From IMG/VR virus record IMGVR_UViG_2877263951_000002: 16,767 bases of DNA, one strand, 5' to 3'. The position numbers and the translations under genes were made by a program. Below, piece after piece: positions 1 through 16,767 of this stretch (positions are counted from its first letter, which is position 1; each line of letters begins with the position of its first letter). The notes below the pieces were generated by a model. That model saw nothing but the letters and a program-made list of their open reading frames with translations, was not told where the DNA came from and searched no databases. This DNA is from a virus. Its lineage: Duplodnaviria > Heunggongvirae > Uroviricota > Caudoviricetes.

Positions 1-561
1 TCAAAACTGAAAGCGCATCCAGGCAAAGTACACATTGCCATTGTTGTAGGTACCCGGAATGTAGGTCATCTGAAAAGTCACTGGGCCATAACCCACGGAG
101 GCCAATGGCAGTAGAACCGGGAGAGGGATGTAATTCCAGTTATCGCGTGCCGTTACGCCAGCGGTGAATCCCAGACCTAAATGAAAATTTTCATCCGCCA
201 GCGGTCGCCAGGTACTTTCCCATCCGTATCCGGCAATCGGTTCCCATTTGTTCCACGAGTCCTTAAATGCCATGGCATACAGGCCATGCCAGTTTCCTTT
301 TTCATCCCAACGCGACAGGCCAAAACCGCCACCCCACGGTCGCTCGTTATAGCGATCGGTTTTTTCTTTGTCGTAAGCGAAACGTGCATGCCAGGTGATG
401 GCAGGAATATATAAATCATAATGTTCAGGCTGTTGCCAGGTTTGTGCAATATTTTCTCTAAACGTTGTCATCCTCTCATCTGCGTTAGCAAAAACTTTAC
501 CAACGCTGATTAACTGAATAAAAACAAAGGAAAAGATAGCGACATATTTACTCACGTTCAT
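1..561 (-). CDS. pagP: lipid A palmitoyltransferase PagP (CrcA)
   Basis: Minus-strand ORF with stop TGA at 1-3 (window edge) and ATG at 559-561, 186 aa ([12 protein letters not shown]...YFAWMRFQF). Recognised as E. coli PagP. The 8 extra N-terminal residues in the ORF track come from an upstream TTG and are not used. Confidence 0.9.
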
Positions 562-1047
562 TTGTGACCATAAAACATTTATCAAAAATCTACTACTAGC
601 ATAGCAAAGCTACAATTAACATAACCTTAATAGACCCAACATAAAGAATAATCTGAATAGCTGCTCTATTTATTTCCGCTTGTTCAAGTTAAATATTTCC
701 GCGCATCGATTAAAGATGATGCGTCGTTTTCTGCGATGGGAATAGTCAAAAAAGAAAAACCAAGTCTTTTTTGATGACAAAATGCAATCAAGGAAAAATT
801 ATTTTATTTTTTTAACGAGATACAACAATCATCTTAACGAAGTATATAATATATATCGTCAACCCATGCTCATATTAGATTATTTTTTGAGCGCACAGCC
901 GCAGCTAACACCATTGCAATTAACAAATTTGCATCAATCCACCATCAATTTACACACATTATTATGTGATAATTGCCAACCGCTAAATATGCGTTTTGTT
1001 ATCTATGTATAAAAACAGCAACTTCAATGTCTTAATGGCAGTTTTTC

Positions 1048-1061
1048 TTGATTTTAATCAG
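1048..1061 (+). promoter_or_regulatory. putative FNR binding site upstream of dcuC
   Basis: TTGATtttaATCAg, 9/10 match to FNR consensus TTGAT-N4-ATCAA, centred about 95 nt upstream of the dcuC ATG. dcuC is known to be anaerobically induced via FNR. Site not experimentally verified here. Confidence 0.4.
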
Positions 1062-1149
1062 CATTCATCGCCAATTTATTGGGCATATTTTTTCCTTAAG
1101 CTTTAGGAAGTTTTTATTATTTACTTTGGGCCTGGAGACAGGAAAAATT

Positions 1150-2535
1150 ATGCTGACATTCATTGAACTCCTTATTGGGGTTGTGGTTATTGTGGGTGTG
1201 GCTCGCTACATCATTAAAGGGTATTCCGCCACTGGTGTGTTATTTGTCGGTGGCCTGTTATTGCTGATTATCAGTGCCATTATGGGGCACAAAGTGTTAC
1301 CGTCCAGCCAGGCTTCAACAGGCTACAGCGCCACGGATATCGTTGAATACGTTAAAATATTACTAATGAGCCGCGGCGGCGACCTCGGCATGATGATTAT
1401 GATGCTGTGTGGCTTTGCCGCTTACATGACCCATATCGGCGCGAATGATATGGTGGTCAAGCTGGCGTCAAAACCATTGCAGTATATTAACTCCCCTTAC
1501 CTGCTGATGATTGCCGCCTATTTTGTTGCTTGTCTGATGTCACTGGCCGTCTCTTCCGCAACCGGTCTGGGTGTTTTGCTGATGGCAACCCTGTTTCCGG
1601 TGATGGTAAACGTTGGTATCAGTCGTGGCGCAGCAGCTGCCATTTGTGCCTCCCCGGCGGCGATTATTCTCGCACCGACTTCAGGGGATGTGGTGCTGGC
1701 GGCGCAGGCTTCCGAAATGTCGCTGATTGACTTCGCCTTCAAAACGACGCTGCCTATCTCAATTGCTGCAATTATCGGCATGGCGATCGCCCACTTCTTC
1801 TGGCAACGTTATCTGGATAAAAAAGAGCACATCTCTCATGAAATGTTAGATGTCAGTGAAATCACCACCACTGCCCCCGCGTTTTATGCCATTTTGCCGT
1901 TCACGCCGATCATCGGTGTACTGATTTTTGACGGTAAATGGGGTCCGCAATTACACATCATCACTATTCTGGTGATTTGTATGCTGATTGCCTCCATTCT
2001 GGAGTTCCTCCGCAGCTTTAATACCCAGAAAGTTTTCTCTGGTCTGGAAGTGGCTTATCGCGGGATGGCAGATGCGTTTGCTAACGTGGTGATGCTGCTG
2101 GTTGCCGCTGGGGTATTCGCTCAGGGGCTTAGCACCATCGGCTTTATTCAAAGTCTGATTTCTATCGCTACCTCGTTTGGTTCGGCGAGTATCATCCTGA
2201 TGCTGGTATTGGTGATTCTGACCATGCTGGCGGCAGTCACGACCGGTTCAGGCAATGCGCCGTTTTATGCGTTTGTTGAGATGATCCCGAAACTGGCGCA
2301 CTCTTCCGGCATTAACCCGGCGTATTTGACTATCCCGATGCTGCAGGCGTCAAACCTGGGTCGTACCCTATCACCCGTTTCTGGCGTAGTCGTTGCGGTT
2401 GCCGGGATGGCGAAAATCTCACCATTTGAAGTCGTAAAACGCACCTCGGTGCCGGTGCTTGTTGGGCTAGTGATTGTTATCGTTGCTACAGAGCTGATGG
2501 TGCCAGGAACGGCAGCAGCGGTCACAGGCAAGTAA
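1150..2535 (+). CDS. dcuC: anaerobic C4-dicarboxylate transporter DcuC
   Basis: ATG at 1150 preceded by AGGA (1140-1143), stop TAA 2533-2535, 461 aa, very hydrophobic multi-pass membrane protein. Recognised as E. coli DcuC; divergent from pagP and convergent with dpiA as in E. coli K-12. The 34-residue upstream extension in the ORF track is not used. Confidence 0.92.
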   Translation: MLTFIELLIGVVVIVGVARYIIKGYSATGVLFVGGLLLLIISAIMGHKVLPSSQASTGYSATDIVEYVKILLMSRGGDLGMMIMMLCGFAAYMTHIGANDMVVKLASKPLQYINSPYLLMIAAYFVACLMSLAVSSATGLGVLLMATLFPVMVNVGISRGAAAAICASPAAIILAPTSGDVVLAAQASEMSLIDFAFKTTLPISIAAIIGMAIAHFFWQRYLDKKEHISHEMLDVSEITTTAPAFYAILPFTPIIGVLIFDGKWGPQLHIITILVICMLIASILEFLRSFNTQKVFSGLEVAYRGMADAFANVVMLLVAAGVFAQGLSTIGFIQSLISIATSFGSASIILMLVLVILTMLAAVTTGSGNAPFYAFVEMIPKLAHSSGINPAYLTIPMLQASNLGRTLSPVSGVVVAVAGMAKISPFEVVKRTSVPVLVGLVIVIVATELMVPGTAAAVTGK

Positions 2536-2543
2536 ATAGTAAT

Positions 2544-2570
2544 GCCGGAGGCAAGTTTCCTCCGGCTTTA
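2544..2570. terminator. putative bidirectional intrinsic terminator between convergent dcuC and dpiA
   Basis: Inverted repeat GCCGGAGG (2544-2551) / CCTCCGGC (2559-2566) with a 7-nt loop, followed by TTTA; sits between the dcuC stop (2533-2535) and the dpiA stop (2576-2578). Confidence 0.45.
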
Positions 2571-2575
2571 TCATG

Positions 2576-2917
2576 TCACCCACTGTGGTATATGCGTTGT
2601 GGTCTGCCAACTTTGCCGTGAACAATTTCAGCAATAATCAGATGGCGGCTGGCGCAATATTCAAGATAACGCCTGGCAGTGGTGCGGCTGATGGTCAGTG
2701 CCTGCGCCACCGTTTCTGCCGTATGTTGCACACCAGGCTCTTTAAACAGTTTTCGCACCGCGTTTAGCGTCAAGGGGTCAATGCCGGTCGGCAGTTCGTC
2801 TTTGGGTTCACCGCGAGCATAGGCATTAAACATCTCATCAATTTGCTTCTGGCTGGCGCTATCAATACTTTCCAGCATATGTTTACGCTGGCGGAAACGG
2901 GTTAGCGTTTGCCCCAG
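2576..2917 (-). pseudogene. dpiA: 3' half of response regulator gene dpiA (citB), interrupted by Mu-type insertion
   Basis: Minus-strand frame open from 2917 to stop TGA 2576-2578 (113 codons: LGQTLTRFRQRKHMLESIDSASQKQIDEMF...RRYLEYCASRHLIIAEIVHGKVGRPQRIYHSG), recalled as the C-terminal DNA-binding half of DpiA. The frame closes 3-4 codons into the Mu-type end (stop at 2927-2929). N-terminal receiver half is not in the window. Confidence 0.8.
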
Positions 2918-3088
2918 TGTATTGATTCACTTGAAGTACGAAAAAACCGGGAGAACATTGGATTATTCGGGATCTGATGGGATTAGATTTGGTGGGGCTT
3001 GCAAGCCTGTAGTACAAATTTTAGGCGTTAACCAATGAAACGCGAAAGATAGTAAAAAATTGCTTTTGTTTCATTGAAAAAACGAAAA
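2918..3088 (+). other. Mu-type attL with transposase end-binding sites (L1 2923-2944; L3-like 3067-3088)
   Basis: 2923-2944 TGATTCACTTGAAGTACGAAAA and 3067-3088 TGTTTCATTGAAAAAACGAAAA both fit the MuA end-site consensus TGNTTCAYTNNAARYRCGAAAA; 3036-3049 contains an ACGCGAAAG half-site-like motif. Confidence 0.7.
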
Positions 3089-3254
3089 ACAAAAACACTA
3101 TAAATCATTTCAATCATAGCTTCAAAAAACGTTCAAAACCGATAACAACCAGGCTGTCACCAAATGACTCATATCACAAATCAGCTCATGCCGTTTAGGT
3201 ATGTTACATGTGTGATTATGTGAGGTGAAGTATGTTTTAGCTGGCTCATGGTTG

Positions 3255-3764
3255 TTATACGGCTTTTTTCGCATCTTGTGGTTCCAACAAAGGAGCTACA
3301 GGCTCTTCCTGTTTATGAACACCATACATTGACAAAATCTCTTGGCGAGTTTCTGGAGGTAATTTATGCAGCGCCAAAGCTGTTTGTAGTGTTTGGCGAT
3401 CAATACCCAGCGTTGCCAATAGGGTGTCAACGGAGATGGAGGGGCGTTCTTGCATTAATCCGGAAAGCCCATATTTAGCCATGTTTAGCTCTATCTCTCG
3501 GACTTCATTTTCTCCTAGTTTATTGATTAACAGGGAGAACATTTTCAATGTATCAGCATTCATTTCTTCGATAGCAATTTTTTGCATAGCCGGTATTGCC
3601 GGGATATATTCAACCCCAGGCCCGCGACGCCCTTCTTGTGAACGCTTCGGCCATCCTTCTTTCTTTGCTCGTTTATGCACCCCCTGTATTGTCCCTGGCA
3701 TTCCATCCAGTTCAGTAATTTGTTTGGGTGTCATCCACTGGTTTATCTCATTTGCGCTTTTCAT
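3255..3764 (-). CDS. c: Mu/D108-type repressor (Repc-like)
   Basis: ATG 3762-3764, stop TAA 3255-3257, 169 aa. The C-terminal region (...RQEILSMYGVHKQEEPVAPLLEPQDAKKAV) closely resembles the Mu repressor C-terminus (...KEILSKYGIHEQES...KKAV) and the N-terminus has the MPG..GVH.RA...GW.KR winged-helix motif shared with MuA and Mu Repc. Divergent from Mu in detail, so D108-like by inference. Confidence 0.8.
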   Translation of the reverse strand: MKSANEINQWMTPKQITELDGMPGTIQGVHKRAKKEGWPKRSQEGRRGPGVEYIPAIPAMQKIAIEEMNADTLKMFSLLINKLGENEVREIELNMAKYGLSGLMQERPSISVDTLLATLGIDRQTLQTALALHKLPPETRQEILSMYGVHKQEEPVAPLLEPQDAKKAV

Positions 3765-3917
3765 AAACTAAGTTTACCAGATTTATCTATATAAAAATCA
3801 ATGGATTACAAAATAAACCACATTAACTGATATAAACCAGTTTTGTTTATTTGGTAATGTATAAAACAGATAATCAAGACGAATTATTTGTTTTGGTAAC
3901 CCTTTATCATACGCAAT
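3765..3917. promoter_or_regulatory. early operator/promoter region between divergent c and ner (expected Pe/Pc and repressor operators)
   Basis: 153-bp AT-rich spacer between divergently transcribed repressor and ner, the position of O1-O3, the IHF site and Pe/Pc in Mu. Individual operators were not delimited from sequence alone. Confidence 0.45.
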
Positions 3918-4172
3918 ATGGTTGGTGTGCGAAAGATGAGTAACGATTGGCATCGGGCCGACGTGATTGCGGCCCTCAAAAAAACAGGAACCCCTCTGGC
4001 AAAATTGTCCAGACGTTCAGGTTATTCAACCGGGACGCTTGCAAATGCATTAGTCAGGCCATGGCCTAAAGGTGAACGCATTATTGCTGACGCCTTAAAC
4101 ATGAAACCTGAGGAAATTTGGCCTAGTAGATATCTAAGGGATCACAATGAGAGAGTGGATATCAGCAATTGA
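3918..4172 (+). CDS. ner: Ner-like DNA-binding early regulator
   Basis: ATG 3918 (alternative ATG at 3936), stop TGA 4170-4172. [13 protein letters not shown]...TLANAL...WPKGE.IIA.AL...PE.IWPSRY matches the Mu Ner family along its length. The 3' end overlaps the A start by 26 nt. Confidence 0.75.
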
Positions 4173-5781
4173 ATGCATGGGTTTATCTGGTTTACCTGGT
4201 TCATTAATGGGGGTTCACAAAAGAGCTCAGAGAGAAGGATGGCTCAAGAGAAGAAGAGAAGGAATTAGAGGGGTTGCTTACGAATACCATATATCTTCTC
4301 TTCCTAACATTGCTCGAGCTGAAGTTTTGCTCCAACAAGGAAAATTTAAAACCAGTCAGGGATGTTTTGAAATCGCCCGCCCCACGCTGGAAGCTCATGA
4401 TTATGATCGTGAGGCACTATGGAGCAAATGGGATAAAGCCAGCGATTCCCAGCGCAGCCTGGCTGAAAAATGGTTGCCCTCAATTCAGGCCACAGACGAA
4501 ATGCTGAACCAGGGGATTTCAACGAAAACGGCTTTTGCGACCGTTGCAGGGCATTACCAGGTCAGCGCATCCACTTTGCGGGACAAGTATTACCAGGTAC
4601 AGAAGTTTGCGAAGCCTGACTGGGCGGCTGCACTTGTTGATGGACGTGGAGCATCCCGTCGCAATGTTCACAAAAGTGAATTTGACGAGGATGCCTGGCA
4701 GTTTCTGATTGCAGATTATCTGCGACCGGAAAAACCCGCCTTCCGCAAATGTTATGAGCGTCTGGAACTGGCAGTCCGCGAGCATGGCTGGAGTATTCCC
4801 TCCCGTGCCACGGCCTTTCGCCGGATTCAGCAACTGGACGAGGCAATGGTTGTTGCCTGTCGTGAAGGTGAACATGCACTGATGCATCTGATACCGGCAC
4901 AGCAGCGAACTGTGGAACACCTGGACGCCATGCAGTGGATCAACGGCGACGGTTATCTGCATAACGTCTTTGTACGCTGGTTTAACGGTGATGTGATCCG
5001 TCCGAAAACATGGTTCTGGCAGGATGTGAAAACCCGAAAAATTCTGGGCTGGCGCTGCGATGTGAGCGAGAACATTGATTCAATTCGCCTCTCGTTCATG
5101 GATGTTGTGACTCGCTACAGTATCCCGGAGGATTTTCACATCACCATTGATAACACCCGTGGTGCTGCGAATAAATGGCTGACGGGAGGCGCGCCCAATC
5201 GCTACCGCTTTAAGGTAAAAGAGGACGATCCAAAAGGACTGTTTTTACTGATGGGTGCGAAAATGCACTGGACAAGCGTTGTTGCCGGTAAAGGCTGGGG
5301 CCAGGCAAAACCTGTTGAACGTGCTTTCGGTGTTGGTGGGCTTGAGGAATACGTTGATAAGCATCCGGCACTGGCTGGCGCATATACGGGGCCAAATCCG
5401 CAGGCAAAACCTGATAACTATGGCGACCACGCTGTTGATGCAGAGCTGTTTCTGAAAACCTTTGCCGAAGGTGTGGCGATGTTCAATGCCAGAACAGGCC
5501 GTGAAACAGAAATGTGCGGGGGCAAACTCTCGTTTGATGATGTTTTCGAGCGTGAATACGCCAGAACGATTGTGCGTAAGCCAACCGAAGAACAAAAACG
5601 GATGCTGTTACTGCCTGCCGAGGCGGTGAACGTTTCACGCAAAGGCGAGTTTACGCTTAAAGTTGGCGGCTCCCTTAAAGGCGCGAAAAACGTTTATTAC
5701 AACATGGCATTAATGAATGCCGGAGTGAAAAAAGTTGTGGTCAGATTTGATCCACAGCAGTTACACAGCACGGTTTATTGA
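4147..5781 (+). pseudogene. A: Mu-type transposase A, 3'-truncated (544 of about 663 codons); stop codon supplied by IS600 terminus
   Basis: ATG 4147 with AAGGGA 6-7 nt upstream; protein near-identical to recalled MuA over residues about 60-544 (...[12 protein letters not shown]) and divergent in the first about 60 residues. After codon 544 the sequence becomes the IS600 end (TGA at 5779-5781). Confidence 0.9.
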
Positions 5782-5842
5782 GATAGCCTGAGTTTAACGG
5801 ACACTCCTTCCTGAAATAGAATGGCATCAGAAGGAGCTAATA

Positions 5843-6145
5843 ATGAGCAGAAAAACCCGACGTTACTCTAAAGAGTTCAAAGCCGAAGCTGTCAGAACGG
5901 TTCTTGAAAATCAACTTTCGATCAGTGAAGACGCTTCCCGATTATTCCTTCCTGAAGGCACTTTAGGACAATGGGTTACCGCCGCCAGAAAAGGGCTCGG
6001 TACTCCTGGTTCCCGCACGCTGGCTGAACTGGAATCTGAAATTCTGCAACTGCGTAAGGCGTTAAATGAAGCTCGCCTTGAGCGAGATATATTAAAAAAA
6101 GCAACAGCGTATTTTGCACAGGAGTCGCTGAAAAATACGCGTTAA
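5843..6145 (+). CDS. IS600 OrfA (transposase N-terminal HTH subunit)
   Basis: ATG 5843 with GGAG 8 nt upstream; 100 aa MSRKTRRYSKEFKAEAV...; contains the slippery run at 6094-6100. Confidence 0.85.
   Translation: MSRKTRRYSKEFKAEAVRTVLENQLSISEDASRLFLPEGTLGQWVTAARKGLGTPGSRTLAELESEILQLRKALNEARLERDILKKATAYFAQESLKNTR
6094..6100 (+). other. programmed -1 ribosomal frameshift heptamer A_AAA_AAA(G) of IS600 copy 1
   Basis: Zero-frame codons AAA AAA at 6095-6100 in orfA; the -1 frame is open from 6100 through the orfB ATG at 6181, as expected for OrfAB fusion transposase of IS3-family elements. Confidence 0.6.
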
Positions 6146-6180
6146 TCGAACAATGGCGACAACAATTTCCCATTGAAGCG

Positions 6181-6999
6181 ATGTGTCAGGTATTTGGTGT
6201 ATCCAGGAGCGGTTATTACAACTGGGTACAGCATGAACCCTCAGACAGAAAACAAAGTGATGAACGGCTAAAACTGGAGATTAAGGTGGCACATATCCGC
6301 ACTCGCGAAACATATGGAACCCGGCGGCTCCAGACGGAGCTGGCAGAGAATGGCATCATCGTTGGTCGTGACCGACTGGCATGTCTTCGTAAGGAGCTGA
6401 GGCTACGCTGTAAGCAGAAACGCAAGTTCAGAGCGACTACGAACCCGAACCACAATCTGCCAGTTGCGCCAAATCTGCTGAACCAGACGTTCGCTCCTAC
6501 AGCACCAAATCAGGTCTGGGTGGCGGACCTGACGTATGTTGCCACACAGGAGGGATGGTTGTACCTCGCTGGCATCAAAGATGTTTATACGTGCGAAATT
6601 GTCGGCTACGCCATGGGAGAGCGCATGACAAAAGAGCTGACAGGTAAAGCCCTGTTTATGGCGCTCAGGAGCCAGCGCCCACCTGCCGGGCTAATCCACC
6701 ACTCTGATCGAGGTTCACAGTACTGCGCATACGATTACCGGGTCATACAGGAGCAGTCTGGTCTGAAAACATCAATGTCGCGTAAAGGTAACTGTTACGA
6801 CAACGCTCCGATGGAAAGCTTCTGGGGAACGCTGAAAAATGAGAGCCTGAGCCACTATCGTTTTAATAACCGGGATGAAGCCATCTCAGTAATACGGGAA
6901 TACATTGAGATTTTCTACAATCGTCAGCGTCGTCACTCTCGTCTGGGGAATATCTCCCCGGCAGCCTTCAGGGAAAAATATCATCAGATGGCTGCTTAA
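6181..6999 (+). CDS. IS600 OrfB (DDE catalytic domain; normally expressed as OrfAB fusion)
   Basis: 272-aa ORF in the -1 frame relative to orfA; contains typical IS3-family DDE region (...WVADLTYV..., ...HSDRGSQY..., ...NCYDNAPMESFWGTLK...). Confidence 0.85.
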   Translation: MCQVFGVSRSGYYNWVQHEPSDRKQSDERLKLEIKVAHIRTRETYGTRRLQTELAENGIIVGRDRLACLRKELRLRCKQKRKFRATTNPNHNLPVAPNLLNQTFAPTAPNQVWVADLTYVATQEGWLYLAGIKDVYTCEIVGYAMGERMTKELTGKALFMALRSQRPPAGLIHHSDRGSQYCAYDYRVIQEQSGLKTSMSRKGNCYDNAPMESFWGTLKNESLSHYRFNNRDEAISVIREYIEIFYNRQRRHSRLGNISPAAFREKYHQMAA

Positions 7000-7042
7000 A
7001 AAAAGAACAAATGGTAGTGTCCGCTATTGCCAGTACACCTCA

Positions 7043-7241
7043 ATTCTTTGGCATTTTTTACCTCGTTACGCGCGTCTGTGGCTTTGCCAACGGATACTTC
7101 CGCGTGCGCACGAGTGAACCAGTGCGTGGCAACGTCTTCCTCCACAACATGACGGCCTTTAACAAACTCGCGCCGAGAACCGTCGGGAAGCGTGAGCACA
7201 AACGGGGTATGTACGTGTATTACTGCATCATTTTTTGCCAT
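7043..7241 (-). pseudogene. small phage gene downstream of the major capsid gene, 3'-truncated by IS600 copy 1
   Basis: ATG 7239-7241 with AAGGA 8 nt upstream; 66 phage-encoded codons (MAKNDAVIHVHTPFVLTLPDGSRREFVKGRHVVEEDVATHWFTRAHAEVSVGKATDARNEVKNAKE), then the frame runs into IS600. Function unknown. Confidence 0.4.
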
Positions 7242-7282
7242 CGGGTCATCCTTAATGGCCCCGCCAGGGGGCCATGTGGCTG

Positions 7283-8224
7283 TTAAATGCCATCAACGTA
7301 CGAAATGGTTTCTTTGTACACTGGCTCGACTGCACCCAGCTTGCCGTAGTAAGTGACGATCTGATACAGACCGCGATACTGCACCGGCACGCTCTGAAGC
7401 GGAACCAGCGGGTAGCGGACGTATTTTTTATCGTTGGTGTACGCAACCATGCGATCCTTATTCCCCACACCACGGCCTTTCAGCCATTTAACCGCGCGGA
7501 TATTCAGCGGAACACCGTTCTGGTGATAGCTGATGGTGTTGGTCTGAAGGTTCGTCAACAGGGACTGGTTACCTGCAGATGAAACGATGATGCTGGACAA
7601 CAGAGCAAACTGCTCAGGCGGGATCAGCAAATCACGCGGAACCACAGAGTAACCAGAAGCGGCCCACGCATCAGACAGCACCTGGTTAATGCTTGCGCGG
7701 ATTTCGTCCGGTGTTGAGGTTGCCCACGTTTTGGCAGCGTTGTTGACAGGCACGCCGTCCAGGGTAACAAGGCCTTTCAGGTTTAATGCGGAATCGCCAA
7801 CATATACCTGTTCATCGTTATCCATCTGCCATTTCAGTTGCATACCGTCATACTTCTGCGTATCAATCGGGCGGCCGACCTGCTGAGCAGCCTGCAATTC
7901 TATGACCGTCCAGCCAAGTTCCATCCCCCACAGGTTCAGCGGGTTACCGGATTTGCCGATATCCACGTTCACGCCAGCAATAGCGGTTGAGTCTTTGCCT
8001 ACCCAGTTTTTTCCATTCGGATTTGCGCCAGTACCCGCAGCGGCGAAGCTGGTATTCGTCCAGCTGGAAATGTCATCTGCGATGGAGGCGTCTTCACGCA
8101 GTTGAATATCGCGGCTCCAGGTGTACCCCACCAGTGGCAGGTTCAGCGTCTGGTCGAGTCTCTCCAGCTCCCCGATGAGAAAGGCACCAGAGCTGTCAAC
8201 GGTTGCCTGATCAAAAGTAATCAT
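7283..8224 (-). CDS. phage major capsid protein (DUF2184-like family by recall)
   Basis: ATG 8222-8224 with AAGGAA 7-8 nt upstream, stop TAA 7283-7285, 313 aa; position after scaffold-like and small genes in a head module; sequence recalled as a prophage major capsid family. Family assignment unverified. Confidence 0.65.
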   Translation of the reverse strand: MITFDQATVDSSGAFLIGELERLDQTLNLPLVGYTWSRDIQLREDASIADDISSWTNTSFAAAGTGANPNGKNWVGKDSTAIAGVNVDIGKSGNPLNLWGMELGWTVIELQAAQQVGRPIDTQKYDGMQLKWQMDNDEQVYVGDSALNLKGLVTLDGVPVNNAAKTWATSTPDEIRASINQVLSDAWAASGYSVVPRDLLIPPEQFALLSSIIVSSAGNQSLLTNLQTNTISYHQNGVPLNIRAVKWLKGRGVGNKDRMVAYTNDKKYVRYPLVPLQSVPVQYRGLYQIVTYYGKLGAVEPVYKETISYVDGI

Positions 8225-8368
8225 TCGTCTGTTCCTTAAATCTTCCAGGAAATTTCTGCATTGCCGTCAGCATCACCGGCACCTGTGAATTCAGCGTTGG
8301 TCAGCACCACGTTTTTGCCACTGACTGACGTGGACATGAATCCACCCAGAGGCACTTTGATGGATTCA

Positions 8369-8725
8369 TCAGTGGAGATCGCCTTTTTTGATAGTGCTGG
8401 CATCAAAATCAGAACCGAGATTAACGGTCACGTAGCCACGCTTCATGGCGTCGCCCGGGAAGTTCTTGCCTGTTCCCACCTGGCGAACCATGTCCGGCTG
8501 CGACGTGGTCGGATAAGGGCGCACGTAGATCCCCTTCACCTTGTCTGCGGTATCACCATCTGCCAGCGGCACGAAAAAACCGTCATCATCGTATTTACCA
8601 GCCAGGCCATAGGCAGCGAAGGCGTTATCGGATTTAAGGACCACCGGTTCGACGGTTAAGTCCTGCGGGCGAGAGACAGCCCCGGCAATGCCAACAGGCA
8701 TCCGGTACAGAAATACATTATTCAT
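8369..8725 (-). CDS. small phage head-module protein (possible decoration/structural protein)
   Basis: ATG 8723-8725 with AAGGG upstream, stop TGA 8369-8371, 118 aa; lies between scaffold-like gene and capsid gene. Function inferred only from position. Confidence 0.4.
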   Translation of the reverse strand: MNNVFLYRMPVGIAGAVSRPQDLTVEPVVLKSDNAFAAYGLAGKYDDDGFFVPLADGDTADKVKGIYVRPYPTTSQPDMVRQVGTGKNFPGDAMKRGYVTVNLGSDFDASTIKKGDLH

Positions 8726-8728
8726 TTT

Positions 8729-9172
8729 TTACCCTTTACGGTTTGCCCAGAATTCAGCGTTTTGTTTGTTCAGGGAAGCGATACTGGTCATGCCCATGTT
8801 TAGGCGCTGTGCATCGCCGGTGGTGGCGCGGGTGTTTCGCCCTTTGGCAACCTCAGACACGGCATTAAACGCCATGTCGACCGATTGTTTCGGTAATTTG
8901 CGGATATCCGCATCACCGACTATCTGGCGAACCAGCGTTTTGTCAGCAGAAGCCAGAACCTCGCGTTTGAACGCGGTCGGTTTCATCTTACGGCTCAGAT
9001 CGATACCCGGAACGATAACTTCGGCACGCCAGGCTGAGTCACCAGTAATCGTGGTTTCCTCTTCATCGTCCTCGCCGTCACCGGTCGGATTATCGTCAGG
9101 CTTATTATCGTTATCGCCCGTGGCATTTCTTTCCAGCTTAGCCAGCAGGGCTTTCAGTAATGTTTTGAGGTC
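8729..9172 (-). pseudogene. 3' part of phage scaffold/maturation-like gene interrupted by IS600 copy 2
   Basis: Minus-strand frame is open from the IS600 boundary (9172) to stop TAA 8729-8731 with no upstream start of its own (...DLKTLLKALLAKLERNATGDNDNKPDDNPTGDGEDDEEETTITGDSAWRAEVIVPGIDLSRKMKPTAFKREV...). It continues in phase with the 10437-11216 part across the 3-bp duplication. Confidence 0.6.
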
Positions 9173-9236
9173 TGAGGTAGCCTGAGTTTAACGGACACTC
9201 CTTCCTGAAATAGAATGGCATCAGAAGGAGCTAATA

Positions 9237-9539
9237 ATGAGCAGAAAAACCCAACGTTACTCTAAAGAGTTCAAAGCCGAAGCTGTCAGAACGGTTCTTG
9301 AAAATCAACTTTCGATCAGTGAAGGCGCTTCCCGATTATCTCTTCCTGAAGGCACTTTAGGACAATGGGTTACCGCCGCCAGAAAAGGGCTCGGTACTCC
9401 TGGTTCCCGCACGCTGGCTGAACTGGAATCTGAAATTCTGCAACTGCGTAAGGCGTTAAATGAAGCTCGCCTTGAGCGAGATATATTAAAAAAAGCAACA
9501 GCGTATTTTGCACAGGAGTCGCTGAAAAATACGCGTTAA
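9237..9539 (+). CDS. IS600 OrfA
   Basis: 100 aa; differs from copy 1 OrfA at 3 residues (Q6, G30, S35 versus R, D, F). Confidence 0.85.
   Translation: MSRKTQRYSKEFKAEAVRTVLENQLSISEGASRLSLPEGTLGQWVTAARKGLGTPGSRTLAELESEILQLRKALNEARLERDILKKATAYFAQESLKNTR
9488..9494 (+). other. programmed -1 frameshift heptamer A_AAA_AAA(G) of IS600 copy 2
   Basis: Same position as in copy 1 (offset 3394). Confidence 0.6.
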
Positions 9540-9574
9540 TCGAACAATGGCGACAACAATTTCCTATTGAAGCG

Positions 9575-10393
9575 ATGTGTCAGGTATTTGGTGTATCCAG
9601 GAGCGGTTATTACAACTGGGTACAGCATGAACCCTCAGACAGAAAACAAAGTGATGAGCGGCTAAAACTGGAGATTAAGGTGGCACATATCCGCACTCGC
9701 GAAACATATGGAACCCGGCGGCTCCAGACGGAGCTGGCAGAGAATGGCATCATCGTTGGTCGTGACCGACTGGCACGTCTTCGTAAGGAGCTGAGGCTAC
9801 GCTGTAAGCAGAAACGCAAGTTCAGAGCGACTACGAACCCGAACCACAATCTGCCAGTTGCGCCAAATCTGCTGAACCAGACGTTCGCTCCTACAGCACC
9901 AAATCAGGTCTGGGTGGCGGACCTGACGTATGTTGCCACACAGGAGGGATGGTTGTACCTCGCTGGCATCAAAGATGTTTATACGTGCGAAATTGTCGGC
10001 TACGCCATGGGAGAGCGCATGACAAAAGAGCTGACAGGTAAAGCCCTGTTTATGGCGCTCAGGAGCCAGCGCCCACCTGCCGGGCTAATCCACCACTCTG
10101 ATCGAGGTTCACAGTACTGCGCATACGATTACCGGGTCATACAGGAGCAGTTTGGTCTGAAAACATCAATGTCGCGTAAAGGTAACTGTTACGACAACGC
10201 TCCGATGGAAAGCTTCTGGGGAACGCTGAAAAATGAGAGCCTGAGCCACTATCGTTTTAATAACCGGGATGAAGCCATCTCAGTAATACGGGAATACATT
10301 GAGATTTTCTACAATCGTCAGCGTCGTCACTCTCGTCTGGGGAATATCTCCCCGGCAGCCTTCAGGGAAAAATATCATCAGATGGCTGCTTAA
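9575..10393 (+). CDS. IS600 OrfB
   Basis: 272 aa; differs from copy 1 OrfB at 2 residues (R versus C; F versus S). Confidence 0.85.
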   Translation: MCQVFGVSRSGYYNWVQHEPSDRKQSDERLKLEIKVAHIRTRETYGTRRLQTELAENGIIVGRDRLARLRKELRLRCKQKRKFRATTNPNHNLPVAPNLLNQTFAPTAPNQVWVADLTYVATQEGWLYLAGIKDVYTCEIVGYAMGERMTKELTGKALFMALRSQRPPAGLIHHSDRGSQYCAYDYRVIQEQFGLKTSMSRKGNCYDNAPMESFWGTLKNESLSHYRFNNRDEAISVIREYIEIFYNRQRRHSRLGNISPAAFREKYHQMAA

Positions 10394-10436
10394 AAAAAGA
10401 ACAAATGGTAGTGTCCGCTATTGCCAGTACACCTCA

Positions 10437-11216
10437 GTCATCATCACTGTCGCCGGTTGGATCTCCGCCCATCTCTGGTGCTTTGTCCGGTAGTGGTTGC
10501 TGCGGGGACAGGTTGATGTTGAGATTAACGCCCTGCGGCAAATCCCCCTCATCTCCTGTAACCGATGCGGGAGCCGACTCCACCAGTTCGTTCATGGTGT
10601 CGGCATCTCCTGTCTTGATGGCCGCACGCATGCGGTTCCACCAGTTTTTCTTTTGATTTGCCATTGTGTCTCTGTCTCCAATTGCACAACGATTTCCGGC
10701 TCTGCCTTTAGGGACAAGAGCCACATGGTTTCCGGTAATATCGACCTGCTCGGCTTTACCTGGCTCGGTCTGCTCGTACTCCGCGTCATAGCCGCACGAC
10801 ACTTCGCGCAGGCCATCTTCGATAAGCTGAATGGCGCTTTCGTCTTTGACGATAAGGTCAGCCAGCATCAAATCAGACTGCTCACCCGTCCCGCGCCGGA
10901 CATTCTGGAGGTGCCCGACAGCAAGCACTTTCCAGTTCTCGGGATTTACCAGCCGCACATTCCCGTTTTCATCTTCAGGATGCAGGATCGTGATGCTCAT
11001 CCCTTCGAATGAGGCAAGCGTGGCCGGATGGAATACCTGCTCAGGAGAACGCGTGACGACTATTTCAACGAACTTATCGGGTTTCAGTTTTGGCAGGTCA
11101 TCAGCACCATAGAGCTGCTTACCTGTTCGTCCTATCGGCACGTCTTTGCACAGCAACGAGCCGTCAGCCAGGCGGTATCGGGTTTCCCCGAGCCTGGTCT
11201 CAAAAAAGTATTTCAT
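10437..11216 (-). pseudogene. 5' part of phage scaffold/maturation-like gene (DUF2213-like by recall) interrupted by IS600 copy 2
   Basis: ATG 11214-11216; 260 codons ending ...PTGDSDDD, where the last D codon (GAC) is the target duplication and the stop TGA (10434-10436) is the IS600 terminus. Confidence 0.6.
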
Positions 11217-11219
11217 GGG

Positions 11220-12002
11220 TTATGCTGCCCTTTTCATTGCGAATGGAACGCGAACAAACACGATCTCTTTATAGCAGCGGCAGTTTGGCAGCTCGCCCGC
11301 GTGGCCGGTCATGCCGTCCAAAGTTGGAGGTGAATCCCAGCGGACGAATTTACCTTTCATGTGATCGTGGGAATCTCGGACATCGCCATCATCGGCTGTA
11401 CGCCAAATATAACCATCCGAGCCAATAGCTATCGCTCGGGCCATATCCAGCGCGCCCGTTGCTCTTCCCAGTTCCGTTCGGGCAATCAGATCGGCCCTAG
11501 ACTTAGCAACATCGCCGGTAGATGCAATCTCTTTAGCAAACTGCTCCGCCCGACCACCGGTGACAACAGCCTCTATCGCTTTGTTCTGGATGTCGTACAC
11601 CCTGTCTGCGGCCTCGAGAGGCAGAGATTTGATGTACTTGACCTGTTCGGCGATGATGGATTGCATCACCTGGCCCACAGGAGCGCTTTCCACAAGATTG
11701 CGGAGCTCGCGACTGATGTTCTTGCTGTGTTGCCGCCAAACTTTCTCGTTCTGCCGGGTTAGGTCCGCAGTAAAGTTTTCCGCGACCTTTGTCGCCCAGG
11801 GGGTGATGATTTCACTGTAACGCTCCAGCGCCGCAATAATTTCCGTGATACTGTCATTTGAACCATCGTAGCGACCATTTACGATGTCTCCGACCGCCCT
11901 CGCTATCCTGCGTAGGCTGGTTCGATACCGGATTTCCGCCTGACGGCTCCTGCGGTTCGTCATCAGGTTCGCCGATGCCGGGCGGCGCTTCATCTTCGGC
12001 AT
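11220..12002 (-). CDS. phage head morphogenesis protein (Mu F / SPP1 gp7-like minor head protein)
   Basis: ATG 12000-12002 (alternative ATGs at 11993 and 11963), stop TAA 11220-11222, 260 aa; C-terminal region with ...HAGELPNCRCY... typical of the Mu F-like family; lies directly after the portal gene. Start uncertain; overlaps portal 3' end by up to 149 nt. Confidence 0.65.
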   Translation of the reverse strand: MPKMKRRPASANLMTNRRSRQAEIRYRTSLRRIARAVGDIVNGRYDGSNDSITEIIAALERYSEIITPWATKVAENFTADLTRQNEKVWRQHSKNISRELRNLVESAPVGQVMQSIIAEQVKYIKSLPLEAADRVYDIQNKAIEAVVTGGRAEQFAKEIASTGDVAKSRADLIARTELGRATGALDMARAIAIGSDGYIWRTADDGDVRDSHDHMKGKFVRWDSPPTLDGMTGHAGELPNCRCYKEIVFVRVPFAMKRAA

Positions 12003-13320
12003 TCTCGATGTCCTCGTTGGTAATGGATGCCCCTATGCCGGTTACGTCAGAATTTTCTCGCAAATCAGTCATAGCGGCTTTCAGTGTCATCAGACCATCA
12101 CCCAGCGCCGTACTGATTGCGTTGGTGGTGTTTAACGCCACCGTTGAGCGATCGACATCAGACATTTGCCAGAGCGGGTTAAACTCAAACGTGAAATCGT
12201 CCGGCAGCGGCTTGCCAAGTTCCGAACGATGCATGATGTCCAGTATCCGCCGCACCGGAAGACGTAAACGCCTCTCCTGCAACGAACTGATGCGATCGTA
12301 ATAGTTGGCAAGGTCTGCATCACCGGTAGAAAATCCTTTCGGGGACTGTCCGAACAACCGCACCAGTGGGATACCAACAGCGCCACTAATCTGTTCTGCA
12401 AACTGCGAAAGGATGTCATCCAGACCACTGAAGCTGTACTGATGGGTTTCAAACTTATCCCGCGAGTCCATGAGCGTCATGCCTTCATTACTCTGGAACT
12501 GTCGAATCAGGTCGATATTCTTCAGCAACGCTTCATACGCAGGACCACCAAGTGCGATAAGCTCGCGTAGCTTCTCCACGCTGTAGGTACGCAAATGCGC
12601 CTTGTAGACCAGCTGCGCCGCGCCGACAGTAGCGCTGTCGAACGCGGTAAGACGATCCCAGATACGCTCTACAACCGACATTCCCCATTCGTTCTCGGTC
12701 ATCTTCTGCTGAAATGGCAACGTGACGCCATCAAAGCGAATCAGGCGACTGTGATGAATGCGCCAGGCAGGAATTCCCGTTGCTGTGGTCACCACATCGT
12801 AAAACTCAGGTTTACCCAGGTCCGGCCCCATATCTTTAATGCGGCGGGTCAGTGCCGGGTCGACCATCCAGCGGTCGAGCGGGAGAATCCCCTTAAACTT
12901 GCCCTTACCGATGGTTTCGGGTCGCAGCGGGGTCATTGGTGCCTGCCCCTCAATCATGATGAAACCCACCGCGCCGCCGTAGAGGCGCGACCATTTCAGC
13001 ACGTCATTCAGCGCATCCCAGATTTGCAACTCATCCAGTTGTGATTCGAGAATGCCACGATCTTTTGCATCAATTTCCGAAGTGATGCGAATGCCTTTGC
13101 GGGTCATATCATCCGGGATAGCATCGACTGCTTCGCCGATGATCCAGGATGAACGATAGGACCATTCCACCAGCATGCGGTTACGACTGGTGAAATTAGC
13201 CCGGTAGGTGGATGCTGAGTGCTGGTTAGGTGTCTGCATCCCTACTCGGGCAATAAAATTCTCATAACCATCAGCTGTGGCCTGCACAGTTCGCCGCAGG
13301 GCTTGTTTGTTTCGTGCCAT
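11854..13320 (-). CDS. phage portal protein (DUF1073-like by recall)
   Basis: ATG 13318-13320 overlapping the TerL stop (ATGA), stop TGA 11854-11856, 488 aa with acidic C-terminal tail; position between TerL and head morphogenesis gene. Confidence 0.7.
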   Translation of the reverse strand: MARNKQALRRTVQATADGYENFIARVGMQTPNQHSASTYRANFTSRNRMLVEWSYRSSWIIGEAVDAIPDDMTRKGIRITSEIDAKDRGILESQLDELQIWDALNDVLKWSRLYGGAVGFIMIEGQAPMTPLRPETIGKGKFKGILPLDRWMVDPALTRRIKDMGPDLGKPEFYDVVTTATGIPAWRIHHSRLIRFDGVTLPFQQKMTENEWGMSVVERIWDRLTAFDSATVGAAQLVYKAHLRTYSVEKLRELIALGGPAYEALLKNIDLIRQFQSNEGMTLMDSRDKFETHQYSFSGLDDILSQFAEQISGAVGIPLVRLFGQSPKGFSTGDADLANYYDRISSLQERRLRLPVRRILDIMHRSELGKPLPDDFTFEFNPLWQMSDVDRSTVALNTTNAISTALGDGLMTLKAAMTDLRENSDVTGIGASITNEDIENAEDEAPPGIGEPDDEPQEPSGGNPVSNQPTQDSEGGRRHRKWSLRWFK

Positions 13321-14053
13321 CAGGCCTGTCTCCCCAGCTGTTCCCAGATATCCAGCGATGTATCGATTGGCGCGAAGGCCATAATGAATGCATCAGCAAC
13401 GTTTGGTGACGGTATCTCGCGTTTTGCGAGGTCTTTTTTACTTTCGACCATCACACGTCCGTTACGGTCGAAATCACGATGAGGTGTTGTCAGTTCCAGT
13501 TTCAGCTTTTCAAGCAACGGACAACGAGAATCTATGCTGATCAGCTCATCCACAGGATACTGTTCTCCGTTGTTAATGGCGTTAAACGTATTTCTGAAAC
13601 GGTCAGCCACCATGCCTGAGCCTTAAGATTTGCGAAAAAGTCTTTGTTGGGGATGCCGTTGTACTCGTCATCTGGCTCATGCACACCAGCACCGGCGTTA
13701 AACCTCTGGTAATTCACACGTCGCGCGTATGCGTTCTCGCTCTTCCGGTCAGCGTTAATTTCAGAGAATTTAGCACCGGCAGACGCACCAACACCGATAG
13801 AGTCGTAAACAATATCTGCTTCACGCTCCAGCGCCGCCTGATAAGTACGCTGGCAGCTCTTCAGTAATTCATCTTCTTTGGCCTTCCATTCGTCGGCCCA
13901 GAAAACAACGGATCCGTGACGGTAAACGTTAGCGCACTTATCTGTACCACTGTCAGCCACGTCAAAGCCAATACGCTTTCTTCCACTGGGTTCGAAATTT
14001 AACGTTTTGTGCGCATCCACTGCGGCTTCTATCCAAGACAGTTTGATGATTGC
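13320..14053 (-). pseudogene. terminase large subunit, 3' (nuclease-domain) part; separated from its 5' part by IS2 and carrying a 1-bp frameshift near 13604-13612
   Basis: Two overlapping minus-strand frames: 14053-13544 (...NLKAQAWW LTVSEIR... stop 13541-13543) and 13622-13323 (...VADRFRNTFNAINNGEQYP...RVMVESKKDLAKREIPSPNVADAFIMAF..., stop TGA 13320-13322). Together they resemble a single TerL C-terminus. Confidence 0.7.
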
Positions 14054-14064
14054 TGGATTTGCCC

Positions 14065-14970
14065 CTATATTTCCAGACATCTGTTATCACTTAACCCATT
14101 ACAAGCCCGCTGCCGCAGATATTCCCGTGGCGAGCGATAACCCAGCGCACTATGCGGATGCCATTCGTTATAATGCTCGAACGCCTCTGCAAGGTTCTTT
14201 GCTGCCGTTAACCCGTCTGGTTTGGGCATGATACTGATGTAGTCACGCTTTATCGTTTTCACGAAGCTCTATGCTATTCCGTTACTCTCCGGACTCCGCA
14301 CCGCCGTGTTCTTCGGTTCAAGTCCCAACATCCGGGCGAACTGGCGTGTTTCATTAGCCCGGTAGCATGAACCATTATCCGTCAGCCACTCCACTGGAGA
14401 CGACGGAAGATCGTTGCCGAAGCGGCGTTCCACCGCTCCCAGCATGACGTCCTGTACTGTTTCACTGTTGAAGCCGCCGGTAGTCACCGCCCAGTGCAGT
14501 GCCTCACGATCACAGCAGTCCAGCGCGAACGTGACACGCAGTCTCTCTCCGTTATCACAGCAGAACTCGAACCCGTCAGAGCACCATCGCTGATTGCTTT
14601 CTTTCACGGCCACTCTGCCTGTATGTGCCCGTTTCGATGGCGGTACAGCAGGTTTTCGCTCAAGCAACAGCGCATTCTGGCGCATGAGCCGGTAAACACG
14701 TTTGGCATTGATCGCAGGCATACCATCAAGTTCTGCCTGTCTGCGAAGCAGCGCCCATACCCGACGATAACCATACGTGGGCAGCTCTCCGATAACATGG
14801 TGTATACGGAGAAGCACATCCGTATCATCAGTGTGACGACTGCGGCGGCCATCCATCCAGTCATCGGTTCGTCTGAGAATGACGTGCAACTGCGCACGCG
14901 ACACCCGGAGACAACGGCTGACTAAGCTTACTCCCCATCCCCGGGCAATAAGGGCGCGTGCGCTATCCAC
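14065..14970 (-). pseudogene. insD: IS2 insD (OrfB, DDE transposase domain) with in-frame TAG at 14269-14271
   Basis: GTG at 14968-14970 (the -1 frame entry point), frame open to TAG at 14269-14271 (233 codons), then the same frame continues for 67 more InsD-like codons to TAG at 14065-14067 (...[19 protein letters not shown]...NRCLEI). Recalled canonical InsD has Glu at this codon. Confidence 0.8.
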
Positions 14971-15293
14971 TTTTTTGCCCGTCCATATTCAACGGCTTCT
15001 TTGAGGAGTTCATTTTCCATCGTTTTCTTGCCGAGCAGGCGCTGGAGTTCTTTAATCTGCTTCATGGCGGCAGCAAGTTCAGAGGCAGGAACAACCTGTT
15101 CTCCGGCGGCCACAGCAGTAAGACTTCCTTCCTGGTATTGCTTACGCCAGAGAAATAACTGGCTGGCTGCTACACCATGTTGCCGGGCAACGAGGGAGAC
15201 CGTCATCCCCGGTTCAAAGCTCTGCTGAACAATTGCGATCTTTTCCTGTGTGGTACGCCGTCTGCGTTTCTCCGGCCCTAAGACATCAATCAT
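14928..15293 (-). CDS. insC: IS2 InsC (OrfA, HTH subunit)
   Basis: ATG 15291-15293, stop TAA 14928-14930, 121 aa [26 protein letters not shown]...; the 15 extra N-terminal residues in the ORF track are not used. Slippery heptamer A_AAA_AAG on minus strand at 14970-14976. Confidence 0.88.
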
Positions 15294-15384
15294 CTGTTCT
15301 CCAATGACTAGTCTAAAAACTAGTATTAAGACTATCACTTAAATAAGTGATACTGGTTGTCTGGAGATTCAGGGGGCCAGTCTA

Positions 15385-16079
15385 ATTGCCGCATCATCAT
15401 CAGACTCCGGAACGCCCTCATACACATGTTTAAAACCATCCGGATCACGGCGTCGCGCCGCGTCGATAACCTTAAGCATGGTGTCAGACAGAAACGGATT
15501 TTCGTCATAGTTAATTTTGCGGATGAGAGTGCCTTCGGGCGGATCAACAACGAAGTTGCGCCAGACGAAATCAGTAACAAGTCCGGGGTTGAATATGAAC
15601 CAGCATTCCGAACCCTCTTTACGGATCGTTGGCTCCAGAATTTTCCACTGGTATTCCGTCAGTGCGTGGGCTTCTTCCAGCCACAACATATCGATCCCCT
15701 CCAGTGACTTAATTTCTTCGATGTTGCGCCATAATCCATAAAAAACAAATTCCGAGCCAGTAACCCGGTTAATGATTTTGTTGTTCAGAATACGGAAACG
15801 GTGCCGCAGACCAAACCTGTCTATCTGAATTTTGAGCAGGGTATACACCGACTCTTCGATTTTATTCTGGATCTGACGGGCACAACAAAAACGCAGGGTG
15901 TATTTATTCGACAGAAATATGGCAATGCCAGCGGCATCCCATGATTTTGACGATGACCGACCACCATAAAGCACTTTGTTACGTGCCCGCATAGTCCAGA
16001 AACTACGTAAAGCCGGATTCAGCGTCGGTTTGGATGTCAGAGTAGAAGTCATTGAGGTCACGCTCTCCATTGCCATCAT
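15385..16079 (-). pseudogene. terminase large subunit, 5' (ATPase-domain) part, interrupted by IS2
   Basis: Frame open from candidate ATGs at 16091/16079/16076/16070/16052 (16079 chosen: AGGT 5 nt upstream) down to the IS2 boundary; contains a Walker A-like motif (VLYGGRSSSKS). The frame continues in phase into 14053 after removing IS2 and one copy of ATTGC. Start is uncertain; the TTG at 16160 in the ORF track is not used. Confidence 0.65.
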
Positions 16080-16767
16080 CAATACCTGCATCACGGCGAA
16101 GACGATCAGCCTCCAGAGACACCTTATCAGTGGCGGCCTTGCGGTAGGCTGTATCAGCAAATATTTTTCCTACCGTCGCAAGCGTGCCAACGATGGACTC
16201 AATACGAACTGTATTGCGCATCATTGCTTTCTCGGCGGCGCTGATATTTTCAATCAGCATCTTCCTTTCCTGGTCCCCATTAGCATCTTCCAGCGACACC
16301 AACCACCGACCAATATTCTCTGCAGCGACAAGGTTGTTAGCACGAAGGCGAAATAATTCGTCCTCGAGCGTCAACGCTTTAGCGTCCTCTATCACCTCAT
16401 CTTTGAGCAGAAGGCGACGGGCATAACCACCGTGTTTTAATGCCTGCTGGTTACCGGGTTGGAATGGGTTAGTCGGGGGATCGGTACGCATTCCGCGTAT
16501 CGGTTTCGTATCCGGTGTAGATTCTGTTTTTAGTTGCGTACTTTTTTGTGTAAGGCCAGTAATGGCAGGCTTTCTGCTGGTACGCACTTTCCTTTTTTGC
16601 GTACCATTTTTGCAAACCTGCGTACCGCCACTGCGTGCCCAATCAAGCTTTTTGGCCCTCTTCCTGATAGCCCCTTCTGTAACGCCGTATTTCTCGCCTA
16701 TATCACGGAGGCTAAGGACTCCGGCCCGGTATGCCGATTCGATGGCCTCCCAGTCCGGTTTTGCCAT
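16003..16767 (-). CDS. putative terminase small subunit (HTH DNA-binding N-terminus)
   Basis: ATG is the last three bases of the window (16765-16767), so the true start could lie further upstream; stop TAG 16003-16005; 254 aa; immediately upstream of and overlapping TerL; N-terminus (MAKPDWEAIESAYRAGVLSLRDIGEKYGVTEGAIRKRAKK) looks like an HTH. Assignment by position and weak recall. Confidence 0.5.
   Translation of the reverse strand: MAKPDWEAIESAYRAGVLSLRDIGEKYGVTEGAIRKRAKKLDWARSGGTQVCKNGTQKRKVRTSRKPAITGLTQKSTQLKTESTPDTKPIRGMRTDPPTNPFQPGNQQALKHGGYARRLLLKDEVIEDAKALTLEDELFRLRANNLVAAENIGRWLVSLEDANGDQERKMLIENISAAEKAMMRNTVRIESIVGTLATVGKIFADTAYRKAATDKVSLEADRLRRDAGIDDGNGERDLNDFYSDIQTDAESGFT

Follow-up and report, generated by a model that had tools for sequence, protein, structure and literature searches.

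A left-end remnant of a Mu-family prophage in dpiA, bounded by IS600, carried by Shigella flexneri

Genes and features of the locus

The window analysed here is the whole 16,767-nucleotide stretch of the IMG/VR virus record IMGVR_UViG_2877263951_000002. It starts with host genes, namely pagP (minus strand), dcuC (plus strand) and then a minus-strand ORF of DpiA, which is interrupted by a Mu-type left end. The phage end is followed by the repressor c, ner and a truncated transposase gene (A'), and these by a copy of IS600 and the head genes of a second, non-Mu prophage. The principal features, with the evidence for each, are as follows.

1048..2535, plus strand: dcuC of the host, annotated as dcuC in the matching E. 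coli genomes; PF03606 (DcuC)
2544..2566, both strands: bidirectional terminator-like hairpin of the host in the dcuC/dpiA intergenic region; consensus scan, a pattern match only
2576..2917, minus strand: dpiA remnant, codons 114-226 and stop; translation identical to residues 114-226 of E. coli C DpiA
2913..2917, plus strand: CCCAG, presumed Mu target pentamer, single copy, read directly from the sequence; the second copy would lie outside the window
2918..3254, plus strand: Mu-type left end (attL), beginning with the terminal TG; 96.2% identity to Mu 1-338
2923..2944, plus strand: MuA end-binding site L1, TGATTCACTTGAAGTACGAAAA; 0 mismatches to the 22-mer consensus, equivalent to Mu 6-27
3027..3048, plus strand: MuA end-binding site L2, right half GAAACGCGAAAG; core consensus match at 3037-3048
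3067..3088, plus strand: MuA end-binding site L3, TGTTTCATTGAAAAAACGAAAA; 1 mismatch to the 22-mer, equivalent by position to Mu 151-172
3255..3764, minus strand: repressor c, 169 aa, intact; PF02316, E 4.5e-12
3765..3917, no strand: AT-rich control region separating c and ner; DNA unlike that of Mu or D108 (blastn)
3918..4172, plus strand: ner, 84-aa ORF, 78 aa from the second ATG; PF13693, E 5e-29
4147..5781, plus strand: truncated transposase A', 544 aa of about 663; PF02316, PF09039, PF02914 (E 1e-134)
5779..7042, plus strand: IS600 copy 1, 1264 bp; no target duplication, flanks TAT and ATT
7043..9172, minus strand: head genes of the second, non-Mu prophage (81-aa ORF, DUF2184 major capsid, cement protein)
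9173-10436: IS600 copy 2, 1264 bp; 3-bp duplication GTC/GTC
14054-15384: IS2 in the second prophage; duplication ATTGC

The dcuC gene is intact and convergent with dpiA; its ORF encodes 495 aa from the TTG at 1048, and 461 aa as called in the assemblies. The hairpin between the two genes has an 8-bp stem with seven GC pairs. The dpiA remnant consists of 113 codons and a stop, exactly the C-terminal portion that the initial annotation had read from it, and its frame ends three codons inside the phage DNA. By Pfam search, the remnant retains the HTH effector domain (PF20714, HTH_64, E 4e-49) and lacks the receiver domain (PF00072), so that the 226-aa two-domain ORF is not present. An Rfam scan of the window returned no families at the gathering threshold, and the promoter and terminator scan gave counts no higher than in shuffled sequence.

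The junction in dpiA

In a megablast search with window positions 2300-3300 as the query against 5,426 complete E. coli genomes, the host homology covers only query positions 1-618 (window 2300-2917) in 5,417 of the genomes, where it is annotated as dcuC and dpiA. The dpiA/Mu junction is found in none of the 5,426 genomes, and none covers 80% or more of the query. The uninterrupted dpiA of E. coli C reads ...GTTTGCCCCAG followed by CCGTTCATAGG at the junction and diverges from the window precisely at 2917/2918, where the window reads ...GTTTGCCCCAG followed by TGTATTGATTCAC (also given as ...GTTTGCCCCAG followed by TGTATTGATTCACTTGAAG). In the alignments with Mu (AF083977) and D108 (GQ357916), window position 2918 is paired with the first nucleotide of either phage, and the terminal 5'-TG is present exactly where the host DNA ends. 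The alignment of 2918-3254 contains 13 differences in 338 columns (96.2% identity) against Mu, compared with 77.6% identity to D108. The initial annotation had placed the cut in the dpiA frame at 2917 and the start of a Mu-type terminus at 2918, and had considered the host locus disrupted; each of these readings is borne out by the alignments.

The published 22-bp MuA end-site consensus, TGNTTCANTNNAARYRCGAAAR, was scanned across the 16.8 kb window, with 200 shuffles as a control. There are exactly two matches, at 2923-2944 (0 mismatches) and at 3067-3088 (1 mismatch); these are the two sites proposed in the initial annotation and they correspond to L1 and L3. Shuffled sequence contained 0.22 matches on average, with two matches reached in 6 of the 200 shuffles. 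The 12-bp core consensus RAARYRCGAAAR also marks 3037-3048, the right half of L2, and the L2 core is identical in Mu, D108 and UMNF18. The mismatch in L3 is a T-to-A change at 3081 relative to Mu, and the D108 record annotates the homologous positions 156-172 as a transposase-binding site. The L1-L2 spacer, 82 bp as computed from the coordinates, is one base shorter than that computed from the Mu record because the A-run after L1 is one base shorter; in Mu, this spacer is bound by HU (PMC3145075). As recognized from sequence matches, L1, L2 and L3, the MuA end-binding sites of the left end, are thus all in place at the Mu spacing. The 22-mer scan detected no further MuA sites elsewhere in the window, which therefore does not contain a right end.

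The pentamer CCCAG that abuts the phage terminus fits the target preference of Mu, reportedly N-Y-S-R-N and at its best C-Y-S-R-G, and hints weakly at a Mu target site. Because the join falls on nucleotide 1 of Mu, the MuA end-binding sites are in place and the order of c, ner and A is canonical, the evidence supports transposition of a Mu-family element into dpiA between codons 113 and 114, with disruption of the gene.

The other side of this insertion was sought in several ways. Neither attR nor the 5' half of dpiA is located in the window or within 10 kb in any of the retrieved assemblies. The predicted attR junction, GCTTCA followed by CCCAG and CCGTTCATAGG (the last bases of Mu read ...CGTTTTTCGTGCGCCGCTTCA), has 0 matches in metagenome contigs, a collection where Shigella is rare. 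A protein search with DpiA residues 1-113 returned E. coli fragments only and none from Shigella, with the proviso that fragments may hide in full-length clusters, and a 127-aa fusion of DpiA(1-115) with attR is not among the matches of this N-terminal search. Two candidates for the missing half of dpiA were rejected: one, a 117-aa protein (P0014), is the product of a frameshifted dpiA whose dpiB-dpiA-dcuC locus is otherwise intact, and the other (P0030) has a substitution pattern that suggests a C-to-T converted (bisulfite-like) artefact. A search of the literature yielded no specific account of dpiA pseudogenes or of Mu transposase in S. flexneri.

The early region and its immunity type

Both BLAST and Pfam agree with the early layout proposed in the initial annotation, that is, leftward c (3255-3764) and rightward ner (3918-4172) and A (from 4147). 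At their N-termini, c and A are 40% identical over 60 aa (E 4e-16), which is a hallmark of the Mu family, and PF02316 is detected in both. Such similarity, described for Mu and D108, reflects a shared operator- and enhancer-binding domain. The control region between c and ner contains several inverted repeats (for example, 3805-3818/3845-3858) and, by its position, may have an operator function, given that the operators and the enhancer of Mu lie in the same place.

The DNA can be aligned to Mu only over 2918-3363 (Mu 1-447) and 4327-5780 (Mu 1511-2964, 97.7% identity). No blastn alignment to Mu or D108 was obtained for the intervening segment, 3364-4326, into which fall ner, the control region, the greater part of c and the first ~60 codons of A. 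The boundaries of this module fall where Mu and D108 also differ from each other. Among the nearest relatives is an intact Mu-like prophage of E. coli UMNF18; of the 5,426 E. coli genomes, this one alone matches the immunity region over its full length, at 89% DNA identity. The protein identities change abruptly along the element:

c, tblastn: Mu 35%, D108 28%
c, global alignment: Mu 38.5%, D108 31.9%, UMNF18 prophage 84.6%
Ner: Mu 58.7%, D108 53.5%, UMNF18 prophage 98.7%
A residues 1-76: Mu 47%, D108 51%, UMNF18 prophage 85.5%
A residues 77-543: Mu 98.1%, D108 97.9%, UMNF18 prophage 97.4%

Judging from these comparisons, the element is a mosaic that combines a Mu-like end, a UMNF18-like immunity module of its own type and a Mu-like A. 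The c-operator-ner-A(1-60) module, which is absent from all sequenced phages in the INPHARED set, represents a distinct immunity type that is neither that of Mu nor that of D108. The designation 'Mu/D108-type' given in the initial annotation thus applies to the end, where the likeness is to Mu, and to most of A, but does not extend to the immunity module.

The truncated transposase and the adjoining prophage

The similarity to Mu ends at window position 5780 (Mu 2964), and the Mu-derived DNA amounts to 2,861 bp (2918-5778). The stop codon of A', TGA, is formed by the first bases of IS600, so that the protein ends with ...LHSTVY whereas Mu continues with ...LHSTVYCYTLDG. A' keeps the domains I-alpha, I-beta and I-gamma, the DDE core and some of II-beta but lacks domain III altogether as well as the end of domain II, and the match to PF09299 (Mu transposase C-terminal) breaks off at profile position 50 of 61. 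There is, accordingly, no full-length A of about 663 aa with domain III at this locus. No MuB, other early genes, late genes or attR with R1-R3 were found in the window, and there is no similarity to Mu beyond 5780.

The region is a left-end stub rather than a prophage, consisting of attL, intact c, intact ner and a truncated A. The initial annotation, which described the end of a transposable prophage, had implied that an element of this kind continues to the right, whereas A is cut short by IS600 after residue 544 and what lies past IS600 comes from a different phage. For activity in vitro, the minimal MuA requires III-alpha in addition to I-beta, I-gamma and domain II, and the contacts with MuB and ClpX are made by domain III (PMC3145075); A' is, by this standard, presumably inactive. 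Because only one end is present, MuB is missing and A is shorter than the minimal active core, the remnant should be immobile, that is, unable to transpose, replicate or be induced.

A protein search with the lost portion of A (residues 545-662) returned 13 matches, none of them named Shigella; here, too, fragments may be concealed in full-length clusters. Two of the candidates for the lost C-terminus were inspected and rejected: the one with the best context, L022, proved to be a Mu whose A contains an IS10 end, and another (L023) is a normal Mu-like phage cut by the end of the contig.

The element that truncates A is one of two IS600 copies in the window that are 99.3% identical to each other; S. 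flexneri plasmids carry copies with 99.7-99.8% identity to these, among them one annotated as 'IS3-like element IS600 family transposase'. The characteristic domains of orfA (100 aa, HTH_Tnp_1) and orfB (272 aa, rve) were confirmed, the inverted repeats start with TGAG..., and the length of 1264 bp is the canonical one for IS600. Copy 2 is apparently a simple insertion, as expected from its 3-bp duplication. Copy 1 lacks such a duplication (flanks TAT and ATT) and is, for this reason, interpreted as the product of a rearrangement; the reciprocal joint is predicted to read IS600 followed by TAT and TGCTACACCCTGGAC.

The minus-strand genes to the right of copy 1 encode the DUF2184 major capsid protein, a cement protein, a DUF2213 protein, a Mu-F-like protein, the portal protein (DUF1073) and a PBSX-type terminase. 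This is the head module of a SEN34/vB_EcoM-689R2-like phage, of the ipaH type and non-transposable, an intact ipaH-carrying relative of which resides between ybhA and pgl in E. coli FDAARGOS_944. In the window, the second prophage is split by IS600 copy 2 and by IS2. One simple inversion in an E. coli-like gene order does not account for the way in which the head module is oriented relative to the ybhA-pgl prophage of FDAARGOS_944; in S. flexneri, the gene order around the ybhA-pgl prophage is scrambled by further IS elements.

Distribution

Assemblies related to the window were retrieved by means of the exact A' protein or of the 28-mer CGTTTGCCCCAGTGTATTGATTCACTTG, which spans the dpiA/Mu junction. 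The dpiA'::MuL and A'::IS600 junctions are identical in all 10 assemblies obtained in this way, and the dcuC-dpiA'-c-ner-A'-IS arrangement is found in each of the eight loci returned for the exact A' protein. A complete S. flexneri chromosome, CP026765.1, is 100% identical to the window over 15,781 nt in a BLAST comparison, and the other assemblies are 98.5-100% identical to the window, at least until the end of the locus or the start of IS600. In the assembly collection, 61 blocks index the exact 544-aa A' protein. Two genomes in the collection of species representatives, one of them titled Shigella flexneri SFBU1023, contain the junction 28-mer, and the stub element is contained in five IMG/VR contigs. 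The exact c and the exact ner are each present on at least 1,000 contigs that are named S. flexneri or 'MULTISPECIES Shigella' and include strain M90T.

The insertion is, therefore, old and widely carried in S. flexneri, with the lineage-wide spread judged from contig counts and source names, and the expectation of the initial annotation that it would be strain-specific does not hold. What does vary among the strains is IS600 copy 2 and the DNA beyond copy 1. One assembly is devoid of the DNA between the two IS600 copies, several do not have copy 2 and possess an intact 406-aa DUF2213 gene, and still others show different joins. Within the stub itself, truncated variants of c, 139-159 aa long, occur in some isolates, and attL of one contig contains an IS1 element.

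Origin of the remnant and alternative explanations

With high confidence, the best explanation of these observations is that the locus is an immobile left-end remnant of a Mu-family prophage that was truncated by IS600 and is vertically inherited in S. flexneri. Under this scenario, MuA-catalysed transposition would have brought a Mu relative into dpiA of an S. flexneri ancestor at CCCAG, between codons 113 and 114, splitting the receiver of DpiA from the HTH domain and thereby inactivating the response regulator. At a later stage, IS600 would have entered gene A after codon 544, and an IS600-mediated rearrangement, either recombination between two IS600 copies or intramolecular transposition, would have exchanged everything to the right for part of an ipaH-type SEN34-like prophage. 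The replaced DNA would include the end of A, B, the rest of the early genes, the late genes, attR and, apparently, the other half of dpiA; the missing Mu DNA may have been either deleted or relocated by an inversion. What remained, attL with L1-L2-L3, intact c, ner and a transposase without domain III, would have been inherited vertically as a lineage marker. The analysis establishes where the junctions lie, the identities, the truncation, the lack of a duplication at IS600 copy 1 and the distribution; in what order the events took place, that activity was lost and what became of the missing DNA are what we infer from these results.

It is conceivable, albeit unlikely, that the remnant was retained because it is useful, with c and ner conferring on S. 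flexneri immunity to Mu-like phages of the same type and/or with the loss of dpiA being advantageous. Both c and ner have their full length, as judged from the 169-aa and 78-aa proteins of an intact relative, their exact sequences dominate in at least 1,000 contigs, the neighbouring DNA is heavily decayed (IS600 twice, IS2) while these two genes are not, and related phages with a c that is 85-88% identical do exist. However, S. flexneri is a young clonal lineage, in which conservation does not require selection, some isolates have shortened c variants, and attL of one contig has the IS1 insertion; furthermore, 85% identity of c to the known intact relatives may not mean shared immunity.

A more specific version of this idea is improbable: expression of c and ner would make S. 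flexneri immune to a family of Mu-like phages of this immunity type, or else read-through from the repressor promoter would produce a DpiA HTH domain without the receiver, and either of these, or the loss of DpiBA, would have been adaptive and become fixed in the lineage. The c gene and the dpiA remnant are on the same strand, and the consensus scan detected no terminator-like hairpin between them; the candidate for the receiver-less HTH protein is a 100-aa ORF that starts from the ATG at 2878. DpiBA signalling controls citrate fermentation and is involved in the SOS induction triggered by beta-lactams. Should read-through occur, the DpiA HTH domain could bind DpiA targets constitutively.

There is very little chance that a complete Mu/D108-type prophage with the potential for induction starts here with its left end and continues rightward. 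The canonical attL-c-ner-A order and the intactness of c and ner are what such a prophage would display, but A ends at residue 544 at IS600, there is no B, kil, gam, mor, late genes or attR, the next 9.7 kb consist of IS elements and the opposite-strand SEN34-like head genes, and the truncation is identical in all related assemblies. Decay of an SfMu prophage was also considered and rejected, on account of the different immunity and of an end with only 78% identity to the D108 type. Finally, a chimeric assembly join or a mini-Mu/Mud insertion left by strain engineering can be practically dismissed, even though Mu derivatives are common genetic tools, IS-rich genomes misassemble and one unrelated Logan contig carries Mu with an IS10 end inside A, given that the same junction recurs in independent complete chromosomes and drafts from several projects, the immunity module differs from the c of laboratory Mu, there is no marker cassette, and the exact Mu terminus lies beside a pentamer that fits the target preference of Mu.

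Implications

The recognition of a remnant of a Mu-family prophage at this locus explains the pseudogene status of dpiA in S. flexneri and shows that Shigella can lose genes naturally through Mu-type transposition. It also provides two exact junctions that are diagnostic of the lineage, dpiA'/MuL at 2917/2918 and A'/IS600 at 5778/5779. For prophage predictors, the stub and the adjacent, unrelated head module are not to be taken as one phage. The only mildly novel feature is a distinct Mu-family immunity module, the third beside the Mu and D108 types, in which c, ner and domain I-alpha of A co-vary; the intact relatives that carry this module could be used to study the specificity of the repressor and the enhancer. 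In all other respects, this is ordinary prophage decay in an IS-rich pathogen genome, and current understanding is not challenged.

Comparison with known systems

The remnant resembles Mu (AF083977/NC_000929) most closely at its end, which is identical to the Mu terminus through L1 and has L1, L2 and L3 in the same positions, as well as in the leftward c followed by rightward ner and A and in residues 77-543 of A (98.1% identity). It differs from Mu in the size of c (169 aa versus 196 aa in Mu), in the segment 3364-4326 that has no DNA similarity to Mu, in the T-to-A change in L3 and the A-run that is one base shorter, and in the loss of everything that follows Mu position 2964.

With D108 and SfMu, which has D108-type immunity, the remnant shares most of A; past about codon 57, the DNA identity is 97-98%. 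In contrast, attL is 77.6% identical to that of D108, c shows from 28% (tblastn) to 31.9% (global alignment) identity, and the alignment of SfMu to the window starts only at 4315. Mu-like phages, exemplified by SfMu, infect S. flexneri, and remnants that hybridize to SfMu are found in most strains (PMC4406740). The predicted EcoRV fragment that contains A' is 3.8 kb long, near the common band of ~3.5-3.7 kb in the SfMu blot (PMC4406740), and the stub probably accounts for part of the 'SfMu remnant' hybridization in most S. flexneri strains.

The relatives with the same immunity module are the UMNF18 prophage, which is inserted in yphC and shares the 169-aa c (84.6%), Ner (98.7%) and A residues 1-76 (85.5%), and two IMG/VR UViGs of 35.7 and 36.3 kb (L030 and L031), with c 85-88% identical. 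Unlike the stub, these three are full-length elements at other chromosomal sites, with A of 662 aa, B, kil, gam and mor, and attL of UMNF18 differs from the window at more aligned positions than attL of Mu does. In its subsequent fate, the locus follows the pattern of IS-driven decay in Shigella, with IS600 and IS2 insertions flanked by duplications, IS600 without a duplication at a rearrangement joint, and variable DNA beyond. It departs from this pattern in that the primary event that inactivated the gene was the transposition of Mu rather than of an IS element.

The window and the neighboring head module

Three contigs from the IMG/VR viral collection (L024, L025 and L027) begin exactly at base 1 of the window, and this shared start suggests that the window itself derives from a contig made by prophage prediction, with a boundary placed in host sequence, within pagP. 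Such a contig would join host genes to the Mu stub and to an unrelated prophage, the latter with two insertions:

7043-9172 and 10437-16767, minus strand, part of the head module of a SEN34/vB_EcoM-689R2-like myovirus prophage
9173-10436, IS600 copy 2, with a clean 3-bp duplication, GTC
14054-15384, complete IS2 of 1331 bp, with the ends TGGATTTGCCCC... and ...GGGGCCAGTCTA and a 5-bp duplication, ATTGC

The Mu stub and the adjoining head module could be misread as one phage. E. coli FDAARGOS_944 has an intact relative of the head-module prophage (locus L032), which lies between ybhA and pgl and carries the T3SS effector gene ipaH, so that the prophage in the window appears to belong to the 'ipaH island' prophages of Shigella. 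Two of its genes are broken by insertion sequences, the PBSX-type terminase large-subunit gene by IS2 and the DUF2213/Pa193_gp24 head gene by IS600 copy 2. The latter insertion is truly strain-variable because it is absent from other S. flexneri assemblies (L018-L021, L024, L025 and L027), where the DUF2213 gene is intact and encodes 406 aa; in one more assembly (L004), the DNA between both IS600 copies is missing.

Decay and variation of the Mu stub

The same Mu stub has undergone additional, independent decay in a related contig (L028, IMG/VR UViG_2526164649_000013), where an IS1-family element of ~766 bp, with the 9-bp duplication CAACCAGGC, has inserted into attL, in the interval that separates L3 from the end of c, at the equivalent of window positions ~3146-3154. 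In the window, c and the dpiA remnant have the same orientation (2576-3764, minus strand), and no terminator-like hairpin was detected by consensus scan in the stretch that separates the stop of c (3255) from the dpiA' ORF. Read-through transcription from c into the HTH remnant of dpiA is conceivable from this arrangement, but inspection of the sequence revealed no good ribosome-binding site ahead of the dpiA' ATG at 2878.

In a Mu-like phage contig without a link to Shigella (L022, Logan SRR11783474), the start is an IS10 inside-end sequence, joined to A at ~Mu 2948, only ~16 bp away from the Shigella IS600 site in this gene. The contig probably stems from a Mu lysogen, either a laboratory or a natural one, into which Tn10/IS10 had inserted. 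The truncated A' and IS600 of the window are predicted to reside on a 3.8-kb EcoRV fragment (4158-7958), which may be the SfMu-hybridizing band of ~3.5-3.7 kb that is reported to be shared by most strains of S. flexneri (PMC4406740).

The immunity module

3364-4326, immunity module: N-terminal part of c, control region, ner and A codons 1-60

In the Mu stub of the window, c, Ner and domain I-alpha of A co-vary, and together they define a further Mu-family immunity type that has no characterized phage. Mu and D108 show no DNA relatedness to this module, whereas E. coli UMNF18 has an intact Mu-like prophage that is 89% identical to it.

Follow-up and report, generated by a model that had tools for sequence, protein, structure and literature searches.

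A left-end remnant of a Mu-like prophage in Shigella flexneri dpiA, ended by IS600, retains an open c repressor gene

The stretch of DNA analysed here (16,767 nucleotides, in the following called the window) is S. flexneri chromosome in which a Mu-like prophage is inserted inside dpiA. What the window holds of this prophage is its Mu-type left end, which spans 2918-5781 and consists of attL, the repressor gene c, ner and the transposase gene A, the latter ended at codon 544 by IS600 (Table 1). The element is probably a left-end stub that was eroded by IS600 and in which the open reading frame of c persists neutrally; if c is expressed, it would repress phages of the same type. The first-pass annotation had proposed a domesticated immunity module. 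The word "domesticated" is not borne out, because the clade is too young for decay of open reading frames, because the genes have been lost in the form called Type B below, and because no other part of the element has changed as much as the c-ner control region.

Table 1. Features of the window (positions refer to the window, 5' to 3')
Feature	Position	Strand	Remarks
Host dpiA, 3' fragment (codons ~114-226)	2576-2917	-	severed by the prophage insertion; Pfam PF20714, DpiA-like HTH
Mu-type left end, attL	2918-3254	+	91.7% identical to Mu bases 1-447; start = TGTATTGATTCAC
c repressor gene, 169 aa	3255-3764	-	Pfam PF02316, Mu DNA-binding domain, E = 4.5e-12
c-ner divergent control region	3765-3935	.	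operator-like repeats ATAAACCA / TGGTTTAT
ner, 78 aa	3936-4172	+	upstream ATG at 3918 would give 84 aa; Pfam PF13693, Ner-type HTH, E = 4e-29
A' transposase, 544 codons	4147-5781	+	Pfam PF02914, E = 1e-134; gene cut by IS600
IS600 copy 1	5779-7042	+	orfA 5843-6145, orfB 6181-6999; 99% identical to annotated IS600
Head and packaging module of an unrelated ipaH-type prophage	7043-16767	-	capsid 7283-8224, portal 11854-13320, terminase
IS600 copy 2	9173-10436		interrupts the ipaH-type prophage; GTC duplication on both sides, i. e. a simple insertion

The exact c protein was found in the S. flexneri chromosomes CP000266 and CP026788 and in others, and dcuC-pagP always adjoined. The dpiA fragment is colinear with dpiA of E. 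coli IAI1 up to base 5917 of L065; the prophage breaks the gene at codon ~113. The last five bases of the fragment, CCCAG (2913-2917), are the Mu-type target-site duplication and recur at attR in the two-ended relatives described below. The N-terminal fragment of dpiA was located by exact look-up; the search with the full-length DpiA protein returned full-length homologues only and no N-terminal fragment. In the S. flexneri genomes examined, dpiA is inactivated.

In attL, matches to the transposase-binding sites L1 (2933-2944) and L2 (3037-3048) are present and the third site, L3, is degenerate. The consensus RAARYRCGAAAR occurs twice, compared with 0.17 occurrences expected. DNA identity to Mu is 91.7% at 2918-3363 and 97.7% at 4327-5780. 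Between 3363 and 4327 the comparison with Mu gave a single weak match (67.7%), which lies within ner (3945-4134), and the comparison with D108 and SfMu gave no DNA match from 3363 to 4315. Identity to these two phages picks up again at 4315, at about A codon 57-61. The block made up of c, ner and A residues 1-60 is unlike Mu, D108 and SfMu, and the remainder is ~98% Mu. A mosaic of the D108 kind, as suggested by the first-pass annotation, is thus supported by the DNA identities and by the protein identities given below: an immunity cassette comprising c, ner and the ~60 N-terminal residues of A has been exchanged. This cassette is a putative further immunity type, distinct from those of Mu, D108 and SfMu and previously uncharacterised. 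The window contains no Mu sequence past Mu position 2964, and attL is its only Mu end; B and the right end are absent from it, as had been stated before.

The N-terminus of the c protein matches the solved DNA-binding domain of the Mu repressor (1G4D/1QPM; phmmer E = 2e-10) and also the I-alpha domain of MuA (1TNS). Identity of c to the first 60 residues of A' is 40%, in keeping with what is expected of proteins with a common operator/enhancer specificity. Over the whole protein c is 41% identical to the repressor of Mu, 30% to that of D108, 29% to that of SfMu and 35% to that of PhiR68_1. The protein search for relatives of c yielded a small family only, with identities of 85-92%, and every full-length member of this family has 169 aa. 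One relative, 85% identical to c in a gap-free alignment and also of 169 aa, is the repressor of a near-complete Mu-like prophage of this immunity type in E. coli UMNF18. Over residues 6-53, which make up most of the DNA-binding domain, c does not differ from this repressor, and the Salmonella allele differs there by T17A. The Salmonella c alleles are genes of equal length (510 nt) in which the C-terminal tail ...PQDAKKAV is conserved. One c allele occurs at three different Salmonella/other chromosomal sites together with full-length A, B, kil and gam, and IMG/VR holds 36-kb contigs that carry c of the same immunity type. This indicates that the arrangement is the native architecture of a mobile lineage. 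Since the relatives in complete or multi-site prophages also have 169 aa, c is a complete open reading frame which is not cut short relative to functional homologues, and in this respect the first-pass annotation was right.

The exact c protein is present in at least 1000 contigs, named S. flexneri (6687 index blocks), and the 90% cluster of c comprises at least 94 distinct protein variants, missense included. Partial c proteins (139-168 aa) in draft assemblies, from contigs that end inside the 5' end of c, were considered as possible IS disruptions; the contig ends match the window cleanly at 3723 and 3675 and contain no foreign bases. More likely they reflect an assembly break beside the AT-rich control region. 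A c protein of nominally "85% identical" sequence (P0049) was set aside because the assembly of this locus from which it stems is riddled with frameshifts.

The ner gene is 99% identical to ner of UMNF18; both have a 12-residue C-terminal extension and a 26-nt overlap with A. At the protein level, identity to Ner of Mu, D108, SfMu and PhiR68_1 is 49-60%, with Mu at 60%. Regarding the earlier description of ner, the complete open reading frame stands and the start at 3918 does not: by the equivalent start annotated in UMNF18, translation likely begins at 3936.

Compared with 662-666 residues in Mu, D108, SfMu and PhiR68_1, A' has 544 codons. Its alignment with these transposases ends exactly at ...HSTVY, and A' terminates at the TGA with which the IS600 inverted repeat begins. 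From residue ~75 onwards A' is essentially identical to all four proteins; residues 1-60 diverge. The DDE residues (D268, D335 and E391 in the window) lie in invariant alignment columns. Pfam families for Mu I-alpha, I-gamma, DDE and a partial C-terminal barrel were found in A', which keeps I-alpha, I-beta, I-gamma, the DDE core and most of II-beta and has lost ~30 residues at the end of domain II together with the entire domain III. Set against the known structures, A' falls 60 residues short of the end of the transpososome construct 4FCY (469 of 529 covered) and 29 residues short of the end of the core structure 1BCM/1BCO (298 of 327 covered). The alignment end at residue 544 and this structure coverage agree with the claim that A has kept its DDE core and lost its C-terminal domain. 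Domain III of MuA is involved in tetramer assembly and in the contacts to MuB and ClpX. The element had been called immobile, and with domain III gone this proved correct: the element cannot move with a transposase that is devoid of domain III, with B missing and without a right end in the window.

For the end of A at codon 544, the truncation at IS600 was described correctly, a simple insertion of IS600 was not. IS600 copy 1 is flanked by TAT and ATT, i. e. it has no direct 3-bp target duplication of the kind that marks a simple insertion of this IS3-family element with TG...CA ends. The missing duplication indicates that this is a rearrangement junction and not a simple insertion. In other S. 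flexneri genomes the left junction of this IS600 at A codon 544 recurs, and the right flank takes three different forms there. The prophage whose head and packaging genes form the right flank in the window is unrelated to Mu; its intact copy carries ipaH and is located between ybhA and pgl. IS600 copy 2 is strain-specific, and in one strain the DNA between both IS600 copies is deleted.

At the same dpiA site, other S. flexneri genomes carry an 8.3-kb two-ended form with the CCCAG duplication. Its order is attL-c-ner-A'-IS600-tail-fibre genes-gin'-com-mom-attR, followed by CCCAG, the rest of dpiA, and dpiB. This form is represented by L080 (identical to L099), L089, L097, L098 and L114, i. e. 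by two IMG/VR contigs and several NCBI genomes. Two Mu ends with a 5-bp duplication were found in L080, L089 and L097, with CCCAG on both sides, and not in the window with its attL only. The tail-fibre genes of the two-ended form are S', U', U and S in G(-) orientation, and gin is deleted. Both the dpiA-attL junction and the A codon-544/IS600 junction are common to the window and the two-ended loci; by these junctions, the window form is a further derivative of the two-ended remnant. As the two-ended forms have neither the 3' end of A nor B, both were already lost in the ancestor. These copies show the whole element, and no full-length A is found on it, in line with the first-pass annotation.

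Two more forms were found. In Type B, the Mu left end reaches to window position 3191 only and is followed by IS600 and the right part, so that it has no c, ner or A'; of the 24-25 long contigs examined that carry the right end, 17-19 are of this type. In Type C, the right end is joined via IS1 to the integrase end of the ipaH-type prophage. A pair of inversions (through IS1, then through IS600) was considered as the origin of the window and Type C junctions. It predicts mom and U' in window-type genomes, which was not confirmed. In three window-type IMG genomes, probes for A 3', B and U' gave no proviral contig. Among contigs over 1 Mb, the exact Mom protein was found in far fewer complete genomes than c (26 vs 103 index blocks). 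This evidence is indirect and points against the right end being kept elsewhere in window-type genomes.

The probable history is that a Mu-like phage transposed into dpiA in an S. flexneri ancestor and thereby created the CCCAG duplication. IS600 would then have inserted at A codon 544, and an IS600-associated deletion from codon 544 to the tail-fibre genes would have left the 8.3-kb two-ended remnant. In the window lineage, another IS600-mediated rearrangement would have swapped the right flank for part of the other prophage.

The description of the module as intact holds at the level of the open reading frames only. The control region is the fastest-changing part of the element: 9 of the 23 variable events in the Mu-derived left part, i. 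e. a 9-bp deletion and 8 SNPs, fall within 73 bp of it (binomial p = 2.7e-9). The deletion is lineage-specific and lies between 3855 and 3856, and the substitutions cluster at 3824-3896. The main S. flexneri form was compared with nine other copies, seven of them from other hosts (most being complete or near-complete prophages) and the rest being the two-ended S. flexneri forms. In all nine, 205 bp separate the start of ner from the 5' end of c and include GTTTATNTG twice in tandem; this distance has shrunk to 196 bp in the main S. flexneri form, the deletion having taken out one of the two repeats. A hexamer core changed in steps from TTGAG, which is found in 7/7 other-host copies, to TTGGG in the two-ended form, TTTGG in the main S. 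flexneri form and TTTTG in the window. Another motif, TTGATA, is kept in 9/9 other copies and has become TTGGTA (A-to-G) in the main S. flexneri form.

The hexamer changes fall where the early promoter of Mu sits relative to c. Promoter-like matches on the c strand are weak (9/12), and the position of the best of these sites (3933-3906) is conserved in UMNF18. With sigma-70 consensus scans of the control region no convincing placement of the early or the repressor promoter was obtained; thus it is a matter of hypothesis which promoter the mutations strike. The changes in the control region could mean that a switch under no constraint is decaying or that it is being tuned. The hexamer steps and the 9-bp deletion could be adaptive tuning of expression instead of decay.

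The ancestors of the S. flexneri lineages are 150-900 years old, with rates of 6.5-9.5e-7 per site per year (PMC4522646). About 0.2-1 substitutions are expected in c per lineage, and an open frame is therefore what the null hypothesis predicts. The dead A' frame (1632 nt, three times longer than c) is equally open in all window-type loci compared; the one A' frameshift, of 1 bp, is found in the two-ended L080. In the clade of dpiA remnants, c has 0 nonsynonymous and 3 synonymous changes vs 5 nonsynonymous and 2 synonymous changes plus the frameshift in A', a contrast which is underpowered (one-sided p = 0.06-0.08) and partly biased, since L006-L015 were retrieved by the exact c sequence and amino-acid variants are thereby hidden. 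Two of the five nonsynonymous A' changes are at positions that are invariant in Mu, D108, SfMu and PhiR68_1. The contrast is a weak hint that c may be under purifying selection.

This hint could be taken as a sign of a domesticated module in which selection keeps c, with or without ner, against phages of the same type and in which mutations that weaken the early promoter lock the repressor on. The identical c protein in the great majority of S. flexneri assemblies (the at least 1000 contigs mentioned above) would fit such a module, as would the exact match of residues 6-53 to the UMNF18 repressor (with T17A in the Salmonella allele) and the repeated hits in one and the same hexamer, which is invariant in the seven other-host copies. 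Yet time alone predicts that the reading frames are intact, and the selection test suffers from the low power and the choice of loci described above. On the longer branch to the S. flexneri c allele, the ratio of nonsynonymous to synonymous changes is 14:13 compared to 21:33 in relatives and active phages (p = 0.34), i. e. it is not below that of active phages. The missense changes among the at least 94 c variants of the 90% cluster also speak against such selection, and so does the frequency of Type B. A sizeable minority of S. flexneri genomes is without c-ner-A', so that retention of the genes across lineages was not found, and the Type B genomes show that c is dispensable in nature. We therefore consider a domesticated module improbable. 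For the intact c frame, we infer, the best explanation is that the clade is young, not that selection keeps it open, and any immunity would be a by-product. More generally, an intact open reading frame in a clade that is only centuries old should not be taken as evidence of domestication.

If the leftward promoter of the stub still fires, c would bind the operator repeats via its winged-helix domain. Bound c would keep ner-A' silent and would presumably act in the same way on superinfecting Mu-like phages that share its immunity type, but leave Mu, D108 and SfMu unaffected. Such immunity is plausible. It would not reach SfMu, to whose repressor c has the low identity given above and for which plaque formation on serotypes Y and 3b of S. 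flexneri is on record (PMC4406740).

A different outcome would be that the module is dead or locked in the Ner state, analogous to the "anti-immune" state of lambda Cro, and that c is an unexpressed relic which confers no immunity. Cells without the lethal early and late genes would survive a flip to the Ner state, and the c promoter would then be silenced by Ner or by lesions. Repression of the repressor promoter by Ner is established in Mu. Lesions of the required kind could be the 9-bp deletion, the A-to-G change in TTGATA and the further SNPs in the control region of the main S. flexneri form, and the weakness of the promoter-like matches on the c strand also agrees with a silent c. However, c itself is free of disabling mutations, the best c-strand site has kept its position in common with UMNF18, and the hexamer changes at the position of the Mu early promoter could equally weaken transcription of ner and favour c. 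On balance a dead or Ner-locked module appears unlikely.

The same changes would take on another meaning if selection had acted on the switch of the crippled prophage, i. e. if the hexamer steps and the 9-bp deletion had disabled early ner-A' transcription and locked the repressor on. Most S. flexneri would then carry a constitutive, non-inducible immunity gene against Mu-like phages of Salmonella and E. coli. We regard this as very improbable and keep to the neutral persistence of c in an IS600-eroded stub.

The remnant adds a putative further immunity type among enterobacterial Mu-like phages. It also provides a dated, stepwise natural series in which the dismantling of a transposable prophage by IS elements can be followed in a young pathogen, and the natural c-plus and c-minus lineages of S. 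flexneri suit a test of phage protection by remnant repressors. The practical value is modest. In the literature searched, no description of the remnant in dpiA, of the distinct c or of the IS600-driven structural series was found.

In comparison with Mu (AF083977), the order and orientation of attL, c, ner and A are the same, and DNA identity is 92% in attL and 98% over A codons 61-544. The fold family of the c DNA-binding domain, the C-terminal ...KKAV tail of c and the DDE triad are conserved as well. The differences are the divergent c (41%) and ner (60%), A residues 1-60 and the operators, and the absence from the window of A residues 545-663, of B and of all that follows as far as the right end. 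Defective lambdoid prophages are a second point of comparison. They are immobile remnants which, with an intact repressor, may give immunity against phages of the same type. The stub resembles them in being immobile with an intact repressor, and in both an anti-immune state is possible when the lethal genes are gone. Unlike these prophages, it has the c/Ner switch of a transposable phage instead of CI/Cro.

With D108 (GQ357916) and SfMu (KP010268) the element shares the swapped cassette of c, operators, ner and the A N-terminus that binds enhancer and operators, in an otherwise Mu-like genome (PMC4406740). In contrast to these phages, whose repressors are only 29-30% identical to the c of the window, the relatives of its cassette are found in E. 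coli UMNF18 and in Salmonella prophages, and its Ner has the 12-residue extension that overlaps A. Southern blots with an SfMu probe had shown hybridising bands common to most S. flexneri strains tested, from which remnants were inferred (PMC4406740); the EcoRV fragments predicted here (2.8 kb and 3.8 kb) match the reported bands only in part. A "Cryptic Mu-phage protein com" of S. dysenteriae is listed in UniRef. The stub in dpiA is like the cryptic Mu remnants of Shigella, i. e. those related to SfMu in S. flexneri and com/mom in S. dysenteriae, which are likewise partial Mu-like prophages fixed in chromosomes.

In every S. flexneri locus examined, the Mu-like prophage splits dpiA, which encodes a two-component response regulator, at about codon 113. 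Since the gene is divided in all of these loci, DpiA should be non-functional there. The 127-aa 'DpiA' annotated in hundreds of assemblies is composed of the N-terminal half of the protein and 13 residues from the Mu right end.

The repressor gene c, ner and the truncated transposase gene A' are not retained throughout the species; they were wholly lost in many S. flexneri genomes (L093, L106, L108 and similar loci). In these c-less loci, the Mu left end is reduced to about 274 bp and is followed by IS600 and then by the right part of Mu. Where the genes are present, closely related S. flexneri copies differ at a hot spot between c and ner (window 3824-3896), which comprises eight SNPs and a 9-bp deletion. 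One hexamer of this control region was altered stepwise among the S. flexneri copies and is invariant in seven copies from other hosts.

Contigs of several independent draft assemblies (L016-L021) stop within the 5' end of c, exactly at window position 3675 or 3723. No foreign sequence was found at these contig ends. Possibly, low coverage beside the AT-rich region caused the breaks, or an insertion there may have remained unassembled.

Coordinates of features in the window and in compared loci
Feature	Window	Compared locus	Remark
dpiA part	2576-2917	L065 (E. coli IAI1) 5576-6256	intact gene in L065
IS1 in two-ended copies	3146-3154 (site in L097/L098)	L089 3153-3920	768 bp, 9-bp duplication
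9-bp deletion, c-ner control region	between 3855 and 3856		
IS600 copy 1 variant sites	5859-6264		
c-less form, example		L108 4592-6169	

At six sites, clustered in orfA and at the beginning of orfB, the window's first IS600 copy, which ends A', departs from the sequence that this copy has in most other strains, and its inverted repeat is TGAGATAG instead of TGAGGTAG. The differences look like the result of gene conversion between IS600 copies. Only a subset of strains carries the second IS600 (window 9173-10436; compare L014), which interrupts a scaffold/protease-like gene in the adjacent prophage. In one strain (UGYS01000001) the segment between the two IS600 copies, window 7043-9172, is deleted.

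In the neighbouring prophage, the terminase region (window 13541-16160) is fragmented into several short ORFs, and another IS3-family element is present at this place in related loci. Together, these sequence features indicate that this prophage is also defective. An intact copy with ipaHb lies between ybhA and pgl in L022 (NZ_CP065613.1, FDAARGOS_944), a genome with many IS600 copies. Its RefSeq label is E. coli, but the genome resembles that of a Shigella or enteroinvasive strain.

One S. flexneri genome (L115, PSSR01000001.1) encodes an identical Mom protein in an apparently full Mu-like prophage adjoining flg genes, in which tail and baseplate genes are present. It thus looks as if complete Mu-like phages sharing the right end of the remnant coexist in S. 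flexneri.

At the left end, an IS1 separates attL from the 3' end of c in some copies that retain both prophage ends (L089, L097, L098). Compared with Mu, the A-run following binding site L1 (window 2945-2950) is one base shorter, and the third binding site, L3 (window ~3078-3089), has a T-to-A change at a consensus pyrimidine position.

Follow-up and report, generated by a model that had tools for sequence, protein, structure and literature searches.

The locus described here raises the question of how a single, intact copy of the insertion sequence IS600 came to lie between gene A of a Mu-like prophage and the head genes of an unrelated lambdoid prophage. The window, that is, the whole stretch of 16,767 nucleotides that was analysed, shows 100% identity to Shigella flexneri CP026765.1. 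A sequence-only reading had regarded the interval 5776-7045, which comprises the element plus its two flanking triplets, not as a simple insertion but as the trace of recombination between two IS copies, or of an IS-mediated adjacent deletion. The element in question (copy 1) and a second IS600 in the window (copy 2) are each 1264 bp long, share one orientation and are distinguished by 9 positions. The junction consists of the following features:

5776-5778, plus strand: left flanking triplet TAT, codon 544 of Mu A
5779-7042, plus strand: the IS600 element of the recombinant junction (copy 1), 1264 bp, ends TG...CA
5843-6145 and 6181-6999, plus strand: orfA and orfB of copy 1 (Pfam HTH_Tnp_1 and rve)
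7043-7045, plus strand: right flanking triplet ATT, reverse complement of DUF4054 codon 4 (AAT)

Both transposase reading frames of copy 1 are intact (orfA with 100 aa; orfB with 272 aa and Pfam matches to rve, rve_3 and rve_2); a fused orfA-orfB product is called at 385 aa, and an A7G slippery run at 6095-6102 is a candidate -1 frameshift site. The terminal inverted repeats of IS600 are imperfect and align as TGAG...CTCA in both copies. Along its entire length copy 1 shows 99.8% identity to the "IS3-like element IS600 family transposase" of S. flexneri pINV plasmids, and IS600 copies elsewhere are at least 99.2% identical to it; a private change of G to A marks its left inverted repeat at position 5 (5783), an A that only copy 1 has and that is linked to both flanks in every genome examined. 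At the left edge ...CACGGTTTAT is directly followed by TGAGATAGCC, at the right edge ...CACCTCA by ATTCTTTGGC. The two triplets indeed do not match, and the identical direct repeats expected of a simple insertion are absent; copy 1 is thus a single intact IS with flanks from two different original sites, one in Mu A and one at the head/tail boundary of the other prophage. The left part of the window is composed as follows:

1-561, minus strand: pagP, complete backbone gene (186 aa, Pfam PagP, 99.3% identity to E. coli pagP)
1150-2535, plus strand: dcuC, complete backbone gene (461 aa, Pfam DcuC)
2576-2917, minus strand: C-terminal fragment of dpiA, about 113 codons, cut by Mu (Pfam HTH_64)
2918-5778, plus strand: left-end stump of the Mu-like prophage with attL, c, ner and truncated A, starting at Mu base 1, TGTATTGATTCACTTG
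3255-3764, minus strand: c repressor of the stump (Pfam HTH_Tnp_Mu_1)
3936-4172: ner of the stump (Pfam HTH_35)
4147-5781, plus strand: truncated MuA reading frame, 544 aa (Pfam HTH_Tnp_Mu_1/2, DDE_2, Mu-transpos_C)

The placement of the Mu-like prophage in dpiA, already proposed from the letters, is borne out by the order of the backbone (pagP, dcuC, the C-terminal fragment of dpiA, and then Mu attL at 2918), and the match to the E. coli chromosome stops at 2917; the converse order, dpiA-dcuC-pagP with Mu in pagP, was considered and is contradicted by the gene calls. Within the stump the genes follow the order of Mu (attL, c, ner, A), and the part of A at 4335-5778 is 97.9% identical to Mu. 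The left flank was correctly assigned to codon 544 of a Mu-type A gene: the reading frame ends in ...HSTVY, with Y544 encoded by TAT, and its TGA stop codon is made of the first three bases of IS600. Native Mu continues after TAT with TGCTACACC; TG is common to Mu and the IS, so that the breakpoint is ambiguous by 2 nt. Exactly this 544-aa protein occurs in 61 blocks of public assemblies, where it is named transposase of Shigella flexneri. Neither attR nor the 5′ part of dpiA is present in the window or in any of the fetched loci.

One might imagine that the stump is retained in S. flexneri as an anti-Mu module, in which the repressor would confer immunity and the truncated transposase, with its stop codon given by IS600, would act in a dominant-negative manner. 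This seems very doubtful. What speaks for it is that the c repressor is intact and of a previously unsampled immunity type, the truncated MuA keeps its DNA-binding and catalytic-core domains while domain III is gone, and the reading frames of the stump are intact and identical across many strains, a conservation that carries little weight because S. flexneri is a young species.

The right part of the window belongs to a lambdoid prophage with a contractile tail, for which the prophage of E. coli FDAARGOS_944 (L001) serves as the uninterrupted reference:

6996-7241, minus strand: STY1053-family gene that lost its last 7 codons, 66 native plus 15 IS600-encoded residues (81 aa; translations compared)
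7043-9172, minus strand: fragment of the head module, 98.7% identity to L001 12001-14147
7283-8224, minus strand: DUF2184 major capsid gene
8236-8725, minus strand: cement-protein pseudogene with a 17-bp deletion
8729-9172, minus strand: 3′ part of the DUF2213 gene
9173-10436, plus strand: IS600 copy 2, 1264 bp, a simple insertion in the DUF2213 gene with the duplication GTC (9170-9172, 10437-10439)
10437-14053, minus strand: rest of the head module, with the DUF2213 5′ part, a Mu-F-like head morphogenesis gene, the portal gene and the terminase 3′ part, 99.6% identity to L001 14145-17768
11854-13320, minus strand: DUF1073 portal gene
14054-15384, minus strand: IS2, 1331 bp, in the terminase large-subunit gene, with the 5-bp duplication ATTGC; the empty site was found, and the element is 99.7% identical to an annotated IS2 in another locus (L024)
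15385-16767, minus strand: 5′ part of the terminase large-subunit gene and a 254-aa upstream gene (16003-16767), 99.7% identity to L001 17764-19146

The right flank had been described as the 3′ end of a small, leftward-transcribed gene of the head module; it proved to be that of the STY1053-family gene, which overlaps the start of the DUF4054 gene. The flank starts at L001 base 12001 within this overlap, and codons 1-4 of DUF4054 (MPKN) are left at 7043-7054 on the minus strand. The 81-aa STY1053-IS600 fusion is annotated in S. flexneri 2a 2457T and found on 461 contigs. The terminase large-subunit gene has, in addition to the IS2, a 7-bp deletion near 13603; the terminase gene of E. coli FDAARGOS_943 also carries an IS2, which was considered as a marker common with the window but lies 215 bp away and is therefore an independent insertion. 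The comparison with intact versions of the head module that the sequence-only reading had called for shows that the intact prophage reads ...CAGACTTTG immediately ahead of ATT, and that in three intact relatives the DUF4054 gene and then some 12-15 kb of tail genes continue there.

With both sides known, it can be asked whether the mismatch of the triplets is merely a 3-bp duplication that has mutated since a simple insertion took place. A shift by one base brings two of the three letters of TAT and ATT into agreement, and if the first T of the IS is assigned to the flank, GAG too has ATT directly before it. Yet the mismatch is not a decayed duplication because the flanks come from two unrelated phage genomes, Mu going on with TGCTACACC... 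and the intact prophage having ...CAGACTTTG; an empty site joining them was found neither in Mu, D108, SfMu and the three intact prophage relatives nor in 5,426 complete E. coli genomes. We consider a mutated duplication practically impossible, and the view that copy 1 is no simple insertion holds, as its flanks are contiguous in no reference.

The absence of a duplication is meaningful only if IS600 normally makes one, and the sequence-only reading had conceded that it would fall if this were not so. In the uninterrupted prophage the site of copy 2 reads GAGGTCATC, which shows that GTC on either side of copy 2 is a true, perfect 3-bp duplication, as had been claimed. Copy 2 is absent from 10 other S. 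flexneri chromosomes, in which the DUF2213 gene is whole (406 aa), and another IS600 of S. flexneri (copy 2 of L038) is flanked by GTT on both sides. Normal insertion of IS600 thus makes a 3-bp duplication.

A second objection foreseen at that stage was an error of assembly, in which a collapsed IS600 repeat would falsely join the Mu stump and the head module. IS600 is a multi-copy repeat of 1.26 kb within which short-read contigs break, and two scaffolds do show chimeric paths: L007 and L008, whose unusual right flanks (DUF4376 and an MFS gene, respectively) were considered as alternative junctions, are scaffolds with N gaps inside the IS. Against this, the arrangement recurs in many drafts and in at least 14 chromosomes that different projects assembled independently, and so is no artefact of assembly; the junction-spanning reading frames recur as well (the 544-aa MuA fragment in its 61 blocks, the 81-aa fusion on its 461 contigs), and the diagnostic A of the left inverted repeat accompanies both flanks throughout. 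The probability that the junction is artefactual is negligible. Both flanks were found in 12 loci (L003, L006, L014-L023), and the left flank also in L004, L040 and L041, the last of which has the right flank too. Since the 10 chromosomes devoid of copy 2 carry the junction, it is older than copy 2; it arose before the sampled S. flexneri lineages diversified. Mu A codon 544, IS600 and DUF4054 codon 4 in succession are therefore a base-exact, species-wide marker.

Copies 1 and 2 form direct repeats around 2130 bp of capsid genes, and their fate in one strain illustrates what such repeats can do. In UGYS01000001 (L004) one IS600 is flanked by TAT and GTC and 3394 bp are gone; this IS600 has the copy-1 alleles at 8 of the 9 diagnostic sites, with the crossover 3′ of position 980. 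UGYS01000001 thus shows directly that copy 1 and copy 2 have recombined with each other and that DNA was deleted at this very locus in the process.

The copy-1 junction itself is almost certainly IS600-mediated and not a simple insertion, and a deletion by homologous recombination between two directly repeated IS600 copies is, on balance, its probable origin. We infer two parental insertions, their direct orientation and a single deletion step. In an ancestor of S. flexneri, one IS600 would have entered gene A of a Mu-like prophage residing in dpiA, duplicating TAT (codon 544), and a second one would have entered the lambdoid prophage in the same orientation at ATT (DUF4054 codon 4, where the STY1053-family gene has its 3′ end). 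The two direct repeats would then have undergone homologous recombination, leaving one IS600 whose left flank comes from the first copy and whose right flank comes from the second. The 3′ end of A, B through the late genes and attR would have been lost from the Mu side, and besides these the 5′ part of dpiA with neighbouring backbone and the tail module of the prophage.

The same end product, an intact IS with non-matching flanks, could have been made by transposase-mediated deletion, in which one IS600 already resident in either Mu A or the prophage would have undergone intramolecular transposition, or an IS-dimer, one-ended or excision-enhancer-type event, and only one flank would be an original insertion site. 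As homologous recombination and transposase-mediated deletion leave identical sequence, the data support the two routes named in the sequence-only reading without separating them. Both transposase reading frames of copy 1 are intact, and several neighbouring IS600 copies also lack duplications (GAC/CTG, GGG/AAC and TAC/CAG), as would be compatible with such activity. However, IS3-family elements move by copy-out/paste-in via a circular intermediate, which does not by itself produce adjacent deletions; the only event with both parents visible here, that in UGYS01000001, joined two pre-existing copies; and the mutated left terminal repeat of copy 1 speaks, if anything, against recent activity of this end. 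We regard a transposase-mediated origin as improbable.

Parental forms might survive if the junction arose by recombination between two insertions, and reciprocal junctions would mark an inversion or translocation in which the DNA was retained. The predicted reciprocal junctions are an IS600 left-flanked by ...CAGACTTTGATT (tail side) and one right-flanked by TATTGCTACACC... (3′ part of Mu A). An exact 30-mer of the Mu-side junction had no match in a species-representative genome collection in which the known junction, taken as a control, matched 2 complete chromosomes, so that its absence pertains to two complete junction-bearing genomes; the tail-side junction was looked for in the fetched loci of S. 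flexneri and E. coli, and these loci, 0.6 Mb in all, contain neither of the two. The search for reciprocal partners that had been suggested was thus negative within these bounds, which fits a deletion. Parental insertions with TAT/TAT in Mu A or ATT/ATT in the prophage were found neither in the 5,426 E. coli genomes nor in the fetched S. flexneri loci, and none of the complete E. coli genomes (0/5,426) has Mu at this dpiA site or a MuA-IS600 junction. No IS600-fused reciprocal protein was seen among homologues of DUF4054 or of the MuA C-terminus, a weak negative because database clusters absorb fragments into full-length clusters. Several candidates were discarded: contigs (P0122) that begin a few bases beyond the breakpoint and contain no IS600 sequence; a frameshifted full-length A gene (P0124); a case (P0128) in which Mu, 15 nt upstream of the breakpoint, adjoins the end of a different element, which we take to be of the IS10 type; and, as the missing half, the DUF4376-ipaH end of S. 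flexneri L038, which is a different, related remnant at the pphA site with an early region only 84-95% identical.

As for the far side of the composite, CP102230.1 reads entE-entB-entA-entH-cstA-ybdD-ybdH-ybdL by Pfam content and gene order, genes which on the K-12 map presumably lie just below dpiA in the same orientation; this order and placement fit nested deletions, not an inversion.

A history of several steps deserves more attention, in which a fragment of about 10 kb of the prophage, from a lysis remnant to the head genes, would have been moved to dpiA::Mu, or inversions or a translocation would have taken place, and the missing DNA might persist elsewhere. The head fragment has IS elements without duplications at both ends, and its far-side neighbour varies by strain (a second prophage remnant, a Toprim-domain gene, or ybdL). 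Close relatives of the prophage integrate at ybhA/pgl or yebY/pphA and none near dpiA, which makes them uninformative on its original site in S. flexneri; the argU/DLP12 site, considered since it would require only one simple deletion, is likewise not where intact relatives were found. Some S. flexneri drafts hold a distal tail module (spike to DUF4376) that starts from an IS600 right end, is 99.8% identical to the same EIEC prophage and does not overlap the head fragment, as expected for one split prophage, and the mor-lys region of Mu was PCR-positive in 38 of 194 strains (PMC4406740). The IS edges and neighbours without duplications and the distal tail fragments elsewhere in some strains thus make several steps or a relocation possible. 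On the other hand, the Mu-side reciprocal junction is absent from the two complete genomes that have the junction; the IS600 edge of the tail fragment lies at another site (flank CTA, L001 3391) and is not the partner of ATT; the exact tail allele occurs only on contigs below 10 kb and in no complete chromosome; the backbone flanks are collinear; and, judging from the orientations, one inversion involving a copy in Mu A and another in the prophage could not give the order truncated A, IS600, head module. We therefore hold such a history to be rather unlikely, if well short of negligible. The sequence-only reading had left open whether the Mu B-to-late region and the distal part of the other prophage were lost or rearranged; the data favour loss of DNA, with rearrangement keeping that lesser share.

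The junction explains why dpiA is truncated here and why no more than 2.9 kb is left of a Mu-like phage and no more than the head half of a lambdoid prophage, and the locus displays three stages of decay: the old recombinant junction (copy 1), a recent insertion (copy 2) and a new recombination in one strain. The junction of Mu A codon 544, IS600 and DUF4054 codon 4 was already present in the reference annotation of 2457T; no description of it was found in the literature searched. Though real, it is an ordinary scar of the well-documented IS-driven decay that Shigella genomes typically undergo, and it changes no concept because IS-mediated deletion and rearrangement are an accepted main route of genome reduction in this group.

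Compared with ordinary IS600 transposition, of which copy 2 is the textbook case, the element is the same (1264 bp, TG...CA, orfA/orfB), whereas copy 1 differs by the lack of a duplication, by non-contiguous flanks and by the private base change in its left repeat. Deletions by recombination of IS pairs, as in composite transposons, are represented by UGYS01000001, in which the intervening segment and one IS were lost; that event is recent and both parents are visible, whereas for the copy-1 junction neither parental insertion was found in the genomes and loci searched. IS-mediated deletion between homologous copies is a major route of genome decay in Shigella, IS600 belongs to the five IS that have expanded in every Shigella species, and the IS expansion has been placed in the common ancestor of S. 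flexneri (Hawkey et al. 2020, PMC7373316), which fits the species-wide fixation of the junction. The deletions described there are of the same kind, with an IS at the seam of non-contiguous DNA, no target duplication, gene loss and decay of prophages. As for Mu, 193 of 194 S. flexneri strains gave a negative PCR for gin-mom at its right end, and a Mu-related remnant hybridised in most strains, in which neither the c-ner nor the gin-mom PCR specific for SfMu was positive (Jakhetia and Verma 2015, PMC4406740). In keeping with this, the stump described here consists of attL, c, ner and truncated A only, with a divergent c-ner region; while the remnant and its boundary were unmapped in that study, the boundary is here defined to the base, at the end of IS600 in codon 544 of A, and the site is dpiA.

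Both copies of IS600 in the window have TG...CA ends, imperfect terminal inverted repeats, an orfA of 100 aa and an orfB of 272 aa; they differ from each other at 9 positions over 1264 bp and are 99.8% identical to elements annotated as "IS3-like element IS600 family transposase" on Shigella flexneri invasion plasmids. The features that bear on the argument are:

1-561, minus strand: pagP, chromosomal backbone
1150-2535: dcuC, chromosomal backbone
2576-2917, minus strand: C-terminal fragment of dpiA, chromosomal backbone
5779-7042: IS600 copy 1, full-length, 1264 bp, flanks TAT (5776-5778) and ATT (7043-7045)
9173-10436: IS600 copy 2, oriented as copy 1, full-length, 1264 bp, flanks GTC and GTC
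14054-15384, minus strand: IS2, 1331 bp, inserted into the gene for the terminase large subunit and flanked by the 5-bp duplication ATTGC

Copy 2 interrupts a DUF2213 head gene, and the empty site is seen in the uninterrupted prophage (GAGGTCATC); with its perfect GTC duplication it is a simple insertion. A further S. flexneri copy bears GTT on both sides. IS600 makes 3-bp duplications, as the sequence-only reading had supposed, and copy 1 is the exception: TAT and ATT are read directly at its ends, 5776-7045 being the element plus both triplets. In Escherichia coli FDAARGOS_943 the terminase large-subunit gene also carries an IS2; it lies 215 bp from the site used in the window and was inserted independently.

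To the left, E. coli backbone (99.3% identity) extends to base 2917. Base 2918 is Mu base 1 (TGTATTGATTCACTTG), the left terminus of a Mu-like phage whose genes c, ner and A come next. The A frame ends, as proposed, at codon 544 (Y544, TAT), with the first three bases of IS600 supplying the stop codon TGA. Native Mu reads ...CACGGTTTAT and then TGCTACACC across the breakpoint; TG is common to Mu and the element, which leaves a 2-nt uncertainty in the exact point of the break. Within the Mu stump, 3365-4334, which takes in the bulk of the c repressor, the operator region and ner and reaches about codon 60 of A, had no nucleotide match among 50,697 phage records, sensitive blastn included, while the attL end and the remainder of A around it are 85-98% identical to Mu. 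The stump thus looks like a Mu-like immunity type other than that of Mu, D108 or SfMu, which would explain why SfMu c-ner primers failed on S. flexneri remnants. One Logan contig (SRR11783474, bases 1-30) has a Mu A gene broken by the end of another element (CTGAGAGATCCCCTCATAATTTCCCC), 15 nt upstream of the point where it breaks off in S. flexneri. We take that end to be of IS10/Tn10 type; this is probably a Mu derivative of laboratory origin, and its nearness to the IS600 site is coincidental.

To the right, from 7043 to the window end, the sequence is that of a head module from a contractile-tailed lambdoid prophage, at 98.7-99.7% identity to E. coli FDAARGOS_944 and FDAARGOS_943. Both strains are ipaH-positive and share proteins whose names read "E. 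coli O28ac". The prophage is intact in these relatives, where base 7043 falls in the fourth codon of a DUF4054 gene (MPKN...). This gene overlaps the last codons of a STY1053-family gene, and upstream of it are ~12-15 kb of genes for neck, sheath, tube, baseplate and fibres. The window lacks those tail genes; DUF4054 is reduced to codons 1-4 (7043-7054, minus strand), and the STY1053-family gene, the small head-module gene whose 3' end had been recognized at this flank, lacks its final 7 codons and runs into IS600 (66 native plus 15 IS-encoded residues). Compared with an intact relative, a 17-bp deletion at ~8375 (cement-protein gene) and a 7-bp deletion at ~13603 (3' part of the terminase gene) are also present; each shifts the reading frame, and the head module has thus been inactivated several times over.

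The flanks of copy 1 thus stem from two unrelated phage genomes, and they are joined in no reference (none among 5,426 complete E. coli genomes). This excludes a target duplication that has merely decayed, and the claim that copy 1 is not a simple insertion stands.

An assembly error, the other weakness considered in the sequence-only reading, does not account for the junction. S. flexneri chromosome CP026765.1 is identical to the window over 15,781 bases (100%), the exact 544-aa truncated MuA is found in 61 blocks of public assemblies, where it is named an S. flexneri transposase, and the annotation of S. flexneri 2a 2457T includes the exact 81-aa STY1053-IS600 fusion frame, which is present on 461 contigs. 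Both flanks surround one IS600 in 12 fetched chromosome loci; the left flank is also found in UGYS01000001, S. flexneri SFBU1023 and "E. coli" ECMA0423, the last having the right flank, too. Further, position 5 of the left terminal repeat of copy 1 (window 5783) reads TGAGA instead of the TGAGG of all other IS600 examined, a G-to-A change which is private to copy 1 and occurs in every genome with the junction. Because of this private allele and the recurrence in independent assemblies, collapse of IS repeats is not credible. The change may also have crippled the left end of copy 1. Comparison with ten S. flexneri chromosome loci revealed five clustered differences between lineages in copy 1 (positions 81, 153, 168, 242 and 307; window 5859-6085) within identical flanks, which suggests gene conversion between IS600 copies.

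Ten chromosomes with the junction have no copy 2 and a whole 406-aa DUF2213 gene; the junction is therefore the older event and copy 2 a later, lineage-specific insertion. Neither the MuA-IS600 junction nor Mu at this dpiA site was encountered in any of the 5,426 complete E. coli genomes. The S. flexneri-specific junction is carried by CP178302.1 ("Escherichia coli strain ECMA0423", 4.44 Mb); despite its label, this chromosome probably belongs to the S. flexneri lineage.

The arrangement is what is expected when two directly repeated IS600 copies recombine and the intervening DNA is lost: one intact IS600 remains, with its left flank from one site and its right flank from the other. This very locus offers a worked example: UGYS01000001 has a single IS600 (11633-12896 of the fetched locus) flanked by TAT and GTC, lacks the capsid and cement segment, and is missing 3394 bp, the span from the start of copy 1 to the start of copy 2. 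As far as position 980, which takes in 8 of the 9 diagnostic sites, its surviving element has copy-1 alleles; the crossover therefore lay in the last 284 bp. This is a recent recombination between copies 1 and 2. Together with the mismatched flanks, this example supports the earlier proposal of recombination between IS copies or IS-mediated deletion. Transposase-mediated deletion in place of homologous recombination would leave the same sequence outcome; we regard it as improbable. Judging from the orientations of Mu A and the prophage, one inversion, with an IS600 in each as its end points, should not yield the order A'-IS600-head. The parental insertions (TAT/TAT and ATT/ATT) were found in none of the 5,426 E. 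coli genomes or the fetched S. flexneri loci.

Whether the missing DNA was lost or the head fragment moved is a separate matter, and a multi-step history or relocation, while the less likely course, keeps an appreciable probability because the fragment is flanked by IS junctions at either end, duplications are missing from nearby IS600 copies and, in some drafts, distal tail genes lie behind an IS600 end at another site. Relatives of the lambdoid prophage sit at ybhA/pgl and yebY/pphA. In the ten S. flexneri chromosome loci, a truncated Rz1/DedA region lies left of a 254-aa gene, followed by another IS3-family element which links the head fragment to strain-specific partners: a second lambdoid remnant (DnaC/DnaB, Q, lysis, Nu1, GpA), a Toprim-domain gene or ybdL. 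The locus is a hot spot of IS-mediated reshuffling. Neighbouring IS600 copies lack duplications (GAC/CTG and GGG/AAC in these loci; also TAC/CAG). In S. flexneri draft contigs (L030; L032, bases 1-130), an IS600 right end with flank CTA adjoins a distal tail module (genes for spike, baseplate and fibres plus DUF4376) 99.8% identical to that of an EIEC prophage; this exact allele was encountered only on contigs <10 kb.

Three observations nevertheless speak for loss rather than relocation in the older event. On the far side of the composite, CP102230.1 has entE-entB-entA-entH-cstA-ybdD-ybdH-ybdL (assigned by Pfam content and order), genes presumably placed just below dpiA in like orientation on the K-12 map, which fits nested deletions. 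The predicted reciprocal partner on the Mu side, sought as an exact 30-mer (IS600 right end, TAT and downstream A; right flank TATTGCTAC), had no match in a collection of species-representative genomes, where the known junction, searched as a control, was retrieved from two complete chromosomes. Finally, 193 of the 194 S. flexneri strains in a PCR survey lacked the Mu right end, gin-mom (PMC4406740).

The same survey detected a common Mu-related remnant by hybridization in most S. flexneri strains, reported there unmapped (PMC4406740). No description of the Mu A-IS600-DUF4054 junction was found in the literature searched; it is present in reference genome annotation. IS600 belongs to a set of five IS that have expanded in every Shigella species, with deletion and rearrangement between homologous IS copies described as a main route of Shigella genome decay (PMC7373316). 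The junction, which is real, old, species-wide and mechanistically ordinary, is a base-exact instance of that known process.

Follow-up and report, generated by a model that had tools for sequence, protein, structure and literature searches.

A truncated Mu-family left end joined at an IS600 element to decayed head genes of a second, probably SEN34/Brunovirus-like, prophage

Remnants of the Mu family occur in many serotypes of Shigella flexneri, as reported from PCR and Southern blotting by Jakhetia and Verma (2015; PMC4406740), and the truncated Mu left end described below is a remnant of the same kind as the cryptic SfMu/Mu remnants of that species (PMC4406740). It differs from what is known in two respects, as the junction analysed here is not described in that report and the immunity region of the present element differs from that of Mu. 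In phage Mu the head module runs gp27, gp28, gp29/H, gp30/F, I/Z and T, a functional order which is also that of the head genes of the present locus, although these are oppositely oriented to the transposase gene A. An identical order (TerS, TerL, DUF1073 portal, head morphogenesis protein, DUF2213 protein, structural/cement protein, major head protein and small genes) is found in the Brunovirus SEN34, which shares 82.6% DNA identity with our locus over the head genes and possesses its own lambdoid early and lysis region. The E. coli temperate myoviruses vB_EcoM-689R2, 611R5, 683R1 and 606R2 are closer still, with 95% DNA identity over the head genes, while the nearest solved structures for the capsid and portal are those of the Pseudomonas myoviruses Pam3, E217 and Pa193, which infect another host genus and are distant in sequence (E-values of 1e-14 to 1e-37).

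The whole stretch of DNA that was analysed, hereafter the window, comprises the 16,767 nucleotides of IMG/VR record IMGVR_UViG_2877263951_000002 and is 100% identical to CP026765.1; its features are collected in Table 1. Chromosomal DNA gives way to prophage within dpiA, which is intact in IAI1 and is split here by the Mu insertion at 2917/2918. The left element matches phage Mu at 96.5% DNA identity across 66% of its length, the immunity region being divergent, and blastn matches to Mu in the window are confined to positions 2918-3363 and 4327-5780. Its A gene and that of SfMu share 97.7% identity, the SfMu match beginning only inside A, while the prophage of UMNF18 represents the sole full-length match to the c-ner-A region. 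Judged by these sequence comparisons, the left element is a true member of the Mu family. The stop codon of the truncated A gene (TGA) is supplied by the first three bases of the adjoining IS600 copy.

Table 1. Features of the 16,767-nucleotide window (TSD, target-site duplication; relative, the intact prophage of E. coli FDAARGOS_944, designated L001)
Feature	Position	Strand	Observations
Core chromosome	1..2917		pagP (minus), dcuC (plus), dpiA 3' half (minus, 2576-2917); 99.3% identity to E. coli pagP-dcuC-dpiA
Mu-family prophage left end	2918..5778	+	begins with terminal TGTATTGATTCAC
Mu c repressor	3255-3764	-	
Mu ner	3918-4172		in left end 2918..5778
Mu A	4147-5781 with stop (4147-5778 Mu-coded)	+	cut off after codon 544
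IS600 copy 1 (bridge)	5779-7042	+	1264 bp; 9 positions differ from copy 2
STY1053-family small gene	6996-7241	-	kept to ~codon 66/73; frame continues into IS600; matches gene of relative
Major capsid protein (DUF2184/PF09950)	7283-8224	-	intact, 313 aa; Pfam E 2.5e-86; phrog_264
Cement/minor capsid protein	8369-8725	-	PF23982/PF22758; 118 aa vs 168 aa when intact
DUF2213 protein, 3' part	8729-9172	-	codons ~261-406; colinear with L001 prophage
IS600 copy 2 in DUF2213	9173-10436	+	3-bp TSD GTC; flank overlap L001 22145-22147
DUF2213 protease/scaffold, 5' part	10434-11216	-	codons 1-260; PF09979, E 1.3e-41
MuF/SPP1 gp7-domain head-morphogenesis protein	11220-12002	-	intact; PF04233, E 1.5e-18; phrog_324
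Portal (DUF1073/PF06381)	11854-13320	-	intact, 488 aa; Pfam E ~3e-106; phrog_146
TerL 3' half	13320..14053	-	codons ~222-467
IS2 in TerL	14054-15384	-	5-bp TSD ATTGC; overlap at L001 25764-25768
TerL 5' part	15385..16160 (ORF 15369-16160)	-	codons 1 to ~223; Terminase_3 ATPase domain PF04466, E 1.2e-38
TerS	16003-16767	-	intact, 254 aa; phrog_370, E 5.5e-95; 99.6% aa identity to intact relative

Beyond this IS600 copy, positions 7043-16767 hold eight head and packaging genes, all on the minus strand and convergent with Mu A, in the order TerS, TerL, portal, MuF-domain protein, DUF2213 protein, cement protein, major capsid protein and STY1053-family gene. This order, first proposed in a preliminary description of the DNA, was borne out by Pfam, PHROG and relative matches, as was the statement that the module is transcribed towards A and lies a single IS away from codon 544, the bridging IS600 being the only separator. 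The start codon of TerS coincides with the end of the window. At the protein level the module agrees closely with the intact relative: the 5' part of TerL is 99.6% identical to residues 1-223 of its counterpart, and the ORFs at 13541-14080 and 13320-13613 correspond to residues 222-379 and 371-467, respectively, of the same protein. The MuF-domain protein is 100% identical over 247 aa and the major capsid protein 99.4% identical, while 116 residues of the cement protein find a match. The 5' part of the DUF2213 protein, which falls into PHROG head maturation protease families, displays 99.2% aa identity, and an 85-aa ORF in its 3' part covers residues 322-406 of a protein that is 406 aa long when intact.

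The source of the module is revealed most clearly by comparison with the intact prophage of E. coli FDAARGOS_944, with which it is colinear apart from the IS elements at 98.7-99.7% DNA identity. The colinear stretch, shared with the prophage of FDAARGOS_944 and FDAARGOS_943, takes in the whole 7.1 kb from the STY1053-family gene to TerS, similarity beginning at window position 7043 (L001 20001) within the former gene. In FDAARGOS_944 the prophage resides between ybhA and pgl, its own attachment locus, and its gene run comprises int/xis, cI/cro, replication genes, tRNAs, holin/RrrD/Rz, DedA and the genes from TerS to the major capsid protein, followed by a tail part with sheath, tube, baseplate, tail fibres and ipaHb. 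Whereas this ipaH-carrying prophage is complete or nearly so in FDAARGOS_944 and FDAARGOS_943, the copy in the window is cut at codon 66 of the STY1053-family gene and fused to Mu A; in FDAARGOS_943 TerL likewise contains an IS2 of its own, whose insertion site lies 220 bp away from that of the window. Where sister genomes share the Mu junction, TerS is still followed by DedA and by an Rz1 fragment of this prophage, and nothing else of its tail, integrase, immunity and lysis genes is kept there. A further relative (L020) possesses a different TerS/TerL pair.

The head families of the module and their order are those of SEN34 genes 1-7 and of the L001 prophage. With the vB_EcoM phages, 95% identity is maintained only to near the portal/TerL boundary (query position 6374, window position ~13373), so that TerS and the greater part of TerL are without similarity at that level. 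In contrast to SEN34 and the vB_EcoM phages, the window holds a fragment devoid of tail, lysis, immunity and integrase functions, interrupted by IS2 and IS600 and bearing two frameshifting deletions, and it is therefore to be regarded as the remnant of a SEN34/Brunovirus-like member rather than as a complete one. Among solved structures, the capsid protein matched the Pam3 major capsid protein (8hdt; E 3.6e-18) and the portal the Pam3 portal (8hds; E 2.5e-37), 8fvh and 9b41 being further portal homologues. The source prophage is a temperate myovirus with head proteins of the E217/Pam3 type. In Pfam, the cement, sheath and adaptor families take their names from the phages Pam3, E217 and Pa193.

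Decay of the module, on which the preliminary description was silent, is extensive, as TerL, the DUF2213 gene and the cement gene are disrupted, while TerS, the portal, the MuF protein and the major capsid protein are still intact. The reading frame of TerL is shifted by a 7-bp deletion at 13603/13604, and the cement protein is truncated through a 17-bp deletion at 8376/8377. The IS2 copy in TerL (~1331 bp) shows 99.8% identity to the annotated IS2 of the SfX record and belongs, like IS600, to the IS3 family, and the second IS600, an orfA/orfB-type element of ~1264 bp with 99.8% identity to annotated IS600, is a simple insertion into the DUF2213 gene that was restricted to L003, L005 and L006 among the loci compared. 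Genes for the tail (DUF3383 sheath, DUF3277 tube), an integrase, and lambdoid immunity or lysis functions were absent across the window. The module is dead and can neither package DNA nor form a capsid. That its intact genes, unchanged across many Shigella genomes, may be under selection as host-beneficial or anti-phage functions, for example by blocking related phages, appears very unlikely, and the shared identity of these genes would follow just as well from the genomes having a recent common ancestor.

The IS600 copy at the join is without a target-site duplication, being flanked by TAT and ATT, whereas the second IS600 and IS2 each retain theirs, a pattern that fits an IS600-mediated rearrangement. 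The junction between A and IS600 was found in 16 other loci among those compared, in independent assemblies which include several complete chromosomes, and the junction between IS600 and the STY1053-family gene in 12 other loci, the 40-base junction string having no exact counterpart in L011. Each of four features, namely the A/IS600 junction, the IS2 insertion and the two small deletions, recurs in at least 13 other loci, some of them from Shigella flexneri assemblies, which points to one ancestral event. The same junctions also occur in CP012735.1 and CP026768.1. Two of the relatives show IS600 recombination directly: in L004 the whole stretch between the two IS600 copies has been lost, and in L007 the truncated A gene with its IS600 is fused to another region of this type of prophage.

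The preliminary description had left two readings side by side, namely a different prophage brought next to A through IS600, and a rearranged late region belonging to the Mu-like element itself, and had stated that sequence alone could not decide between them. The comparisons of family, identity and relatives do decide, and in favour of a separate prophage. In support of an inverted late region, belonging to a Mu relative with non-canonical head genes, one may cite the physical adjacency of the module to A, the resemblance of its order to Mu gp27-gp28-gp29-F-I-T and the PF04233 domain found in both. This gene order is common among tailed phages. The Mu-like synteny remarked upon earlier is accordingly real as an order but not specific to Mu and, being generic and present in SEN34 also, provides no evidence for kinship with Mu. 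PF04233 is the sole family shared between the Pfam sets of the module (PF04466, PF06381, PF09979, PF23982 and PF09950) and of Mu (PF11985, PF06074, PF10123 and PF10124), and even these proteins fall into different PHROGs (324 vs 220) with a pairwise E-value of 0.91 against Mu gp30; SEN34, too, has a MuF-domain gene. With the exception of the generic TerL family phrog_2, the PHROGs of the two modules differ. The module TerS (phrog_370) yielded no match to PF11985, the family of Mu gp27 (phrog_426); its portal belongs to PF06381/phrog_146 as opposed to PF06074 (DUF935)/phrog_113 for Mu gp29; and its protease/scaffold and capsid proteins belong to PF09979 and PF09950 as opposed to PF10123 for gpI and PF10124 for gpT, with BLASTP E-values above 1 against Mu I and T. 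Searches of the module proteins against the Mu late proteins returned a best BLASTP E-value of 0.24 and no phmmer match, and blastn at word size 11 detected no Mu DNA past position 5780, upholding the earlier impression that the module is not obviously Mu-derived. Moreover, in Mu itself and in the UMNF18 prophage, A is followed downstream by Mu-type head genes in the same orientation, while a DNA identity of 99.4-99.7% links the module to the head genes of a lambdoid prophage that encodes an integrase, has its lysis cassette and DedA upstream of TerS and occupies its own attachment locus between ybhA and pgl. A common origin of A and the head genes in one Mu-like element is refuted by these data and can be assigned only a negligible probability, while their near-identity to the lambdoid ybhA-pgl prophage lends strong support to a different prophage having come to lie beside A through IS600.

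With regard to the join itself, IS600 is a multi-copy repeat of 1.26 kb and as such a classic cause of misassembly, yet the recurrence of the A/IS600 and IS600/STY1053 junctions in independent assemblies, complete chromosomes included, makes an artefactual misjoin exceedingly improbable. A biological alternative, in which the second prophage was joined to A through a single IS600 and an adjacent deletion or illegitimate event, deserves somewhat more weight although we consider it unlikely. The absent duplication at the bridging copy would suit it equally well, since a deletion next to an IS should likewise leave none, so that two-copy recombination is unproven, and the reciprocal junction was not found. 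Such a route would, however, require that the prophages were neighbours beforehand, and products of IS600 x IS600 recombination are directly seen at this locus in L004 and L007. Adjacent deletions are, in addition, less typical of IS3-family elements, which transpose via excised circles. A protein search for the N-terminal half of dpiA fused to a Mu right end revealed neither the reciprocal junction nor the remainder of Mu: the short matches to DpiA residues 1-115 were dpiA frameshift variants and one fusion to unrelated sequence, none of them a Mu junction. When the tail sheath of the intact prophage served as the query, its cluster representative led only to another E. coli prophage.

Taken together, it is highly probable that positions 7043-16767 represent an inactive fragment of a second, unrelated, lambda-regulated myovirus prophage of the SEN34/Brunovirus type and not a Mu late region, with IS600 at the join and recombination between two IS600 copies as the likeliest route. 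The identities of the elements, the anatomy of the junction and its sharing among loci can be read directly, and from them we infer the IS600 x IS600 origin of the join. On this view, codon 544 of Mu A would have received one IS600 and the other prophage a further copy, close to the 3' end of its STY1053-family gene, whereupon homologous recombination between the two copies may have fused the remnants, probably as one of several IS-mediated steps, to leave a single hybrid IS600 without a target-site duplication. Subsequent decay would comprise the IS2 insertion in TerL, the 7-bp and 17-bp deletions and, in this lineage only, the second IS600 in the DUF2213 gene, an order of joining and decay which we infer. 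A derivation from the ybhA-pgl layout by one simple inversion or deletion was considered and rejected, as the orientations do not fit: if genes are ordered as in K-12 and the module is placed where it lies in the ybhA-pgl prophage, it is 'upstream' of the dpiA side and points the same way. Because of this mismatch, more than one IS event, or another ancestral location of the prophage in Shigella, has presumably to be assumed.

For annotation, the Mu remnant should be taken to stop at position 5778 and the head genes to constitute a separate defective SEN34/Brunovirus-like fragment, which should be labelled neither as Mu late genes nor as part of a single 'Mu-like prophage'. A prophage fragment joined to another at an IS600 is ordinary Shigella genome decay, and the locus represents a further example of the scrambling and erosion of Shigella prophages by IS600 and IS2 that raises no new biological question. 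The junctions that it shares with other genomes could nonetheless serve as lineage markers.

The preliminary description gave a minus-strand gene order for 7043-16767 that was borne out by Pfam and PHROG matches, the strongest reaching E 3e-106 (Pfam, portal) and 2e-174 (PHROG), and this head/packaging module does indeed converge with the Mu-family transposase gene A across a single IS600. The module is itself disrupted at several places, a point absent from that description.

Features of the Mu-family left end, the IS600 bridge and the head/packaging module
Feature	Position	Strand	Remark
pagP, dcuC, dpiA 3' half	1-2917		core chromosome
Mu-family prophage, exact left end	2918		starts TGTATTGATTCACTTGAAGTACG; then c, ner, A
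IS600 copy 1	5779-7042		last codons of STY1053 gene lost
STY1053-family gene (small)	6996-7241	minus	
Major capsid protein	7283-8224	minus	
Cement/minor capsid protein	8369-8725	minus	
17-bp deletion	8376/8377		cement protein truncated at codon 116
DUF2213 protein, two pieces		minus	between MuF-domain and cement proteins
IS600 copy 2	9173-10436		divides DUF2213 after about codon 260
MuF-domain head-morphogenesis protein	11220-12002	minus	
Portal	11854-13320	minus	
TerL, three pieces		minus	between TerS and portal
7-bp deletion	13603/13604		TerL frameshift near codon 371
IS2	14054-15384		divides TerL after about codon 221
TerS	16003-16767	minus	

Two origins had been proposed for the module, namely a separate prophage juxtaposed through IS600 or the rearranged late region of the same Mu-like element. 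The latter is refuted by the protein families involved, by the lack of pairwise similarity and by the layout of Mu-like prophages. Mu and the module have just two families in common, the widespread MuF domain and the generic TerL family phrog_2. BLASTP of module proteins against Mu late proteins (all pairs) gave a best E of 0.24 and phmmer gave no match. In the Mu-like prophage of E. coli UMNF18 the DUF3486 TerS, DUF935 portal, phage protease and gpT capsid genes follow A and read in its direction, as do the head genes of Mu itself. The Mu-like gene order is real but does not signify kinship to Mu, the synteny being that of head genes in general.

Families of corresponding proteins in Mu and in the module
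Protein	Mu	Module
TerS	PF11985, phrog_426	no PF11985; phrog_370
TerL	no Pfam match; phrog_2	PF04466, phrog_3717 and phrog_2
Portal	PF06074, phrog_113	PF06381, phrog_146
MuF protein	PF04233, phrog_220	PF04233, phrog_324
Protease/scaffold	PF10123, phrog_328	PF09979, phrog_1961/12864/530
Major capsid	PF10124, phrog_371	PF09950, phrog_264

The separate-prophage alternative proved right, as the module is near-identical (98.7-99.7% at the DNA level) to, and colinear once IS elements are taken out with, an intact prophage located between ybhA and pgl in E. coli FDAARGOS_944 (locus L001). In order, this prophage carries integrase/excisionase, Rac-like early genes, cI/cro, replication genes, four tRNAs, holin/RrrD/Rz and DedA, followed by TerS, TerL, portal, MuF, DUF2213, cement, MCP, STY1053 and DUF4054, and then by neck, DUF3383 sheath, DUF3277 tube, baseplate, tail fibres and ipaHb. 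Two groups stand nearest among sequenced phages: vB_EcoM-689R2 with its relatives, at 95%, and the Salmonella phage SEN34 of the genus Brunovirus, at 82.6%. SEN34 shows an identical head-gene order along with a lambdoid early and lysis region of its own. The nearest solved structures are the capsid and portal of Pam3 and the portals of E217 and Pa193.

Several further features of this prophage type were observed. The DedA-family membrane protein gene, encoded on the opposite strand, separates the lysis cassette from TerS (L001 27341-27853; L015 9294-9806), still adjoins the module fragment in Shigella genomes, and looks like a moron, that is, a phage-carried accessory gene. The T3SS effector gene ipaHb occupies the tail-fibre end beside pgl (L001 2578-4404), and the strains carrying it, although labelled E. 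coli, may be enteroinvasive. The related prophage of E. coli FDAARGOS_943, otherwise intact, has its own IS2 in TerL (L002 20982-22314), 220 bp from the IS2 site in the window, and the two are independent insertions in the same gene. Another locus (L020 865-3107, versus L001 25028-27146) bears a different pair, a Terminase_2 TerS of 205 aa and a TerL of 540 aa; since the portal-to-tail genes of prophages with this pair are near-identical, packaging genes are swapped as a separate cassette within the phage group.

The first 15,781 bases of the window (the extent of the fetched locus) are 100% identical to GCA_002949255.1 CP026765.1. On the other side of the bridge, the Mu-family insertion splits dpiA (citB) at about codon 113 (boundary 2917/2918). 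Outside the divergent immunity region, its left stretch shares 96.5% identity with phage Mu, blastn matches to Mu being confined to 2918-3363 and 4327-5780; the c/ner region (3364-4326) has no match to Mu, D108 or SfMu. A match to c-ner-A at full length (91.9%) comes from a single record, the UMNF18 prophage. IS600, beginning at 5779, cuts A off after codon 544, and its first three bases, TGA, supply the stop codon. Cryptic Mu/SfMu remnants are reported from many S. flexneri serotypes (PMC4406740). In an unrelated sample lacking Mu (L023 10001-10680), dpiA is split by an apparent 1-nt frameshift, judged from the protein sequence (ending ...KPIAYNGWGKR), about 10 nt away from where Mu is inserted in the window, a closeness that is probably coincidental.

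Concerning how the remnants met, IS600 copy 2 and IS2 each show the duplication expected of a simple insertion, 3 bp (GTC) and 5 bp (ATTGC) respectively, whereas the flanks of IS600 copy 1 differ (TAT and ATT), which is the signature of rearrangement through an IS. The join most likely arose when an IS600 in Mu A recombined homologously with another in the STY1053 gene; an IS-adjacent deletion, the rival explanation, would likewise leave no duplication. Sister genomes sharing the A-IS600 junction show products of IS600 recombination at this same locus. In L004 (GCA_900457135.1, 11633-12896, versus window 5779-10436) the capsid and cement segment between both IS600 copies has been lost by recombination between these direct copies, so that A'-IS600 directly abuts the DUF2213 5' half. 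In L007 (GCA_900484815.1, 11633-14555) the neighbour of A'-IS600 is not a head gene but the tail-fibre end, with DUF4376, of a prophage of this type (L001 5062 to 4229, in the direction of ipaH); this IS600 is itself interrupted by approximately 680 bp of extra sequence. Further IS-mediated scrambling is seen in L010 (5999-7710), where a 1.7-kb piece of the same prophage, holding the tRNA cluster and DUF1133 gene (L001 29032-30743), lies in inverted orientation past the IS bounding the fragment, and the two prophage pieces lack about 840 bp of intervening lysis genes.

Set against the K-12 gene order, the module as placed in the ybhA-pgl prophage has the same orientation as the dpiA side, and a single inversion or deletion from that layout therefore cannot be the source of the junction. 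Gene order and the known K-12 map suggest either several IS-mediated steps or a prophage placed elsewhere in the Shigella ancestor. Protein searches with tail-sheath and DpiA N-terminal queries found no reciprocal junction, remaining Mu or dpiA 5' half. On the far side of TerS, DedA and an Rz1 fragment from this prophage survive in sister genomes as far as L001 28187, followed by another IS3-family element and then unrelated lambdoid remnants or chromosomal genes; no Mu right end lies on that side in those examined.

Independent assemblies provide at least 13 other loci for each of four features: the A-IS600 junction, the IS2 insertion, the 7-bp deletion and the 17-bp deletion. The IS600-STY1053 junction is matched in 12, and IS600 copy 2 is present in three loci only. 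The fusion is therefore no assembly artefact but an old event that has become fixed in a lineage. The module is what is left, in inactive form, of a prophage type that is well represented, and the Mu A-IS600-module arrangement represents nothing mechanistically new.

Follow-up and report, generated by a model that had tools for sequence, protein, structure and literature searches.

We asked whether the insertion of IS2 into the terminase large subunit (TerL) gene of this prophage is what keeps it from packaging DNA. The question arose in a stretch of 16,767 nucleotides (the window; IMG/VR record IMGVR_UViG_2877263951_000002), in which the first-pass annotation had noticed the element between two copies of ATTGC, and concluded that the prophage therefore cannot package. 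We found that the insertion is real and that it is one of two lesions in the same gene. We are confident that the locus holds a TerL pseudogene of the PBSX/Sf6-gp2 type with two lesions, in a decaying cryptic prophage fragment of Shigella flexneri. The features of the locus are collected in Table 1.

Table 1. Coordinates of the TerL pieces, IS2 and neighbouring genes in the window.
Feature	Position	Strand	Description
Small-terminase-position gene	16003..16767	-	254 aa; overlaps the TerL start
TerL N-terminal fragment	15385..16052	-	native codons 1-222 plus two bases of codon 223
Target-site duplication copy, ATTGC	15385..15389		adjoins the orfA-side IS2 end (IRL)
IS2	14054..15384	-	1331 bp; same orientation as TerL
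IS2 orfA	14928..15293	-	121 aa, intact
IS2 orfB	14065..14970	-	premature TAG at 14269-14271
Target-site duplication copy, ATTGC	14049..14053		adjoins the orfB-side IS2 end (IRR)
TerL middle fragment	13541..14053	-	residues 222-371, followed by 20 codons out of frame, then a stop
7-bp deletion site	13604..13610		one CAGCCAC copy; two in tandem in intact relatives
TerL C-terminal fragment	13320..13610	-	residues 372-467, out of frame; encodes N441 and D444 (SPNVADAF)
Portal gene	11854..13320	-	488 aa, intact ORF; start overlaps the TerL stop; Phage_portal_3, E 3e-106

IS2 is inserted in the linker of the terminase gene

The element has the length, inverted repeats, 5-bp target duplication, orfA/orfB arrangement and A6G window of the IS2 (IS3 family) found in E. 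coli and Shigella chromosomes. Its identity to copies that carry the annotation 'IS3-like element IS2 family transposase' is 99.0-99.7%, the upper value being reached with the annotated IS2 of E. coli FDAARGOS_943 (locus L002). Its first bases are TGGATTTGCCCC and its last bases are GGGGGCCAGTCTA. Compared as inverted repeats, the termini (TGGATTTGCCCC and TAGACTGGCCCCC) are imperfect, with 32-nt arms at 14062-14093 and 15344-15375 that are 78% complementary. The order along the TerL coding strand is IRL, orfA, orfB, IRR.

Target duplications of 5 bp are usual for IS2. For one given pair of positions, flanks agree over 5 bp by chance with a probability of 1/1024, and it is the empty site in relatives, not the flank match alone, that settles the insertion. 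In the intact relative L001 this site holds a single ATTGC, and the two flanks are contiguous with an overlap of exactly 5 bases (window positions up to 14053 correspond to L001 up to 3761, and window positions from 15385 to L001 from 3757). The same 5-base overlap was found at the uninterrupted site of L002 and of another relative, L011. This confirms the earlier claim that IS2 lies inside TerL and is flanked by the ATTGC duplication.

Assembly often fails or goes astray at IS copies, and many deposited 222-aa 'partial' proteins, from short contigs, stop exactly at the IS2 boundary. This could indicate that the element was misplaced by assembly, or that IS2-mediated rearrangement joined flanks of different genes. 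However, the IS2/TerL junction is identical in many independent complete chromosomes and carries a perfect 5-bp duplication, and the flanks, contiguous in the intact relatives, are 99.6-99.7% identical to them. Owing to this recurrent junction and the contiguous flanks, we rejected both forms of the artefact, whose probability is negligible; the flanks are halves of one gene, as had been proposed.

The TerL pseudogene lies on the minus strand, between the small-terminase-position gene and the portal gene; its strand was omitted from the first-pass annotation. The insertion follows codon 222 and falls in the linker that connects the upstream ATPase half with the downstream nuclease half. The open frame of the N-terminal fragment enters IS2 for five codons (…DDDAAIRLAP*) and ends at a stop at 15369-15371, giving a product of 227 aa. 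Upstream of IS2 it contains the Walker A motif GGRSSSKS (aa 30-37) and a Walker B motif at aa 122-127, which reads MLWLEE in the window and VLWLEE in the intact relative. The Pfam family Terminase_3 matches aa 24-213 (E 5e-38), and the N-terminal fragment alone scores 132.7 bits against TIGR01547. The middle fragment contains the nuclease aspartates D252 (GFDVAD) and D305 (YDSIGVGA). Taken mechanically, its ORF begins with an ATG that lies within the IS2 IRR (14080) and encodes 179 aa; the deposited protein is named 'putative bacteriophage protein [Shigella flexneri 2a str. 301]'.

After removal of IS2 and one ATTGC, ...VPESDDDAA joins IIKLSWIEAAVDAHK... (DDDAA/IIKLSW) in one minus-strand frame. 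At the junction, therefore, the two halves are in phase, as was first reported.

A 7-bp deletion is the second lesion in TerL

Further along the coding strand, the intact relatives carry GTGGCTG GTGGCTG, and the window carries one copy of this heptamer, which changes the frame by -1. The frame shifts after residue 371, and residues 372-467, including the metal-binding N441 and D444, are lost. Because this frameshift remains, excision of IS2 would not restore TerL. The in silico excision suggested as a check was borne out in part: the flanks join as one TerL gene, whose intact relative aligns to a solved terminase, but the frame of the excised sequence is still broken after residue 371. The frame change near 13604-13613 falls inside the interval 13320-16091 of the first-pass annotation, which missed it.

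Both heptamers are retained in all matching complete E. coli genomes (41/41; a genome set without Shigella). We searched for genomes with only one lesion, i.e. the deletion without IS2, and found none among these 41. The deletion is common to all S. flexneri-type loci, that is, to all loci sharing IS2.

TerL was repaired by excising IS2 and restoring the 7 bp. The repaired protein scores 142.8 bits against TIGR01547 (PBSX family; cutoff 105.05). Residues 10-449 of the intact 467-aa relative align with the solved large terminase 4idh (E 1.8e-78), and this alignment runs continuously across both lesion sites. The nuclease of Sf6 gp2 uses the triad D244/D296/D444 plus N441 (PMC4678813); D252, D305, N441 and D444 of the repaired TerL align with Sf6 D244, D296, N441 and D444. 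The Pfam family Terminase_3C scores 20.8 bits, below its cutoff of 26.7; the nuclease was therefore assigned from the alignment to solved structures.

The repaired protein shares with TerL of the Sf6 gp2 type (4idh, 5c10-5c15, and the 255-aa 'Large terminase protein' chain 8dkr) the two-domain layout, both Walker motifs (A and B) and the acidic residues of the nuclease. Judged from the alignment, the two are related but diverged, and not the same protein. Unlike Sf6 gp2, the gene in the window lies in three separated or out-of-frame pieces: IS2 interrupts it after codon 222 and the deletion shifts its frame after codon 371, no single continuous ORF spans both domains, and the full enzyme cannot be encoded.

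TerL lies in a fragment of the parent prophage

The surviving part of the prophage extends over ~7 kb, from the TerS-like gene to the capsid gene, out of a parent of ~37 kb, and corresponds to L011 14019-21164. What L011 carries from 21165 on, namely the neck, sheath, baseplate and fibre genes and ipaHb, is missing from the window locus. A head gene of the DUF2213 family is broken by IS600; the ORFs for the portal, the MuF-like protein and the capsid remain open. IS600 copies flank the remnant and interrupt it, and it is joined, again through IS600, to a Mu-like prophage that is itself truncated. The locus does not have the complete set of head, neck, tail and lysis modules. The 254-aa protein in the small-terminase position had no family match in Pfam or NCBIfam.

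These observations bear on whether IS2 is the sole cause of the packaging failure, in which case precise excision would restore the terminase and a packaging-competent prophage. The in-frame excision junction and the open portal, MuF-like and capsid ORFs are in its favour. But the 7-bp frameshift removes the last metal-binding residues, the tail, neck and baseplate genes (L011 beyond 21164) are gone, and DUF2213 is split, so that we regard this explanation as extremely unlikely. It is refuted by the excised sequence itself, which still translates as two out-of-frame pieces. The first-pass conclusion that the prophage cannot package because of IS2 is not supported in that form: excision leaves TerL frameshifted, and the genes for neck, tail, baseplate and fibres are missing. 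The loss of TerL is one of many lesions at this locus.

On the minus strand, no outward or hybrid promoter was predicted at the IS2 end that would read into the C-terminal TerL fragment and portal gene; this search gave two predicted promoters in total, under the shuffle mean of 2.9.

The IS2 copy carries a stop codon at a catalytic residue

OrfA is a full-length match to NF006928, 'IS2 repressor TnpA' (276 bits, cutoff 229; model positions 1-121 of 121), and the A6G programmed -1 frameshift window, GCAAAAAAGTGG, is present after orfA. OrfB matches positions 1-233 of 301 in NF006918, and its score of 555 bits is below the cutoff of 597 because of the truncation by the TAG.

The DDE triad of OrfAB consists of D240, D306 and E342 (PMC3219604). 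The premature TAG is codon 234 of orfB and codon 342 of OrfAB, so that it replaces the triad glutamate (GAG to TAG). Base 14271 is A in the window and C (GAG) at the same locus in 10 comparators (L003-L010, L012, L013). It is also C (GAG) in the separate IS2 copy of L002; the E342 stop is thus without parallel in the 11 comparator loci, and sets the window's copy apart from ordinary IS2 copies. This nonsense change is a new observation.

With a nonsense codon at E342, an active OrfAB transposase cannot be encoded by this IS2. From its sequence, we consider it IS2 by descent but a defective, non-autonomous copy, which could be moved at best by transposase from other copies.

A second IS2 insertion in the terminase gene of another strain

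In E. coli FDAARGOS_943, a second IS2 was found in the homologous TerL gene, ~210 bp away from the position of the window's insertion and flanked by a 5-bp duplication, CCAGC. The gene is annotated as 'phage terminase large subunit, incomplete'. The two cases agree in prophage family, gene, IS2 orientation and length of the duplication. They differ in the insertion site, since CCAGC is equivalent to window 15600-15604, and the FDAARGOS_943 locus lacks the 7-bp deletion. The different site indicates an independent IS2 event. This second insertion is likewise a new observation.

Alternatively, the inactivation of TerL might have been selected rather than neutral. A terminase knock-out would 'ground' a prophage with useful cargo, recurrently so for the ipaH prophages of Shigella/EIEC, or the 227-aa ATPase fragment might have gained a host function, for example interference with packaging by incoming phage. 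The two IS2 insertions would then reflect convergence or a regional hotspot for IS2, not chance. This reading agrees with the shared orientation of the independent insertion in FDAARGOS_943, with ipaHb at the end of the intact relative prophage, and with the N-terminal ORF, whose sequence is invariant across hundreds of assemblies. However, with thousands of genomes rich in IS2 (as many as 41 matches per genome to an IS2-containing query, and 20 in the FDAARGOS_943 record), two hits are expected by chance, and recent clonal descent, at 2-5 SNPs in 6.3 kb, explains the invariance. Moreover, ipaH is not at the window locus, no outward promoter into the C-terminal fragment was predicted, and the neighbouring genes are visibly decaying. 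We thus consider selection highly unlikely, both for the grounding of the prophage and for a host function of the fragment.

Distribution of the lesions and decay of the locus

The exact 227-aa fusion ORF of TerL and IS2 was found in 924 collection blocks, named Shigella flexneri. A junction scan of genome contigs returned two loci, a count that gives no measure of prevalence since the collection is assumed to hold one genome per species. Intact relatives comprise 118 E. coli genomes with full-length matches, the best at 99.4% identity. The identical N-terminal ORF in very many genomes, whose loci sharing IS2 differ only by the few SNPs given above, fits clonal descent; retention by selection may also fit.

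The anatomy of the locus, the empty site, both lesions, their distribution and the homology are shown by these data, and no observation contradicts the anatomy. Our preferred explanation, the two-lesion pseudogene, comprises the following events. IS2 entered after codon 222 by the usual copy-out/paste-in route of the IS3 family, leaving the ATTGC duplication. One copy of the tandem heptamer was lost, most likely by replication slippage, and with it the last metal-binding nuclease residues. The two lesions are independent of each other, and both were inherited clonally and are fixed in a large S. flexneri lineage. Further decay proceeded through IS600 insertions, an IS600-mediated fusion to the Mu-like remnant, and the loss of all tail genes. 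In the window's strain the IS2 copy itself is dead, through the nonsense change at its catalytic DDE glutamate. We infer that these events were neutral and that no function remains at the locus. The gene has a further frameshift, most of the phage is lost and hundreds of public genomes share the insertion, so the locus is a case of ordinary genome decay.

Five IS (IS1, IS2, IS4, IS600 and IS911) have expanded throughout Shigella, whose chromosomes carry 229-348 IS each, and this has caused gene loss (PMC7373316). The window locus resembles this IS-driven gene loss (Hawkey et al. 2020, PMC7373316) in combining lineage-shared with strain-variable insertions; the word 'prophage' has 0 occurrences in the main text of that paper. 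A literature search for an IS2 insertion in a prophage terminase of S. flexneri returned only unrelated papers and no description of it.

The significance of the locus beyond its correct annotation is small. It should be annotated as one TerL pseudogene with two lesions in a prophage fragment. Neither an annotation as three 'bacteriophage protein' genes nor a reading as a prophage that one IS has disabled would be correct. The locus also illustrates, in compact textbook form, how IS elements make a prophage decay step by step, here with one IS copy dying in place. The two shared lesions, together with the strain-specific ones (the E342 stop in IS2 and a second IS600), could serve as markers of S. 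flexneri lineages.

TerL carries an IS2 insertion and a second lesion

We found that the terminase large subunit gene (TerL), like the rest of its block on the minus strand, is interrupted by an IS2 element. ATTGC occurs at 14049-14053 and 15385-15389, and the 1331 bases in between (14054-15384) begin with TGGATTTGCCCC and end with ...GGGGGCCAGTCTA. The terminal inverted repeats are imperfect (14062-14093 versus 15344-15375, 32 nt, 78% complementary). orfA is a full-length match to NCBIfam 'IS2 repressor TnpA' (276 bits, cutoff 229), orfB matches 'IS2 transposase TnpB', and the A6G frameshift window was found. Thousands of E. coli records contain copies annotated as 'IS3-like element IS2 family transposase', and the element is 99.0-99.7% identical to these. 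The intact locus of E. coli FDAARGOS_944 (L001) is an empty site with a single ATTGC and contiguous flanks overlapping by exactly 5 bases. This excludes a chance match as the source of the duplication and rules out the joining of unrelated flanks. The first-pass annotation had proposed this insertion and its 5-bp duplication, and we recovered both, base for base.

When IS2 is removed together with one copy of ATTGC, ...HVYEGVPESDDDAA runs on into IIKLSWIEAAVDAHK... in a single frame. The excised sequence has full-length matches in 118 complete E. coli genomes, the best with 99.4% identity over a 467-aa gene annotated 'PBSX family phage terminase large subunit'. Residues 10-449 of this intact protein align with 4idh, a large terminase of solved structure ('Gene 2 protein'; E 1.8e-78), and the alignment is unbroken over the IS2 site (DAA/IIK opposite DMA/IIK), so that both flanks are halves of one TerL, as first proposed. 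Terminase_3 (the Pfam ATPase domain) was found at aa 24-213 (E 5e-38), and NCBIfam TIGR01547 scored 142.8 bits (cutoff 105) on TerL with IS2 excised and 7 bp restored. Walker A (aa 30) is GGRSSSKS, and Walker B (aa 122) reads MLWLEE in the window versus VLWLEE in the intact relative. Since IS2 lies after codon 222, the duplicated GCAAT being Ala222 and two bases of Ile223, it sits in the ATPase-nuclease linker.

Relative to L001, 7 bases are missing from the window at 13604, which leaves one CAGCCAC heptamer where intact genes have CAGCCAC CAGCCAC. This deletion shifts the frame after Leu371, giving overlapping ORFs 13541-14080 and 13320-13613. The nuclease active site of Sf6 gp2 consists of D244, D296 and D444, with N441 also metal-binding (PMC4678813). 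By the 4idh alignment, the corresponding residues here are D252, D305, N441 and D444, of which N441 and D444 are out of frame owing to the deletion. Both heptamers are present in all 41 complete E. coli genomes matching the segment, and the deletion is present at every locus carrying TerL::IS2. Because one unit of a tandem repeat was lost, we infer replication slippage.

The deletion rules out a single lesion with function regained on IS2 excision. The junction is in phase, as the first-pass annotation held, but the excised gene is still broken. Its statement that the prophage cannot package DNA because of IS2 was right in outcome and wrong in cause, as TerL has two lesions and no complete phage is left. 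Apart from the lack of a single open frame, all tests place the gene among PBSX-family, Sf6-gp2-like TerLs; it is TerL by descent and non-functional. The window TerL differs from its closest intact relative by three substitutions (13432, 15689, 15771). Of these, two change the amino acid: Ala becomes Asp within SKKALAKRE, and in GIDVLWLEE, the Walker B segment, Val becomes Met. The pattern is compatible with relaxed constraint, with only three changes to judge from.

The IS2 copy has lost its transposase

Window base 14271 is A, and it is C at the same locus in ten comparators (L003-L010, L012, L013) and in the independent IS2 of E. coli FDAARGOS_943 (L002). On the coding strand, this changes GAG to TAG at orfB codon 234 (14269-14271), seen in none of the 11 comparator IS2 copies examined. 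We checked the published numbering of the frameshift product OrfAB in the window by W237 and D240 (WCSD) and D306 (LTDNG). The stop is OrfAB codon 342, immediately past A341; E342 is the glutamate of the IS2 DDE catalytic triad (PMC3219604). The element is IS2 by all structural tests except the broken triad; it is IS2 by descent and non-functional. Judged from its sequence, the copy in this strain is predicted to be non-autonomous, able to make the OrfA repressor and unable to make active transposase. It could move only if other copies supplied transposase.

The insertion is old and clonally inherited

An exact copy of the 227-aa ORF formed by TerL codons 1-223 and five IS2 codons (…DDDAAIRLAP-stop) is on record in 924 public collection blocks, many of them complete chromosomes of 4.4-4.7 Mb, which rules out an assembly artefact. 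Sources name the ORF as Shigella flexneri, e.g. 'hypothetical protein SFy_0918 [Shigella flexneri 2003036]', and the downstream 179-aa ORF is on record as 'putative bacteriophage protein [Shigella flexneri 2a str. 301]'. A scan for the IS2 junction returned two loci, one in S. flexneri SFBU1023 and the other in a record labelled E. coli. Six TerL::IS2 chromosomes match the window without gaps across 10437-16767, with 2-5 substitutions. Given the 924 blocks and this near-identity, the insertion is old, clonally inherited and already in public annotation, as separate 'phage protein' entries. A literature search found no paper on this TerL::IS2 insertion. All Shigella have undergone expansion of IS1, IS2, IS4, IS600 and IS911, reference chromosomes carry 229-348 IS each, and in S. 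flexneri many IS insertions go back to the ancestor of the species (PMC7373316).

The IS2/TerL-C junction has undergone further rearrangement at 12000-12434 of L009 (NXMF01000001.1, an S. flexneri-type chromosome), with an inverted partial IS2 segment and the equivalents of window 13982-14052 gone.

The window holds remnants of two prophages

Features of the window
Feature	Coordinates	Strand
pagP	1-585	-
dcuC	1048-2535	+
DpiA-like regulator, C-terminal fragment	2576-2878	-
Phage Mu left end (attL), exact sequence TGTATTGATTCACTTGAAGTACG	2918-2940	+
Mu-type repressor	3255-3764	-
MuA-type transposase, cut at 544 aa	4147-5781	+
IS600, first copy	5779-7042	+
Head-gene block	7043 onward	-
Major capsid	7283-8224	-
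Cement protein	8369-8725	-
IS600, second copy (1264 bp, 3-bp duplication), splits DUF2213 head gene	9173-10436	+
MuF-like head morphogenesis protein	11220-12002	-
Portal	11854-13320	-
TerL, broken	13320-16052	-
254-aa gene, small-terminase position, overlaps TerL start	16003-16767	-

The first IS600 links the truncated MuA-type gene to an STY1053-family gene fragment, which lies just past the capsid gene of a phage unrelated to the Mu-like one; this IS600 is the junction of two different prophage remnants. The Mu attL directly follows the DpiA-like fragment, and the repressor and truncated MuA come next. dpiA, beside dcuC and pagP, was apparently the insertion site of the Mu-like phage. The 254-aa protein has no match in Pfam or NCBIfam, and its RefSeq label is 'hypothetical protein'.

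A near-complete relative of the parent prophage, ~37 kb long and with intact TerL, was found in E. coli FDAARGOS_944 (L011, NZ_CP065613.1 4290000-4335000). It adjoins pgl and ybhD, in a genome that is labelled E. coli, and spans early genes to tail fibres; ipaHb, a T3SS effector gene, lies directly past the tail-fibre genes. This suggests that the window remnant derives from an ipaH-carrying phage. The window retains only L011 14019-21164; by this comparison, all genes from the neck to the fibres, sheath and baseplate included, are absent at its locus.

Neighbouring S. flexneri loci also have IS-broken lysis and early regions, in some cases broken as well by a reverse transcriptase gene (Pfam RVT_1 and GIIM). 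The second IS600 is absent in L003-L010 and marks a sub-lineage of 107 collection blocks. In L016, the capsid and cement genes between the two IS600 copies are lost, apparently through recombination between them.

Neutral decay as the probable explanation of the locus

The locus is best explained, very probably, by a cryptic prophage decaying neutrally and in steps within a host-restricted pathogen rich in IS elements. IS2 would have inserted into the TerL linker by copy-out/paste-in. The other steps would comprise a deletion by slippage within the nuclease domain and IS600 insertions with IS600-mediated rearrangements, and mutation of the IS2 copy itself would be the last. Nothing at the TerL::IS2 locus departs from known biology, and IS expansion in Shigella as a general phenomenon is well described (PMC7373316).

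Selection, either for 'grounding' of an ipaH-type phage or for a new role of the ATPase fragment, is unlikely, with weak hints in its favour. As one such hint, FDAARGOS_943 carries its independent IS2 (L002 8370-9700, NZ_CP065615.1) in the homologous TerL, in the same orientation, with the duplication CCAGC at a site equivalent to window 15600-15604, ~210 bp from the ATTGC site. That TerL keeps both heptamers, and its IS2 transposase is annotated as intact. Two TerL insertions among thousands of IS2-rich genomes are no more than chance would give.

Follow-up and report, generated by a model that had tools for sequence, protein, structure and literature searches.

The IS2 copy that lies in the terminase gene of a Shigella flexneri prophage raises two questions: what its transposase loses through a stop codon that interrupts insD, and how this stop codon reached an element that is otherwise complete. 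The window, which is the whole stretch of 16,767 nucleotides analysed, matches CP026765.1 (1019422-1040123) with 100% identity over 12,499 bp, and its source is thus this genome or one almost identical to it.

Structure of the IS2 copy and of its target site

The element and the gene that it interrupts show the following features.

14054..15384, minus strand: complete IS2 of the IS3 family, 1331 bp, from a gapless full-length alignment to K-12 IS2A
15385..15389, minus strand: target-site duplication GCAAT on the IRL side, within the flank ...gcggcaat before TAGACTGG
14049..14053, minus strand: target-site duplication GCAAT on the IRR side, within the flank gcaatcatc after CAAATCCA
15335..15350 (IS 35-50), minus strand: left-end hairpin TCACTT-ATTT-AAGTGA, with the loop inverted relative to K-12
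14928..15293, minus strand: insC (orfA), intact, 121 aa, whose protein equals K-12 InsC (Pfam HTH_Tnp_1, E = 1.8e-19)
14970..14976 (IS 409-415), minus strand: A6G slippery heptamer AAAAAAG, intact, for the -1 frameshift that gives OrfAB
14269..14970, minus strand: 5' part of insD (orfB), 233 codons, with a premature TAG end, from the ORF list and Pfam
14269..14271, minus strand: amber codon in place of GAG, at InsD E234, which is OrfAB E342, from the alignment and the published triad
14065..14268, minus strand: untranslated remainder of insD, 67 codons and the normal stop, with no substitution 3' of IS position 1114
15385..16052, minus strand: N-terminal fragment of the terminase gene, cut by IS2 (Pfam Terminase_3, E = 7.9e-39)
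13320..14053, minus strand: C-terminal fragment of the terminase gene, from the alignment of the reconstructed gene to that of E. coli FDAARGOS_944 (L002)

The reference element is IS2A of E. coli K-12 MG1655 (NC_000913.3, 381260-382590). BLAST alignment of IS positions 1-1331 (window 15384-14054) to this element shows 99.4% identity, with eight mismatches and no gaps: one at position 32 (A to G), two at positions 42-43 (AA to TT), one at position 274 (synonymous, insC codon 61), two at positions 606 and 900 (both synonymous, in insD), one at position 697 (InsD I95L) and one at position 1114 (window 14271), which changes insD codon 234 from GAG to TAG. The ends of the element, TAGACTGG...CAAATCCA, are those of K-12 IS2A. 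The terminal inverted repeats are imperfect, the terminal bases, TAGACTGGCCCC... and ...GGGGCAAATCCA, match those of K-12 IS2A, and in the left end only positions 32 and 42-43 differ. The window copy and K-12 IS2A are thus alike in their length of 1331 bp, end bases, 5-bp duplication, InsC protein, A6G site and insD frame. They differ at insD E234 (OrfAB E342), which is an amber codon in the window copy, at I95L, which is also general in the IS2 of S. flexneri (P0002), and at three synonymous or non-coding changes that the window copy has in common with other Shigella-type copies. In all structural respects but the DDE triad, which is incomplete, the element is an IS2.

The interrupted gene encodes the large subunit of a PBSX-type phage terminase. 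In E. coli FDAARGOS_944 (L002) this gene is uninterrupted, with a length of 1404 bp, and shows a single ATTGC at the insertion point. Since GCAAT is found at both flanks of the window copy and only one ATTGC is present in the empty site, the insertion of IS2 is genuine and duplicated 5 bp of its target.

Some further differences are found in and around these features. The loop of the left-end hairpin (IS positions 41-44) is ATTT in the window and AAAT in K-12, each being the exact reverse complement of the other. The AAAT form is present in two IS2 copies of CP026765.1 (L038 and L040), so both forms coexist there, and other strains have it at the orthologous terminase site (L020 and L021), which suggests either recurrent flipping of the loop or conversion. 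In the terminase gene, besides IS2, the C-terminal fragment shows a 7-bp deletion near 13603 relative to E. coli FDAARGOS_944. As a result of this deletion, the C-terminal part is divided between two ORFs, one of 179 aa and another that has 97 aa in the window and is called with 77 aa in relatives; the same two are called in all the S. flexneri loci read. An independent IS2 insertion is present in the same terminase gene of E. coli FDAARGOS_943 (L001, 14877-16207), 220 bp away and with GAG at codon 234. The record of this strain is rich in IS1 and contains 20 matches to the query, which are presumably for the most part copies of IS2.

The prophage contains two more insertion sequences, and with IS2 this makes three IS insertions in one prophage. 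They are two IS3-family copies of about 1264 bp with about 99% mutual identity, at 5779-7042 and 9173-10436 of the window, which are probably IS600. The first copy interrupts a Mu-type transposase gene (4147-5781) at its 3' end and the second sits in a DUF2213 head gene. The region 3255-5781, beside dcuC and pagP, contains genes of the Mu-like repressor type and the MuA transposase type (DDE_2, HTH_Tnp_Mu_1 and HTH_Tnp_Mu_2). Next to these genes are head genes whose module looks different (Phage_portal_3, Mu F-like, DUF2213 and Terminase_3), and the region resembles what is left of a mosaic or rearranged prophage.

The amber codon and the catalytic glutamate

The minus strand reads GGA ATA GCA TAG AGC TTC GTG AAA ACG ATA AAG CGT GAC TAC, with the TAG at 14271-14269. 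An earlier note, made on this DNA from its letters, had described it as a single G-to-T change of a canonical GAG (Glu) that breaks a frame otherwise continuing to its normal end, and the alignments agree with this description. The 233-aa ORF (14269..14970, minus strand) stops at 14271-14269; the frame goes on for 67 codons (14268-14068) of unchanged InsD sequence, whose protein is the same as that of K-12 InsD, up to the normal stop at 14067-14065; K-12 IS2A shows GAG, and no stop, at this codon; and the base-by-base alignment places the change at IS position 1114, which is window 14271. The insC ORF and the frameshift heptamer, which had been considered intact, are so: InsC equals K-12 InsC and A6G is at IS 409-415. 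The loss of the C-terminal part of the catalytic core, also foreseen from the letters, is confirmed by the stop at codon 234 and by the Pfam matches of the truncated InsD, which keeps those to HTH_21 and rve and loses that to rve_3 (residues 216-281 of the intact protein).

As in IS2, insC (orfA) and insD (orfB) overlap and are joined by a -1 frameshift on A6G, a window described for this element (PMC3219604). The frameshift joins residues 1-108 of InsC to codon 1 of InsD, so residue n of InsD is residue n+108 of OrfAB, and the fusion has 409 aa. This offset of 108 fits all nine published residues compared (W237, D240, H267, R291, V301, D306, A341, E342 and E391). The catalytic carboxylates of IS2 OrfAB are D240, D306 and E342, the last one on helix alpha4 (Lewis et al., 2011; PMC3219604). 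Since the Pfam rve model stops at InsD residue 227 and the Glu is outside the model, the assignment of E342 was made from the published triad and the numbering check. Codon 234 being E342, the stop removes the catalytic Glu and the whole sequence that follows, with helices alpha4 to alpha6, and the DDE triad is incomplete: of its three residues D240 and D306 remain, and the codon for E342 is now a stop.

Translation of the window copy after the -1 frameshift would stop at residue 341 of OrfAB. The predicted product, OrfAB(1-341), would keep the DNA-binding and oligomerisation regions and both aspartates and, with neither the third carboxylate nor helices alpha4-alpha6, would not cut or join DNA. 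The same helix alpha4 is hit in engineered core mutants of IS2 OrfAB, among which A341P and A341T are neighbours of E342. A341P, adjacent to E342, abolished DNA binding, W237R, L266P and V301M abolished transposition, and the whole catalytic core is needed for activity and full binding of IS2 OrfAB (PMC3219604). These mutants are missense changes in a full-length protein, whereas the product of the window copy ends at residue 341, and the literature search found no assay of a stop at E342 or of such a truncation. From the role of the DDE triad and from the neighbouring mutants, no active transposase would be expected from the window copy, even with read-through.

A full-length, active transposase made by read-through or suppression of the amber codon is extremely improbable. 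The 67 downstream codons are unchanged, which speaks for this explanation, but a recent change, or conversion that keeps a copy uniform, would also leave the 3' sequence unaltered, and the stop codon occupies the position of the catalytic Glu. The residues inserted by the known amber suppressors and by near-cognate read-through are Gln, Tyr, Trp, Ser, Leu or Lys, and Glu is not among them. Since the missing residue is catalytic, the insertion of another amino acid by either route would give no rescue. A suppressor tRNA encoded nearby was considered separately and rejected, the window having no tRNA genes.

With intact ends and an inactivated transposase gene, the window copy is, as judged from its sequence, a defective, non-autonomous IS copy. 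The earlier note had called it probably transposition-defective; "non-autonomous" is the better term for the element, given its intact ends and the presence of at least eight intact IS2 copies in CP026765.1. The window copy may be mobilised in trans by intact IS2 copies. IS censuses and annotators should count such copies as non-autonomous, since the stop removes the catalytic glutamate.

Rarity and spread of the TAG allele

The TAG allele was searched with a query of 55 bases that had the stop codon at its centre; shorter-word seeding matched all IS2 copies, so identity bands were used. Among 18,115 IS2 places in complete E. coli genomes (4,048 of 5,426), no exact match to the 55-mer is found and the best identity is below 99% in every record, which means one mismatch or more. 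Among 3,493 plasmid IS2 places there is no full-length exact match, and the band of at least 99% identity contains 25 plasmid records, the same number as the records with only partial coverage (25). By exact-sequence look-up, the 233-aa product (P0003) is found in only about 10 contigs (9 in this look-up), all named S. flexneri by their sources, the intact InsD with L95 and E234 (P0002, for example AAN41905.1 of strain 301) in 319 contigs and the K-12 form of InsD in at least 1000 contigs. The truncated protein is already deposited under generic transposase names, for example as EIQ77183.1.

Among the matches listed, TAG copies are found at eight distinct loci in a few S. flexneri assemblies: three loci in CP026765.1 and at least six in CP026792.1, which is S. 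flexneri 61-4982, serotype 4b (PMC9455713). Further records with TAG are UGYS01000001.1, UAUS01000007.1 and AGRC01000020.1. The same allele is present in at least five separate assemblies, so it is not an isolated error. Six of the eight loci show 5-bp duplications (GGTTG, CTGAG, GCAAT, TTCAC, CTCAT and GGGAT); of the other two, one shows no duplication and one has an unreadable left side. At six of the eight, too, the IS2 sequence compared shows 100% identity to the window copy; it covers the full 1331 bp in five of them and positions 15-1331 in the sixth (L032). Copy L007 shows three differences from the window copy, and copy L011 shows one difference and contains another IS.

The first of these divergent copies (L007/L027), at about 3,615,000 in CP026792.1, also carries TAG and has unmatched flanks, gcagg and tcacc. 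One of its three extra changes destroys the start codon of insC (ATG to ATT). This locus is probably the product of IS2-IS2 recombination or of an adjacent deletion.

CP026765.1 contains, besides its TAG loci, at least eight intact copies with GAG (L036-L043, from the look-up of P0002), so the comparison with other IS2 copies of the same genome, which the earlier note had suggested as a check, gives at least eight copies with GAG and three with TAG. Five of them (L036, L037 and L041-L043) differ from the window copy at position 1114 only; of the others, two have AA at 42-43 and one has a synonymous change at 906. Relative to the common S. flexneri IS2 allele (InsD Q7CE70_SHIFL / AAN41905.1), the window copy is alike at all the compared bases except 1114 in several CP026765.1 copies, and it differs in that the common form has GAG and encodes a 301-aa InsD and a 409-aa OrfAB. 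Another TAG copy lies about 26 kb away from the terminase-site copy, in inverted orientation (L005 and L006).

The probability that the same G-to-T change arose independently in each copy, through a mutational hotspot or through selection for inactivation, is extremely low, and nothing specific speaks for it. Such an origin would have to place the same base change at eight loci while it is absent from about 21,600 other IS2 places, and selection for inactivation gives no reason for precisely this nucleotide.

Orthologous sites and the origin of the stop codon

The terminase site was followed in other strains with one additional feature, an ORF that exists only when IS2 is at this exact site.

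13541-14080, minus strand: hybrid ORF, with its ATG inside the IS2 right end, which reads out in the native frame into the C-terminal fragment of the terminase

In the collection, 1,402 blocks contain this hybrid ORF. Among these, all ten of the other S. flexneri strains read show the same junctions and GAG; they include ATCC 29903 (CP026788.1), 1205 (CP012140.1), 2013C-3749 (CP034931.1), M2901 (CP058589.1) and 2457T (AE014073.1). Among the contigs listed, TAG at the terminase site is found in one assembly only. Since ten strains have the same insertion with GAG, the insertion is the ancestral state in S. flexneri, and the stop must have arisen in, or been brought into, an element that was already there. 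Two other sites show both codons. The site beside kdgT has GAG in CP026765.1 (L037) and TAG, with the same flank, in CP026792.1 (L012 and L031). The site in the Rha/YdaE prophage has GAG in WACK01000005.1 (L035) and TAG in CP026765.1, CP026792.1 and AGRC01000020.1 (L005, L008, L025 and L033). The derived TAG is thus present at three pre-existing orthologous insertions, with the ancestral GAG in related strains.

These sites bear on whether the TAG element multiplied by transposition, mobilised in trans by the OrfAB of intact IS2 copies. The ends of the element are intact, intact donor copies are present in the same genome, six TAG loci have their own 5-bp duplications and six are identical to the window copy over the sequence compared, all of which agrees with such a multiplication. 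Against this, the three sites tested (terminase, kdgT side and Rha prophage) are all occupied by a GAG copy elsewhere, with identical junctions. GAG at identical junctions in other strains means that the insertions are older than the allele, and transposition does not explain these three sites. IS3-family transposases such as OrfAB of IS911 act preferentially in cis, and mobilisation in trans would then be inefficient. Multiplication by transposition is, on this evidence, an unlikely source of the allele.

The window copy is very probably a complete non-autonomous IS2 that acquired the E342 amber codon in place, most likely by gene conversion. One derived base at several older insertions, with an affected set that differs between strains, is the pattern of non-reciprocal recombination, and from these sequences we infer conversion as the mechanism. 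The donor would be another TAG copy, for example the inverted one about 26 kb away, acting through non-reciprocal homologous recombination. Donor and recipient would differ at one base only, as L036, L037 and L041-L043 do at 1114, and for this reason no conversion tract can be delimited. Reciprocal crossover or inversion with the inverted TAG copy was also considered, and it was rejected: both GCAAT repeats of the window copy match and the two halves of the terminase gene are in place.

The distribution resembles concerted evolution by gene conversion among bacterial repeats in two respects: the derived base is found in several paralogues at older orthologous sites, and sister strains differ in which IS2 copies carry TAG. 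In a survey of IS families, conversion signatures were generally absent and homogeneity was attributed to recent expansion (PMC2018620); here, in contrast, conversion is proposed for IS2, from a single marker base. The literature search found nothing specific on the E342-amber allele or on IS2 gene conversion in Shigella. The same nonsense base at old orthologous sites that are wild-type in sister strains would be a direct sign of gene conversion in IS2, and identity among IS copies is no proof of recent transposition.

An assembly or polishing artefact at the terminase site is another explanation: the copy there would truly be GAG, and the T would have been imported from the reads of two genuine TAG copies. 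TAG at this site is known from one assembly among the contigs listed, the ten other strains read have GAG, and there is a TAG copy at a distance of about 26 kb, all of which speaks for an artefact. However, three TAG and at least eight GAG copies are resolved side by side in one assembly, which argues for individual calling of the copies; at least five separate assemblies show the allele, so the allele itself is real; and majority-rule mis-polishing would yield GAG, as GAG copies outnumber TAG copies. The artefact is accordingly rated as distinctly unlikely, and conversion in place is kept as the preferred explanation.

A selective role of the allele was also considered. OrfAB(1-341), together with the intact InsC, would act as a trans-dominant inhibitor of intact IS2, and its spread to at least eight loci in one S. 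flexneri group would have been favoured. The truncated OrfAB would keep the DNA-binding and oligomerisation regions and could, for that reason, inhibit intact copies; if this were so, the allele would be favoured for damping the activity of IS2 in a genome laden with IS elements. The data are explained as well by neutral conversion, and this role of the truncated protein is considered highly improbable.

Features of this kind are already known: the window copy is a decayed IS element, non-autonomous, in a prophage that is degrading and rich in IS. Shigella commonly contains broken IS copies, and by itself this one matters little. It is mildly notable in that its stop codon hits the catalytic Glu and in that the distribution of the allele points to conversion between IS copies.

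Other changes are found in the orthologous IS2 copies of the terminase site (window 14427, 14296 and 14486, compared with L014-L023), and they differ by S. flexneri lineage: R182C and one synonymous change are present in five strains, V162G in 2457T and ATCC 29903, and the E234 stop in the window. With three protein-altering changes and one synonymous change, the terminase-site IS2 looks like a copy under relaxed constraint. In strain M2901 (CP058589.1, L015), which also shows InsD R182C (OrfAB R290C), a 2-bp deletion at IS positions 409-410 leaves A4G in place of A6G. The orfA and orfB frames are fused there into a single called ORF of 408 aa, which resembles the engineered A7G high-expression allele; the fusion could be natural or could come from a sequencing error in the homopolymer.
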